NCBI GenBank assembly: GCA_014905635.1
Contig: JABVCE010000002.1
Span: forward strand, 2,356,001-2,420,000
Length of the DNA stretch: 64,000 nt
Source: Scenedesmus sp. PABB004
Taxonomy: Eukaryota
Reading direction: 5' to 3'
Shown: positions 1-64,000 of the stretch, piece after piece
How positions within the stretch are numbered: position 1 is the first letter of the stretch
How the letters are laid out: every line of letters starts with the position of its first letter
Made by a program: the position numbers and the translations under genes
The notes under the pieces: generated by a model
Told to the model about the DNA's origin: nothing
What the model saw: the letters and a program-made list of their open reading frames with translations, nothing else
Databases searched by the model: none

Positions 1-2417
1 GGCGGCGCGGGGCCGCTGCTGCCGCTGAGCTTCTCCGACGGCATCGCTCTCGACGCGTGCGAGAGCGAGGCCGTCCCCGCCGCGTCGGAGGGCGCGTTCA
101 GCTGGCGCCTCTTCTCGCAGCTGCTCTCGTCCGAGACGCCCCACCCGGGCGCGGCCGCGCCGGCGGCCCCCGCCTCAGCGCTGGTCAGCATGGACAACGT
201 GCTCGCCAAGCTCCCGCGCAGCCGGCCGGTGCGGCTATATCCCGTCAGTACGCGCGGCGGCAGCGGCATGTGGGAGGCGGTGCAGCAGGCGTTTGCATTC
301 TTCAGCACCGGCGAGGCCGCCGTCGCGGCGGCCGCAGCGGCGGCGGCCGCGGCGGCGGGCCAGGCCGGCGGCGCCGGGGCCGGCGCGGCGGCGGCCGCCG
401 GCGCGGCGGGCGGCGCGGCGAGCAGCAGCGCGGTCGTGAGCGGCCCGCCGTACGCGATCCGCGCACTGGACCTCACGCAGCCGGCGGCGGCCAGGGCGGC
501 CGCGGCGGCGGCGGCGGAGGCGGCGCCGCAGACGCCAAGCGTTGCGGGCGACAGCCCCACGAGCGCGGGCGCGGCCGGCGCCGCGCTCACGGCCGGCGCG
601 GGCCCCGCTGGCTTCGAGGCCTTTGCCGCGGCCTACACCGCCCCCGCCGCCAGCCCGCGCACGCCCGCCGCCGCCGGCCGCGGCGGCTCGCTGGACGCCG
701 GCGGCGAGTCGCCGGCGCGCCTCCGCGGCGGCGGCGGCAGCGCGGGGCTGCGCAGCCAGCCCGCGCCGGCCGTGTCAGGGTTGAACGACATCCTGGAGAT
801 TCGCACCGACGTCACGCCCGTTCGCCTCATCAGCAAGCCCGACCGCCCGCCCGCGGCGATCGGCCCGCACGGCCCCGTGTCGGCGCCGCCGGCGCTCCTG
901 GACGCGACGCTGGACGAGCTGATGTGGAGCCAGCTCGGCGTGCAGCTCGCGCCGCCGGGCGGCGCCGGCGCCGGCGGCGGGGGCGGCGCGCGGGCCGCTG
1001 CCGGCGCAGCCGCTTGCGCCGCGGCCGCCGGCGCTGCCGGACAGCAGCGGCGGCGGCGGCGGGCTGGCGGGATTCCCAGGCCCGGCGCCGGGCAGCCCCA
1101 ACGCGGAGGCGGCGGGCGTGGCCGACCGCGTGTGGGGCAGCCTGGGCGCGGTCGTGCGCGGGCGCTCGGCCGCTGGCGCCGCCGGCAGCCGCTGCGGCGG
1201 CGGCGGCGGGACGAGCCTGTCGCCCCTGAACGACATCGTCCAGGTGCAGCGCCCGGCGCCCGGGCCGCGACGCCCAGCGGCGACAGCGGCGCGCCGCTGC
1301 TGCTCGCGGGCGGCAGCGGGCGCGTGTCGGCGGCGGCCGGCGGCGGCGGGGGCGGCCGGTTCACGAGCAGCTTCGCGGCGGCCAGCAGGGCCGGCGCGGC
1401 CCCGGCGGACGCCGGCGCCGGCGCGCCGGCTGGCGTCGAGACGCCGCGGCGGCCGGGCCCCGACGGCAGCGAGGCCGGCAGCGGCGGCAGCGGCAGCACG
1501 CAGGGCGTCGTCGGCAGCAGCGGGCGCGTGAGCTTCATGCCTGCGGCGCGCCCCGGCGGCGGCTCCTTCAGCAGCAGCAACGCCGGCAGCTGCGCGCAGC
1601 GCCTGCCGTCGACGGGCGTGCTGCCGCTGTCGCCGCCGGGCTCGCCGCCCGCGTGCGCCGCGGCGCCGGGCGAGCGCGAGTGGCTGATCGTCGACGGCCA
1701 CGCCGTGCCGATGCCAAGCAGCGCGCGCTCGGGCAGCACGGCGCACGACGACGCGGCCGCGGACGCCGACGCCGGCGGCGACGCGCAGCCGGCCCTGGGC
1801 GCCGCGGCGCTGGCGTACTGGCGCAGCCAGGGGGAGCAGCAGCCCGCCGGCGGCTTGGCCGCGGCCGCGGCGGCGCCGGGCCCCGGCGCGGGGCAGGACG
1901 CCGCGGGCGCCGAGGCGGCGCGCGCGGCGCGGCGGCGGCGGCCGCGGCCGCGGCGCGGCAGCAGCAGCTGCAGCGCTGGGCGCGCGTGCGTGCCATGTGC
2001 GCGCCCGTGGACGCCGCGTCGGCGGCCGCCGCGTTTGGTGTCCAGCCCGGCGCGCCGCGCTTTGCGCAGCCGCTGCTGGACTGCGCGACGCCGCGGGGCC
2101 AGGGCGGCGGCGACGGCGGCGGCGGGCACAGCAGCGCGGGCTGGCTGTCGAGCGCCGACGTGCCGGGCCCGAGCCTGCGCGCCTGGGGCGACGCCGCGGG
2201 CGAGCTCGGCATGGCGCCCGAGGTGCAGGCCGTGTGGTGGGGCGCCGCCGACGCGCCCGAGGTGTGGGGCGGCGCGGCGGAGGGCAGCGCGCAGGCGTAC
2301 GCGCGCTGGAGCGAGACGGTGCGCGCGCTGCTGGACGGCGGCGCCGCGGAGCGCGCGCTGCGCGCGTGGCACGAGCAGCGCGCCTTCACCGCGCCGGTTG
2401 TCATCGGCGCGGCGTGA
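1..2417 (+). CDS. 3' part of an uncharacterised, Ala/Gly/Ser-rich protein; starts before the window and has apparent frameshifts
   Basis: Protein-like segments (LSFSDGIALDACESE..., MDNVLAKLPRSRPVRLYPVS, WEAVQQAFAFF, WLIVDGHAVPM, WSETVRALLDGGAAERALRAWHEQRAFTAPVVIGAA*) switch frames near 980-1040, ~1262 and ~1930; TGA ends at 2417. Confidence 0.55.
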
Positions 2418-2744
2418 GCGCGGCGCGTGAGCGTGAGAGGCTGAGGGCGAGCGTATTCGTGTGGCAGGCTGAGGGTGATCGAGCAAGCTGGTTTGGCAGC
2501 GCGTCGGCAGCGGTTTGAGCAGCGGCGCCGTGCTCGCGGCGGGTGACACACGCTCGCCGGCGTCCCGGGGCCCTCATTAGCAATTAGGGCGGCGCCTAGG
2601 AACTCAACGCGATCCGGGGCCGAACTGCACGCTCACGCGGGGGCCGGCGCGACGGCGGGCAGCGCTGGCAACGCAACCGCCGGCGGCGATGCGGCGGCTG
2701 CAGGCGCGCGCCCAAGGCCGCAGCGTGCGCCATAGCTCTGCCGC

Positions 2745-3686
2745 ATGATAGCTCTGCCACGCCCCCGCTGCATCCGACCTGAGCTCCGCGCCCGCTCGCA
2801 GGCTCTGCTGGTGCTGGCGCTCGCCGCTGCCGCCGCAGCGACCGCGGCCGCGTTCTTTCCGCTGCCCCACACCTGCCCGAACGTGCCCACTCCTCAGTGT
2901 CACCACGGGTGCGTGGTCGTCGGTGCCAGGTCCATCGGCGTGCGGCTCGGTCAGCGGCCGCCAGGTCGGTCAGCTGGCTGACGCCTGGCTGCTCCGCTCA
3001 GCAGGCGGCGCGCAGGGGCGAGCGCCGCCGACGCGCCGCCGGCGGCCTGGGAGACCCCGCCGGAGGCGCAGGCGGCGATCACGGCCCGCCTGCGAGCTGC
3101 GCTGCTGGCTGCGGAGGCGGACGAGGCGGACGAGCACGATGACTACGACAACGACGGCGCGCTCGACGAAAACAATGCAGAGCTGACAGACGAGGGCGAG
3201 ACCGCGGCAGACCTAGAGACGAATGACGACGATGGCGCACAGGCCGGCGCCGACCTTCTGGCGCGCGTCGACGCTGCGTTTGCGGGCGAGGTCGGGGCCG
3301 CCTGGCCCCGCGGCGACCAGGGCGGCGCGCCGGCGGCCGCCCGCGGCGGCCACACTCCCCGCAGCCAGGTGCTGCGGCGTCTGCGCTTCGTCGGCAGCGA
3401 CAAGCTGCGCGTCGGCCTCGACATGGCGCGCGGCGGCACGATCAGCTGGCTGTCGTCTGGGGCCATGCCGGCGCCCTGGCGCGGCGCCAACCTGGTCAAC
3501 ACGTGGGACCAGGGCCGCCTGCTGCAGCAGTCGTTCTACGGCTGCGTCGACGGCTCCTGCTGGGCGACGCGGCCGTGGCTGTACAACCCGGTGCAGGGCG
3601 GCAGCTGGACAAACGCGCCCGGCGCGACGAAGCGCCGCAGCGTGGCGGCGCACGCGGCGTCCGTGAGCGGCCACCCCAGGCGCGCC

Positions 3687-3745
<59 letters not shown>

Positions 3746-4589
3746 CGGGCGCGCTCGCACGGCGGCAGCGCCGCGCGGGGCGCTCACCTCCCGCCGCGCC
3801 GCCCGCGTGCGCCAGGAACTGGGGCGGCGGCGAGCTGCTGCGCGAGGTGGTGATGCGCGCCGCCGTGTCGGTGCCGCGGGGGCGGCGCTACGCGCGCGTC
3901 GACTTTGCGGTGCGCTACAGCGGCGGCGTGACCCACCCCTACATGACGCAGGAGGTCCCCGCGGTCTTTGTCGACCGCCGGCTCAGCGTGCTCGCCTACT
4001 ATGCCGGCGCGCGGCCGTGGGCGCGCGACCCAAACGTCACTTTTGCGTTCCCTGGCGCCGCCAACATGTATGCGCCCACGACCGAGCGCTGGGCGGCGTG
4101 GCTGGACCCGGTCAGCGGCTGGGGCGTCGGCGTATTCGCGCCCTCCGCCTGGCTCGGCATCACCGCGTACCGCGTGGGCCCCGACGGCAGCACGGCGCCC
4201 TGGGACTGCAGGCGCGCGCCGCGCGCGCAACGCAACGCGCCGGCAGGCGGCGGCGGCGCGCGCGCGCTCACACCGCCCCCACCGCGCCGCCCGCGTGCAG
4301 CTACTTTGCGCACACGGTCCGCCTGCAGCTGCATCCAGGCCTCCAGGACGAGCCGTATCGTTACACTGTCTATCTGGCGGTCGGGCGGCTGCCGGAGATG
4401 CGGGCCACGTTTGCGCGCCTCGCGGCGGCGGAGCGGCGGCGGAGCAGGGGTGGGCGGGCGCACGCGTGGGTCGAGGCGCGCGCGGGCGAGCCCCCGGGGC
4501 CGGTGCCTGGGCAGCCGCACCTCGGACACGGCGGCGGGCCGTGGGGGCATGACGGCAGCAGCGCCGGAGCCGGCGCGAGCGAGCAGTGA
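2745..4589 (+). CDS. Uncharacterised secreted protein, paralog A (NLVNTWDQGRLLQQSFYG / YNPVQGGSW domain), 4 exons
   Basis: Hydrophobic signal segment [15 protein letters not shown], an acidic linker, then the conserved domain. Introns at ~2909-3001/3004 (GT), 3680-3815 (GC) and 4212-4300 (GC) keep the frame and match paralog B at the latter two positions. Confidence 0.75.
3689..3740. repeat. Poly-G tract (52 nt) inside an intron
   Basis: Seen directly; the length is probably unreliable in the assembly. Confidence 0.9.
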
Positions 4590-5387
4590 AGCAGGGAGCG
4601 CACGAAGAAAACCACCACACCTGAAGAATGCACTTGAACCCAGTTGTTTTGCTTTTTTGTTTGTGATGAACGCAAGCGCACTAAACCAGATCAGGAGGAG
4701 AGCGCATCAGGAGTAGCAGGCACAGCCACCTTTCGGCAAGGTTTTGACACACGCGCCCCGCTGCGGCAGCGGCAGCGGTGGGCACCACCTGCACTGGGAC
4801 CTGTTTGTTGTTGCGGGCCAACCGCGCGTGGGCGGGGGCGCGCTGAACCAGATCAGGGTAGTCAGGAAGCGCATCAGGAGCGGTAGGCACAGCCAGTTTT
4901 TGAGCAGGGAGAGCGCCGCGGCGACGGCGGCGGCGCGGCGGCAGCGGTGGGCGGCCGGACGCGGCGGCGCCGTTGGTGGCCGCACTGGCCCCGCAGTGGC
5001 GGGATCGGAGGTGGGGGGGGGGCCTGCGGGCCTCGGGCGAGGCCGCGGCCGGCTGCGTCGTTTGACTGCCCAACAACTTGCCCGGCCACGGCGCTCACGA
5101 CGCGCTCCCTTCGTCCACGCGCTCGATCTTCGCCCAGAGTCGCTCTCGGGGCCCCGTTCGAGCCGCTGCGCGCCCTGCGCGGCACAGCCCGCCGCCGAAA
5201 GCCAAGCGCCGCCGGCGCTGCTGTGGGCGCCGATCAGCCGCCCAGTGCGCGCAGGTTTGCGCATCGACGACCGCTGCGACTGCTGCAGGCACGCAGGTGG
5301 TCAGGCGGCCTGGCCGGCGTCGCCGGCGGCGCAGCAGCAGCGCCGCACCACGCTGCCCCGCCGCGCCGCGCGCCGCCGCAGCCGGCC

Positions 5388-7887
5388 ATGGCTCCGCGCT
5401 GGCTGGCCCTGGGGGTGCTCCTGGCGCTGCCCCTCGCAGCCTCACAGTTTCTGGCCACCACCTGCCCCAAGTTCTCCCCCGCGCGCTGCCCCGGGTGCGA
5501 GCGCTGCCCGCCGGCAGGCGCGCGCGCGGGGCGCCGCACGCGTGCAGGCGCGCGCGCGCCCGCCGCGACCGAACCCGCCGCTCCTGGCAACGCGCACAGG
5601 CAGTGTGCGGCGAGCCGCGCGACGAGGTCAACGTACGCCACGTGCGCCGGCCAGCAGTGCCGCAGCCTGGCGGACGCGGCGCAGCGCGGCGGCTGGGACG
5701 GCGAGGGCGTGCCCCAGCGCGTGCTGCCGGTCGGCAGCGGCGACGTGCCGGCGGAGACCCCATCACAGCAGGCGGCCATCGTGGCGCGGCTGCAGGCGAT
5801 GCTGGCCGCCGACGCCGCGCCCGGCGGCAACGCGAGCGCGGCGTCGGCACCCGCGGCGCCGCCGCCGGGCGGCGCGCGCCGCCCGGCGGCGCGGCAGCTG
5901 CACGCGGCCGCCGCGGCCAGCGACCCGGCGAGCCAGGTCGTGAGGAACCTCACATTCCTGGACAACGGCAAGCTTCGCATCGGCCTCGACATGGCGCGCG
6001 GCGGCACGATCAGCTGGCTGTCGTCTGGGGCCATGCCGGCGCCCTGGCGCGGCGCCAACCTGGTCAACACGTGGGACCAGGGCCGCCTGCTGCAGCAGTC
6101 GTTCTACGGCTGCGTCGACGGCTCCTGCTGGGCGACGCGGCCGTGGCTGTACAACCCGGTGCAGGGCGGCAGCTGGACAAACGCGCCCGGCGCGACCGCC
6201 AAGCAGGCGGTCACGCCCGGCAAGCGCATCTACGTCGAGGGCACCCCCAGGCGAGCACGCCGCGCAGCAGCGCCACGGCCCAGGCCGGGCGCTGGAGACC
6301 CCCAGCGGGCGGCTGCAGCACGCCGCGCCGCTCGCATGTGCCGCGCGCCGTGGTGAGACCCGCGCACCGCGCGCGTGCGCGCGCAGGAACTGGGGCGGCG
6401 GGCAGCTGATCCCGGAGGTGCGCCTCACCTCGGACGTGACGCTGGCAGACAACGTGGCGGTCGTGCGCTTCGCGGTGCGTTACAGCGGCGGCGTGACCCA
6501 CCCCTACATGACGCAGGAGGTCCCCGCGGTCTTTGTCGACCGCCGGCTCAGCGTGCTTGCCTACTACGCCGGCGCAGCGCCCTGGACCGGCGGGGCGCTG
6601 AGCTACGCCTTCCCGCCCGGCCGCAACATCTACGCCCGCCCGACCGAGTTCTGGGCGGCGTTCGTCGACCCGGTCAGCGGCTGGGGCGTCGGCGTGTTCA
6701 CGCCGGCCGCGTGGCATGGCATCACGTCGTACCGCGTCGGCCCCGACGGCAGCACGGCGCGCTGGGACTGCAGGCGCGCGCGCCGCGCGCCGCGGGGCGC
6801 CGGCAGGCGGCATTGCGGCGGCGGCGCGCCTGCGCTCACGCCGCCCGCGCCGCGCCGCCCGCGCGCAGCTACTTTGCGCACACGATTCGCCTCCAGCTGC
6901 ATCCAGGCATGAAGCAGTACAATTACACATCCTACATCACGGTGTGCTGTGCTTTTATCTTGCGCGGGAGGGCGCCGCCGGCTCGCGCAGCACGCCCCGC
7001 GGAAGCGCCACGTCACGGGCGTGCTGAGCACGCGCGCGCGCGCCGCCGCCGTCGCCGCGCAGGTCGGCCGGCTGGCCGACATCCGGGCGACGTTCAACCG
7101 CCTGCGCCAGCAGCCCGGCGTGCTGGCGACGACCAAGACGGGCGCGCCGGCGCCGCCGGCGCAGGGCCCGCTCGGCCAGACGCCGGGGCAGCCCGACCTG
7201 GGGCGCAACGCCTGGTTTGGCAGCGCCGCCAACTATAGCGCATTCAGCAACGTCATACTCCCCGCCCCCACCGCCATCACCCCGCCCGCGCCCAGGCCGC
7301 CGGCCGCGCCGGCCGGCGCCGCGCCAGCGGGCGCGGCGGCGGCCGACGCGCCGGCCGCTGACGCCAGCGCCGGCGCCGCGGCCGCCGACGGCCGCGTGGA
7401 GGAGGCGACCAGCGAGCCGGGCGCCCCGCCGCCGGCGCCTCCCGCGCCTGGCGCGCCTGCTGGCCCCGCCGCCGCCGAGGAGGAGGCGCGGGGCACCAAC
7501 ACGGGCGTCGTCGCGTGCGTCGCGATCGCCGCGTTTGCCGGCGTGGTGCTCGTGGCGGGCGTGGGCGTCACGCTCGCGCGGGCCAAGCGCGAGGCGGCCG
7601 AGGCCGCCGTGCAGCGGGCGGTCGACCAGCAGCGCCAGGCGGGGCAGCTCTCGCCGGGCGCCAGCCGCCGCGCGCTGGCGGCCAGCCGCAGCCTGACGTC
7701 CAGCCGCGCCTCGCGCGGCCGCAGCGACGGCGGCTCGCCCAGCTCGCCGGCGGCCGCGGCGCTGTGGGAGGAGGGCGCCGCCGTGGAGGTGTCGCCGGGG
7801 CCCCAGACGCGTGGCAAGGCGGCGCTGGCCAAGGCCGAGGCGGAGCTGGGCAGCGGAGCGGCGGGCGCCGCCGCCGCCCGCGAGTGA
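5388..7887 (+). CDS. Uncharacterised type I membrane/surface protein, paralog B, with a Pro/Ala stalk and C-terminal TM helix
   Basis: Signal peptide MAPRWLALGVLLALPLAASQ; Cys-rich N-terminus; same domain as paralog A; TM GVVACVAIAAFAGVVLVAGVGVTLA. Introns at ~5518-5599, 6251-6387 and 6774-6868 (GC donors) and 6942-7062 (GT). Confidence 0.8.
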
Positions 7888-8300
7888 CCTTGCGCCTGGG
7901 ACTGGCTTGATCGAGCACCGCGCGCTGATTTGATTCCTCTTATATGATGCACGCAACCCAACCGACCGAGTTGATGAGCCCGCGCACCAGCGGGCGAGCG
8001 CGCCTGTTGTCGGCGGCGCCCGGCGCGCGACGGTGCTGTTGCTGGCGCGCGGCGTGAGCGCGAGCGGGCGGCACGGCCGCACGCGGGTGTGTTCACACAG
8101 CAGCAGGACCACCGGCCTGCTGGAACTGCCGCGCTCGCCCCGTGCCTGCATTGGCCAGCCGCCAACACCAACGGCACTCGACGGTCCGAACCGAGAGAAA
8201 GCGCCCCTGCAGTGTCCGCCCCGCCCCTTTGCCCCGCCCGCCCGCCCGCCCCCAGCCGCGCCGGCCGCGCCGCACGCCCCCGCCGCCACGGGGCGCGCGC

Positions 8301-9251
8301 CTACCTGCGCCCGCGGGCGCCCTTGGGCCCGGCGCCGCCGCGCACGAAGGCCCAGCTGATGCTGATCGCCTGCCCAAGCAGCTCGGTGCCGTCGAGGGCC
8401 TTGATCGCCTCGCGCGCCTCCTTCTCGGTCCCATACTCAATGAGCGCGTAGCCCTTGACGTACCCCGTCTGGCGGTCCAGGTTGAGGTACACGTTCTTGA
8501 CGTCGCCGTAGTCGGCAAACGCCTCCGCCACGTCCTCCTCCTGCGCCTGCGAAGCGGGCGCGGCGGCGCGGGAGGGAGAGGGAGCGGCCGCGGCGCGTGG
8601 GCGGGGCGTGCCGGGCGAGCGAGCAGCGCAGCGCGGCGCGCACGGCGGCGGGCCCTGCGAGCCGTGGGCCTCGCTGCCGGCCGGGGCCTTGCTGCCGCAC
8701 GGGTGCCACCAGCCGCGGGCGCACGCGTGCGGCCCGCGCCGCCGCCCGCCCCGGCGCCGCGGGCCGCCGCTGCTGCGTGCCGGCCGGCGCGGCGCGGCGG
8801 CTGCACGGCGCGCCGATCGCCGCGTCCCGCGCCGCCAGCGTCTCCGGCTGCGCTGGCGCTGTCCCGCGCTGCGGCGGCCGCCGCATGCCCCGCGCCGGCC
8901 GCGCGCGCGCCGCAGCAGCGGCGGCGCGCCGCGCCGACGGCTGCCGCCGCGCCGGCGCCGCGGCGCGCCTGATCCGCCCGCCCGCCCGCTCCCGGGAGTA
9001 GGGGGCCTCACCTCCTCGTGCAGGCCGGTCACGAAGAGCACCCAGCCCTCCACAGACTTGGCCGGCCCGCTCTCGCCCGCGGCGCCCTCCAGCGCCTCGT
9101 AGCGCGCGTTGCCGCCCTCCTCCTCGCGCTCGTCAGCGCGGAAGCCGCGGCCCTTGCGCTTGCCGTCGGCGCCGGGCGCCACCACCGCGCTGCGGACGCC
9201 GCGCGCCGGCTGCTGCTCGCCCTCGTCCATGCGGTCTTCCTGATCCGACAT
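8301..9251 (-). CDS. RBM8A: RNA-binding protein 8A / Y14, exon junction complex RRM subunit
   Basis: KRKGRGF, GPAKSVEGWVLFVTGLHEE|AQEED, NLDRQTGYVKGYALIEY; single GT-AG intron 9011-8547. Confidence 0.95.
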   Translation of the reverse strand: MSDQEDRMDEGEQQPARGVRSAVVAPGADGKRKGRGFRADEREEEGGNARYEALEGAAGESGPAKSVEGWVLFVTGLHEEVRPPTPGSGRAGGSGAPRRRRGGSRRRGAPPLLRRARGRRGACGGRRSAGQRQRSRRRWRRGTRRSARRAAAAPRRPARSSGGPRRRGGRRRGPHACARGWWHPCGSKAPAGSEAHGSQGPPPCAPRCAARSPGTPRPRAAAAPSPSRAAAPASQAQEEDVAEAFADYGDVKNVYLNLDRQTGYVKGYALIEYGTEKEAREAIKALDGTELLGQAISISWAFVRGGAGPKGARGRR

Positions 9252-9639
9252 GGCGCCGCCGGCCGCGCGCCGCCCCCTGCGCCCCTTGGGAGACCCGCCT
9301 TTGCTGCTGCTACTGATTGGCGGGCCCTGGCGTGCGGGTGCTGGGCGGTGCGGTCCGGGGGCTGCGCCTGGGCGTGCCGCGAGCGGTGTGGCAGCGGCCA
9401 GGCGGGGCTGCCGGGCCGGCGCTGGTTGCCGTCGCTTCCGCTGCTGCGTTGCGCCGCCGCTTGCACCGCCGCGCGCAACGCGCGCCCGCGCGACGCGCGC
9501 CAGCACTGCCCGGCAGCCCCTGCTGGGGGGCTGCAGCGACCAGGTGACCAGCACAGCTCACGCCGCCGCACCCGCGCGGGGGGGCTGCCAATGCGGCGGC
9601 GCCCCAAGGGAAAAGTGCAGTGCGCTCTCGAGCGCCGCG

Positions 9640-12027
<2,388 letters not shown>

Positions 12028-12709
12028 GGCGGCTGAGCTTCGCCCCGAGACTGCGGCGGGGGCGCGGGGCGGGGGCAATTGGCCGCGCGCGGGCTGCGGG
12101 CTGCCGCTGCTGCCGCCGCCGTCGCTGCCGGCGCGCCGGGCACGCGTGGGTGGCAAAGCCCGCGACCAGGGTCCGCCTGTGCTGCCCGAACCGCGGCCTG
12201 CACCGACCGCCTCGCGCCGCAGTGCGCCGCGACGCTGCTGCGCCAGCCTCTCTCACGGGCGCGACGGCGCGCGCGCTCTGCCGTGGAGGAGCGGGCCCAC
12301 CTGAATGCGCCGAGTGCGCGCGCGCGCGTCGGCGCTCGATCGGCGTGCTTCGCGAGGGGCCGCGCCTGCTGCTGCTGCTGCTGCTGCCACGCGCGCCGTT
12401 TCGCGCTCGTGCGTCGGTGAGCAGGTCCGGCGGTGACAACGCAGCCGGCGGCGGCCGGGTCGGCCACGCGGCGGCGGCGCGGGGCGCAGCGCGAGACCGC
12501 GCCGCCCCTGCGACGCACCGCGCGGCCCGCCCATCCGCCCGCCACTGCGGTCGTCACGCCGGGCGCGATCGCCGCCGCCCCGCGGGAGGCCGGCCCCGCG
12601 CGGTCCGCTGCCGCTGCGCGGCGCGCTGCCCGCCCGTGCAAGCAAGCTGCGCGCCCGGCAGCCGCCGATCCCGCTGATCCAGCGCCCGGCGGCGCCGCCG
12701 CCGGCAGCC

Positions 12710-15700
12710 ATGCAGCGCGCGGCCGCGCGCGCGGCCGCCTGGCGCCTGCGCCGCGCGCCGGTCGCGCGGCCCGCGCCGCTGGTCGCGGCGGCCGGCGCCG
12801 CCGCCGGCGCCGGCGGCGCCCGCTCCACGCAGACCTCCACCCGGCGCCGCCGCCGGACGAGCACCGCGGCGCGGCCGGCGCTCGAGCCGCAGCAGCAGCG
12901 CGGCGCCGCCTCGCGAGCGGAGCGCGCGCCGCGGCCGGCGGACCCGCCGGCGCCGGCGCCGCCGCCCGACCCGCCGGCTGGCGCCGGGCTGCTGCTGGGC
13001 GCGGCGCCGGCGGACCCGGCCTTTGCCGCGGCGCGCGGCTGGGTGGTGTTCAGCGACCTGCACGTCTCGACCAAGACGGTCGACACGGCGCTGCAGGTGC
13101 TGCGGGTCGTGCACCGCGCGGCGGCCGACCGCGGCGCCGGCGTGCTCTTCCTGGGTGCGCCGCACGCCGCAGCCCGCCGTGGCGCGGCGCGGGCGGGCGC
13201 GCCGCGGGCGGTCGCGCCGCTTGCTGGCGGCCCGCCCAAATTACGCCGCGCCGCGCCGCGCCGCGCCGCAGGCGACTTTTGGGACCGCCGCGGCGACCTG
13301 CCGGTCGTGCCGCTGAACCGCGTGCAGCAGGAGCTGCGGTCGTGGGAGGTGCCGCTGCTGCTGCTGCCCGGCAACCACGACCAGGTCGACCTGGGCGGCC
13401 AGCACCACTCGCTGGAGCCGCTCACGATGGCCGCGCGCGCGGCGCACGTCTTCACGCACCCCACGCTCTACCGGTGCGCCGCGCGCTGCGGCCGCCACCG
13501 CCCGCGCGCCGCCTGCTGAGCGCACCGCCCCGCGCCGACGCGCGCGCGCCGCGCCACTCGCAGCGACGCGCTGTGGCTGCCCTACCGCCGCGACGAGGCG
13601 GTGCTGCGCGGCGCGATCGCGCAGGCGAAGGCGGCGGGGCCGCTCAAGGCGATCTTTGGCCACGCTGACGTGGTGCGCCGCCGCCGCCTGCCGCCACGCG
13701 CGCTGTCGCCGCCGCGGCTGCCGGCGCCCGCGCCGACCGCGCCCCGCTGCCGACGCCGCCACCGCCGCCGCCGCCGCGTCGCAGCTGACGGCGCGCATGA
13801 ACGCGGCTCACCAGGCGCGCGACGGGCTGCCGCCGGGGCTCTTCCCCGCGCGCGTGCCTGTCTATCTGGGGCACTACCACCTCCCCCAGACGCTGCCGGG
13901 CAGCGCCATCACCTACGTGGGCTCGCCCTTCCAGGGTACGCGGCGCGCGGCGCGCGGTGGCTGCGCCGGCGGCGCGCGGGCGCCGCTGACCGCCGGCCGC
14001 GCGCCGCGCGCCGCGCGTGTGCAGTGACGAGCAGCGAGGCGGGGCAGCAGAAGCGGCTGCTGCTGCTGGACGAGCACTGGCAGGCGGCCGGCGAGGTGCC
14101 GCTGGACGTCGGCCGCCGCTTCTTCACCTTGTCCGCGCCCGGCGCCAGCAGCGGCGGCGCGAGCGTGACCGCCGGCAGCGACAGCGACGCCGACGCGGTC
14201 GGCGGCGCGCTCAGCGACGCCGCGAGCGGCAGCGAGGGCGAGGGCGGCGGCGTGCCAGGCAGCGGCGGCGGCGGCCTGGCGCTCAGCCCCGGCGCGGTGG
14301 GCGAGCTGCTCGCCTCGGGCGCGCTGCGCCGGGGCGACGTCGCGCACCTGCGGGCGGAGGCCGAGGACGGCGCGCTGCTGGAGGTGCAGCGCCTGCTGGC
14401 GGCCGAGGGCGTGCAGGTGCAGCTGCACCTGCGCCCGCCCGCGCGCGCCGCGCCGCGCATCGCGTCGGCGGAGCAGCTGTCCATGGCGGCGCTGCTGGAG
14501 CAGTACGCTGCCAACACGGGCATGGCGCCCGAGGTGCTGGCCCTCGCGCGGCAGGCGCTGCAGGTGTGCGGCGCGCACGCGCAGGCCAGCCGCTCCAGCA
14601 CCGCGGCGGCCGCGGGGCGCCGACGCGCGCCGCGCGCCGCGGCGCGCAGGGGCTGGGCTCGCGCGGGAGCGACACGCCGCCGCACAGCCACCTGCAGCTG
14701 TCAGACGTCACAGTCGAGGGCTTTGGGCCCTTCCGCGAGCCGGTGACCTACCCGCTTGCCGGCCGGGGCGTCGTGGCGGTCACCGGCCGCAACGAGGACG
14801 ACACGGCCGCGGCGAGCAACGGCGCGGGCAAGACGAGCCTGCTCACCGCGCTGCTCTGGGCATTCAAGGCGCCCGACGGCCGCGGCATGACGGCTGCAGA
14901 CTACGTGAACGAGGACAGCAAGCGCGCGGCGGTCACGGTCACGGGCACGATCAACGGGGTGGGTGCGCGTGCGCGCCACGCTCGTGCCGTGCTGCGCTCC
15001 GCTCCGCTCCGCGCCGCGCCGCGCCGTGCCGCGCCACGCCGCGACGTGCTGCGCCGCGCCGACCCCGCGCGCGCCTCCGCCGCCGGCGCTGCAGGAGCCG
15101 TTTGAGCTGACGCGCACCGTGACGGGCGGCCGCCGCCCGCGGAGCGGGCTCGCGCTGTCCGTCGGCGGCGAGGACCTGACCTGCCAGGAGCAGCGCCACA
15201 CCGAGGACGCGCTGCGCCGGCTGTTCAGCAGCGCGCTGCTGCCGCAGACGCTCGTGTTCACTCAGGAGGACCTGCTGCGCCTCCTGCAGGCGCGCCTGCC
15301 GCGCCGCCCGCCGCGCCGCCCGCCGCGCCGCCCGCCGTGCCGCTCGCGGCAGCGCGCGACCCACGCCCGCGCCGCCCGTGCGCCGCCCGCGCGCCGCAGT
15401 CGGGTGACCGAGAGTTCAAGGAGCAGCTGTCCTGCGTCGTGGACACGCAGGCCTGGGACGAGGCCAAGGAGGTGTCGGCCGCGGCCATCACGGGCTTGCG
15501 CCAGCAGCTCGCGGCCGCGGACGTCGTCGCTGCGCAGGCGGCGGCCGACGCGGCGGCCGCGGCCGACGGCGCGGCCGCGGCGGCCGCGCGCGCGGGCGCG
15601 TGGGAGGCCGACCGCGCGGCGCAGCTGGCGCAGCTGGAGGAGGTGGGCGTGCAGTGCGTGCGGGGCCTGGAGGCGGGCGTCGACGCGGCGGCCGCGCTGC

Positions 15701-18081
15701 AGCACGAGCTGCACGCCGCGCTCGCGGCAGCGGCGGCGCGGCGCGGCGCGCTTGAGGCGGACCAGGCGGCGGCCGCGGCTGCGGCCGCGGCCGCCGCCGA
15801 CGCAGCCGACGCGGAGGCCGCGGCGCTCGAGGAGCGGCACCGTGCCGAGCTGGAGCAGCTGCAGCAGCGACTGCTCGGCGGCGGCGGCGCTGACGGGTCG
15901 CTGGAGCTGCCGGTGTTTGACGAGTCCGCCGTCGAGGCGCGGCTGGCCCCGCTGCTGGCAGCCGAGCAGGCGCTCGCGGCGCGGCTCGCGGAGCAGCAGG
16001 GCGCGAGCCAGGCGCTGCGCGGCCAGATCGCCGCCGTGCGGGCGCGGCTGGCGCGGTACAGCGGGATCACCTCCGGCGCGCCCAGCGGCGGCGCCCGGGT
16101 CGCCGTGGCGGGCGCGGCCGCGGCCGCTGCCGGCGGGCGCCACGCCGGCGGCGCCTGCGGCAGCCCGGTGTGCGAGCAGTGCCTGCAGCCCATCGATCTC
16201 CAGCTCTACCAGCGGTGAGCCCGCGACGCGGCGCGCTTCGCGCGCTGCGCGACGCAACGGCGCGGCGCCAGCCCGCACCGCCCTTGGCCGCGCGCGCGCG
16301 CACTCACGCCTCCCTGTGCGCCCGCCGCGCGCGTCGCTCGCGCCGCCGCCGCCGCCGCAGCAACCTGGACGGCATGGCAGGCGAGGAGGCGGAGCTGCAG
16401 CAGCAGCTGGCGGCCTCGCGCGAGGACGAGGCGCGCCTGGCGGCCGCGCACGCGGCGGCGCAGCAGGACCGCGGCGCCGCGCAGCAGCAGCACGCCGCGG
16501 CGGCGCAGGAGGTGCGCGCGGCGCGCGAGCGCCTGATGCAGCAGCAGGCGGAGCAGCAGCAGCGCCGAGCGCAGGCGGTCGAGGAGATGCGGCGGCTGGA
16601 GCAGCGCCAGCGCCTCGAGCAGCAGGAGCGGCAGCAGCGCGTGTGGCAGGAGGAGCGCCGGCTGCAGTGGTGAGCGGCGGCGGGGCCGGGGGCAGCGGTC
16701 TGCGAACGCAGCTGCGCCGCGCGCGCGGCAGCGCCCGACGCGCACGCGCCGCCGCCCACGACGCCGCCAGGGAGCTGCACGAGCTGCAGCAGCTGACATC
16801 GCAGCTGCAGGCTGCGGACGCCCAGGTGGCGAGCGGCCTGGCGGCCGCGAGCGAGCGGCTACAGCTCCCGGGCGGCGCCGCTCCCGCGCGCTCGTGCAGC
16901 TTTGAGGGGGCCGCCGCGGCAGCGGATGACCCGGCGGCGCTGGAGCAGGCGCCGCAGCTGTGCAAGCGCGCGGGTGAACTCAGCGCCGCGCTGGGTCAGC
17001 TCGCGGACGGCGTGCTGTCCTCGCGCGCGTCGCGCGAGTCGCTGGCGGGCGCCGTCAACCCGCACGCCTCGGGCGTGCAGGCGCTGGAGCGCGGCCTCGC
17101 CGAGCAGCGCCGCCGGGTGGAGGAGACCCGGGAGCAGCAGGAGGAGCTGACAAAGCAGGTGTGGGGGCGCACGCGCGCGACGCGCGCTGGCCCGCCTGCT
17201 GCTGACGCCGGGCGTCGCCGCCGCCGCGCCGCGCGCGCAGCTGTCGCTGTGGCGGCGCGTGGACGTGGCGTTTGGGCGCACCGGGGTGCCGTCGTTCATT
17301 CTGGAGGACGTGCTCGGCGAGCTGCAGGCCGCGTGCAGCCGCCACCTCGGCGCGCTCGCGGCCGGCATGGCCCTCGAGCTCTCCGCGACGAGCGCCAAGC
17401 GCACGGCGCCCGCCGCCGGCAAGGCCCCGCGCGCGGCCAAGGCCGCCAAGGCGCCGGCTGCGCCGTGGGACGCGCTCGCGCCCGCGGGCGCCGCCGCCGG
17501 GCTGGCCGTCGGCGGCGCCGCCGCCGCCGGCGCGCCGCCCGCGCCGCCGCCGGCACATGAGGTGAAGGAGGAGATTTCCAAGATCGTCCGCGTGCGCGCG
17601 GCGGGCGGCGAGCTGCGGGAGCGCAGCGTCGCGCAGCTGAGCGGCGGCGAGAAGAAGCGCGTCGCGCTCGCGCTCGGCCTCGGCTTTGCCGAGCTCGTCG
17701 CCGCGCGCAGCCGGCTCACCAGCAACGTGCTGGTGCTCGACGAGGTGCGCGGCGACTGGGTGGGCGCGGCGGCGGGGGCGGGCGGGCGTGCAGGCCCCGG
17801 CCTGACGGGCAGCGCAGACGGGGCGCGGCGCCGCCCACCGACGCCGCGCCGCCGCCGCCGGCCGCCGCGCGCGTGCACACACGCAGGTGCTGGAGAAGCT
17901 GGACGAGGAGGGCTGCGCCTGCGTGGCGGGGCTGCTCAAGTCGCTGCCCTACTCCAGCGTGTTTGTGGTGGGCCAGGCCGGCAGCTTTGTCACCAAGGAG
18001 TTTGCTTGCGTCGACACCGTGGTCAAAGCCGGCGGCGCGGCGCGCGTCGAGCTTGGCGGCGGCGCCGCCGCGCGCGCTTGA
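12710..18081 (+). CDS. Fused SbcD/Mre11-type metallophosphoesterase nuclease + SbcC/Rad50-type SMC ATPase, ~1386 aa, 12 exons, probable organelle transit peptide
   Basis: Exons 12710-13154, 13272-13473, 13564-13672, 13785-13935, 14025-14563, 14650-14958, 15095-15289, 15400-16214, 16361-16669, 16771-17158, 17241-17744 and 17887-18081 sum to 4161 nt with a continuous frame. Nuclease motifs: SDLH, GDFW, GNHD, GHAD, GHYH. ATPase motifs: VEGFGPF, Walker A NGAGKT, Q-loop VFTQ, coiled coil with CEQC hook, signature LSGGE, Walker B VLVLDE, D-loop LD. Confidence 0.88.
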
Positions 18082-18791
18082 GCGCGCGAGCCCGGCGCAG
18101 CGGCGCGCCGGGAGTGCTGAGCGAGGCCGCTGTCGGCGACAGCAGCCGCCCGTGCGCGCGGGTAACGCCGGCCGGCTGCCGCCAGCGCATCGGCAGCGTT
18201 ACGCGCGATGCTGCGCCCTGCGCGCGTCGCCGCGGCAGGTGCGCGACCCAGGGTGGCCCGGTGAATCAATCAATCGGCAGCCAACACCCGTGTTGGCCGC
18301 CCGCACGCCTCACTCAAGGCACTGCAATGTGCGGGAGGGGCGGCGCCTCGCCGTACGGGAGCGGCGGCGGCGAAGCAGCAGGCGGGTGTGTACAGCTGTG
18401 CTGCTGCGGCTGTGCGCCAACTCGGCAGTGCAGTGCTCGCCCGCCCGCAGCAGCGGAGCACTGCGGCGGCGCACCCCCACCCCCTCCCCCCTTCTCTTAT
18501 TCGAGCGCCCTCTGGAGCGTGTGAGGGCGGCTCCCACACACCCCGGCAATGGTACAATACATGGAGGCCCATGCCTGCACACACACACAAGTACACGCCC
18601 GCTCTGTGCCCCCTGCAACGTCCCCGGTGGCCCCTGCAAAGCCCCCCGCCAGCGCGCGCAGGGGGGGGGGGGGCGTCACTGCCGCAACGGCAGCCTGTGA
18701 GCTGCCGCGCTGCTCGGCCGCCCCCGGCGCGCCACGCCTGCAATGCCCCATCGTGCTCGGCACCGCCCGGGGTGGGCCAATCTCGCCCACC

Positions 18792-21700
18792 TCACAGCAC
18801 GTCCTTGGGCGGCGGCGGCGGGCCGTGCGCCGAGTCCTCGACGACCGGCGCGCCGCCGCGGCGCGCCTTGCGCGCCGGCGCGGGCGCGGCGTCCGCGTCC
18901 TTGCTGCCGCCGGGCGCGACGTCCTTGCCGTCAAGCTCGCCCATGCCCGCGGCCGTCTCCGCAAGCGCCTGCTCGTCCGTGAGCTGGTAGAGCGGCTCGG
19001 TCGTGCGCCAGGAGCGGGGGAGGAAGAAGAGCAGGTCCCGCCCCGGCAGCAGGCGCTCGAGGGACATCACGATCAGCATCACGGCGAGGCAGAAGAGCGG
19101 CGAGAGGATGGAGTCCAGGCCCGTCCAGTCGCGCATTGGGGCTGTCGTTGACGCGCGGCAGGCGCAGGCGGCGGAGGCGGCGCGCGGGTCAGCCGGCCGG
19201 CCAGCGCTCCGCGCGGTGTGCGCGTGCTCGCCGCCAGCCGCCGCGCCCCGCTGCGCGCGCGCGGCGGTCCCCGCTCCCAGTCGCGCGCGGACGCACTCTG
19301 CTGGCAGGTGTCCTTGTCGGGCGACCACACGAGCGACGCCGCGGCGTTGGTGTCTGGGCGGGTCTCCATGAACACCGGCAGCCCCGGGAGGGCCTTGCCG
19401 TAGTTCAGCGCGTAGCTGCCAAACGCGACGAGGCTGCCGTCCTTGGGGAGCGTGAACTCGAGGATGATGCGCAGCCCGCTGCCGGCGATGCAGGAGAGCA
19501 GGCCTGGCGGACGACGCGGGCGCGCGGGTGAGGTGGAGGCGCGGGGCGCGCGCGGGCGTGAGGGCGGGGCGCGAGCGGGGCGCGGGGATGGTGGGCGGCG
19601 GCGCGCGGGGCCGAGGGGCGCGCGCTGGGGGCTGGGCGCTGCGTGCTGCGCGCTGCGTGCTGCGCGCACCCGCGTTGGGCGAGACGGCGGGCCAGTAGAT
19701 GGCAGCGATGAGGGGGACGAAGCAGCCGGCGAGCACGACGTCAAACGCAACGACCAGCAGGTAGCCTGCAAGGCGGTGGCGGCGGTGGTGGTGGTGGTGG
19801 TGGTGGTGGTGGTGGCGGCGGGGCAGCGGGGCGGCGTCAGCGTGTGCCGAGGCGTCTGCACGGCCGCGTGGCGCAGCGGCGCAGCGGCGCAGCGGCGCAG
19901 CGGCGCAGCGGCGCAGCGGCGCAGCGGGCGCGGCGCGGCGCGGCGGCGGCGGGCGTGGCGCGGCGGCGGCGGGCGCGGCGCGGCGGGGCTGCGTGGCGGC
20001 GCGGGAGCGCCAGCGGCGCGCGCACCGGGGTTGTAGGTGACCGCGGCGACGACGCAGGCGATGGCCGTCATGGGCACGGCGGCGAAGCGCACGATGCGCA
20101 GCAGGGTCTCGTCGGTCGTGCCGAAGCGCGGGACCTTGCGCCAGAGGTTGTGCGTCATCACGGTGGACGTCGCGAGGATCGCGCCGGTGCCCGTGGACAT
20201 GCTCGCGCAGAGGATGGCGACCATGGTCCACCCGCCCAGGATCTGCGCGCGGCGAGCGCGAGAGGGAGGGGCCGGAGCGGCGGCGGGGGCGTGGGCGAGA
20301 GTGAGAGTGAGGGGGTTGGGTCGCGGGCGCGGGCGCGGGCGCGGCGCTGTGCTGCGCGTGGTCACGGGCGGCGGCGGGTGATGAAGCCGCGGGCGCGCGC
20401 GCGCACGCACCCGGGGCACGCGCTCCCAGAGGTATTTGAACAGCACGAACTTGTCGTCCGGCAGCCACTGCGCGCAGCTCGGCAGCCCGAGCGGCGCGGA
20501 GCAGGTGTCCGCCGCAAACTCGGCGTACGGCGAGTCGGGGCCGTTGTACTTGCGCGCGTAGCCTGGCGGTTGCGGCGGCGGCGGCGGCGGCGGCGGCGCT
20601 GCGTGAGCTTCAGCCCACCCGGGGCCGGCTGCTCGCCGCCGCCGCGGCTGGCTAGCCGCCCCCTGGGGGTTGCCCCCTCGAGAGCGTCCCCGAGAGCGTC
20701 CCCGAGAGCGCCCCGCACCGCCGAGGAGGCCGAAGGGCACACTGAAGGCCATGAGCACGAGGCCCGCCAGGATGTTGCCGATGCGCGCGATGCGGGGCGT
20801 GCGCGCCGCCATGCTGCGCGCCTGGAAGTCGAGGGCGCAGAGGTTGCCCAGGCCGAGCACCACGAGCGTGGCCCAGTTGAGCAGGATGGCGTTGGGGAAG
20901 GGAGCGTACGCGTCCACGTCTGCGCCGCCGCGCGGCGGGGCCAGCAGCTCAGTCGGGCGGCCGGCGCCGGCCGCCGCCGCGCCCGCACGCGCGCCACGGC
21001 CCCCGCACGTCCTCACGCCCTCACGCCCGCCCGTCCGCCACGGCCCCCGCACGCCCTCACGCCCTCACGCCCGCCCTCACGCCCGCCCGCCCGCCCGCCC
21101 GCCCGCCCGCCCGCCGTCCCTCCCTCGCGCACCGGTCATGCCGTTGTTAAAGACCGCCTTGTCGCCGGCGGGGTATGCGTAGTTGTCGCACGTGTTGGCG
21201 CCGGTCGCGGGGTCCACGCAGTCGAGCGGCCCCGCGTAGCCGGGCGTGACCGCGGTGAGGTTGTCCCCAAGCGGCAGCGCAAAGCCCATGCTCGTGCTCG
21301 CGTGCGCCTGGGGGTCGGTCGCGAGGACGTAGATCGTGACGACGAGCAGGCCGGTGAAGCCAAAGCTCGCCTGCGGGATGTCAACATACGCGATGCTGCG
21401 CGGGCGCACCGTGGTGCGGGCGGGCGGGCGACGGTTGGCGCGCCGGCGCGGAAGGCGGGCTCGCGCGCTGCGGCGCGCCGGCGCGGAAGGCGCGCTCGCG
21501 CGCTGCGGCTCACCTGAACAGCCCGCCCGCGATGGTGTACGTTGCGAAGAGCGCGCCCGCGATGACGATGCCCGCCCAGAGCGGCAGCCCAAAGTTGAAC
21601 TGCGGCCGCGGCGGCGGCGGCGGCCGTCAGCGGGGCGCGGCGCGCGCCGGCGCAGCGCCCGGCGCACGCGCGCGCGCGCGCGCGGGGGTGCAATGCGCCG

Positions 21701-22859
21701 GGCGCGCCGGGCGCGCGCCGCACCTGCGCGAGCAGGCTGGTGCCGACGAGGTTGCCCGCGAGGAGGCAGGTGAAGGAGACGACCTCGATGAGGCTGACCA
21801 GCACCTCCATCGCGGCGCCGTACTTGCGGCGGAAGAGGTCGGGCAGCGTGAGCAGGCCCATGCGGTTGATGTGACCGCTGATGGTCAGCCCGTTCTGCGC
21901 GCGGTCGGCGGGGAGCAGCGCGGGGCGCGCGCGCGCGCGCGGGGCGGGCGGCGGGTTGAGCGAGAGAGGGAGGGAGCGCGCGAGGTGGGAGGGGTCGGTG
22001 CGGCGGCGCGGCGGAGGAGGAGGTGCCGCCGCGGCGCGCTGCGGCTGTGCCGCGGCGGGCCGCGCGCCGCCGCACCAGTATGAGCGAGATGCCGAGCCCC
22101 AGCGGCAGCATCGCGCCGTCCCAGAACGCATACTTGTAGCTGAGCGCGACGTTGCCGAGCGTCGCGTTGGAGTCGAGGCCCTGGCCGAGCAGCGCAAAGA
22201 CGACGATCCACAGCGGCAGCGTGCGGCCGCACACGAAAAAGTTCTTGTAGCTGCCTGCGCGCGGCGCGCGCGCGTGCGGCGGCGTCGGCCGCGGGGCGCG
22301 TGGGGGCGCGCGGGCGCCCCGGGCGCGGGGCGCGCGCGCGCGCAGAGGCGCGGCCGGCCGCTAGGCTGCTCCCACGCTGCGAAGGCGGCGGCGGCGGTGC
22401 GGCGGTGCGGCGGCGGCGGCGGTCACCTTTGATCATGACCATGCCGATGATCACGCCGGCGATGACCATGGCGGCCGCGGAGACGGCGAGCGGCACGCCC
22501 CACGACACCACCAGCCCGGAGCGGTCGAACGTCTGGCCGGGCGGCGGGCGGCGGCACGGCGGCGGGGTCGGGGCAGCGGGCCGGTGGCGGCGCCGCGCGC
22601 GCCGCAGCCGGCCAGGCGGCCGCCGGCGGCCGGCGGCCGACGGCAGCGCCGGCGCGCGCTGCCGGCGGCGCGCCCCGCCGCCGGCGCCGCACGGGGCGGG
22701 CCGCCCGCGCGCGCCCCGCACCTTCGGGCAGGCGATGCCGCAGACGAACTTCTGGCAGCAGCCATACGCTGCGTCGGCGGCCACCTGGCTGCTGGTGAGG
22801 TTGTGGGTCCACAGCCCCGGCGCAATCTCAAAGTTTGCGGACGTGCAGAAGTCCGCCAT
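18792..22859 (-). CDS. Sodium:solute symporter (SSS/SLC5), high-affinity choline-transporter-like, multi-exon
   Basis: NFFVCGRTLPLW, GQGLDSNATLG, TLPDLFRRKYG, YTIAGGLFS, LDFQARSMAA, AILCASMSTGTGAILATSTV; many hydrophobic helices. Substrate not determinable here. Confidence 0.85.
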
Positions 22860-23389
22860 GGTGCCTTGTGGCCGATGGGCGCCGGGGAGCGCGGGCGACC
22901 GGCCTGGGGGCGCGCTGGGCCGGGGGCGAGCCACCCGTGGCCTGCCCACGTGCTTGTACCGCGGCGGCTATGCGCGGCTTGCACGGGCGCGGCGCGTTCG
23001 GGGAGGGCAATGACGGCGGGGAGCGCGCAGCGGCGGCGCGGGGGGCGTAGGGCGCGGTGGGACTAGGGTTGTGCAAATTCACGTAAATTTGGCCTCGCCC
23101 GGCGCCGGCTGCCGCGCCGCGCTCGCTCTCGGGACCTGGCCGCGCCGACGGTCCGCGCGGGGGCGGAGCCGAACCCGCACGGGCCACTCCCACTCGGCGG
23201 CGGCCTGGTCCCGGCGGCAGGACTCCCACCGCCTGCAAGCGTGTGGGACAGCTCCCGGCCCGGGAGTCTGCACCAAACGCACTTACAGCGCGGCCGGAGC
23301 CGCCAGAAGCTGCAAAAACCTGCTCTCTCGCGACCCGACAGCCGCGGCCGCACAGCCACTCCACCGCCACTCGCTCGTGCCCTGCTGCT

Positions 23390-26300
23390 CTAAAGGCCAT
23401 CCCCGGCAGCGGCCGCCACCGCAGGGGCCATGGTCCACTGCTGCCCTCCGTCCCGCGGCGCCGCAGCGGGCGGCGCCGGCGGCGACCGCGACCGCGGCTG
23501 CGCGCCGCCCCGGGGCATGCTGACCGGGCGCTCAGAGGCCGCGGAGCCCCGCCGCTGCTGGCCGCCCGACGCGCCGGCACTGCCCCAGCGCTGGCCGTCG
23601 TCGGGCGTGCCGCTGCTGCCCAGGCGCCGCTGCTGCTGCTCCAGCTCCAGCGCTGCGTGGCGCCACAGGTAGCCGCTCTCAGCTGCGCGCTGCTCCTGGT
23701 GCTGCTGGTGCTGGTGCTGCGACAGCGCCCCATGCGGCGCCGCCGCGGGCAGCAGCGGCACCAAGGCCTGCGCCGGCGGCTGCCGCTGCAGCGCGCGCCG
23801 CTGCAGCAGCGCCTGCTGCGCCAGCGCCTGTGCCTGCTGCGCCTGCCAGCGCAGCGCTCGCTGCTGCAGCTGCATCGCGCGGTGCTGCTGCAGCTGCAGC
23901 TGGCGCTGCCGGTGCTGGGCCTGCAGCTCGCGCAGGTGCTGGTGCACGAGCGCCTGGTACTGGCCCTGCAGCTGCTGCTGCTCGGGCGTCAGCCCCGGCA
24001 CGGGGCCCGCCTGCTGCGCCGCCAGTGCGACCAGCTGCTGGTGGTGGTGCTGCTGCTGTGGCTGCTGCTGCTGCGGGTGTGCCGCCTGCGGCGCCCGGCC
24101 CTGCAGCAGCTGCTGCCGCGCGCGCGCCTGCCTCGCGGCCCACCAGGGCGCCCAGCGCGGGAAGCGCGCGGCAAACTCCTCGTGCGGCGCCCGCAGCACG
24201 TCCAGCAGCGCCATGCCGCCCGCGTCGTGTGTGGCGACCAGGAACTCGAGTCGCTCAAACCGACTGTAGTTGGCGCCAAACGCGCCCTCCGCGGCGGGCG
24301 GCCGCAGCGCCGCCCACTGCTGCCGCCATGCCGGCACGAGCGCGAGCGCCGCGCGCAGCCGCGCGCCGCGCAGCAGCAGCCGCGGCGCCGGCAGCAGCAG
24401 CAGCCGCGCGCTGCGCGCCGCGACGGCGTACGCGAAGCCCTCGCTGCGGCCGAGCACGAGCGGCAGCAGCTGGTACGCGACGCGCACGGCCTCGAGGTCG
24501 GCGCGCAGCAGCGCGGGCGTCGTGTAGACGAGCGCCGCCACCGCGGCGCGGTCGCGGCGGAAGAGCGCCATCAGCACGCGCAGCTTGTTGTGCAGCACGC
24601 GGCTCGACATGCACAGCGCGCTCGGGAACGCGGCCGCGAGGCGCGCCGCGCACACGGGGCGCAGCCCGAGGATCGCGCGCAGCGCGCCCGCGCGGCGGCG
24701 CAGGCCCGCGCCCGAGTCGGACAGCAGCTCCGGCGCGGCCGCGACCATGCGCAGCGCGGCGGCGGGGCGCACGCCGAACCAGTCGCAGAGGCCCGACAGC
24801 CGCGCCACGACGCCCGGCAGCGGGCGGCCGAGCAGCGCGGGCGCGCGCACCGCGGCCGCGACGACCGCCGCCGGCGAGGCGAGGCCGAGCGCCGCCGAGA
24901 GCGCGGCCGCGGCGGCCGCCGCCTCGCCCGCGGGGCGCAGCAGCAGGCGGCCCGGGTGGCGGCTGGCCATGAAGGCGGCGGCCTTGTGGCTCACGCCTAG
25001 CGTGGCCGCCAGCTGCTGCACCGCGTCCTCGACCGCGCGCGGCTGCACCGCCACGAGCGCGGGGTGGCGCTGCAGCAGGCGCTGCGCGGCCGCCACCGGC
25101 ATGTGCAGCGCGCCCGCCAGCGCCGCCAGCTGCGAGTGCGACGCGGCGCGGGCTGCGGGGCGGGCGGGACGGCGTGCGGGCGTGGGCGGGCGGGCGGAGT
25201 GCGAGCGAAGCGGGCCGCGACGCAGCGCGGCCGCGGCAGGGCCGGGCGCAGCAGGCTCAGGCGCGGCGCGCAGGCCTCCCGCTCACCGCCTGCCGCGGCG
25301 GGGCCGTCCGCCGGCCGCATCAGCTGTGGCTGCAGGTCAGGCGCGCGCTGCGGGCGCTGCTGCTCCGTCGCCGACGGCAGCAGCTGCTGCCCAGCCGCGC
25401 GCGCGGAGCCGTCGCCCTGCGCGCCTTGGTCGCCGTTGCCGGCGCCGCCGCTGCTGCTGCTGCTGCTGCTGCTCTGCTGCTCCCTGCCTAGCTGCTCAGC
25501 ATCCGCACTGAACGCTCTGCTGCTGCGGTGCCCGTTGCTCAGCAGCCGCGCCGCCGCCAGCGGCTGCTGGACGTGGTGGTGCTGCTGCTGCTCTCCAGGC
25601 AGCACCTGCTGCCCAGTGTTTGCGCAGCCGTTGCTGCGCTGCGGCGCACGTGGCCCGCCTCCGCCGCGACCGTTGCTGCTCGCCCGCTGCTGCGGCGGCT
25701 CGGGCGCGCCGTTGACCTCCGGGTGCTGCTGCTGCTGCTGCTGCTGCAGCTGCTGCAGCTGCTGCTGCTGCAGCTGCTGCTGCTGTTGCTGCTGCTCCCG
25801 CTGTCGCACGGCGCTGCTGCCGTTGCCGCCGCGCGCCGGCGGCCCGGCCACGCGGCCCATGCGCTGCTGCGCATGGTGCTGCTCGTGCAGCTGCTGCGCC
25901 GCGCCCGCAAGGTGGTGGCCCAGCGGCTCCTGCTCCTGCTCCTGCTGCAGTTGGTGCTGCTGCTCCGACGGCAGCTGCGGCGGCAGCGGCGCGCGGCGCG
26001 CGCGCAGCCGCTGCTGCGGCGGCGCGCCGACGACCGCGACCTCCCCGCTCTGGACGCCTGCGGCTGGGGGAGCGAGAGCGGCGGGGGTGGGGGGCGGGGT
26101 TGGGGGCCGCCAATGAGGGCCCCGCGGGGCCGGCGCTGCGCCGGCGCGCGCCGCCGCGGCGGCGGGCGGCGGCGCCGCTGCTGCCGGCGCCCTCCCCTCA
26201 CCTGGTCGCACGCCCTGGCGACGCGGCCGCGGCTCACGGTGCGGCAGCACCTGCGTGTGCGGCCGCGTCAGCAGCGCGCCGCGCAGGCGCGGCGTGGGCG

Positions 26301-26394
26301 CCGGGAGGCGGGCGCATCCGCTGCCCACCTGTCGCGCGCCGGGCCGGAGCCCGGGCGCCGCGCTGGGCGGCCCAGCGAGCGCGCCCGGCCTCAT
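23390..26394 (-). CDS. mTERF-like helical repeat protein with polyQ tracts
   Basis: Repeated units of ~35 aa (LLQRHPALVAVQPRAVEDAVQQLAATLGV; AAVRAPALLGRPLPGVVARLSGLCDWFGV; AAAFPSALCMSSRVLHNKLRVLMALF); intron 25286-25130. The 5' exons are less certain. Confidence 0.65.
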
Positions 26395-27271
26395 GGCGCG
26401 CGTGCATGGGCCATGGGCGCCCCAATGCGCCCCCGCGGGCGCGCGCAGGTCGCGGGCGTCTGCTGCGCGCGGGCGTCCGCGGCCGGCCTGCGAACGCTGT
26501 TCTGCGGTGCTCTAGGAATGCTCGCGGGCGATGGCGGTCGAGATCTGAACTGCGGGCGCGGGCAGTTCTGCGGGTGGTCTGGGCCCACGCGTCACAGCCG
26601 CCCGCAAGGACGATCCCCGCAGTCTCCGCACGCTCCGGCCGAGGCCGGGCGCGCAGGCTCCGCTGCCGCCGCCGCCGCCGGCGCGCCGCGACGTCGGCGC
26701 GCGCGCTGCTGCTCTCCGGCTGCGCCCGCGCGCGGCTTTCGTCGGGCGCGGCCTGCCGGCACGATGTTGGGCGCGGCTGGCCGCGCGGAGAGTCGGGCGC
26801 CGCTCGGCGCCGCCCGCGGCCGGGCTGCGGCGCACGCGGCTCCGCGCTGTGCGCGGCCGCTGCGCGGGCCCAGCGGCGGCGCCGCCGGCGCGCCGCGCGC
26901 GGGCGGCAACCGGCGCGCCCCCCCAACCACGGGGCCGCGCAACTGCACCCTGCCGCCCCCGCCGCGCCTCCGCCCGCCGCAGCGCGACGGCCCCGCGTGC
27001 GCCAAGCTGTCGGAGGGGGCGTGCGGGCGCCGGCCCCGGCGCCAGCCGCGGCGCCGGGGGCCGGCCGCGGCGCCGCCGCGGCGCCGAGATTGCGTGCGGC
27101 GCGCACGCGAGCACGCCGCGCCGCCGCCGCCGCCGCCGCCGCCGCCACGCGCGCCGCCCCTGCCCCGCGCAGCGCGCTCATGCCGCGTGCTCACGCGGCG
27201 CGCCGCGCAGCGGGGCGCCGGCGCCGCGCGGCGCGGCCTGGCGCACTGATCACCGCACGGGCGTGCGGGCA

Positions 27272-27351
27272 GCGCCGCCGTGCCGAGCGAGTGCGTGCCG
27301 TCCTCCGCGACTGAGGCACGGACGGCACGTACTCGCTCGGCACGGCGGCGC
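27272..27351. ncRNA. Long inverted repeat / candidate pre-miRNA hairpin 1
   Basis: 32-bp stem, 27272-27303 paired with 27320-27351 (one G-T wobble on the + strand); 16-nt loop; weaker pairing extends to 27262/27361. Confidence 0.45.
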
Positions 27352-27586
27352 CGTCCGAACGAGGCGCTGCGCGGGCGCTCGGCCGCCGTCGGCGGCGCCG
27401 CGACGGCGGGCGGTGCGGGCGGGCGGCGGCACGCGCGGCGCAGCTTGGCAGCCACCGCTGGTGAAGCGGCGCGACCTGGGCCGCCGCCGCGGCGCCGGCG
27501 CCGCCGCCCTGGGCGGACATCGATGTCCGCAATGGTGGGCCTGACCGGTGCCAGCGTCGCCGGCACGCTGGTGCGGCTGATGTGCC

Positions 27587-27692
27587 GCTGTCGCCGTGCA
27601 GCAAGCAGAAGAAACTGCTTCGAGCGCTGCAAGCAGTTCCTTCTGCTTGCTGCGTGGCACGCCGTTTCTTCTGCTTGCAGCGCGGCGACAGC
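27587..27692. ncRNA. Candidate hairpin 2 with one 5' arm and two alternative 3' arms
   Basis: 27587-27620 is near-complementary to both 27631-27658 and 27664-27692. Confidence 0.4.
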
Positions 27693-28101
27693 ACCGCCGC
27701 GGCTCGGTTTGGGCGCCACCCGCAGCACAGCACGGGGGCGCGCAGAGGCCGGCCGCGCGGAGCGCCAGGCGCCGCCCGCGCTCGGCGACCGCACGCAGCG
27801 GCGGCGTGCTGCGGAGGCGCGGGCCCAGCGGCGGCGGCGGCGGTCCTGCTGGCGGTGCTGGCGGCGATCGGTCTGCGGCCGCTTGCGGCGCCGCGTGCGG
27901 GCGCGCGCGGCAACCGCTGCGCCCCAACCGCGGCGGCCGCGCTGCACCCTGCCGCCGACGGCGCCCTCCCCGCACTCACGCGCGTCGCCGCACGCCAGCG
28001 CACCGCCTGGGCGAACGGCAGCGGCGAGACGGAGCGGCTGGGCTGGCGGGGAGCAGCAGTTGATCGATGCGCTGAGCGCCAGGCGCGCGACGGCCACCAT
28101 C

Positions 28102-31100
28102 ATGGCGTCAGGCGCCAGCCTGATGCAGATAGACCGCTCCGCCACCGTGGCCTTCGCGCCCGGCGGCCCGTTCCTCGCTGCGGGGACGGTGGCGGGGGCC
28201 ATCGACATGTCGTTCAGCACCAGCAGCGTCCTGGAGGTGCGGCGCCCGCCCCCGCCCGCCCACGCCGGCGCCCGGGCCCGCACTGACGGCCTCGGGGAAA
28301 CGCCGCAGGTGTTCGGCCTCGACTTTGCGGCCAGCGACGCGGGGCCCTCGCTGGCGGGCAGCGTGCCCGTGCAGGAGCGCTTCCACCGCCTCGCGTGGGG
28401 CGCCAAGCCGTCGGAGGCGTCGGGCCTCGGGGTGCGGGCGCCGGGGGCCGGCCGCGCGCCGCCGCGGCGCCGCGATCGCGCGCGGCGCACGTGCGACCGC
28501 GCCGCGCCGCTGCTGCCGCCGCGCCGCGCCGCAGTGGGGCATCCTCGCCGGCGGCCTGGCCGACGGCTCCATCTGCCTCTGGAACCCGGCCGCCATCATC
28601 GAGGGCCAGGGCGGCAGCGCGCTGCTGTCAAAGATGCAGAAGCACACCGGCGCGGTGCGCGCCGCGGCAGCGGCGCGGCGCCGCCGCCGCGGCGGCGACG
28701 GCGGCGGGCACGCGGCGGCGGGCGGGCGGGCGCCGACCGGGGCCGCGCCCGCACCGCCCGCACCGCGCGCACCACGCCGCGCGCAGGTCAAGGGCCTGGA
28801 GTTCAACGGCTTCAGCCTCAACCTGCTCGCGTCGGGCGCGGCCGACGGCGAGCTCTGCATCTGGGACGTCGCCGCGCCGGCGCAGCCCTCGCTCTACCCG
28901 GCGCTCAAGGTGCATGCGGCGCGCGCTGCCAGCGGAGCGGCGGCGCCGGCGGCGCTGGTGGCAGCACCGGCACTGGCAGCGGCGGCGGCAACCGCCGCGG
29001 TTGTTGGAGCGGTTGCGCGCCGCGCGGGCGCAGCGGCGGGCGCCCACGCGCGCGCGCCCGCGCGCCGCGCAGGGCCCCGCCGCGGGCGCGGCTGCGGGCG
29101 CCGCGCCGGAGATCACCTACATCAGCTGGAACAGGAAGGTGCAGCACATCCTGGCCTCCACGCAGGTGCGGCGCGGGCTGGCGCGGGCTGGCGACGGTTC
29201 AGCGCGGGCGCCGCGCGGCGGCAGCGGCGGCGGCGGCGCGGCGCGGCGACGGCGCGCGGCCCCCCGTCCTGCGCAGGTCGACGGCGCCACGGTGGTGTGG
29301 GACCTGAAGAAGCAGCGGCCCGTCATCACGCTCAAGGACCCCAACAGGTGCGGCCGGGGGCGCGCCGCGCACCGTGGCACCGGGCCAGCGCGCGCCCGGG
29401 CGCAGCCGCCCGCGCACGCCCCGAGCCCGCCCGCGCGCCTGCCCGCGCGCCCGCCCCCGCGCCGCGCAGCCAGCGGCGCTGCTCGGTGCTGCAGTGGAAC
29501 CCGGACGTCGCGACGCAGCTGGTCGTCGCGAGCGATGACGACCGCAGCCCCACGCTGCAGATGTGGGACCTGCGCAACAGCATGTCGCCGGTCAAGGAGT
29601 TTGTGGGGCACACCAAGGTGTGCTCCGGCGCGGCCGCGCGCCGGCGCCAGGCGCGGCGACGGCGCGCAGCGCGCCGGCGCCAGGCGCAGCGACGGCGCGC
29701 AGCGCGCCGGCTGCCTCGCCGCCGCCCGGCGCGGCCCGTCGACGCCGCCGTGCTGCCGCCGTCCATGCGCTGTCGTGCTGTCGCGCAGGGCGTGCTGGGC
29801 ATGTCGTGGTGCCAGCAGGACCACAGCCTGCTGCTCTCGTGCTCCAAGGACAACCGCACCATCTGCTGGGACGTCAACACGACCGACGTCGTGTGCGAGA
29901 TGCCCAGCCAGGACAACTGGAGCTTCGACGTGCAGGTCCGGCGTGAGGCGCGGCCCGCGGGCACGCGCCCGCAACGCCGCGCGCCCCCTGGCGACGCCCC
30001 GCCGACGCGGGCGCCGCCGCGCGCGCCGCCGTGCCGCCGCGCAGTGGAGCCCGACCGTGCCCGGCGTGTTCTCGACGTCCACCTTCGACGGCAAGGTCTC
30101 GCTCTGCAACGTCCTCTCCTGCACCAGCGGCAGCAGCGTGGAGACGTTCAACGCTGACTTCAGCGTCTCAACCGCGCTGGGTGCGCGGCGGCGCCGCGGG
30201 CGGCCCCAGCAGCAGCAGCTGTGCGGCGCAGCGGCGCCGGCCCCGCGCCGCGCCGCCCCTGACGGCGCCGCCGCCGCCGCAGGCGACGTCAAGCCTTTGA
30301 AAAAGGCGCCCACGTGGCTGCGCCGCCCCGCGGGCGTGTGCTTTGGCTTTGGCGGCCGCCTGGTCAGCTTTGCCAACCACAAGCAGCAGGTCACCGACCC
30401 CATGTCGGGCCAGGTGCGGCCCGTGGACACCGGCACCATCAGCGTCACCCAGGTGGTCACGGAGCACGAGCTGGTGGCGCACAGCGAGGCGTTCGAGTCT
30501 GCCGTCGCGGGGCGCGACCGCGCCGCGCTGCAGGTGCTCGCGCCGCGCCGCCGCTGGCCGCTGGCGTGCCCTTGCGCCGGGCGGCCCGCACCGCCGCGCC
30601 GCCCGCGCCGCGCTCGCGCCGACGCCGCGCCCCCGCCGCGGCGCCGCCGCCACGCCCGCCAGGAGTTTTGCGCGGGCAAGGCCGCCGCCGCGGCGGGCTT
30701 GGGCGCGGGCGAGGAGGCGGAGACGTGGACATTCATGGGGGTGCTGTTTGAGGACGACGCGCGGCGCCAGCTGCTGGCCAAGCTCGGCTTCAGCGAGGCG
30801 CTGCTCGCCGGCGCGGGCGGCGCCGGCGCGCCCGCCGACGGCGGCGCGCCGGGCGGCGGCCCGGCGCGCAAGTCGAGCGTCGGCCTGGCGGAGCAGCAGC
30901 TCACGTCGGCGATGGAGCAGCTGGGCGTCGGCGACGGTGCGCGCGCCGAGCTGGCGCGCGCGCGGCCCGGACGCGCCCGCCGCCGCGCTCACTGCGCTGC
31001 CGCCGCGCGCCGCCCCGCGCCGCCCCGTGCTGCCGGCTGCGGCGCCGCAGGCAAGCCTGTAATCGAGGTGCCCGGCGGCGAGGACTTTTTCAACCAGGCC

Positions 31101-32386
31101 GACGACCCCCACGGCTTCTTCGACTCGCTGCCGGACCAGCCCTCGGGCGACCACGGCGCCGCGGCGGCGGCCGCGGTGGCCGCCGGCGGCGGCCTCGCCG
31201 GCACGAGCAGCCTCGGCGGCGGGGGCGGGTCGATGGGCGCCGCCGGCCTCAGCAACGGCGGCGCGAGCGAGCCGGCGACGCCGATGGGCGACCCCAACCA
31301 CGTGCCCGAGGGCGCGGAGCGGGTGCGCGCCGCGCCCGGCCGGCGCCCGCCGCCCATCGGCAGCCGCACACAGCAGCGCCACGCCGCGATCGCTCTCTCG
31401 CGCGCGCGACGCCGCCTCACCGCCACCGCTGCGGGCAACCGCCGCACCCGCAGGAGGACGACATCCAGAAGGCCATCTTTGTGGGCAACTATGAGGGCGC
31501 GGTCGACACCTGCCTCAAGGTTTTAGGGTTCAGGGGGCGCCGCGCGCGCCGCCCGGCGTCCGCCGCCGCAGCCGCGCTGCCGCCCCCGGCCGCGCCGGCG
31601 CGCCGTCGCCGACCCGCCACCCGCCGCGGCCCCGCCGCCGCCAGGTGGGGCGCCTCGCGGACGCGCTGCTGATCGCCAACATCGGCGGCGGGGAGCTGTT
31701 CAAGAAGACCATGGCCCGCTACATGCGGCGCAACCCGCGGCCCTACATGGCGGTGCGGCGCCGCGGCCGCGCTGGCGCGCGCGTGCTGGGCGCGCACCGC
31801 ACGCACGCACGCACGCACGCACGCGCCGCGCCGCGCCACGCGCCGCCGCCGCGCCGCGCCGCGCGCGCCAGGTGATCAGCGCGATGGTCGACGGCGACTA
31901 CATGTCGCTGGTCAAGACGCGCCCCGTGGGGCAGTGGCGCGAGACGCTCGCCGTGCTCGCGACCTACACCGGCGCCGACCAGTGGGCGGGCCTCTGCGAC
32001 GCGCTCGCGAGCCGCCTCGGCCAGACCGGCATGCTCCACGCCGCGTCGCTCTGCTACATCTGCGCCGGCAACGTCGACCAGGCGCGCCGCCGCGCACACG
32101 CACGCGCCGCCGAGCTGCCGAGCCCCGAGCCCCGCCGGGCGTCGCCCGTCGCCCTGTGCGCCGCGCCTGCGCCGTGACGCGCCTCCGCGCCCTCCGCGGC
32201 GCGCAGGCGGTGTCGTACTGGTCGCGCGCGGTGCGCGGCGGCGGCGGCGTGGAGGCGCTGCAGGGCGTGATCGAGAAGAGCGTCGTGCTCGGCCTCGCGA
32301 CCAACACCGCCACCGCGTCGCCGAGCCTCGCCGACCTCGTCACGACCTACGCCAGCACGCTCGCGACGCAGGCGCGCGCGTGAAAA

Positions 32387-32425
<39 letters not shown>

Positions 32426-34270
32426 GCTGCGCCGCCTGCGCGCGCGCGCCGCGCGCCCGGCCGACCGCACGGCACACCCGCCTCTGCCGTCGCAGGGCCG
32501 GCTGGGCGCCGCGCTGCGCTACCTGGACATGGTGCCGGGCGAGGCCTCCACCAGCGTCGCGGTGCTGCGCGACCGGATCTTCAGGTGCGCCGGGGCGGGG
32601 ACAGGGGGGCTCGTCGCGCCCTGCCCCGAGCGCAGGCGCCCAGGGCCGCGCCGACGCTGACGCTGCCGCCGCCGCACCGCGCCGCGCAGGAGCGGCGCGC
32701 CGAGCCTGCCCGCGGACGCCGCGGCGCCGCCGTTCCCGTTCCAGGCGGAGGACATCCGCCCTGCGGTCGACCAGGGCGCCGCCGCGCAGGCGGCCGCGGC
32801 GCAGCAGCAGTATGCCGGCTACGGCGCGCCCGCGGCGGCGGCGGCCAACCCGTACACCGCGGGCGGCTACGGCGCCGCCGGCGCCGCGCCGCAGCAGCAG
32901 GCTGGCGGCTACGGGCAGCAGGCCGGGTACGGCGCACCTGCGGCCACGCAGGGCGCCGGCGGCTACGGCGCCGCGGCGGCCGGCGGCTACGGGCAGGCCG
33001 CCGGCGGCGGCGGCTACGGCGCCGCGCCGCAGCAGGCGGGCGGCTACGGGCAGCAGGCCGGCTACGGCGCACCTGCGGCCGCGCAGGGCGCCGGCGGTTA
33101 CGGCGCCGCGGCGGCCGGCGGGTACGGGCAGGCCGCCGGCGGCGGCTACGGCGCGGCGGCCGGCGGCGGCTACGGCGGCTACGGCGCGGCGCCGCAGCAG
33201 CCCGCAGCGGCGGTGTACCAGCCAAAGCGCGGCGGCGCCGTGCCGGCGCCGCCGCCGCCGCAGCCGTCGTTAACGCCCGCCGCGCCCGCGGCGGCTGGGC
33301 CGCCCGGCGGCGCCGTGCCCGTGCCGGGCGCGTTCACACCGGCGCCCGTCGCGCCGGGCAGCGGCGGCATGGGCGGGGCGCAGACGACCGTCGCGCCGCG
33401 CGCGGCGTTCACGCCCACGGCGTCGGCCACGGTCGCGCAGCCGCCGCCGGCGGCCGCGGCGGGCTACGGCGCGCCGGGCATGGCGCCGCCGCCCGTGGCC
33501 GGCCCGCACGGCTCCATGGCGCCGGGCGGCATGCTCGGCGGCGCGCCGGGGTCGGGCAGCTACGCGCCTGCGGGCATGGCCGGCGGCATGGGCGGCGGCA
33601 TGGTCGGCGGGCTCGCGCCGCCGCCGGCGCACGCGGCGCCGCCGCCACCGCCGCCGGGGCCGCCCGCGCACATCAGCATGGCCACGGCCGACGTCAGCAA
33701 GGTGCCCGCGGACCAGCGCGGCGTGCTGGGCAGCCTGGGCAACCTCTTCAACGCCTGCATGCCCCTCGCCAACACGCCAGGTGCGTGTGTGTGTGTGTGT
33801 GTGTGTGTGCGTGTGCGTGTGCGTGTGCGTGTGCGTTGTGCGCGCCGCCCGGGGCTGGGCCCGCCTGGCGGCGCCTGCCGGGCGCCGCTGCCGCCGGCTC
33901 ACGTCGCCGCCGGGCGCCGCCGACCTGCAGCGCGCAAGCGCGAGATGGATGACAACAGCCGCCGCATCGGGGGCCTCTTCTGGCGCCTCAACGAGGGCCA
34001 GGTCGCCCCGCACGTGGTCGCGAAGCTGCAGGCGATGTGCGCCGCGCTCGACGCCGGCAACTGGCCCGCCGCGCAGCACATCCAGGTGCGGCGCGCGGCG
34101 CCGGCCGGCCGCGCGGCGCGCCCGCGGCGCGGCGCGACCGCGGCGGCAGGGGGGCTGACGACGCCGCCGCCGCGCCGCAGATCGAGCTGACGGCGAGCGA
34201 CTGGGACGAGTGCGGCGTGTGGCTGACCGCGCTCAAGCGCCTCATCAAGATCCGTCAGTCCATGGGCTGA
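28102..34270 (+). CDS. SEC31: COPII coat protein Sec31, multi-exon
   Basis: LAAGTVAGAIDMSFSTSSVLE; WD40 repeats (RFHRLAW, LASGAADGELCIWD, ISWNRKVQHILAS, LQWNPDVATQL); KKAPTWLRRP; Pro/Gly-rich region; C-terminal KREMDDNSRRIGGLFWRLN...WLTALKRLIK. Confidence 0.95.
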
Positions 34271-34978
34271 GATGCGGCGACGTGCGCCGCGCAGCGGGCG
34301 GGCAAACGCGCGGGGCAGCGGGCGGGGCAGGCGGGCCAGGGGGCGGGCGGGCGGCGGCGCCCGTGACCAGGGGCGGGCGGAGGCGAGCGCCGGGGGCTGG
34401 GGCGGCGGGAACGGGGGCGCATGCGCATCGGCGGCGGTTGGCAGGTGGCGGTTCGGTCGCGCGCGCCGCACGCCGCGCGGCAGCTGCCGCGCGGGTGCCG
34501 TTCGCCAGACAATGGCGGAGGCGCCGAGGTAACTCGTGAGCGCGCTGCGCGGCGGGAACGGGGGCTGGCGCAGGCGGCGGCGCCGCCGTTGGTCACCGCC
34601 TGACCGGGCAAGAAGGCCGCGACCGGGGCCGCGGGCCCCAAGATAAGAATTCGACTTATGATGATGCTCCCGCGCCTGCCGGCGGGGCGTCAGCGTGCTC
34701 CAGCGCGCGGGGCAGGCCGCGGGGCGGGAGCGGTCCGGTCGCGCGCCGCGATGAGCCGTCCATCATAAGCTCCGAGCCCCCCTCCAGCTCGCCCTGCTGT
34801 CTGGTTGCTTTTTACCGAGGCAGCCAAGCTCCAGCAGCGCCACGCCCAGAGGTCCTGAAGTTGGCCGCGCCTCCTCCCCGCGCTTGCGGCCCCCGATCCC
34901 TGCAGCGCGTGCCCACGCTCGAGAGTTTTTACATTCCTCACCTCCTGCCGGCTGTGCGAGCTACGCCGAGTCGCAACC

Positions 34979-37900
34979 ATGGCACGCGCGGGGCTGGCGA
35001 TTGTCGCCTGCGCGGCGCTCCTCCTGGCGTCCGCGGCGGTCCTGGCGGACGCCAAGCACTTCACCGTCAAAGTCGCGGACAAGACCCGCCTCCACGAGGT
35101 GAGCTCGCGAGTCAGGGCGGCGCGCGTGCGCGCAGCGCCGAACTCGCTCATGCCATGGCCGAGCCCCGGCGCGGTGGGCGCGCGGCCGCCCCGCCGGCGG
35201 CGTTCTGCTCCCAGCAATCTGAGCAATGCTACCCGCCTGCCGGGGCAGCCTCAGCCGCCGCGCGCGAGCCGCATCACCCTTTCCCGCCGAGCGCTGCCAG
35301 GGCTGGCTGGGCACAGCTCCCACATGCCGCCGCCCCACCCCCCACCCCCGCAGGTCGCGGACGCGCTGCGTGAGCGCGGCCTGGTGGTGAAGCAGGTCAA
35401 CCGGCGCTTCTCCTTCATCTCCGTGTCCACGCCGCCCTCCTCCGGCGCCGGCGCCGGCGCCGGCGCGTCGCCCATGGCCGCCGGCGGCGAGCCCGACGCC
35501 GCGGCGTACCAGGCCGGCGCCGCGTCGGCCTGCGCGCCCATCGGCGACGGCCCCGCCGGCGTGCTGCTCCCGTCGGCGTCCTGCCCCCGCGTCGGCGCCG
35601 ACGGCGCGCAGCCCACCTTTGCCGCGCCGGCGCCGTCCGGCGGCGCTGGCGGCGCGGCGCCCGCGGGCGCCGACGTCGCGGCCGCCGCGATCGCCGCGCT
35701 CGCGGCCGGCCCGGGCGGCCTGCCCGGCGTGGAGATCGAGGAGGACCCCGAGCTCTTCCTCTTCGCCCGCGGCCTCCGCCAGGCCGCCGCGCCGGCCGCC
35801 GCCGCGGCGCCGTCGGGCTGTGCGTCGGGCGCGGACGGCCAGATCGGCCGCGACGGCGAGGCGACGCCGTACGGCATCCACATGGTCCAGGCCGACAGCG
35901 ACGAGGCGATCGCCATCAGCAAGGACTTTGCGGACCACGCGCTCTTCTGCGTCATCGACACCGGACTCGACCGCAAGAACTTTGAGTTCAACGACGGTGC
36001 GGGGCCCCCCACGCCGGCGCCAACAACCGCACCGTCGGTTGGCTGGTGGTGCAACGCACCACCGCACCAACGCACCAGCAGCGCACCAACGCGCCAACGC
36101 ACCACGCACCACGCACCACGCCGTCGCACGCCGCGCGCCGCCGGCCGCGCACGGCCTGACGCGCGGCCTGACGCCCGCGCCCGCGCCCGTGCGCGCGCAG
36201 CCACGACGACCGGCTGCGTGCCCAACACCAAGCACGCGGACGGCACCAACACCACCTGCCTGTACGACTGGTTCAAGGACTGGTCCACCCACGGCACGCA
36301 CACCTCCGGTGCGGCCGCCAGCCCGCGCTGCCCACGTGCTGCCCACCAAGCCAGCGGCGAGCGGCGCCGCCTGCGGCTGCCGAGCGGCGCCTCCGGCAGG
36401 GCGGCGCGCCCACGCCACACCGCCGCCGCCGCCGCCGCCCGCCAGGCACGATCGCGGCGTCGCGCAACGGCCGCGCCGTGGTGGGCGTGTCGGCGGAGGG
36501 CGCGCACCTGTACCACTACAACGCGTTTGGCCCCGGCGGCGGCTTCGCGCTCAGCCAGCTCGTCGGCGCGATCGAGGACTGCGTGGCGGTGCGCGCCGCC
36601 GCCGCCGCGCGCAACGCGGCCCGTGGCCTCCGCAGCGCCCCGCGCGCAAGGCCCGCGTCCGCCGCGTCCGCGTCCGCGTCACCGCCCCGCGTCCGCCGCC
36701 GCGCGCCCGCGCCGCCGCCGCCGCGCAGGAGCTCGACGCCCAGCGCGCGTCGCGCGGCGCGCCGGACATGAAGCTCGTGGTCAGCATGTCGTTTGGCGCG
36801 GGCGTGGACACCAAGCTCGCGCGCGAGGCGGTCACCGCGATCGCCCGCGAGCGCGCGGCCGACATGCTGCTCGTGGCCGCGGCGGGCAACGGCGCGCTCG
36901 AGGGCGCCGTCTACTCCTACCCCGCCGCCTGGCCCGAGGTCGTCGCGATCGGCGCCGTCGACTGGGCCGGCGCGCGCGCCAGCTTCAGCCAGTTCAACGA
37001 CCGCGTCGACTGGTGCGGCGCGCCGCGCCGAGCGCCGAGCGCCGAGCGCGGAGCGCGGAGCGCGGAGCGGGGCCGCCGCAGCACGCGGCGCGGCGCGGCG
37101 CGGCGCCGTGCGGTTGCGCCCCGCGCGCGCGCGCCCACCGCCGCCGCGCGCCGCCGCCGCGCGCAGGGCCGCGCCGGGCGTGCAGACGCTGTCGACCATC
37201 CCCGTCGCCGCGGCGGCGAGCAGCAGCTACAACAGCATGCCCAGCCTCAGCGTCGCGCCGGTCGCGGCGGGCGCGGCGTCGTCGGATGCCTGGTCCAGCC
37301 CGCCGCCGCGCGCGCTCGGCCTCAGCCGCAGCGGGCTCGCCGCGGGCGGCGTGTCCGACTGCGGCCTCGGCACGGCGGCGTGCGCCGGCGCGGCCGGCAA
37401 GGTCTGCCTCATCCAGCGCGGCGAGAACACGTTCTGTGAGAAGGTCACCAACTGCCTCGCCGGCGGCGGCGTCGCCGCGCTCGTGTACGGCCGCGCCGAC
37501 CAGGCCGAGTGCGAGACCTTTGATGGCAGCCTCGAGGGCGGCTGCGCGCGGCCCGCGGGCGGCTGGCCCGTTGCGCTCGCGATCACGCGCGGCCAGGGCG
37601 ACGCGCTCAAGGCCGCGCTCGCCGCGGAGCCGGAGCTCACCGTGAGCGTCGACAGCCGCCGCAGCAAGGAGCCGCTGCCCCTGGAGTTCATGTCGGGGAC
37701 GAGCATGTGCGTGACCGGTCGCGCTGGGCGCGCGCGCGGGGCATGCCCACGGCGTGCTGGGCGGCGGCCGCCAGCCGCCGCGCCGCGGCCGCGCCGCGCC
37801 GCGCCACTACTCACACCCGCCGCCGCCGCCGCCGCTGCCTCGCCTCGCGCAGGGCCACGCCCACCGCGGCCGGCGTCGCGGGGCTCGTGTGGAGCGCGCA

Positions 37901-38126
37901 CACCGACTGCTCCGCGTCCGAGCTGCGCGCGGCGATCTCCTGGTCGGCGACCGACCTGGGCAGCCCCGGCTGGGACGTCGAGTACGGCCACGGCCTGGTG
38001 CAGGCGGCCGCGGCGCACGCCTACCTGCAGGCGCACCCCTGCAGCGGCGGCGACGCGGCGGAGCCGCCGCGCGCCGCCAAGCGCAGGCGCAACGGCAACA
38101 ACGGCAACGGTGCCGCGCAGCCCTGA
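34979..38126 (+). CDS. Secreted subtilisin-like serine protease (S8) with PA-domain insert
   Basis: Signal peptide; catalytic D (CVIDTG), H (HGTHTSG|TIAA), oxyanion N (VAAAGNG) and S (SGTSM|ATP); PA-like GKVCLIQRGENTFCEKV. Confidence 0.9.
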
Positions 38127-39006
38127 GCCCTCACGGGTCGTGCGCGGCTGCCGGCCGGGTCAGCTGACAATAAATGACCCCCCTTTGCGCGAGCACTGCC
38201 CTGCACAGCACTGGCGCCGCGGCGCGCCGCGGGCACCCCCGCGGCCGCCACGCGCTCGCCCGCCCGCGCCGCGCCGTGGGGCTCCGCACATGTCGCGCCG
38301 CCGACGGGGCCTGCCGGCGGGGCGCAGCCGCCCCGCCGCAGTGCCCGCCGGGTCCCCGGCGCCGCGCGGCTGGGGGTCGGGCGAGCTTTGCACTTCCTCC
38401 CGCGCCCGCCGGCCGCCGCGCTCGTCGGGGCGCGGCGGCCGCGGGCGCGCATGAGCGTGCGGCGCCCGAGATGACTGGGGCGCGTGCCGACCGAGGTAGA
38501 GTCGTCCGCGCGCTGCGCCGGCGGGGGATTGCACACAGGTCTTGAGGGCCGCGGGCGCCGCGTGTCAGAACAGCCGCCCCCCATTGGCGGGCGGCGAGCA
38601 ACGTTGGATGCGCCGCGCCGGAGTAGCCGGCCGGCTCCCAGGCCAGGCTGGCTCTGCGTGTGGGTTTGTACAGTAAACGTGACTGGCCCCTGGCCCGTCC
38701 GTCGGGACCGGCGGCGCGGTGCCGCTGCCGGCTCGGCGCAGCGGGGCGCAGCGGGCTGCACCCCACAACCGCGCGCGCCGCCGCGGCCGCCGGCCCGCCC
38801 GTCGCGAGTGAGCCGAGGTCACAGTGTCCCGAGGCGTGCAGGTCAGCGAGCGCGGAGGGCCGACGGACGCAGCGGCAGCAGCGGCGCCAGCAGCAGCGGC
38901 GGCCAATTCGGGCCGCCCAGGCGCTCCAGAGCCGCGCACGCGACGCGTACCATCTACTAAGCCTGCGTCTGGCCCCTGGGTGTGATCACTGTACAGGTTG
39001 GCAGCC

Positions 39007-39390
39007 ATGCCAGGCCAGACGACCGGCGACATGCTCACAAAGCTGGCGCTGGTGGCGAACGTCGCTGTCCTCGTCCCCGTCTGCACCGCGCTCGTGCTGG
39101 GCGCCGACCGGATGGATTACGCGTACGGCGCCCCCACCCCAGCGCGAGGGATTCTGCTGTCCATCTACGCGGCCATCACCGTCGTCTCGCTGCTCCTGCT
39201 CGCCTCGCCCGATCGGCGAATGACCGCCGGGCTGCTGCTGGTGCAGGTCATCTACAAGGTGCTCTCTCCCTTTGCGGTGGGCACCGTCGTGCACAACCCG
39301 GTGATCATGAGCAACCTCGCCGTCGCGGCGCTGCACACCGCCACGCTCGCCGTGCTGCTCCGGGAGGACAGGGAGGTCAAGCGCAGGTGA
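39007..39390 (+). CDS. Small ~4-TM hypothetical membrane protein (127 aa), copy 1, Val variant
   Basis: Intron-free ORF MPGQTTGDMLTKLALVANVAVLVPVC...YGAPTPARGILLSIY...QVIYK...NPVIMSNLAVAALH; GCC-ATG context; an alternative start at 39031 is possible. Confidence 0.8.
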   Translation: MPGQTTGDMLTKLALVANVAVLVPVCTALVLGADRMDYAYGAPTPARGILLSIYAAITVVSLLLLASPDRRMTAGLLLVQVIYKVLSPFAVGTVVHNPVIMSNLAVAALHTATLAVLLREDREVKRR

Positions 39391-39903
39391 CGGCGGGCGC
39401 CGTCTTCTCCATGCCCTGCGCCGTGCGGCGCGGCCGGCGGCAGTGCCGCGCTTGGGCGGCGGCAGCGCCGCCGCGCGGCGCGGCGCGCGCGCGCGCAACG
39501 TTGGATGCGCCGCGCCGGAGTAGCCGGCCGGCTCCCAGGCCAGGCTGGCTCTGCGTGTGGGTTTGTACAGTAAACGTGACTGGCCCCTGGCCCGTCCGTC
39601 GGGACCGGCGGCGCGGTGCCGCTGCCGGCTCGGCGCAGCGGGGCGCAGCGGGCTGCACCCCACAACCGCGCGCGCCGCCGCGGCCGCCGGCCCGCCCGTC
39701 GCGAGTGAGCCGAGGTCACAGTGTCCCGAGGCGTGCAGGTCAGCGAGCGCGGAGGGCCGACGGACGCAGCGGCAGCAGCGGCGCCAGCAGCAGCGGCGGC
39801 CAATTCGGGCCGCCCAGGCGCTCCAGAGCCGCGCACGCGACGCGTACCATCTACTAAGCCTGCGTCTGGCCCCTGGGTGTGATCACTGTACAGGTTGGCA
39901 GCC

Positions 39904-40287
39904 ATGCCAGGCCAGACGACCGGCGACATGCTCACAAAGCTGGCGCTGGTGGCGAACGTCGCTGTCCTCGTCCCCGTCTGCACCGCGCTCATGCTGGGCG
40001 CCGACCGGATGGATTACGCGTACGGCGCCCCCACCCCAGCGCGAGGGATTCTGCTGTCCATCTACGCGGCCATCACCGTCGTCTCGCTGCTCCTGCTCGC
40101 CTCGCCCGATCGGCGAATGACCGCCGGGCTGCTGCTGGTGCAGGTCATCTACAAGGTGCTCTCTCCCTTTGCGGTGGGCACCGTCGTGCACAACCCGGTG
40201 ATCATGAGCAACCTCGCCGTCGCGGCGCTGCACACCGCCACGCTCGCCGTGCTGCTCCGGGAGGACAGGGAGGTCAAGCGCAGGTGA
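39904..40287 (+). CDS. Small membrane protein, copy 2, Met variant
   Basis: Same as copy 1 except A at 39991 (V to M). Confidence 0.8.
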   Translation: MPGQTTGDMLTKLALVANVAVLVPVCTALMLGADRMDYAYGAPTPARGILLSIYAAITVVSLLLLASPDRRMTAGLLLVQVIYKVLSPFAVGTVVHNPVIMSNLAVAALHTATLAVLLREDREVKRR

Positions 40288-40799
40288 CGGCGGGCGCCGT
40301 CTTCTCCATGCCCTGCGCCGTGCGGCGCGGCCGGCGGCAGTGCCGCGCTTGGGCGGCGGCAGCGCCGCCGCGCGGCGCGGCGCGCGCGCGGCAACGTTGG
40401 ATGCGCCGCGCCGGAGTAGCCGGCCGGCTCCCAGGCCAGGCTGGCTCTGCGTGTGGGTTTGTACAGTAAACGTGACTGGCCCCTGGCCCGTCCGTCGGGA
40501 CCGGCGGCGCGGTGCCGCTGCCGGCTCGGCGCAGCGGGGCGCAGCGGGCTGCACCCCACAACCGCGCGCGCCGCCGCGGCCGCCGGCCCGCCCGTCGCGA
40601 GTGAGCCGAGGTCACAGTGTCCCGAGGCGTGCAGGTCAGCGAGCGCGGAGGGCCGACGGACGCAGCGGCAGCAGCGGCGCCAGCAGCAGCGGCGGCCAAT
40701 TCGGGCCGCCCAGGCGCTCCAGAGCCGCGCACGCGACGCGTACCATCTACTAAGCCTGCGTCTGGCCCCTGGGTGTGATCACTGTACAGGTTGGCAGCC

Positions 40800-41183
40800 A
40801 TGCCAGGCCAGACGACCGGCGACATGCTCACAAAGCTGGCGCTGGTGGCGAACGTCGCTGTCCTCGTCCCCGTCTGCACCGCGCTCGTGCTGGGCGCCGA
40901 CCGGATGGATTACGCGTACGGCGCCCCCACCCCAGCGCGAGGGATTCTGCTGTCCATCTACGCGGCCATCACCGTCGTCTCGCTGCTCCTGCTCGCCTCG
41001 CCCGATCGGCGAATGACCGCCGGGCTGCTGCTGGTGCAGGTCATCTACAAGGTGCTCTCTCCCTTTGCGGTGGGCACCGTCGTGCACAACCCGGTGATCA
41101 TGAGCAACCTCGCCGTCGCGGCGCTGCACACCGCCACGCTCGCCGTGCTGCTCCGGGAGGACAGGGAGGTCAAGCGCAGGTGA
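40800..41183 (+). CDS. Small membrane protein, copy 3, Val variant
   Basis: Same protein as copy 1. Confidence 0.8.
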   Translation: MPGQTTGDMLTKLALVANVAVLVPVCTALVLGADRMDYAYGAPTPARGILLSIYAAITVVSLLLLASPDRRMTAGLLLVQVIYKVLSPFAVGTVVHNPVIMSNLAVAALHTATLAVLLREDREVKRR

Positions 41184-41695
41184 CGGCGGGCGCCGTCTTC
41201 TCCATGCCCTGCGCCGTGCGGCGCGGCCGGCGGCAGTGCCGCGCTTGGGCGGCGGCAGCGCCGCCGCGCGGCGCGGCGCGCGCGCGGCAACGTTGGATGC
41301 GCCGCGCCGGAGTAGCCGGCCGGCTCCCAGGCCAGGCTGGCTCTGCGTGTGGGTTTGTACAGTAAACGTGACTGGCCCCTGGCCCGTCCGTCGGGACCGG
41401 CGGCGCGGTGCCGCTGCCGGCTCGGCGCAGCGGGGCGCAGCGGGCTGCACCCCACAACCGCGCGCGCCGCCGCGGCCGCCGGCCCGCCCGTCGCGAGTGA
41501 GCCGAGGTCACAGTGTCCCGAGGCGTGCAGGTCAGCGAGCGCGGAGGGCCGACGGACGCAGCGGCAGCAGCGGCGCCAGCAGCAGCGGCGGCCAATTCGG
41601 GCCGCCCAGGCGCTCCAGAGCCGCGCACGCGACGCGTACCATCTACTAAGCCTGCGTCTGGCCCCTGGGTGTGATCACTGTACAGGTTGGCAGCC

Positions 41696-42079
41696 ATGCC
41701 AGGCCAGACGACCGGCGACATGCTCACAAAGCTGGCGCTGGTGGCGAACGTCGCTGTCCTCGTCCCCGTCTGCACCGCGCTCATGCTGGGCGCCGACCGG
41801 ATGGATTACGCGTACGGCGCCCCCACCCCAGCGCGAGGGATTCTGCTGTCCATCTACGCGGCCATCACCGTCGTCTCGCTGCTCCTGCTCGCCTCGCCCG
41901 ATCGGCGAATGACCGCCGGGCTGCTGCTGGTGCAGGTCATCTACAAGGTGCTCTCTCCCTTTGCGGTGGGCACCGTCGTGCACAACCCGGTGATCATGAG
42001 CAACCTCGCCGTCGCGGCGCTGCACACCGCCACGCTCGCCGTGCTGCTCCGGGAGGACAGGGAGGTCAAGCGCAGGTGA
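41696..42079 (+). CDS. Small membrane protein, copy 4, Met variant
   Basis: Same protein as copy 2 (A at 41783). Confidence 0.8.
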   Translation: MPGQTTGDMLTKLALVANVAVLVPVCTALMLGADRMDYAYGAPTPARGILLSIYAAITVVSLLLLASPDRRMTAGLLLVQVIYKVLSPFAVGTVVHNPVIMSNLAVAALHTATLAVLLREDREVKRR

Positions 42080-42591
42080 CGGCGGGCGCCGTCTTCTCCA
42101 TGCCCTGCGCCGTGCGGCGCGGCCGGCGGCAGTGCCGCGCTTGGGCGGCGGCAGCGCCGCCGCGCGGCGCGGCGCGCGCGCGGCAACGTTGGATGCGCCG
42201 CGCCGGAGTAGCCGGCCGGCTCCCAGGCCAGGCTGGCTCTGCGTGTGGGTTTGTACAGTAAACGTGACTGGCCCCTGGCCCGTCCGTCGGGACCGGCGGC
42301 GCGGTGCCGCTGCCGGCTCGGCGCAGCGGGGCGCAGCGGGCTGCACCCCACAACCGCGCGCGCCGCCGCGGCCGCCGGCCCGCCCGTCGCGAGTGAGCCG
42401 AGGTCACAGTGTCCCGAGGCGTGCAGGTCAGCGAGCGCGGAGGGCCGACGGACGCAGCGGCAGCAGCGGCGCCAGCAGCAGCGGCGGCCAATTCGGGCCG
42501 CCCAGGCGCTCCAGAGCCGCGCACGCGACGCGTACCATCTACTAAGCCTGCGTCTGGCCCCTGGGTGTGATCACTGTACAGGTTGGCAGCC

Positions 42592-42975
42592 ATGCCAGGC
42601 CAGACGACCGGCGACATGCTCACAAAGCTGGCGCTGGTGGCGAACGTCGCTGTCCTCGTCCCCGTCTGCACCGCGCTCGTGCTGGGCGCCGACCGGATGG
42701 ATTACGCGTACGGCGCCCCCACCCCAGCGCGAGGGATTCTGCTGTCCATCTACGCGGCCATCACCGTCGTCTCGCTGCTCCTGCTCGCCTCGCCCGATCG
42801 GCGAATGACCGCCGGGCTGCTGCTGGTGCAGGTCATCTACAAGGTGCTCTCTCCCTTTGCGGTGGGCACCGTCGTGCACAACCCGGTGATCATGAGCAAC
42901 CTCGCCGTCGCGGCGCTGCACACCGCCACGCTCGCCGTGCTGCTCCGGGAGGACAGGGAGGTCAAGCGCAGGTGA
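42592..42975 (+). CDS. Small membrane protein, copy 5, Val variant
   Basis: Same protein as copy 1. Confidence 0.8.
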   Translation: MPGQTTGDMLTKLALVANVAVLVPVCTALVLGADRMDYAYGAPTPARGILLSIYAAITVVSLLLLASPDRRMTAGLLLVQVIYKVLSPFAVGTVVHNPVIMSNLAVAALHTATLAVLLREDREVKRR

Positions 42976-43719
42976 CGGCGGGCGCCGTCTTCTCCATGCC
43001 CTGCGCCGTGCGGCGCGGCCGGCGGCAGTGCCGCGCTTGGGCGGCGGCAGCGCCGCCGCGCGGCGCGGCGCGCGCGCGGCAACGTTGGATGCGACGCGCC
43101 GGAGGAGCCGGCCCGGCTCCCAGGCCAGGCTGGTTCTGCGTGCGGGTTTGTACAGTAAATGTCACTGGCCCCTGGCCCGTCCGTCGGGACCGGCGGCGCG
43201 GTGCCGCTGCCGGCGCAGCGGGGCGCAGCGGGCTGCACCCCACAACCGCGCGCGCCGCCGCGGCCGCCGGCCCGCCCGTCGCGAGTGCGCCGAGGTCACA
43301 GTGTCCCCAGCCGTGCAGGTCAGCGAGCGCGGAGGGCCGACGGACGCCCCGGCAGCAGCAGGTGGGCGCGAGTGGTGGGATCCAGCCAGCCGCTGCGCCG
43401 GGCTGGGCGAGGGACCGGGCTCGCCGCCCGCGCGGGGCGTGGCGCGCGATCAGCATGATCCAAGCGGAGCGCTGCTGGCGGACCCGCGCCAGCGCGCCCT
43501 CGCGTTGATGGCCGGGGAGCCCGCCGCGCGCTGCGCCAATTCGGCCGCCTGGGCGGTCCCGGCCGGCGCGCTTCGATCCGCTGCATCTACTCAGCCTGTG
43601 CCCGGCCGGCTTGGAGGCCGCATGAGGCCGGCCCGGCCTTGACACGGCCTGCCCGCTGCTCCCCACCACCCGCAGGCCCCCGGAGCCCCGCACACTCCCA
43701 CCACGCCCAGGGCAGCACC

Positions 43720-45146
43720 ATGAGCGGCGGCGGGCGCGGCCGGCGCGGCGGGCGCGGGCGCGGCGGTGGCGCGGCGGGCGGGCGGGGGCCGCCGCCAGCA
43801 GTCGACTTCAACCTCTACGCCTCGCCGGGCTTCCCCATGCAGGGTGCGCTGATGCGTCGCGGCGGGCCGCGCGCGTGGCGGAGGGGGGGGGGGGGGGGAG
43901 GGGCGTGCTGCGCGCGCGCGGGGCGCGCTGCGGCGCCGCGCGCGCCGCCCGCGCCGCACGCCGCCAACCACCCAACCGCCGCTGCTGCGGCCGCCGCTGC
44001 TGCAGGCTGCCCGGCGCAGGTGCGCCCGGCCCCCGGCATGCCCGACGTGCGCCGCCTGACCATGGTGCGCGAGCGCGCCGCCCGCCGCCGCCCGCGGCTC
44101 GCGCGGCCCGCCGCGCAGCGCGCCGCGCCGCGACGCGCGCGCCTCACTCGCGCCTGCCTCGCGCCTGCCCCACGCGCGCGCAGCCGGAGCGCCAGACGCT
44201 CGGCGACATCCTCTGCTGGTTCGCGGCGACCGCCATGCTGGAGCCGAGCGCGCGGCTCGTGCTGTGGCAGGGCACGCGCGAGGACAAGGCCTGGCTCGCC
44301 GCGTTTGCCCAGGAGACGCTGCCGCAGCTCGAGGTCAGCACGTACGAGGCCGGCCCCTCCGCGCGATACACCCAGTTCAGCCTCGCGCCCGACAGCGTGC
44401 CGCCGCCCGAGGCCGCCGCCGCGGCGGTCGCGGCGGTCGCGGCGCCCGGCCCGGCGCCGGAGCAGGCGCCGGCGCCGGCCGCGCCGGGCGCGTCGGCGGC
44501 GGGCGCGAAGGACGCGGCCGCGTCGGCGGCGGCGCACACCAAGGAGGCGCTGGCGGAGGCGGGGCACAAGGCGGGCGAGGCGGCCGCCGCGGCAGCGGAC
44601 AAGGTCAGCAAAGCGGTCGCCGCCACGAGCGCGCAGGTGCGGCGCGGCGCCGCGGCCGTCGCGCGCGCCGTGCCCGCGGAGCGGGCGCCCGCGCGCGCCT
44701 GCCCGCGCCTGGCCGCCGGCCGGGCCCCGCCGAACGCACGCCCGCGCCGCGCCGCGCCGCGCGTGCGCGCGCAGGCCAAGGAGGCTGCCACCGCCGCGGT
44801 CGGCAAGGCACACGGCGTGGCCAGCGCGGCGCACGCCTCGGCGGCGGCTGCGGCGGAGAAGGTCGCGCAGGCGACCAAGGCCGCCGCCGCGTCCGCCGAG
44901 GTGAGCGCCAAGGCTGCTGGCGAGCAGCTCAATGGCGCCGCCGTGCTGGCGGCCGAGCGGGCGCGCTCCTGGGCCGGCGATGTGCAGGTGCGCGGCAGCG
45001 GCTCGCGCACGCGCGGCCGCGGGGCCGTGGCCACAGCGGCGCGGCGGCCCCCGCGCCGCGCCGGCGCCGCGCCGCGCCGCACCGCACCGCACTGCGCACC
45101 GTCGCGCCGCGCACCACCCGCGCCGTGCTGCTGGCGCCCGACCCCT

Positions 45147-45226
<80 letters not shown>

Positions 45227-45364
45227 GCGTGCCTGCAGGCGGCGGTCACCGGCGAGGCCGGCCCCAACGCGCAGATGCTGGCGATCGGCGGCGCGACGGC
45301 GGCGGTGCTCGCGGTCGCGGGCGTCGTGGTGGGGCTGCTGCTTGGCGGCAAGCGCCGCCACTGA
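43720..45364 (+). CDS. Uncharacterised tail-anchored protein: RGG N-terminus, globular domain, LEA-like Ala/Lys helical repeats, C-terminal TM
   Basis: MSGGGRGRRGG...; QTLGDILCWFAATAMLEPSARLVLWQG; AKDAAASAAAHTKEALAEAGHKAGE; TM AAVLAVAGVVVGLLLGGKRRH*; plausible GT-AG introns. Confidence 0.65.
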
Positions 45365-45770
45365 GCTCGGCTGCGCGGCGCGGCGCGGGGGCGTGATTGA
45401 TCTTTTTCGACCTAGCGACTGGGCTGCAGGGGGCCGCCGGCGGCGGGCGGGTAAGCGGCCGGCGCGGCACGCAGGCGTCCGCGCTTGCGCAGCGCCGCGG
45501 GCGGCGCTCGGCGGGCGGCGGCGGGGCCCCGAGGAGCAGGCCACCGCGTGCATCAGCTGCAGCAAGGCAAATCGCGAGCGCGGCACCACCCCCGCTGTCT
45601 CTCTAGAGAGCAGGTCCTACGAGCCGGTGCCGCTGCGGTTCGGCGCAAGATCCTGGGCTGCAGCGCGCTCGCCCCGCCCTCACACCCGCCGCAAAGCACG
45701 AAGCGCCAACGCCCGGACCACCCCTCCCGCGCGCCGCGACCCTCTGCACAGCGACACCGCGAGACCTGCG

Positions 45771-46444
45771 ATGAGGACGTCCATCTCAACGCGCGCGCGC
45801 CCGGCCGCCGCAGCGCGCCCCGGGCAGCAGCGCCTGGCGGCGCGTCGTGCCGTCCTCACGCGTGCTGTCGCGGAGAAGCAGCAGCAGAAGCAGCAGCAGC
45901 GCGCCGCGGCGGCGCCGGCAGCAGCGGCGCAGGCAACGGCGCCCGCTGGCGCCGCCGCTGGCTGGGCGGCGGCCATCGCGGCGTCGGCTCCGGTGCTGGC
46001 CGCGAGGGCGGACGAGGCCGAGGACGCGGTGGCCAACACCGTGGCCGCGCCGGCGTGGCTCGGGTACGTCGTGCTGCTGTCGCCGATCCTGCTCTACGGC
46101 ATCTTCAACATCTATCGCAGCCAGGTCAACCCGCAGGCCAAGTGGGGCGACTTCCTGGTGCGGCGCGGCGCGACGCGGGTGGGCCGGCCGACTCTGGGCG
46201 GCGGGCGCCACGTGCGCGGCGGCGGCGTGTGCACAGGGGGGCGCGGCGCTGCGCGGTGCGCCCACCTCTTGCGGGCCGAGCGGGAGCGCGGCGGTGCTGC
46301 CGTCCGTCCCCTCACCGCCCCTCACTGCTCCTCCCCTCACCGCCCCCTGCCCCCCCCCCCCCCTACGCACAGTTCATCTGCGTGGGCGTCGCGGTGGTCG
46401 CCAACCTCGTGTCCATCGTCGGGTTCAAGGTTCGCCTGTTCTGA
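45771..46444 (+). CDS. Small 2-TM protein, probably thylakoid/plastid-targeted
   Basis: Transit peptide MRTSISTRARP...VLTRA; AxA-like LAARA; TM WLGYVVLLSPILLYGIFNIY; intron 46158-46372; second TM FICVGVAVVANLVSIVGF. Confidence 0.75.
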
Positions 46445-47102
46445 GGCGATCCCTGGGGCAGAGGGGCACTGGGGCAGCTGGCACAGCAGCAGGAGAGCGG
46501 CGGGAGTTGCGGGCGGCGCGCGGCCGGCCCGTGCGTGCGCGGCGCGCCGCTCGGCGCGATTTTGTTGTAACGCGCGCAGCCGGCGAGCTGCTGGGCGCCC
46601 CCACGCGGCGCTCGGCAAGGGCGCGCGTGGGCACGTCGCCTGGGCCAGCCTGTGTGGCCGATCGGCGCGCCACCGCCGCAGCGGTCAAACAGCGGCCGTC
46701 CGTCGAGCTCCCTGCGCCTCTCGCTTCGCCTCCTTCCGCGCCCGCCCGGCGTGCGCTCCTGGAGCCCCTGCGCTCCCCCGTCCGCGCTCCCCGGTCCGCG
46801 CTCCCCGGCCCCAGGCCGCGAGGCGCGCAGCGCTGCGCCGCCCGCCGCCGCCTGCCCGCGGGCTGGCGCCCTGCGGACCATGTGAGCACGGCTGGGAGGC
46901 CGAGCCGCGGTCTTTGAGGCGGGGGCGCGCCCGGCAGCCGCCCCGGCGCGGCGCGGCGCGGCGCGGCGCGGCGCGCCGGAGCCGGCGCTCACGCGTCGCC
47001 CCGTCTGCGGGGCGCAGGTGAAGCGGCCCGGCCCGCCGCCAGCTCCTCCGCACCCCAGCTGCGGCGCACGCCGGCTCCCGGCCAGCGGCGGCAGCGGGCA
47101 GC

Positions 47103-47821
47103 ATGGCCGGCAGCGGGATGCGCGACGGCGGCGGGGCCACGACGCACGAGGCGCTCGAGCTCTCCTTGTCCGCAGACGGCGGCGGCGAGATGGCCAGCTG
47201 CAGCGTCACGCTCGGCGGCGCCGTGGCGCCGGCCGCACTGGCCAAGGGCGGCGGCAAGGGCGAGTTGCAGCTGAGCGGCAAGGGCGACGGTGCTGCGCCG
47301 CGCGCGGCGTTTGAGCCCTCCCACGGCATCAGCACGGCGGGTGCGCGCCGCGCCGCGCCGCGCCGCGCCGGGTCCGGCCGGGGGCCGCCGCGCGCACGCG
47401 TCGCTCAGCGCGGCCGCCGGCCGCACGCGCGCGCAGAGGCGGACGCGCTGCGCGAGCGCTGGGGCCGCAACGAGCTGCAGGAGACGTGCAAGTCAAAGCT
47501 GCTCGTCTTTGTGGAGCTGGTGCGAGCGCTGCCCCGCTGGACCACTCACTCACTGCCTGCGCGCGCGGCGCAGCCCGTCGCTCGCTCGTCGCGGCTGCCA
47601 GCGCGGGCCCGGCCCACGCCGCACCTCGCCGCCGCCCCGCTGCCGCGCCACGCCGCGCTCGTGCGCCCTGCGCCGCCGCGCGCCGCGCAGCTCTACGCGC
47701 CCATGCCGGTCATGATCTGGGTGGCCTTCATCATCGAGATGAGCCTGCGCAACTGGCTGGACGGCAGCATCCTGCTCGCCATCCAGATCATAAACGCGCT
47801 GCTCGGCTGGTGCGGAAGCGG

Positions 47822-47852
<31 letters not shown>

Positions 47853-50800
47853 GGCGGCGGCGGCGCGCGCGGGGGCGGGCCAGCCGACGGCGCCGCGGCG
47901 GCGCAGGTGGGAGACGATCAAGGCGGCGGACGCGGTCGCGGCGCTGCGCGCGTCCCTCAAGCCGACCGCGACGGTCAAGCGTGACGGCGTGTGGCAGAAC
48001 ATCGACGCCACGCTGCTCGTGCCGGGTGCGCAGCCGGCGAGGCCCGCGCGACGGGCCCCTGCCTGCGCGGCGGCGCGGCCCAGCGGGCCCCCGCGTCAAG
48101 CGCCGCCGCGCCGCGCCGCGCAGGTGACATGGTGCTGCTGGCCGCGGGCTCGGCGGTGCCCGCCGACTGCCTGCTCAACGGCGGGCGGCTCGAGGTCGAC
48201 CAGTCGGCGCTGACGGGCGAGAGCCTGCCGGTGACCATGTACAGGGGCGACTCCGCCAAGATGGGCTCCACTGTCACGCGCGGCGAGGTGGAGGCGACCG
48301 TGGAGGTGCGCGCGCGCGCGACGCGCGACGCGCGACGCGCGGCCCCCGCCGCGCTGCCGCCGGCCGCCGCCCGGGTGCGCCGGAGAGCGCTGAGCGCGCC
48401 GCGCCCGCACGTCCTCAGTCCACTGGCGCGCACACGTTCTTCGGCAAGACCGCGGCCATGCTGCAGGCCGCCGACGGCGGCATCGGGCACCTCGCGCAGG
48501 CGCGGCGCCGCGCCGGCCGCGCGCGCTGTCCCGCCCACCGCCCGCCCAGCGCGCGCGCTCGCGTCGTCGCCGCCGCGACGGGCCGCCGCCGCACGGCGCC
48601 GCGCCGGCTCCTCCCCTCCCCCTCCACCCCTCCCCTCCCCTCTGCGCCTGCCGCGCGCAGGTGCTGATGAAGATCATGGGCGTGCTGGTAGTGGTGAGCG
48701 TGCTGCTCTGCGCCGCGATGCTCATCTTCCTGACCGCCCACGGCGGCGAGTCGTTTGGCTCGGCGCTCGAGTTTGTGGTCGTCGTGCTCGTCGCGAGCGT
48801 GCCGATCGCGATTGAGGTCGTCTGCACCGCCACGCTCGCGCTCGGCTCGCGCGAGGTGCGGCCCCTGCGCGCGCGCAGCCCGCCCCGCGCCCGGCCGGCC
48901 CACCGCCGCGCCGCGCTGTCGCGCCGTCGCGCCGCCGCGCCGCCCGCGTGCAGTTGTCGGCGCACGGCGCGATCGTGACGCGGCTGGCGTCGATCGAGGA
49001 GATGGCCGGCATGAACATGCTCTGCTCCGACAAGACCGGCACGCTCACGCTCAACAAGATGGTCATCCAGGCGCGCACAGCACGCGCAGCGCGCGCAGCA
49101 CGCGGCACAGCACACGCAGCATGCGGCGCAGCACGCGCGCGGGGGGCTGGCCGGCGCTGGCCGGCCCCGGGGCGCTGGCGAGCGGGCGCATCAGGGCGGC
49201 GGCCGCCGCCGACGCTGGCCGCCGCCGCACGCGCGCCGCGGCGGCGCGGCAGGACGACTGCCCCCTCTATACCCCTGGCGTGACCAAGGACGACGTGCTC
49301 GTCGCGGCGGCGCTCGCGGCCAAGTGGCGCGAGCCGCCGCGCGACGCGCTCGACACGCTGGTGCGGTGCCACGCGTGCGCGCGCGCCGGGCCGCCCGCGC
49401 CCCGGGCTAGCCCGGGCGTTGGAGCCAAGCGAGCGCCGCCACGCGTTGCGCGCAGGTGCTGGCCAACAGCGGGCTCGACCTGCGCCGCCTGGACGCGTAC
49501 GAGCAGCTCGACTTTGTGCCGTTTGACCCGACCGTCAAGCGCACCGAGGCGACGCTGCGCGGGCCCGACGGCGCGACGTTCAGGACCACCAAGGGCGCGC
49601 CCAACGTCATCGCCGCGCTGCTGGGCGACGACCGCGAGGACGTGGCGCGCCGCGTCGACGCCAAGGCGCGGCGGCGGCGGCCGCCGCCGCGCCGGCGCAC
49701 CTGCTGCCATCGCGCGCGGCGTGCGGTCCCTTGCCGACGCGCGCGTGCCGCTGCCGCACGCACCACGGCGCAGGTGCACGAGCTCGGGCGGCGCGGCATC
49801 CGCTCGCTCGCGGTCGCGCGCACCGACGCCGGCGGGTCCTGGCGCCTGCTGGGCATCCTGACCTTCCTGGACCCGCCGCGCCCCGACACCAAGGTCACGA
49901 TCGAGCGCGCGATGGAGTACGGGGTGGACGTCAAGATGATCACCGGCGAGTGACCGCGGCAGCCGCCGCTCTCCTGTGCTCTCTGTCTTTCTCTCTCGCG
50001 TGCGCGCAGGCGCGCCGCCCGAGCCCGCTCCTGGGCCTGAGGCCGCGCGCCGCCGCCTGCCGCTGCCCGCCCGCGGCGTCCAGGCGACCATGCCGTCATC
50101 GCCAGGGAGACGGCGCGCGCGCTGGGCCTGGACGCGAGCATCCAGGACGCGGCGGGCCTGCCGACGATGCCTGCAGACGGCAAGGTCCCCAAGGACCTGG
50201 GCGCGCGCTACGGCGAGATGATACTGCAGGCAGACGGCTTTGCGCAGGCGCGCGCCGCGCGGCGCGGCGGCTGCGGGCTGGCGCTGACCGCCCGGCCCCG
50301 CGCGTGTTGACCGCCCCGCCCCGGCCCGTTGACCGCCCGGCCCCGCCCGTTGGCCGCCCTCACGCCGCGCAGGTCTACCCCGAGCACAAGTACCTCATCG
50401 TGGAGGCGCTGCGCCAGGCGGGCTTTGCGGTCGGCATGACCGGCGACGGCGTGAACGACGCGCCCGCGCTCAAGCGCGCCGACGTCGGCATCGCCGTGCA
50501 CGGCGCCACCGGTGCGCGCCGGGCGGCGCGGCACGGCCATGCGCGGTGTGACGGGCCGGTAGCGAGCGAGCGCCCGCGCCCCACGCCCCACGCCCCACCC
50601 GGCGCCTGCCCGTCGCGGCGCGCAGACGCGGCGCGCGCGGCGGCGGACATGGTGCTCACGCGTGAGGGCCTGGGCGTGATCGTGACCGCGATCAAGGTCA
50701 GCCGCGCCATCTTCAGCCGCATGAAGAACTTCATCAACTACCGGTGAGGGGCGTCTGTGGTTTGTGTTTGTGTGTGTGTGGGGGGGGGGGGGGTAGCGCA

Positions 50801-52978
50801 CTGCGGAGACCTGCGCGTTCTCGCCCCGCCGTGCCGCGCCTGACTCGCCGTGCACCGCCGCGCCCCTGCACCGCGGCGTACAACCGCCAGCATCGCGTGC
50901 ACGCTGCAGCTGGTCGTGTTCTTCTTCGTCGCCGTGTTTGCGCTGCAGCCGGCGGCGTTCCGCGCCGGCGACCCGGCCGCGCCGCTGTTCTTCAAGATGC
51001 CGGTGCTGATGCTCATCCTTATCACCGTCCTCAACGACGGCACCCTCATCAGCGTCGCGTACGACCACGTCGTGCCGAGCCACGCGCCAGAGAAGTGGAA
51101 CCTCAAGGCGCGGCGCCCGAGGGAGGGGGCGGCGCACGGCCGAGGGGGGGGGGGGGGCTTGGGCGTCTCGTGACCCGAGCCCACCCGCGCGCGGCGCGCG
51201 GCGGCGCGGCGCCGCAGGTGCTGTGGGCTGTGTCGACCGTGCTCGCCGCGGTCGCGATGCTCTCCAGCACGCTGCTGCTCTGGGCGGCGCTCGACTCGGG
51301 CAACCCGCGCGGCGCGTTTGCGGCCTTTGGCCTGTCCCACATCCAGTACGACCAGGTGGGCGGGTGGTGGGTGTGCGGGCGGGGCGCCCGGCGGCGCCGC
51401 CGGCGCGGCGCTGTGCACGTGCGTGGCGCGGCGGCGACCGAGGCCTCGTCGCCCTGCGCACACTGAGCCGCCGCTGCCGCTCCTGGCTGCTCATGGGCAC
51501 CCGCGGCGGCCGCCAGGTCATCACCCTGATTTACCTGAAGATCAGCGTGAGCGGTGCGCGCCGCGCCGCGGGGGCCGGGCCCGGCGCGGCATGGCCGCGA
51601 GCGGAGCGCGCACGCGCTGCGCCGCCCAGCACACCCGCCCGTCGCGGCGCCCGCCCGTCGCGGCGCGCAGACTTCCTCACCCTCTTCAGCGCGCGCACGC
51701 ACGACGGGCCCTTCTGGAGCCAGCGGCCGTCGCCCATCCTCGTGGCCGCGGCGGGGGTCGCGCTGGGCGTGTCGACGGCCATCGCCTGCGCCTGGCCGCC
51801 GTCGCGGCCCGACGGCATCCCCACGCGCGGCCTCGCGCGCGGCGACGACTCGCGCCTCTGGGCGCTCTGGGTGTGGATCTACTGCCTCGTCTGGTGGGTC
51901 GTGCAGGACGCGTGCAAGGTGCGCGCGCCCACGGCGCGCGCGCGCGCCCCGAGGCGGCGCCCTGCGCGCCGCGCTGCGCAGCACCCTACGCGCCGCCGCG
52001 CCACCGTGCCGCCGTCGCGGCGCAGGTGGGCGCGTACTGGGTGATGCGCAGGTGGGTCGTCCGGGGACGGGGGACGCCTGCAGCGCGGCCGCGCCGCGTG
52101 CTGCCGCCGGCGCGCCCACGCCCACCGCCATGTACGCACACGCCATGCCGCCGCCGCGGCGCAGGTGGAACCTTTTCCAGATCAACACCGCGCGGCTGGT
52201 CAACAACCGCGGCGCGCAGCGCCTCACGGACAGGCCGCTCGCGCGCGCGAGCGCGGGCCTGGTCGAGGTGCGCGCCGGCCGGCCGCGCCCGCCCGCCCGC
52301 CCGCTGCGGCGGCCGCGGCCCAGCACCGCCCCGCTGCCTGCCGCCTGCCGCGCCGCAGAGCAAGCTGGTGGAGCTCAAGGCCGACCGCGCGCTCGACTCG
52401 GTGGCGCGCATCGCCGCCGCCGCCAACCGGCGCCGCACCGAGCCCGAGCCGCTCGCCGCGCAGCGCATGCGCCGCGTCACGCAGGCGCGCCGCCGCCGCC
52501 GCGGCCGCGTGGGAGCGCGCCGCGCTGCTGCCAGCGCGCGCCTTGAGCGACCCCTTGCCGCCGCCTGCCGCCGGCGGCGCCGCAGGAGTTGCAGGTCATG
52601 CGTGACGCCGCCAGGCAGGAGCATGCGGGCCCCGCCGCGGCAGGGCGCGAGGCCGCGGCCGAGCGGGCGCGCCTCGACGCCACCATCGCCCAGGCGCGCC
52701 CGCGGCGGCGGCCCCGACTGGCCCCGCCTGGCCTGCCTCGTGGTGGGGCGCGCCTCACCCGCGCCGCGCCGCGCGCCGTCCGCCGCGCGCAGATGGAAGA
52801 GGCGGTCGCGGCGGCGGACGGGGAGGACCGCGGGGAGCTGCAGGCGGCGCTGGCGGGCATGCGCGCGACCGCGGCGCGCTTCGCGGCGGTGGAGCGGCTC
52901 GTGGGCGCCGAGGGAGCGGCGGCGCAGCGTCGCGCCGGCTCCCGGCGCAGCCTGGCGGGCCGGCTGTCGGCGGCGTAG
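47103..52978 (+). CDS. Plasma-membrane-type P3A H+-ATPase, 23 exons
   Basis: [30 protein letters not shown] (phospho-Asp), [41 protein letters not shown]; all 22 introns can be placed in frame. Confidence 0.96.
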
Positions 52979-53441
52979 GCCGCAGGTCGGCCTGGGGGGG
53001 ACGGGGGGAGGGGAGACGGGGAGGGCGGGGCGGGGCGGGGCAGGCCAAGCGCGCCGGGCAGGGCAGCGCGCGCGTGACTCGAGGAGGACGGGGACGAAGC
53101 ACCTGGGTTTTCACATGACGACGCACGGGCAGCACCGCGGGCCGCGTGTTCTGGGTTTGGCGCGATCGCGCGACACACAAGGCTGCTGCATCCAGGGGGG
53201 GCATCGACCGCAGGACTGGTTGACCGACGAGTCAGACGTCACGGCCGACACTGTTAAGCTTCTGCCTGCTGACGGCGGCCGCCCCTGTGAGCCCCCGCAG
53301 GAGTGCCGGCTCTGCAACCACACACCACCGCCGCCTCTTCGCTCCGCTCGACGCGCGGCAGACGGCCGACGCGGCCGCCGCTCTGCGCACCCCGCACCGC
53401 GCGCCGCGCGCCGCTCTCACGCGCCGAGCAGCGCCGCAAGG

Positions 53442-55700
53442 ATGCTTGGCCGCAGGGCAGCGTGCGCTGGGCCCCGGGCCGCGGCGCGGCCTGCCGCGCG
53501 GCCGGGCGCTGCCGGCCGCGGGCAGCAGCGGCGGCGCGTCGTCGTGAGGGTGAGCGCGCCCGCGGCGTGGCGCCCATTGGAGTGCCGGGATGCTGCTACT
53601 CGGCGGCCAGGGGCGCCGCTGGCAAGCGCGAGGCGCGCGAGCTCTGGCGAGCAGGGCAGCAGCAGCGCCTGGCCGCGCCGCGGATTGCGCGCCAGCAGCT
53701 CTGCCGACGCCTGGCATGGGCAATTAAGCATGCTTACAGCCCACCCGAGCACCGGCGCCGCTGCGGCGCCGGCGGCGGCGGCGGCGCCGGCGGCGGGGTC
53801 GCTGCTGCGGCCGGGGGCCGCTGCCAGCCGCGGCCGCGCCGCCTGCGGCGGCAGCAGCGGTGGGCTCCTCTGCTTGCCGCCGACGCGGCTGGCACGCGAC
53901 CGCCCCGCAGGACGCGCCCAAGACAGGGCAGCACCAGGTCGACGCCGACCTGCGCGACGAGGCGCTCGCGCGCTTCTTCACGCCCGCCCAGGCGCCGCGC
54001 ACGAGCCCCACGACCGGCGGCGTGAACAACGTGGTCAACTACGTGGACACCGCTGACGGCAAGAAGTTTGTCCTGCGCATCTACAACAACGGCAACAAGA
54101 CCGACAAGGCGCGGCGCGCGGGGCAAGCGGGCGGGCAGTGGCTGGCGCTGCGGCGCCGCAAGCGGCGTGCAGGGGGGCCCGCGGCGTCACCACGCACCCA
54201 CCGCCCGCAGGTGCGCACGGAGCACGCCATCCTGGAGCAGCTGGGGCAGCAGGCGCTGAGCTTCCGCGTCCCGCGCGCGCTGCCGGCGCTCGACGACGGC
54301 GCGCCGTTCGTGGTGCTCAGCAGCGGCGCGGCGGCGTGCGTGTTTGAGATCATCCCGGGTGCGCCCCCCCCCCCCCCCCCCCCCCCCCCCCCGCGCAGCT
54401 CGACGCGCGCGGAGCGCGCCGCGCCCGGGGCGCCCGGGGCGCCGCCGCCGCCAGGCGCAGGCGCAGGCGCCCGAGCGCGCGCCGCTGCCGCCGCCGCCGC
54501 CGCGCGGCCCGCAGGCAGCCTGGCAAAGACGACGAGCCCGCAGGAGGTCGGCCGCGCGACGGGCGAGCTCTGCACCGCGATGGGCAAGGTGCGCGCGCGC
54601 GCCGCCGCCGCCGCCGCCGCCGCCGCCTCGCGTCGCGCGCGAGCTCGCCCCGCACACGCCCGCACGCTCTCCACGCTCGCCCGCTCTCCTCCTCGCACGC
54701 CGCGCGCCGCGCCCGCCGCGCCGCAGGTCGCGCTCGACCACACGCCGCCCGTCCCGCCCTATTACGACCTCTTCAACGTCCACGCTGCGATTGCCGGCGA
54801 CGCGGAGCGCTTCTACGCCGAGGCGGCCGCCAACCCCGCGCTCGAGCCCTGCCGGCCGTCGATCGACTACCTCGTGGGAGAGATCAGGGCCCTCGCGCAG
54901 CGCCTGCCGGCGTTTGGCCGCGACGCGGGACTGCCGCGGCAGCTCATCCACGGCGATCTGCACTACGACAACGTCATGGTCCTCGGCGAAACCGTCAGCG
55001 GGCTGCTGGACTTTGAGTTCTGCGCCGAAGACGCCAGAATCATGGTGCGGCGGCCGGCGCAGGCCAGCGAGAGGCCGCAGCGGCGCGAGAGGCCGGAGCG
55101 GCGCGAGGCCCTGCCGCGCGGCGCGCCGCCCGGCGCGCCCACGCCGCCTACCGCCTGCACGCTCCCGCCGTTGCCTCTTCAAACAACCACACGCGCGCAG
55201 GAGCTCGCCGTCGCGCTGTCCAAGTACGTGGGCGAGGCCGACCCGCTGCCGCTGATCGAGGCCTTTGTCGAGGGCTACTGCGCGACCGCAAGCCTCACCG
55301 ACCGCGAGGTGGAGGTCCTGCCCGACTGCATCAACCTGCGCATCTTCAGGCAGGCGCTGCTGCGGCGCCTGGCACACGCTGCCGCGGCGCGGCGCGCCGC
55401 CGCGCTGCGCCGCCGCGCTGCGCGCGCTGCTGCGGCACTGCGCCGCGCCGCGCCGGCGGCGCCCTGGCGGGCCCGCGCCGAGTGCCCCCGCGCCATCACC
55501 GTCGCCGCCGCCGCCGCCGCAGCAACGTAATCTACTTCACCGGCCGCGCGCTGGCGGGGGAGGACAGCATTGACTCGCTGGCCAGCCGGGCGGACAGCTA
55601 CGCGACGCGCGTGCGCTGGACCAACGCCAACCGCGCCGCGATCGTCGACGCGGTGCGGCGCCGCGTGTGCGCGCCCGCGACCGCCGGCGCGGCGCAGTGA
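53442..55700 (+). CDS. APH/choline-kinase-fold phosphotransferase, type II homoserine kinase-like, with transit peptide
   Basis: GGVNNVVNYV, KFVLRIYNNG, EHAIL, IHGDLHYDNV, LLDFEFC, ELAVAL; Arg/Ala-rich N-terminus. Exon structure 5' of 53911 is uncertain. Confidence 0.8.
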
Positions 55701-56111
55701 GCGGTCGCAGCGGGACTGGCGCCGGGCGGCACGGCGCGCCGAGCGGTCGGCCGTCGCCCGGTTGAGTTGCACATGCACCGGTGCACCGCCGCGAGCGGCT
55801 GCCGCGATGCAGCCGGCACCGTGAGAGAGGGGGAGAGGGAGAGGGGGGAGAGAGAGAGCGCGGCGCGTGTGAATTGAATGGGCTCAACTCAGACCACGGT
55901 CAACCCCACAATTGAATAGCGTTCGCAGCCCCCGCGCGCGCCGCCGCGCCCGACGTCTGGTCAACGCCGAGCCCCCGCCAGTGCTGCCGACCGACCGACC
56001 GAGCCCCGAGCCGGTTGCATTGAACAATTGTTCAGTGCCGTCGCTGCAACGAGCCGCTAGTGCTAGTGCCCCCCACCCGCCCCGCACGGGCTCCGGCGCG
56101 GCGGCCGTCAC

Positions 56112-58824
56112 TCACTCCTCGGCCCGCTTGGGCGTCGGCGTCGTGCGGCGCGCGCCGCGCGGGCTGTCGATGCGGCCCGTGGGCGCGTCGGCCAGGCTGG
56201 CGCACCGCTGGGCCAGCCCGCCCAGCAGCAGCGCCTCGCGCGCGGCGGCGGCGGCGACGCCGCCGGCGCCCCGCCCCGGGCCGGCGGCCGCGCTCGGCCG
56301 CGCGTCGCCGCAGGCGCACGCCGCGCCGTCGCGGCCGCAGGCCGCGCAGCAGCCCGGCGTCGCCGCCGCCTCCTCCTCGGCCCACGCGGGGAGCGCGCCA
56401 AAGGGCGAGGATATGAGGTGCCCGAGCTGCGGCGCCGGCAGCTCGCAGGAGTCGCCCGGCACGAGCAGCGTGGAGGGCCGGCGGTGCAGGTGCACGCGCT
56501 CGACCAGCGCGGCCAGGGCGCCGTCGCCGCGCCGCGCGGCCGCCGCTGCGCCGTCGGCGGCCTCCGCCTCCGGCCCGCCGCCGCCGCCAGCGTGGTACCC
56601 GCGCGCCAGCAGGAACCAGGTGCCCGCCGCGCACGCGACGCACGCCGCGAGCGCCGCGGCCGCGCCGCGCACCCACGCGCCGTGCCGCGCCGGGAGCGCC
56701 GGCGCCGCGCCGCCCGCGCCCTGCTGCTGCTGCTGCGGGGCGGCCTGCTGGCCGAGCAGGTAGATGGGCGCGTTGGCGGGGTTCTTGTAGTGCACCGCGC
56801 GCAGCAGGGGCTCGCCCTTGAACTGCACGCGCGCGTCCGGGTGGTTGCAGGCACACTTGAAGTACGCGCGCGCGGGCGGCGGCGGCGGCGCCGCGAGCGG
56901 CCCGCCGGCGCGCGGCGCCGCCGCCAGCAGTCCCGGCGCCTGCTGCGGCTCCGGCTCCGGCGCGCCGGAGCTGGAGGCCGCGCGCGCGGCCCCATCGGCG
57001 ACGGCCGGCACGTCATACCCCGCCACGCGGCGCTGCGCCGCGATGCGCTGCAGCCGCTCCAGCAGGCGCAGGTGGGTCGCTTTCGCCGCATCCGCGACGT
57101 CGGGCGCCGGCGCCTGCCCCGCGCCAGGCCCGGCCCAGCCCCAGGGCACCGCCGCCGCGTCGTAGCCGACCACGCGCAGCCCGGTGGGCAGCGCCTCGAC
57201 GCGGACGCGCTGCGCCCCCGGCGACGCGGGCAGCTGCTCCTGCGCGGCCGGGTCGGCCGCCTCGTAGCGGTTGGTGGCGCGGCTGCGCTCGCACTCGCGC
57301 GCGAGCTCGCCGTCCTCGTCCGCCGCGCCGGCGCAGCCGTCGAGGTCGAGCGCCGAGGCGTCCAGCCACTGCGGCGCCGCCTCCTCGGCGGCGCGCGTCG
57401 CCGCCCAGCGCGGCTCGCCGCCCTCGTACGCGTTGGTGGCGGCCAGGGCCGCCGCCGCGTCGGCGCCGGTGAACGCGGGCGCCGCCGCAGCCGCCGCCTG
57501 GCCATGGCCGGTCAGCGCGTCCCAGCCGCCCGGCGCGGTCAGGGCCGCCAGGTATGCCGCGGCCTCGGCCGCTGCCGCGGCGTCTGCAGCGCCGAGCGCC
57601 GCGGCGTCGCCGCCGTCGGGCGCGCTGTCGTAGGCGTTGGAGCGCGCGGCCACGTCGCCGCACGCGCCGGGGTCGGCGGCGCAGTCCAGCTCCAGCCCCG
57701 CGAGGCTGTCGTCATCTGCGGTGCCGCCGCCGCGCGTGCCGTCGCTGACCTGTGCACGCGGAGCGGGCGGCGCGGGGTGTGTCGGCGCGCTGCGCGGCTG
57801 CCGCGCCGCGGGCGCCGGGAGCCGCCGCGCGTGCGCGCGGCGCGCCCGGCGCGCGCCTCGGCCAGGTGCGCCGCCAGGTCGTCCGCGCCGAGCGGCGGCG
57901 TCTCCCCCTCGTACGCGTTGGCCCCCGCCGCCGCCGCGCAGCGCTCAGCATCGCCCGATGCGCTGCAGTTGAGTGCGAGCGCCTCCAGGCCGTCGGGCGG
58001 GTGCGCGGCGCCCCACGACCACGCGCCCGGCTCGGGCAGCTGCGCCGGCAGCTGCCGGGGCGGGGGCGGCGGCGTCGGCGGCGGGGGGCGGCGCTCCACG
58101 TGGCGCCGCGCGCGGCGGGGCGGCGCGGCGTGGCGGGTGCGCGGGCCCGGCGCCCCCACCTGGATCTCCGGCAGGCGCACGCGCGCCTCGCACGCGCTGA
58201 GCGCCGCCTGCAGCTCCATCCCCGGCGGCGCGCGCAGCTGCGACGCCGCGCTGTGCCAGGCGGCAATGCCCAGCAGGTAGCTGCCGGCGCCGCCGGCGCC
58301 GCGGGACAGCGGCGCGGCGGGGCGCCTGCGCGGGGCGGCGGCGCGGGCCGGTCAACCGCTGCGCCGCTGCTGCCGCGCGCCGCGCCGCGCTGCGCCGCGC
58401 TGCGCCGGCCCCGCGCCGCCGGCAAAGCGACCGGCGTGGCGCCAAGTGCGAGTGTCTCGCACAGCACTCACCGCAGCAGCGCGGCGCCCGCGGCCGCCGC
58501 GAGGAGCAGCAGCGCCGCGCCGCCTGCGAGCGCAGCGCGCCGCCGGCCGCCGCCCAGGGAGCCGCCGCCGCCGCCGCCGGCGTCCCCGGCCGCGGGCTCG
58601 GCGGGGAGTGCCTCCTCGAACGTGAACTGGCGCGACAGCGACCGCGAGAGCGCGCGCGCGGTGCTGCTGTACCAGCGATCGCTCGGTGGCGCCTCCTGCT
58701 TGCTGCTCGCGAAGGTCACGGTGCTCTGGTCGCTGCGGGCGCGCTTGGAGTCCTTGTACACGCCATTGCGCGGCGTGGCGTCCGTGGGCGGCCCGCCGCC
58801 GCCAGGGCCGCCGCCGAGCACCAT
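56112..58824 (-). CDS. Uncharacterised type II membrane protein with Cys/N(A/R)Y(E/D) repeats
   Basis: N-terminal TM (AALLLLAAAAGAALLR|YLLGIAAW), spliceable exons and a long last exon (YFKCACNHPDARVQFKGEPLLRAVHYKNP). Confidence 0.6.
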
Positions 58825-59002
58825 CGCGCGGGCTCCTCCCTCGCGCGGGCGGGCTGCCGGGCCGGGGGCCGCGCTCCTGGGGTGGTGGAATGCCGGGCGG
58901 CGGCGGGGCGATCGCAGCCGGCCCAGATGCGCGGGGCAGGGCGACGGTCAAGGCCGGTCAAACGCGGGCGCGCTCGCTCAGTTACGATCACCGCCCACCC
59001 GC

Positions 59003-60879
59003 TCAAATCTGCAGGGGCGTGTTGAGGTCCAGCGGCCGGTCGGAGCACATCACGGGCAGCTGCTCGCTCATGCGGCGGAGGCCTGCGCGGCGGCGCGGCG
59101 GCGGGCGCGCGCATGAGCGACGCGGCACAGCGGCAGCAGCTGCGGCGGCGGCGGCAGCAGCGCGGCGGCGGCAGCGCGGTGGCGGCAGCAGCTGCGGCGG
59201 CGGCAGCAGCTGCGGCACGCGGTGGCGGCGGCAGCTGCAGCGCCGCCGCTGCCGCGCACCCGCGAGCGCCGAGAGCTGCGCGCCCGCGACGAGCCCGAGC
59301 GGGCCGAGCGCGACGCCCATGACGAGCGGCAGGCCCGCCGCCACGGCGCTCATCGTGCCGCTCGTGTTGCCGACGCTGCTCTTGCCCAGGCTGCGCAGCG
59401 TCTCGGTCATGTGCTGCAGCAGCGCGCCGTACGACTGCCCCGAGCCGTACCTCTCAATGCTCTGGATGAACGTGTAGGTGGCGGCGCCCGTGTAGGCGGT
59501 CGCCGAGAGCTTGGCCGTGTCGGCGGCGGTCTGGTGGTCGTCGCACGCGCCGAGCTGCACCACCAGCCCCCCTGCGCGCGGCGGCGGCGTCGGCCGGGGG
59601 CGGCCCGCGGCCTGGCCATCCGCCCCGGCCGCCGCGGCGCCGCACCCGCGGAGCCGCGCATGTTGTTGCGCCGCCAGAAGGCCTGGCCCTTGCTGAACTT
59701 GGTCTCATACGGCAGGTCCAGCATGGTGCCTGCGTGGGCGGGGGGCAGCGCAGCGCGGCGCCGGCGCGTCGGCCGCCACCGTCGCCACCGCCGCCGCCGC
59801 CGCCGGCGAGCGCCGCCGCCGCCCGCGCGCGTGCCTGAATGGCAGCTGTCAAAGAGGGCGTGCAGCGTGACACCCGTGGGAAGGCCGTGCACGAGCGCGC
59901 GCGCCAGCGCGGTGTCTGTGATCTGCCCGGCCCTCTTGAAGTCAGTGGGCAGAATCGTCTCATCGTAGCCGTCCTCCTCCTCGCCCGTGGGGTCGCGCTG
60001 CTGGCTGCCGTGGCCGCTGAAGTGCACAAAGAGCGAGTCGCCCTTGGGCGGCGGCGGCGCCGCCCGGCGTCGGCGGGCGCGCGCGGGCGTGCCGCGCCGC
60101 GCCGCGCGCCCCGGCCGGCCGCGCCGGCGCTGGCCGCGGGCCCAGTGGCCGGCCGCAGGCGCGGCAGCGGGGGAGGCACAGCCCGCGCCGCCTCCTCTGC
60201 CCCTTCGCCCCGCACCTGGCGCAGGTCAGACACCAGCCAGCCCAGCGCCCGCATGATGCTGTCGCGGACGGGCACGAACGCAATTCCCCGCCGCGTGTCG
60301 TCGTCGCGCAGCGTCACGATGTTGGCGGGGTCGAAGCCCAGCTTGGACGTCAGCTACGGCGCGCGGCGGTGGCGGCGGCGGCGGCGCACGGCTCGCGGCG
60401 GCCCGCGCGGCCGCCGCCCGCCAGCCCCTCTCCCGGCCCACCCCTGGGGCGCGCGCACGCACCAGGTAGTGCATGCAGCTGACGTCGTTGGCCGGCCCCC
60501 GCAGCGCGGCACTCGTGCCGGGGTAGCAGCACGCTATCAACACGGCCTTCTTGCGCCGCGCCGCGCTGCGCGGCGGCGGCGCCGGCGTGTAGCTCGTCGG
60601 CGCGAGGTACGCCGGCGCGCCCGGCGGCGGCGGCGTGCTGGGGCGCTGCCCCGCCGCCGCCTGCTGCGGCGCGCCGGCGGCCGCGTAGGGCCGCGGTGAC
60701 GGCGGCGGCGTCGAGAAGGGGCGCGGCGGCGCCTGCTGCTGCTGCGCGTAGACCGTCGGCGGCGCGTACGCCTGCTGGCTGCCGCCGGGCTGCTGCTGCT
60801 GCTGCGGCTCCAGCAGCTTGCCCAGCTGCTCCGTCGCGAGCGCCTCGGCCTTGGCCACGAGCTTGGAGAGCTTGCCCAT
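59003..60879 (-). CDS. Type I metacaspase (peptidase C14) with Pro/Gln-rich prodomain
   Basis: RKKAVLI, LRGPANDV, catalytic HFSGHG and FDSCHSG, EEDGYDETILPTDF, GACDDHQTAADT, GAATYTFIQ. Confidence 0.93.
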
Positions 60880-61568
60880 GGCCGCCACTGCCGAGCACGC
60901 GCCACTGCTCGGACCCCCGGCCTGCTCCGGCGCGCAGCGGCACCACTCGCGCGCAGCAGCGGCGTCACCAGCAGCGGCGGCGGCGGGGCTGGGCGACCAG
61001 GCGCGCTGGCCTTCGAGCGCGATGCCCAGGCTGCGGGGAGCCCGCAGCACACGGCTGGGCAGCCTCCTCGCTTGCACGCGCGCTGCAGGCCGGCTGGCGG
61101 TGCGGGCTGCCGTCTGCGGCAGACGCAGGCACAGGGGCCGCTGAAAAGCTGCAGCGCGCTGCCCGTCGACGGAGGCCGAATGTGTGGAGACGACGGGCGG
61201 CGCGGTGCGTCATGAGCCCGCCCTGGCCCTTTGCTGAGCCCTGCTGATGCGAGGGCGCCCACACCCGCGCCCGCAGCGTGCCGGGCACTGAGTGTCGCGA
61301 CCGATGGCACACCCCTAACCCTGACCCCACTTACGAGCACGACCCCTCGCATGCTCCGCCGCCGAGCTGCGGCGGCGGGCGCGCCAGCGCTGGCGCTGGC
61401 CGCGTGCTGGGGTCGCACGCGGCGGCACCGGCAACTTGCCAGCTCAGAGGCAAAGCAGGGCATCTCACTCAGCTCAGCTCAGAAGGTTCACACACACGGT
61501 CGCCGCGGCTGCGCTGCGGGCGCGGCGCAACGGGGGCCGCCCGCCGGTCGCCGCGGCGCCGGCGGGGA

Positions 61569-63729
61569 TCAGGCGCGCCCGTCCCACATCGCGGCCGACG
61601 CGGCGGCCTCCCAGTCGCCGTCAAAGCCGGGCGGCGGCGTGCCCGCGCCCGCGGCGATGAGGTGCGCCGCGACCGCGGCGGTGAGCCTCACCGACACGCC
61701 CCGGATCGCGCTGAAGGGCGGGAAGAGCTCGCCGCGCGCCGCGTCGCCAGCGCTCGTCATGCCCGCGAGCGCCTCGGCGGCAACGAGGAAGGCGTCGCCC
61801 GGCACGGCCGCCGCGCGCGTAAGCACCGCCGCGGCGCCGATCGCGGGGAAGACGTACGCGTTGTTGGCCTGCGCGGGGTGGCGCTCCTGCCCGCCGACCA
61901 CGACGGGGTCAAAGGGGCTGCCGCTCGCAAAGAGCGCGCGGCCGCCGCTCCACGCGACCGCGTCGGCAAACGTGCACTCGCTCAGGTGGGTGGGGTTGGA
62001 GAGCGGGAAGATGAGCGGGCGAACGTTGATCGACGCCATCTCCTCGACCACCTCGCGGGTGAACGCGCCGCCGGCCGTGCTGACGCCGATGAGCACGCTC
62101 GGGCGCAGCGCGCGCACCGCGGCCAGCAGGTCGGGCCCGAGCGGCCCGCCCGCGCCCGCGTGCGCCCAGGGGCGCTTGTGCGCGGGCAGGGCCGCCGCGT
62201 CGGCGCGCTCCGCGCAGATGAGGCCCCGGCTGTCCATGAAGTGGCACCGCGCCCGCGCGTCGGCGAGGCTCAGCGCCTCGCCGCGGCGAGCCGCGGCCTT
62301 GACCATCGCCGCCGCGACGAGCTCGCCGATGCCCGTGCCCGCCTCGCCCGCGCCGAGGAAGAGCACGCGCTGCTCGTCGAGGCGGGGCCGCCCCGTCGCG
62401 CGCAGCGCGCTCAGCACGCCCGCGAGCGTGATGCAGGCGGTGCCCTGGATGTCGTCGTTGAAGGAGCAGCACGACGCGCCGTGCCGCGCCAGCAGCCTGC
62501 GCACGCGGGCGTGCGCGCGGCGCTCGGCGGCGGCCGGGCGCGCGCCCGCGCCCGCGGCGGCGCCCGGCCGCCGGGACCCTCTCTGCCGGCCGGCCGCCCG
62601 CGGGCGCCCGCGCGCGCGCGCGCCTGAACGCGTTGCTGCTGCCAAAGTCCTCCCACTGCAGCAGCACGTGCGGCTGCCACGCGCGCAGCGCGCCCACAAA
62701 CTCGTCGACAAACGCGTCGTAGTCGGCGCCGCGCGCGCGCGGCGCGCGCAGCCCCGGTAGCGCGGGTCGCCGCGCAGCGCCGCGTTGTCGGTGCCGACGT
62801 CGAGGCAGATGGGCAGGCAGACCGCGGGGTCAATGCCCGCCGCGGCAGTATAGAGCTGAATCTTGCCCTCGCTGATGCCCATGCCGTTGGCGCCCAGGTC
62901 GCCCAGCCTGCCGCGGTGTTCGCAGGGGGGGCGGCGGGCGCGGCCGCGCGCGCGGCGTCGGCCGCCGCGCCTGCAGGCTGGCGCTGTGCGCGCCGCGGCC
63001 CGCCGCGCGCGCGGACCCGAGGATGCGCTCGCCATCCGTCACGACCGTCACCCTCACGTCCTGCTGCCGCCACGCGCGCAGCTTGGCCAGGATGGCGCCG
63101 CGGTCGGCCAGGGAAATGTAGAGGCCCTGCGCCGCGGCGGTGTGCGTGTGACGGCGGCGGCGGAGGGGGCGCGCGCCGTGGCGGACGGCCGCTCGCCGCA
63201 CAGGCGGCGCGCCTGCGTGGCGATGGGCAGCGTGTGGTACTTCTGGCAGGCCTCGCCCACGGTGGGCGTGTAGATGTAGGGCAGCAGCTCCTCGGTGTGG
63301 CGCAGCAGCGCGGCGTAAAACGCGCGCGGGCCGGCCGCCTGCAGGCGCCGGAGCAGCACGTAGCGCTCCAGGCCGCCCGCGGTCGCGCGCAGGCGCGCGA
63401 GCGCGGCGTCGGCGGCGGCGGCGCCCGCTGCGGACGCGCCTGCGGGAGGCGCGCGCGGCGGGCGCGGCCGGTGACGCCAGGGAAGCGCCGCCCGCCGCGG
63501 CCGCGCTGCGAGCAAGGGGCCCACACCTCCGCAGGAGGAGGCGGAGATGTCGATGACGCCGCTGGCCCGCTCCTTGGCGGCGGGCGCGTCCGCGCGCGCC
63601 GGCGCCGGCGCCGCGGTCGGGGCGTCTGCCCGCAGCAGGCGGCGGCGGGTTGGAGCGGTGTCGGGGGCGGCCAGCACGCAGCGCGCAGGGGCTGCCGCGC
63701 CACGCACCCGCGACGAGGACCGCCTCCAT
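61569..63729 (-). CDS. NAD(P)-dependent malic enzyme with an apparent 1-nt frameshift at ~62753
   Basis: LPYIYTPTVGEACQ, VVTDGERILG, LGDLGANGMGISEGK, LDVGTDN, QWEDF, FNDDIQGT, FLGAGEAG, IFPLSNPT, QANNAYVFP. The start codon is tentative. Confidence 0.92.
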
Positions 63730-63730
63730 T

Positions 63731-63756
63731 AACACACTGCAATATTGCAGTGTGTT
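63731..63756. other. Perfect 26-bp palindrome AACACACTGCAAT/ATTGCAGTGTGTT
   Basis: Exact self-reverse-complement, seen directly. Confidence 0.9.
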
Positions 63757-64000
63757 TCTCGGGCACGCGCCGCGACCGAAGACCGGGCGGCTGGCGGGCT
63801 GCGAGGCGCGGGACGGCTGCGCGCGGGCGTGCGGCGTGGGCGGTGCGCGTGCGGGCTCGCGAGCGATGATGATGGCGCGGTGGTGGTGAGTGAGTGGCGA
63901 CGTGGTGCCGTGCCGCACCGTTGGCGGCGCGCAGGTCGAGCGCCCTCGCGGCCTGCGCCGCCGGCCCAGCGCCGCCGAGCGGGGACGGCGGCGGCGTCGC

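Follow-up and report, generated by a model that had tools for sequence, protein, structure and literature searches.

A single-chain, phage-type SbcD-SbcC fusion in the nuclear genome of Scenedesmus sp. PABB004 and its probable import into an organelle

E. coli SbcCD and the archaeal and eukaryotic Mre11-Rad50 complexes are built from two subunits, and the T4 genome record gives gp47 and gp46 the product names SbcD-like and SbcC-like. Fusions of Mre11 and Rad50 were reported in moss, diatom, and prasinophytes by Yoshida, Claverie and Ogata in 2011, the available part of whose text names A9RK34, B7FXD6, C1N0B1, and C1FJU6 as members of a “moss-diatom-prasinophyte group” and puts forward a viral origin for it (PMC3175470). 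A single-chain Mre11-Rad50 nuclease-ATPase core is likewise found in mimivirus R555 and other viral fusions, at least in the portions available of the two sources (PMC3175470; bioRxiv 10.64898/2026.07.21.739742), with R555 lying, according to the tree as the 2011 text describes it, among metagenome sequences and outside the eukaryotic group. An earlier note on the PABB004 locus described such fusions as sporadic and gave mimivirus as its example; fusions are indeed known, but this understated their spread, with the same architecture present in green algae, moss, and diatom in the 2011 text and therefore not new in algae.

The PABB004 protein resembles the 2011 group in its N-terminal Metallophos nuclease and C-terminal Rad50-like ATPase within one open reading frame, its distinctness from canonical Mre11 and Rad50, and a host range of green algae, moss, and diatom as far as that text describes it, and presumably clusters with the four named proteins. 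This species, the chlorophyceans, and the trebouxiophyceans are not among the taxa in the available text, nor does that text mention N-terminal targeting extensions, a Gln at the H-loop, or a phage pair in an SSB-UvsX-RuvC module. What appears to be new here, on sequence comparison, is the kinship with phage modules, the H-loop Gln in extension-bearing forms, and the lack of extensions in phage forms; the locus contributes one more member and comparative detail to a kind of system already in print.

The window, a stretch of 64,000 nucleotides of contig JABVCE010000002.1 by whose first letter all positions are counted, has a GC content of 0.72-0.83 and carries the fusion gene at 12710-18081 on the forward strand. 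As the earlier note had proposed, its 12 exons total 4161 nt with no stop between the modules, encoding 1386 residues with one stop, which is terminal. The coding sequence has a GC content of 0.78 (GC3 0.955), and ten of the 11 introns are GT-AG, with intron 7 GC-AG; the host is a chlorophycean alga of very high GC content, and the gene is a nuclear one with introns.

12710-13154, forward: exon 1
13155-13271, forward: intron 1, 117 nt, in frame and without a stop, inside motif II
13272-13473, forward: exon 2
13564-13672, forward: exon 3
13785-13935, forward: exon 4
14025-14563, forward: exon 5
14564-14649, forward: intron 5, 86 nt, phase 0, GT-AG (GTGTGC...GCGCAG), exactly at the nuclease/ATPase junction
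14650-14958, forward: exon 6
15095-15289, forward: exon 7
15290-15399, forward: intron 7, 110 nt, GC-AG
15400-16214, forward: exon 8
16361-16669, forward: exon 9
16771-17158, forward: exon 10
17241-17744, forward: exon 11
17887-18081, forward: exon 12, with the stop at 18079-18081

The NCBI Scenedesmus sp. PABB004 protein HT031_001402 (P0001, 1425 aa) matches this 12-exon model plus 39 residues, which stem from intron 1 being read as coding and which fall in a gap in all seven aligned homologues. The remaining exon joins, including the GC-AG join and the nuclease/ATPase junction, are ungapped against homologues, the splice model being based throughout on homology to aligned relatives. The coordinates, phase, and in-frame junction that the earlier note gave for intron 5 thus agree with this model, with retention of the intron causing a frameshift that ends at a stop at 14744-14746.

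The two halves of the protein carry the following features.

13040-14563, forward: Mre11/SbcD-type nuclease, capping region, and C-terminal helical linker (exons 1-5, residues 111-483)
13049-13066, forward: nuclease DxH motif
13154-13285, split by intron 1, forward: nuclease GD motif
13370-13384, forward: nuclease GNHD motif
13658-13672, forward: nuclease GHADV motif
13869-13886, forward: nuclease GHYH motif
14650-15289, forward: ATPase N-lobe (exons 6-7)
14815-14838, forward: Walker A SNGAGKTS, preceded by a 9-residue insert common to phage L002
15254-15271, forward: Q-loop
15400-17158, forward: antiparallel coiled-coil arms (exons 8-10)
16171-16191, forward: CEQC zinc hook (predicted)
17241-18081, forward: ATPase C-lobe (exons 11-12)
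17637-17660, forward: ABC signature LSGGEKKR
17727-17744, forward: Walker B VLVLDE
split by intron 11, forward: D-loop
17965-17985, forward: H-loop position VVGQA, Gln replacing His

All five phosphoesterase motifs are found in the nuclease half, with the signature DxH...GD...GNH(D/E) followed by C-terminal His motifs, and the ligand columns are invariant or almost so in both family alignments, which show an intact set of metal-ligand motifs. In the ATPase half the Rad50/SbcC-type Walker A, Q-loop, signature, Walker B, and D-loop are all found, together with a CxxC hook whose two cysteines are invariant in both alignments and are predicted to bind zinc. The hook of Rad50 is CPxC, and that of the PABB004 protein CEQC. 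The nuclease, SMC-type ATPase, and hook that were previously called complete could thus all be located, but the switch His of the H-loop is missing, with Gln in its place. Among forms with an extension of at least 40 residues this position holds Gln in 53, His in two, Pro in one, and a gap in one, whereas the 11 references from phages (T4 included) and bacteria all keep His. As the Gln is unlike every reference Rad50/SbcC compared, the enzyme may not follow the textbook ATPase cycle, and a slowed ATPase step is predicted; the family-wide replacement of His by Gln at the ABC switch position could, as a naturally occurring variant, help to show how the nuclease is gated by ATP hydrolysis.

The likeness to E. 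coli SbcCD and to archaeal and eukaryotic Mre11-Rad50 lies in the fold of both halves, the catalytic motifs, and the design of an ATP-gated nuclease, the difference being that the PABB004 protein is a single chain, whereas canonical MRN consists of separate subunits together with Nbs1. At the sequence level the best PDB match is marginal (E 0.0017), and neither Pfam Mre11_DNA_bind nor Rad50_zn_hook was matched in four family members at E values up to 0.01. A fold search with the model of the orthologue P0016 (pLDDT 79) gave Rad50 of the Chaetomium MRN complex as its top match (E 6e-19), with the nuclease half matching E. coli and S. aureus SbcD and M. jannaschii Mre11 at target-normalised TM scores of 0.52-0.65. 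The model places helices at residues 312-350 in the C-terminal linker of the nuclease, and long helices make up the coiled-coil arms. Homodimer prediction for two copies of P0016 residues 20-355 scored 0.42, compared with 0.48 for the control.

The closest non-eukaryote-type relatives sit in recombination modules of tailed phages, whose SbcD-like and SbcC-like proteins (PHROG 100 and 77) share the motif set and CxxC hook and give the best profile matches. P0001 matches phrog_77 at 1.3e-38 and phrog_100 at 1.2e-12, and P0016 at 4.3e-46 and 4.4e-26 respectively, whereas the NCBIfam SbcC, SbcD, and Rad50 models match P0001 at about 1e-3 to 1e-6, far below cut-offs (20-38 bits against 78-847, with TIGR00618 at 22 against 478, TIGR00619 at 20 against 78, and NF008206 at 23 against 450). 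The SbcD/SbcC pair of phage L002 is collinear with the PABB004 fusion, with 38% identity in the nuclease (E 1e-70) and 43% and 39% in the two ATPase lobes, and the position of intron 5 corresponds to the stop/start overlap of that pair. The L002 locus reads SSB-UvsX-SbcD-SbcC-RuvC, and its contig also bears a baseplate gene, a DnaB-like helicase, and a primase. Phylogeny of each half against phage and SbcC/D-type references, as the earlier note had suggested, joins L002 to the eukaryote clade both for the nuclease (support 83/91) and for the ATPase head (SH-aLRT 99), with T4 gp47/gp46 on a very long branch. In a protein atlas, the best 10 of 30 matching clusters are all viral fused Metallophos+AAA proteins. 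These comparisons show the PABB004 fusion to be kin to phage recombination-module nucleases, in keeping with the earlier view of a virus- or prokaryote-type single chain other than canonical MRN. It differs from the tailed-phage forms in being nuclear, with 11 introns, a 110-residue extension, and Gln at the H-loop, and it stands without adjoining recombinase or resolvase genes.

Phages possess both fused and split SbcD/SbcC-like forms. An independent origin of the algal and phage fusions was rejected: in an 85-row tree, whose deep branching order is weak, the split L002 groups with P0177, P0180, and P0196, which are fused, extension-less, and His-bearing. Apart from the contig of L002 itself, further scans of viral contigs for L002-like elements gave a single weak match, and a viral-contig scan with P0177 gave no locus. 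A first metagenome scan for relatives of the extension-less P0177 type found none, with a second, run with an alignment, yielding mostly Mamiellophyceae-like ORFs and three split pairs. In prokaryote genomes, a scan with two motif patterns gave one weak relative among the matches listed, which is weak evidence on bacteria.

Upstream of the nuclease lies a further region.

12710-13039, forward: N-terminal extension, residues 1-110, upstream of the conserved block of motif I; candidate organelle presequence

The roughly 100 Arg/Ala/Pro-rich residues noted previously at this end number 110, with 36 Ala, 18 Arg, and 17 Pro. No acidic residue occurs until position 59, and residues 1-58 carry a net charge of +13; given the protein's own Asp+Glu content, an acid-free stretch of this length has p ~9e-4. 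A Pfam search of the extension returned no domain. Amongst full-length relatives, a set of related sequences that are partly gene models of uncertain quality, 24 of 33 have at least five Arg+Lys and at most two Asp+Glu in the first 50 residues. N-termini of the Chromera/Tribonema-type clade are mixed, with 7/24 signal-peptide-like and others like mitochondrial presequences; no clear signal peptide was seen in that of the Chromera relative. A basic, acid-poor extension and plastid-bearing hosts make organelle targeting of the PABB004 fusion plausible, with host range somewhat favouring the plastid as the target over the mitochondrion or both. Overall, the PABB004 gene probably encodes a single-chain phage-type SbcD-SbcC of the 2011 fusion family that is most likely imported into an organelle and processes DNA ends and hairpins.

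The main alternative, which we regard as rather unlikely, is that the fused phage-type enzyme is nuclear or cytosolic, acting either as an additional nuclease for hairpins or DNA ends or in defence against viruses or transposons, with the extension being a low-complexity tail. Defence systems often pair an ABC-ATPase with a nuclease, and the entire 78% GC coding sequence is rich in Ala, Arg, Pro, and Gly, so that the make-up of the extension is partly genome bias. The basic, acid-poor pattern is also missing in 9/33 full-length relatives, and a literature search found no study of the function or localisation of an algal fusion. Against this, at least 40 residues precede motif I in 31/33 full-length relatives, whereas phage forms lack a basic, acid-poor extension, with SbcD of L002 starting ~13 residues before that motif, and the extension sequences differ among relatives in the manner of transit peptides. 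Furthermore, the named hosts of the family all bear plastids, including the organisms of the available 2011 text, which states that these organisms also keep canonical Mre11 and Rad50 (PMC3175470), so that a nuclear role of the fusion would be redundant.

To judge from SbcCD, T4 gp46/47, and Mre11-Rad50, the fusion would work as a pair of chains joined via their nuclease domains, ATP-engaged heads, and zinc hook, with ATP binding and hydrolysis gating access of the nuclease to DNA ends, hairpins, and blocked ends, and with nicking and resection yielding substrates for a RecA-type recombinase. The extension would most likely direct import into a DNA-containing organelle, where the enzyme may serve recombination-dependent replication and repair and hairpin removal. 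The available sections of reviews on organelle DNA maintenance name RecA homologues, Whirly, OSB, RecJ, and RecQ, and no Mre11-Rad50-type end processor; term searches for Rad50, SbcC, and Mre11 found none in PMC4758235 or in the available main text of a chloroplast atlas preprint. More tentatively, it is possible that a phage-derived, Gln-switch, single-chain Mre11-Rad50 is the DNA-end and hairpin nuclease of plastids and/or mitochondria in algae and moss, starting recombination-dependent replication or repair. Organelles use a phage-type RNA polymerase and a phage-type primase-helicase, beside which the fusion, if this proposal is true, would be another phage-type enzyme of organelle DNA machinery. 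If organellar, the family would account for how ends are resected and hairpins removed in the repeat-rich organelle genomes of algae, and offer a compact single-gene handle for probing that step.

That the nuclease and ATPase are two genes merged by the gene model, or a decayed pseudogene, is highly improbable: the fusion hinges on the homology-based splicing of one 86-nt intron, but the halves lie just that far apart across a phase-0 GT-AG intron, the junction is ungapped against fused homologues, all catalytic motifs are intact ahead of a single stop, and one uninterrupted ORF covers both halves in 11 of 18 metagenome loci of intron-free relatives. Whilst the closest non-eukaryote-type relatives are viral, a recently integrated viral element devoid of host function is just as improbable for a gene with 11 spliceosomal introns, host-like composition, ordinary cellular flanking genes, and orthologues across Chlorophyceae, Trebouxiophyceae, and Mesostigma, the trees pairing the PABB004 protein with Raphidocelis and next with the other Chlorophyceae.

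The homologue search matched 40 of 8000 scored candidates, with fused lengths of ~1000-1800 aa in many algae, the fused relatives being spread over many green algae as well as Mesostigma, Chromera, and Tribonema. The PABB004 protein clusters with green algae, Mesostigma, and Mamiellophyceae-like intron-free metagenome ORFs, and on these alignments the nuclease-ATPase fusion is a real trait of the family. A search for shorter relatives returned mainly exon-sized fragments of eukaryotic gene models.

The gene encodes a single 1386-residue chain in which a Mre11/SbcD-type nuclease precedes a Rad50/SbcC-type ATPase, with all five phosphoesterase motifs present in the nuclease half, and the Walker A, Q-loop, CEQC hook, LSGGE signature, Walker B and D-loop all found in the ATPase half, bearing out an earlier sequence-only description of a complete five-motif nuclease and an SMC-type ATPase with a CEQC hook. 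Pfam searches of single exons and of the full database protein matched AAA_23, SMC_N, and SbcC_Walker_B, with Metallophos rising above its cut-off only in the Raphidocelis orthologue. Reading of the sequence from 12400 to 18400 with scripted exon assembly reproduced exactly the 12-exon model of the earlier note, 4161 nt in total, comprising 1386 codons and a single terminal stop, with no stop between the modules. The window has a GC content of 72–83% throughout, and the introns (ten GT-AG and one GC-AG) are 82–146 nt long and 85–93% GC. The features of the gene that bear on the model are as follows.

13155–13271, plus strand: intron 1, 117 nt and in frame, present in the public NCBI model as 39 residues within nuclease motif II
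14564–14649, plus strand: junction intron, 86 nt, phase 0
15290–15399, plus strand: GC-AG intron, donor GCGCGC, exon join ungapped in the homologue alignment

Exon 6 is 100% identical to the Scenedesmus sp. PABB004 hypothetical protein HT031_001402 (1425 aa; 15 matches among 874 candidates), which is the same as our model except for the 39 residues gained by reading through intron 1. These residues interrupt motif II and fall in a gap in all seven aligned homologues, and the spliced form proposed earlier is therefore favoured over the NCBI read-through. All other exon joins, including those at the GC-AG intron and at the proposed phase-0 junction between nuclease and ATPase, are ungapped against the homologues, and retention of the junction intron would shift the frame and give a stop at 14744–14746. 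The support for the predicted splicing of the 12-exon model is that of homology. Intron positions also match domain borders, with intron 5 (14564) at the nuclease/ATPase junction and intron 10 (17159–17240) at the boundary of coiled coil and ATPase C-lobe.

The fold was computed on the Coccomyxa orthologue P0016 rather than on the window protein, using 20 aligned sequences (mean pLDDT 79, pTM 0.49), and comprises the nuclease with its capping region, a set of three short helices (residues 312–350), the ATPase head, and a pair of long helical arms. Foldseek ranked Chaetomium Rad50 first for this model (E 6e-19), with the nuclease half resembling E. coli SbcD, S. aureus SbcD, and M. jannaschii Mre11 (target-normalised TM 0.52–0.65).

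The fusion is not peculiar to this alga. A profile of eight homologues recovered 40 proteins from 8000 scored candidates, nearly all of 1000–1800 aa, from Chlorophyceae, Trebouxiophyceae, Mesostigma, Chromera, and Tribonema, and a full HMMER scan with P0016 returned 308 cluster representatives at E values up to 1e-30. Both halves lie in one uninterrupted ORF of about 1290–1550 aa in 11 of the 18 metagenome loci examined, and the fused form is therefore independent of any intron model. Such fusions had been described in the earlier note as sporadic, with mimivirus as the example. In Yoshida, Claverie and Ogata 2011 (PMC3175470), mimivirus R555 is a Mre11/Rad50 fusion and twelve further fusions are listed, among them those of Physcomitrella, Phaeodactylum, and two Micromonas, which make up a supported “moss-diatom-prasinophyte group”. 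Canonical Mre11 and Rad50 are retained by these organisms as well, and a 2026 preprint (bioRxiv 10.64898/2026.07.21.739742) reports many Mre11/Rad50 fusions in viruses. The window gene is a fresh member of a fusion family already known in print, with the single-chain nuclease-ATPase gene itself confirmed.

The kinship of this protein lies with phage enzymes. The window protein is distant in sequence from the Rad50 and SbcD proteins of known structure (best E 0.0017) and scores far below the cut-offs of curated SbcC, SbcD, and Rad50 models, whilst the phage SbcC-like and SbcD-like families phrog_77 and phrog_100 give good matches. The best 10 of 30 matches to protein-atlas clusters are all viral fused Metallophos+AAA proteins. 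P0016 matches 592 phage records, all below 60% identity and at 26–28.5% among the 40 listed. A scan of viral contigs gave seven relatives, six of which are single matches across both halves; two, L003 and L004, were confirmed as single ORFs of about 1000 aa, with L003 adjoining a UvsX-like recombinase and a RuvC-like resolvase. The seventh, L002, is collinear with the algal fused protein but split into an SbcD-like gene (342 aa) and an SbcC-like gene (693 aa) overlapping by 4 nt, in the order SSB, UvsX, SbcD, SbcC, RuvC, on a contig also carrying a baseplate wedge gene, a DnaB-like helicase, and a primase. Its SbcD is 38% identical to P0016 residues 24–352 (E 1e-70), and its SbcC alignment begins at P0016 residue 360, with lobes 43% and 39% identical. 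The window protein and L002 share an insert of 9 residues ahead of Walker A that is absent in L003 and L004. The phage-type nature of the window protein is well supported, and the phrog matches, the collinear pair, and the sub-cut-off SbcC/SbcD/Rad50 scores uphold the earlier reading of a virus- or prokaryote-type enzyme distinct from nuclear MRN. Three metagenome loci (L096, L098, and L100, on contigs up to 113 kb) hold further split pairs, SbcD-like of 343–363 aa and SbcC-like of 667–683 aa, with an H-loop His and without an N-terminal extension.

Phylogenies of the two halves, which the earlier note had called for, both group the eukaryote forms with L002. A careful search on the nuclease half (31 rows, 339 columns) put these in a clade (83/91) beside a fused phage clade (87/80), and a quick search on the ATPase heads united the eukaryote forms (SH-aLRT 96) and placed L002 as their sister (SH-aLRT 99). 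Raphidocelis is the sister of the window protein in both trees, within Chlorophyceae. A wider FastTree (85 rows, 534 columns) groups L002 with the fused, extension-less proteins P0177, P0180, and P0196, leaving the deep order open. The branches of T4 and E. coli are very long, and their placement is not reliable.

An extension of at least 40 residues before nuclease motif I is present in 31 of 33 full-length relatives, compared with a start about 13 residues before this motif in L002 SbcD. At least five Arg+Lys and at most two Asp+Glu occur in the first 50 residues of 24 of these 33, which are mutually related rows, some from doubtful gene models. ABC ATPases carry a catalytic H-loop histidine. 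Amongst forms with an extension of at least 40 residues, this column holds Gln in 53, His in two, Pro in one, and a gap in one, compared with His in 22 and Gln in six of the shorter-extension forms, and His in every one of the 11 references from phages, T4, and E. coli. Among the six Gln-bearing forms are the Trebouxia models P0007 and P0008, both starting at motif I, together with P0016 (31-residue extension) and P0020 (38-residue). The N-terminal extension and H-loop Gln mark eukaryote-type forms, the canonical histidine being described as catalytic in the abstract of PMC6222333.

An organelle role, suggested in the earlier note, is plausible. The first acidic residue of the window protein is residue 59 (p about 9e-4 given the protein's own acid content). 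The named hosts are all plastid-bearing, which is suggestive only, given the bias of the searches towards close relatives. Of 24 N-termini in the Chromera/Tribonema-type clade, 7 begin with a hydrophobic stretch like that of a signal peptide and some others resemble mitochondrial presequences, and both organelles are therefore possible targets. Our literature search, covering the main text of a chloroplast atlas preprint, found no paper on localisation or function of the fusion family. Ten Chromera/Tribonema-type relatives (P0191, P0188, P0194, P0198, P0206, P0209, P0211, P0212, P0049, and P0202) have an extra small module, resembling W-x-[VI]-G-D ... G-x-[IV] ... G-W-[YW]-[TS]-[VI], which follows the presequence-like start and precedes the nuclease; the window protein lacks this module.

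Three features neighbour the nuclease gene (12710–18081, plus strand).

8304–9557, minus strand: RRM_1 domain (1.2e-12), upstream
about 9729–12252, minus strand: DUF4336 multi-exon gene, with Pfam matches in four minus-strand frames (best 2.2e-28)
23393–25282, minus strand: weak mTERF-like match that narrowly misses the Pfam cut-off (9.7e-5), downstream

The DUF4336 gene and the nuclease gene are arranged head to head, and a few hundred bases separate the end of the first DUF4336 exon from the nuclease ATG at 12710. A microsatellite with about 19 copies of (GGCGCG) (11012–11122) lies inside the DUF4336 gene region.

What the first reader, a model, noticed from the sequence alone, without database searches (positions are those of the whole stretch)
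47103..52978. Exceptionally high frequency of GC-AG introns
Anchoring exons on conserved H+-ATPase sequence gives 22 introns, of which 8 need GC donors (48500, 49071, 49666, 49946, 50248, 51108, 52485, 52694), mostly AG|GCGCG. More GC donors occur at 3680, 4212, 5518, 6251, 6774, 15290 and in Sec31. GC-AG introns are around 1% in most eukaryotes. The pattern suggests relaxed or altered 5' splice-site recognition, with exonic AG compensating, and standard gene predictors would mis-annotate these genes.
Basis: partly seen in the sequence, partly recalled or inferred. Interest (0 to 1): 0.7.

Follow-up and report, generated by a model that had tools for sequence, protein, structure and literature searches.

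The report
Frequent GC-AG introns in GC-rich alga
About a quarter of the introns that can be pinned down in this stretch of an extremely GC-rich green alga start with GC instead of the usual GT, which is real but is the same thing already described in other GC-rich algae.

Summary
The window matches Scenedesmus sp. PABB004: a protein so named by NCBI maps letter for letter onto it. A published table gives that genome 78.5% GC.

The proton-pump gene at 47103-52978 has 22 introns and yields an in-frame 1077-residue protein. All 8 stated GC donors sit at the stated coordinates. Homology confirms 6 of them. The 2 in the unconserved tail have only coding-statistics support.

Three more genes add 6 GC donors. 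In all, 12 of 45 homology-anchored introns (27%) are GC-AG. When all 16 donor dinucleotides were allowed at equal cost, 37 consensus introns came out as 26 GT, 11 GC and 0 others.

GC donors sit in a stronger context than GT donors. CAG precedes 9 of 12 against 10 of 33, and the next exon starts with G in 12 of 12 against 19 of 33.

No RNA data or whole genome was available. High GC-AG use is already published for Emiliania huxleyi (about 56%) and pelagophytes (14-17%). I read this as a new member of a known kind, with nothing pointing to altered splicing machinery.

The parts
47103..52978 (+). Plasma-membrane-type (P3A) H+-ATPase gene: 23 exons, 22 introns, 1077 aa
   Evidence: In-frame spliced CDS with full-length alignment to H+-ATPases at 55-58% identity. 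The spliced aligner reproduces the conserved core.
48500..48660 (+). GC-AG intron 6 (cag|GCGCGG...CGCAG|gtg), phase 0
   Evidence: Best of all GT/GC-AG combinations, +30 over the best GT. Called by 4 of 4 references with all 16 donors allowed. No gap at the junction in 3 of 3 references; P0023 has one gap upstream of it.
49071..49252 (+). GC-AG intron 8 (cag|GCGCGC), phase 0, just after the [14 protein letters not shown] motif
   Evidence: +19; 4 of 4; ungapped.
49666..49773 (+). GC-AG intron 10 (aag|GCGCGG), phase 0
   Evidence: +10, the smallest margin. Called by at least 4 of 6 references. Did not reach 3 of 4. Ungapped RVDxxxxELGRRG spacing.
49946..50083 (+). GC-AG intron 11 (ccg|GCGAGT), phase 1, inside the MITGDH motif. 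The only GC donor without exonic AG, and the only one with +3 to +6 GAGT.
   Evidence: +39; 4 of 4.
50248..50372 (+). GC-AG intron 12 (cag|GCGCGC), phase 0
   Evidence: +78; 4 of 4.
51108..51217 (+). GC-AG intron 15 (aag|GCGCGG), phase 0
   Evidence: +29; 4 of 4.
52485..52585 (+). Putative GC-AG intron 21 in the unconserved C-terminal tail
   Evidence: Not resolvable by homology. Codon log-likelihood is +0.70 and +0.30 for the flanking exons and -0.61 to -1.15 inside. The 24 nt up to the next GT score -1.38.
52694..52792 (+). Putative GC-AG intron 22: 99 nt, in frame, no stop, so retention cannot be excluded
   Evidence: Not resolvable by homology. Codon log-likelihood in frame is -1.05, against +0.30 for both flanking exons.
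28120..34264 (+). Sec31 gene: 16 consensus introns in conserved parts, 14 GT and 2 GC
   Evidence: PDB Sec31/Sec31A matches. Spliced alignment to 8 references.
32082..32206 (+). GC-AG intron in Sec31 (cag|GCGCGC)
   Evidence: 8 of 8 references, 4 of 4 with all donors allowed, ungapped junction.
32372..32495 (+). GC-AG intron in Sec31 (cag|GCGCGC)
   Evidence: 8 of 8 references, 4 of 4, ungapped junction.
9768..12027 (-). DUF4336 gene: 6 introns, 4 GT and 2 GC. In the public model P0146 it is fused to the downstream RRM gene.
   Evidence: P0146 maps exactly with 8 introns. Homologues.
11257..11382 (-). GC-AG intron in DUF4336 (cag|GCGCGC), also used by the public model P0146
   Evidence: 6 of 6; 4 of 4.
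10937..11136 (-). GC-AG intron in DUF4336 (cag|GCGCGG), also used by the public model P0146
   Evidence: 6 of 6; 4 of 4.
61584..63446 (-). Malic enzyme gene: 3 anchored introns (GC, GT, GC) and a 1-nt frame break
   Evidence: Pfam Malic_M and malic. Reading of the sequence..
63127..63212 (-). GC-AG intron in malic enzyme (cag|GCGCGC)
   Evidence: 8 of 8 references, 4 of 4, ungapped junction.
62497..62623 (-). GC-AG intron in malic enzyme (cag|GCGCGC), phase 2
   Evidence: 8 of 8 references once the region is cut after the frame break. The GT alternative at 62629 deletes the conserved FR of NAFRLL and costs about 24 units per reference. 4 of 4.

Best explanation
These are ordinary U2-type spliceosomal introns whose obligatory T at donor position +2 has been replaced by C. 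The host is a green alga whose nuclear genome is extremely GC-rich. About a quarter of the anchored introns have made this change.

Shown here: the boundaries, the frequency in this window, and the difference in context between the two donor classes.

Inferred mechanism: GC-biased substitution pushes T to C at +2. The change is tolerated where the rest of the site pairs well with U1 (and probably U5) snRNA. That means a CAG on the exon side, G at +1, GCG at +3 to +5, and a G opening the next exon. GC donors therefore accumulate in the strongest contexts, while weaker contexts keep GT. No change of the machinery is needed.
For: Boundaries.
- 12 GC-AG introns in 4 genes give junctions with no gap at the splice point in 3 of 3 references each.
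- With all 16 donor dinucleotides allowed at equal cost, consensus introns are 26 GT, 11 GC and 0 others.
- Decoy donors all score below GC.
- A GT-only model loses score in every gene: 11080 against 12895 for the pump, 15765 against 17011 for Sec31, 6605 against 7574 for DUF4336, and 7065 against 7256 for the second part of malic enzyme.

Frequency: 12 of 45 anchored introns.

Context.
- CAG precedes 9 of 12 GC donors against 10 of 33 GT donors (p=0.009).
- AG precedes 11 of 12 against 19 of 33 (p=0.03).
- +3 to +5 is GCG in 11 of 12 GC donors. GT donors have 91% G, 85% C and 91% G at those positions.
- The next exon starts with G in 12 of 12 against 19 of 33 (p=0.005).

Host.
- The window is 72-83% GC throughout.
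- An identical 645-aa protein is named Scenedesmus sp. PABB004 by NCBI. That genome is listed at 78.5% GC (table passage in PMC12571836).
- The public model P0146 itself uses 2 GC-AG introns.

Precedent.
- E. huxleyi: 56% GC donors among 241 hand-mapped junctions, 9 GC junctions confirmed by RT-PCR, attributed to high GC (passages in PMC4028052).
- Aureococcus and Pelagomonas: 14-17%, against 0.32% in the low-GC relative Aureoumbra (passages in bioRxiv 10.1101/2024.10.30.620910).
- Chlorophyta lack the minor spliceosome (passage in PMC11347168).
Against: No transcript evidence: no RNA run was listed, so splicing at these sites is inferred from protein homology only.

Only 4 genes of one 64-kb window were counted, and the share differs between genes (6 of 20 in the pump, 2 of 16 in Sec31).

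The context statistics rest on 12 GC introns and several tests were run, so p values of 0.005-0.03 are suggestive, not firm.

The direction of change (GT to GC) and its cause (biased substitution) were not tested, because no relative's genomic DNA was available.

The assembly has at least one 1-nt frame break, so it is not error-free.
Confidence: 0.85

Rival explanations
1. The splicing machinery itself has changed. A U1 snRNA 5' end or a U6 ACAGAG box adapted to a G-Y-G-C-G donor would make C at +2 as good as T.
For: The donor consensus GTGCG[C/G] / GCGCG[C/G] departs at +4 and +6 from the textbook GTRAGT (recalled). The GC share is high at 27%.
Against: GC donors need a stronger exon context than GT donors. 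That would not be expected if C and T were equivalent. GT is still 33 of 45 although GT dinucleotides are about 6 times rarer than GC in the window. No snRNA gene lies in the window, so there is no direct evidence either way.
Confidence: 0.08
2. Nearby GT donors are really used, and the proteins carry small insertions or deletions relative to their homologues.
For: For intron 10 (49666) the best GT alternative costs only about 10 units. For the two tail introns GT alternatives (52509, 52740) score the same by homology.
Against: For 12 introns the GC boundary gives a junction with no gap at the splice point. The GT alternatives delete or insert residues in conserved motifs such as VIQ after LTLNKM, FR of NAFRLL, or 21-22 extra residues. 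GT-only alignment loses a whole exon in Sec31. The unbiased run never chose another dinucleotide.
Confidence: 0.03
3. The C at +2 is an assembly or base-calling error for T.
For: The assembly has a 1-nt frame break at a G run in the malic enzyme gene and long homopolymer runs, so it carries some errors.
Against: That error is an indel at a homopolymer, not a substitution. Twelve independent T-to-C errors falling exactly on donor +2, and preferentially behind CAG and before an exon starting with G, is not what random error gives. The only public run that shares words with the region gave no cover of a GC donor, so this could not be checked directly.
Confidence: 0.02
4. The GC-AG introns are copies of a spreading intron-generating element (introner-like), as in Aureococcus, Pelagomonas and Micromonas.
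For: Pelagomonas putative introner elements carry both GT and GC donors (passage in bioRxiv 10.1101/2021.10.25.465678). Exonic AG plus intronic AG could look like a target-site duplication.
Against: All-against-all BLASTN of the 45 introns gave only short matches of CG-rich low-complexity sequence and no family. Lengths vary from 72 to 200 nt.
Confidence: 0.03

Closest known systems
GC-AG introns of Emiliania huxleyi (Feldmesser et al. 2014, PMC4028052; passages read)
   Same: A GC-rich alga in which a large share of donors are GC while the acceptor stays AG. The authors blame high genomic GC. Predictors that prefer GT mis-place junctions.
   Different: A haptophyte at 65% GC with GC donors in the majority (56-60%) and RT-PCR proof. 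Here it is a chlorophyte at about 78% GC, with 27% of 45 anchored introns and no RNA evidence.
GC-AG introns of the pelagophytes Aureococcus anophagefferens and Pelagomonas calceolata (bioRxiv 10.1101/2024.10.30.620910; 10.1101/2021.10.25.465678; passages read)
   Same: 14-17% GC-AG, ascribed to 63-70% genomic GC. The low-GC relative has 0.32%.
   Different: Stramenopiles, where part of the introns are introner elements. No intron family was seen here.
The rare GC-AG class of U2-type introns in animals and plants (0.3-2% per the passage; the stronger flanking consensus is recalled, not seen in a paper here)
   Same: Same termini, and the same compensation by a stronger remaining donor consensus.
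   Different: The frequency here is more than tenfold higher. The +3 to +6 consensus is GCGC rather than the recalled AAGT.
Dinoflagellate GC/GA donors with a G after the AG acceptor (recalled from the Symbiodinium genome literature; no paper read here)
   Same: Non-GT donors coupled to G at the first base of the next exon (12 of 12 here).
   Different: No GA donors were seen here (0 of 37). Unrelated lineage and much lower GC there.

Membership tests
U2-type GC-AG spliceosomal introns | GC at the 5' end and AG at the 3' end, at boundaries whose removal restores an uninterrupted conserved reading frame | tested here: met
   12 introns in 4 genes
U2-type GC-AG spliceosomal introns | Actually removed from the transcript | not testable with these tools
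   No RNA holder listed and no genome held. The only indirect hint is that the public protein P0146 is built with two of them.
U2-type GC-AG spliceosomal introns | Stronger consensus at the other donor positions than in GT introns | tested here: met
   CAG before the donor in 9 of 12 against 10 of 33. +3 to +5 is GCG in 11 of 12. Small sample.
U2-type GC-AG spliceosomal introns | Not U12-type (no extended TATCCTT-like donor box; the motif is recalled) | tested here: met
   None of the 45 donor contexts printed has it. Chlorophyta lack the minor spliceosome (passage in PMC11347168).
Genomes with high GC-AG usage (E. huxleyi, Aureococcus, Pelagomonas) | GC-AG at 10% or more of introns genome-wide | tested here: inconclusive
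   12 of 45 in four genes of one window.
Genomes with high GC-AG usage (E. huxleyi, Aureococcus, Pelagomonas) | High nuclear GC content | tested here: met
   Window 72-83% GC. Genome 78.5% in the table of PMC12571836.
Introner-type intron families | Many introns are copies of one element with shared sequence | tested here: not met
   Only low-complexity matches among the 45 introns.
P3A plasma-membrane H+-ATPase (the gene that carries the finding) | Full-length similarity, including the DKTGT phosphorylation motif and the [13 protein letters not shown] hinge | tested here: met
   55-58% identity over about 850 residues to proteins named H+-ATPase. Motifs are visible in the spliced translation.

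The most novel reading that the evidence does not exclude
In what may be the most GC-rich eukaryotic nuclear genome on record, GC-AG has become a second regular intron class with its own rule: CAG|GCGCG at the donor and AG|G at the acceptor, mostly phase 0. This would show step by step how GC-biased substitution erodes the last obligatory T of the splice signal, and which compensating contacts allow it: exon pairing with U1 and U5, and perhaps co-evolved snRNAs. The 12 of 12 coupling of a GC donor to a G at the start of the next exon would then be a real cross-intron requirement rather than a small-sample effect.
Probability: 0.2. Interest if true: 0.55.

Novelty: new member of a known kind. 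Interest (0 to 1): 0.35.

Why it matters
The finding extends a known link, that high genomic GC goes with many GC-AG introns, to a chlorophyte at the extreme of eukaryotic GC content. It also gives a concrete context rule that can be tested.

In practice, gene models for this genome and similar ones must allow GC donors. A GT-only alignment lost an exon of Sec31 and deleted conserved residues in three other genes. The published annotation has only 7,092 genes (table in PMC12571836). It contains at least one fused model in this window.

Tried and rejected
- Whole genome: none is held for this window. Genome-wide donor counts and U1/U6 inspection were therefore impossible.
- Rfam at gathering threshold on the window: 0 matches.
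- Sequencing runs: no RNA holder listed. One DNA run (X1, a freshwater metagenome) shared 0.05 of the words. Laid on 44001-64000 at 85% likeness, 1123 of its 1209 records fitted only partly. The joints had 21-31-nt sides and looked like other GC-rich organisms. One 230-nt contig was identical at 51971-52188, which holds no GC donor. The run gave no information on +2.
- My first junction scoring was flawed, because a fixed window around a moving junction rewards deletions. It was replaced.
- One script was killed by the sandbox and rerun in simpler form. One script failed on a coding error and was fixed.
- Pfam: 142 of 529 stop-to-stop ORFs were picked by codon periodicity. Of these, 116 were scanned. 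The 26 overlapping the pump gene were left out.
- The gene at 2982-6909 has no Pfam match. Its internal 2.57-kb duplication could not pin 3680, 4212, 6251 or 6774 to the base, because the introns are conserved between the copies too. Gaps of 2 and 8 nt behind 4212/6774 fit a non-coding stretch. A GTGGGC 36 nt upstream of 4212 and a GTGAGC about 17 nt upstream of 3680 remain possible GT donors.
- Strand asymmetry of AGGCGCG inside the four genes was weak: 19 sense against 11 antisense, p=0.2.
- No clear branch-site motif was found.
- The spliced aligner invents short GC 'introns' in unconserved regions, for example 47699-47743 and 52422-52463, and around the malic frame break. Only introns agreed by most references were counted. 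A GC call in Sec31 at 28661 was dropped as a slid version of GT 28655.
- Earlier scan notes: none for this genome. Three notes on Ostreococcus splice signals are unrelated.
- Literature. 'GC-AG introns' with 'haptophyte' found 0 papers. 'GC-AG' with 'Scenedesmus' found 2 papers, both on cyanobacterial cultivation by title (listing only). 'PABB004' found 15 papers, of which I read passages of one (PMC12571836), which has 0 occurrences of 'intron' or 'splice'. Searches listed no paper on GC-AG frequency in a chlorophyte. Subscription journals and preprint supplements are not covered.

Full report
What is there. The window is 72-83% GC in every 2-kb bin. The stretch 47103-52978 encodes a plasma-membrane-type H+-ATPase. 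With 22 introns the exons join into an in-frame 3234-nt CDS. Its 1077-residue product aligns in one piece to H+-ATPases at 55-58% identity over about 850 residues. Thirteen of these 14 follow an exonic AG.

Are the GC donors real boundaries? No RNA data could be had and no genome is held, so the test is protein homology. I enumerated every in-frame GT-AG and GC-AG pair within 90 nt of each boundary and scored the resulting peptide against 12 references. The model's boundary was the best choice at introns 1-19. At intron 20 a distant GC combination scored marginally higher (140.9 against 140.2), and the model there is GT either way. The six GC donors 48500, 49071, 49666, 49946, 50248 and 51108 beat the best GT alternative by 30, 19, 10, 39, 78 and 29 units. 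The two GC donors in the unconserved C-terminal tail (52485, 52694) cannot be decided this way.

For those two tail donors I used a codon model trained on 1235 verified codons against the 45 introns. It scores the tail exons as coding (+0.70, +0.30, +0.30 per codon) and the two putative introns as non-coding (-0.5 to -1.15). The short stretches up to the nearest GT also score as non-coding (-1.38, -1.51). Intron 22 is 99 nt long and open in frame, so retention is not excluded.

Chance. In DNA where GC is 21% of dinucleotides and GT 3.7%, a homology method that admits GC could find it by accident. A spliced protein-to-DNA aligner that I wrote does invent short GC 'introns' in unconserved stretches. 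Two controls answer this.
- Decoy donors on the pump gene, 6 references: summed score was 11080 for GT alone and 12895 for GT+GC. It was 11832, 12561, 11801 and 11810 for GT+GG, GT+CG, GT+CC and GT+GA.
- All 16 donor dinucleotides at equal penalty, 4 references per gene, counting introns agreed by at least 3: 37 introns came out as 26 GT, 11 GC and none of the other 14.

Other genes. Pfam on 116 ORFs located an RRM gene, a DUF4336 gene, an SMC-like gene, a WD40 (Sec31) gene, a subtilase, a kinase-like gene, a metacaspase and a malic enzyme.
- Sec31 (28120-34264, confirmed against solved Sec31 structures) has 16 consensus introns. Two are GC-AG with 8 of 8 references (32082-32206, 32372-32495). 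A third GC call was only a slid version of a GT intron and was counted as GT.
- DUF4336 has 6 introns, 2 of them GC-AG with 6 of 6 references.
- Malic enzyme has 3 anchored introns, 2 of them GC-AG with 8 of 8 references. For the second of these the GT alternative removes the conserved FR of NAFRLL.

All 12 GC junctions have no gap at the splice point in 3 of 3 references each. The census is 45 anchored introns: 33 GT and 12 GC, or 27%. None of these six could be pinned to the base.

Whose genome. A 98-residue DUF4336 exon found a 645-residue protein that NCBI names rbm8a of Scenedesmus sp. PABB004. It maps letter for letter onto the minus strand from 12027 with 8 introns. A comparative paper lists that genome at 39.8 Mb, 78.5% GC and 7,092 genes, while most Sphaeropleales are near 56% GC (table and text passages of PMC12571836). 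The public model itself uses the two GC-AG introns of DUF4336. It also runs on through a 492-nt 'intron' into the neighbouring RRM gene, so it is a fusion. No protein holding the pump's exon 10 or the malic enzyme's large exon at 100% identity was returned. That is weak evidence that these genes are missing or mis-modelled in the public set.

How it most likely works. GT and GC donors share one consensus, G at +3, C at +4 and G at +5, so the site reads G-Y-G-C-G. GC donors differ in their surroundings.
- CAG precedes 9 of 12 GC donors against 10 of 33 GT donors (p=0.009), and AG precedes 11 of 12 against 19 of 33 (p=0.03).
- The single GC donor without exonic AG (49946) is the only one with GAGT at +3 to +6.
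- The next exon begins with G in 12 of 12 against 19 of 33 (p=0.005).
- 10 of the 12 GC introns are phase 0.

This is the pattern expected if an ordinary U2-type spliceosome tolerates C at +2 only where the other contacts are strong. The pairing scheme of U1 with -3 to +6 is recalled knowledge, not tested here. The inferred cause is GC-biased substitution at one of the few obligatory T positions. The direction of change was not tested. Chlorophyta lack the minor spliceosome (passage in PMC11347168), and none of the donors has a U12-like box. The introns are not copies of one element.

Comparison with what is known.
- Emiliania huxleyi (65% GC): 56% GC donors among 241 hand-mapped junctions, 9 GC junctions confirmed by RT-PCR, GT-biased predictors blamed for wrong models, and high GC proposed as the cause (passages of PMC4028052).
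- Aureococcus and Pelagomonas (63-70% GC): 14-17% GC-AG, against 0.32% in the 39% GC relative Aureoumbra. The usual range is quoted as 0.3-2% in plants and animals (passages of bioRxiv 10.1101/2024.10.30.620910).
- Pelagomonas introner elements carry both donor types (passage of bioRxiv 10.1101/2021.10.25.465678).

I found no paper on GC-AG frequency in this strain or in another chlorophyte (searches; open-access papers and preprints only). The finding is therefore a new member of a known kind: a correct and well-controlled observation, the phenomenon and its usual explanation already published, and part of it already built into the public annotation.

Limits. There is no transcript evidence. 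Only four genes of one window were counted. The GC-donor sample for the context statistics is small. The snRNAs and the relatives' introns could not be examined.

Noticed in passing
62750-62762 (- strand), malic enzyme gene: The reading frame slips by one base at a run of 4 G (DPRYRG in one frame, then LRAPRARGADYDAF in another) with no room for an intron. It is either a homopolymer error of the assembly or a real frameshift.
   Followed up: partly
38986-42972 (+): Five tandem copies of an 896-bp unit, 92.5-100% identical, at 73% GC. Each holds an intronless ORF for a roughly 127-residue hydrophobic protein with no Pfam match. Tandem Repeats Finder missed the array because its longest period is 500.
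   Followed up: partly
8304-12027 (-): The public protein named rbm8a of Scenedesmus sp. PABB004 (P0146) joins the DUF4336 gene to the neighbouring RRM gene through 492- and 465-nt 'introns'. This looks like a fused gene model.
   Followed up: partly
3689-3740 (+): A run of 52 G just behind the candidate GC donor at 3680. A run of 29 C lies at 54364-54392. Either could be a real G-quadruplex-prone tract or an assembly artefact.
   Followed up: no
2982-6909 (+): A gene without a Pfam match has an internal duplication of about 2.57 kb (3297-3628 matches 5861-6196 at 89%, and 3897-4340 matches 6462-6908 at 84%). The duplication includes the introns, so candidate GC donors 3680/6251 and 4212/6774 are paralogous pairs.
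   Followed up: partly
all 45 anchored introns: The exon after the acceptor starts with GT (mostly GTG) in 17 of 45 introns, although T is scarce in this DNA. Exon junctions therefore often read AG|GT, like the classical proto-splice site (counted by eye from the list).
   Followed up: no
47820-47866 (+), intron 3 of the pump gene: A (GGC)n run fills most of this 97-nt intron, and a GT-repeat plus G run sits in intron 14 at 50760-50793.
   Followed up: no
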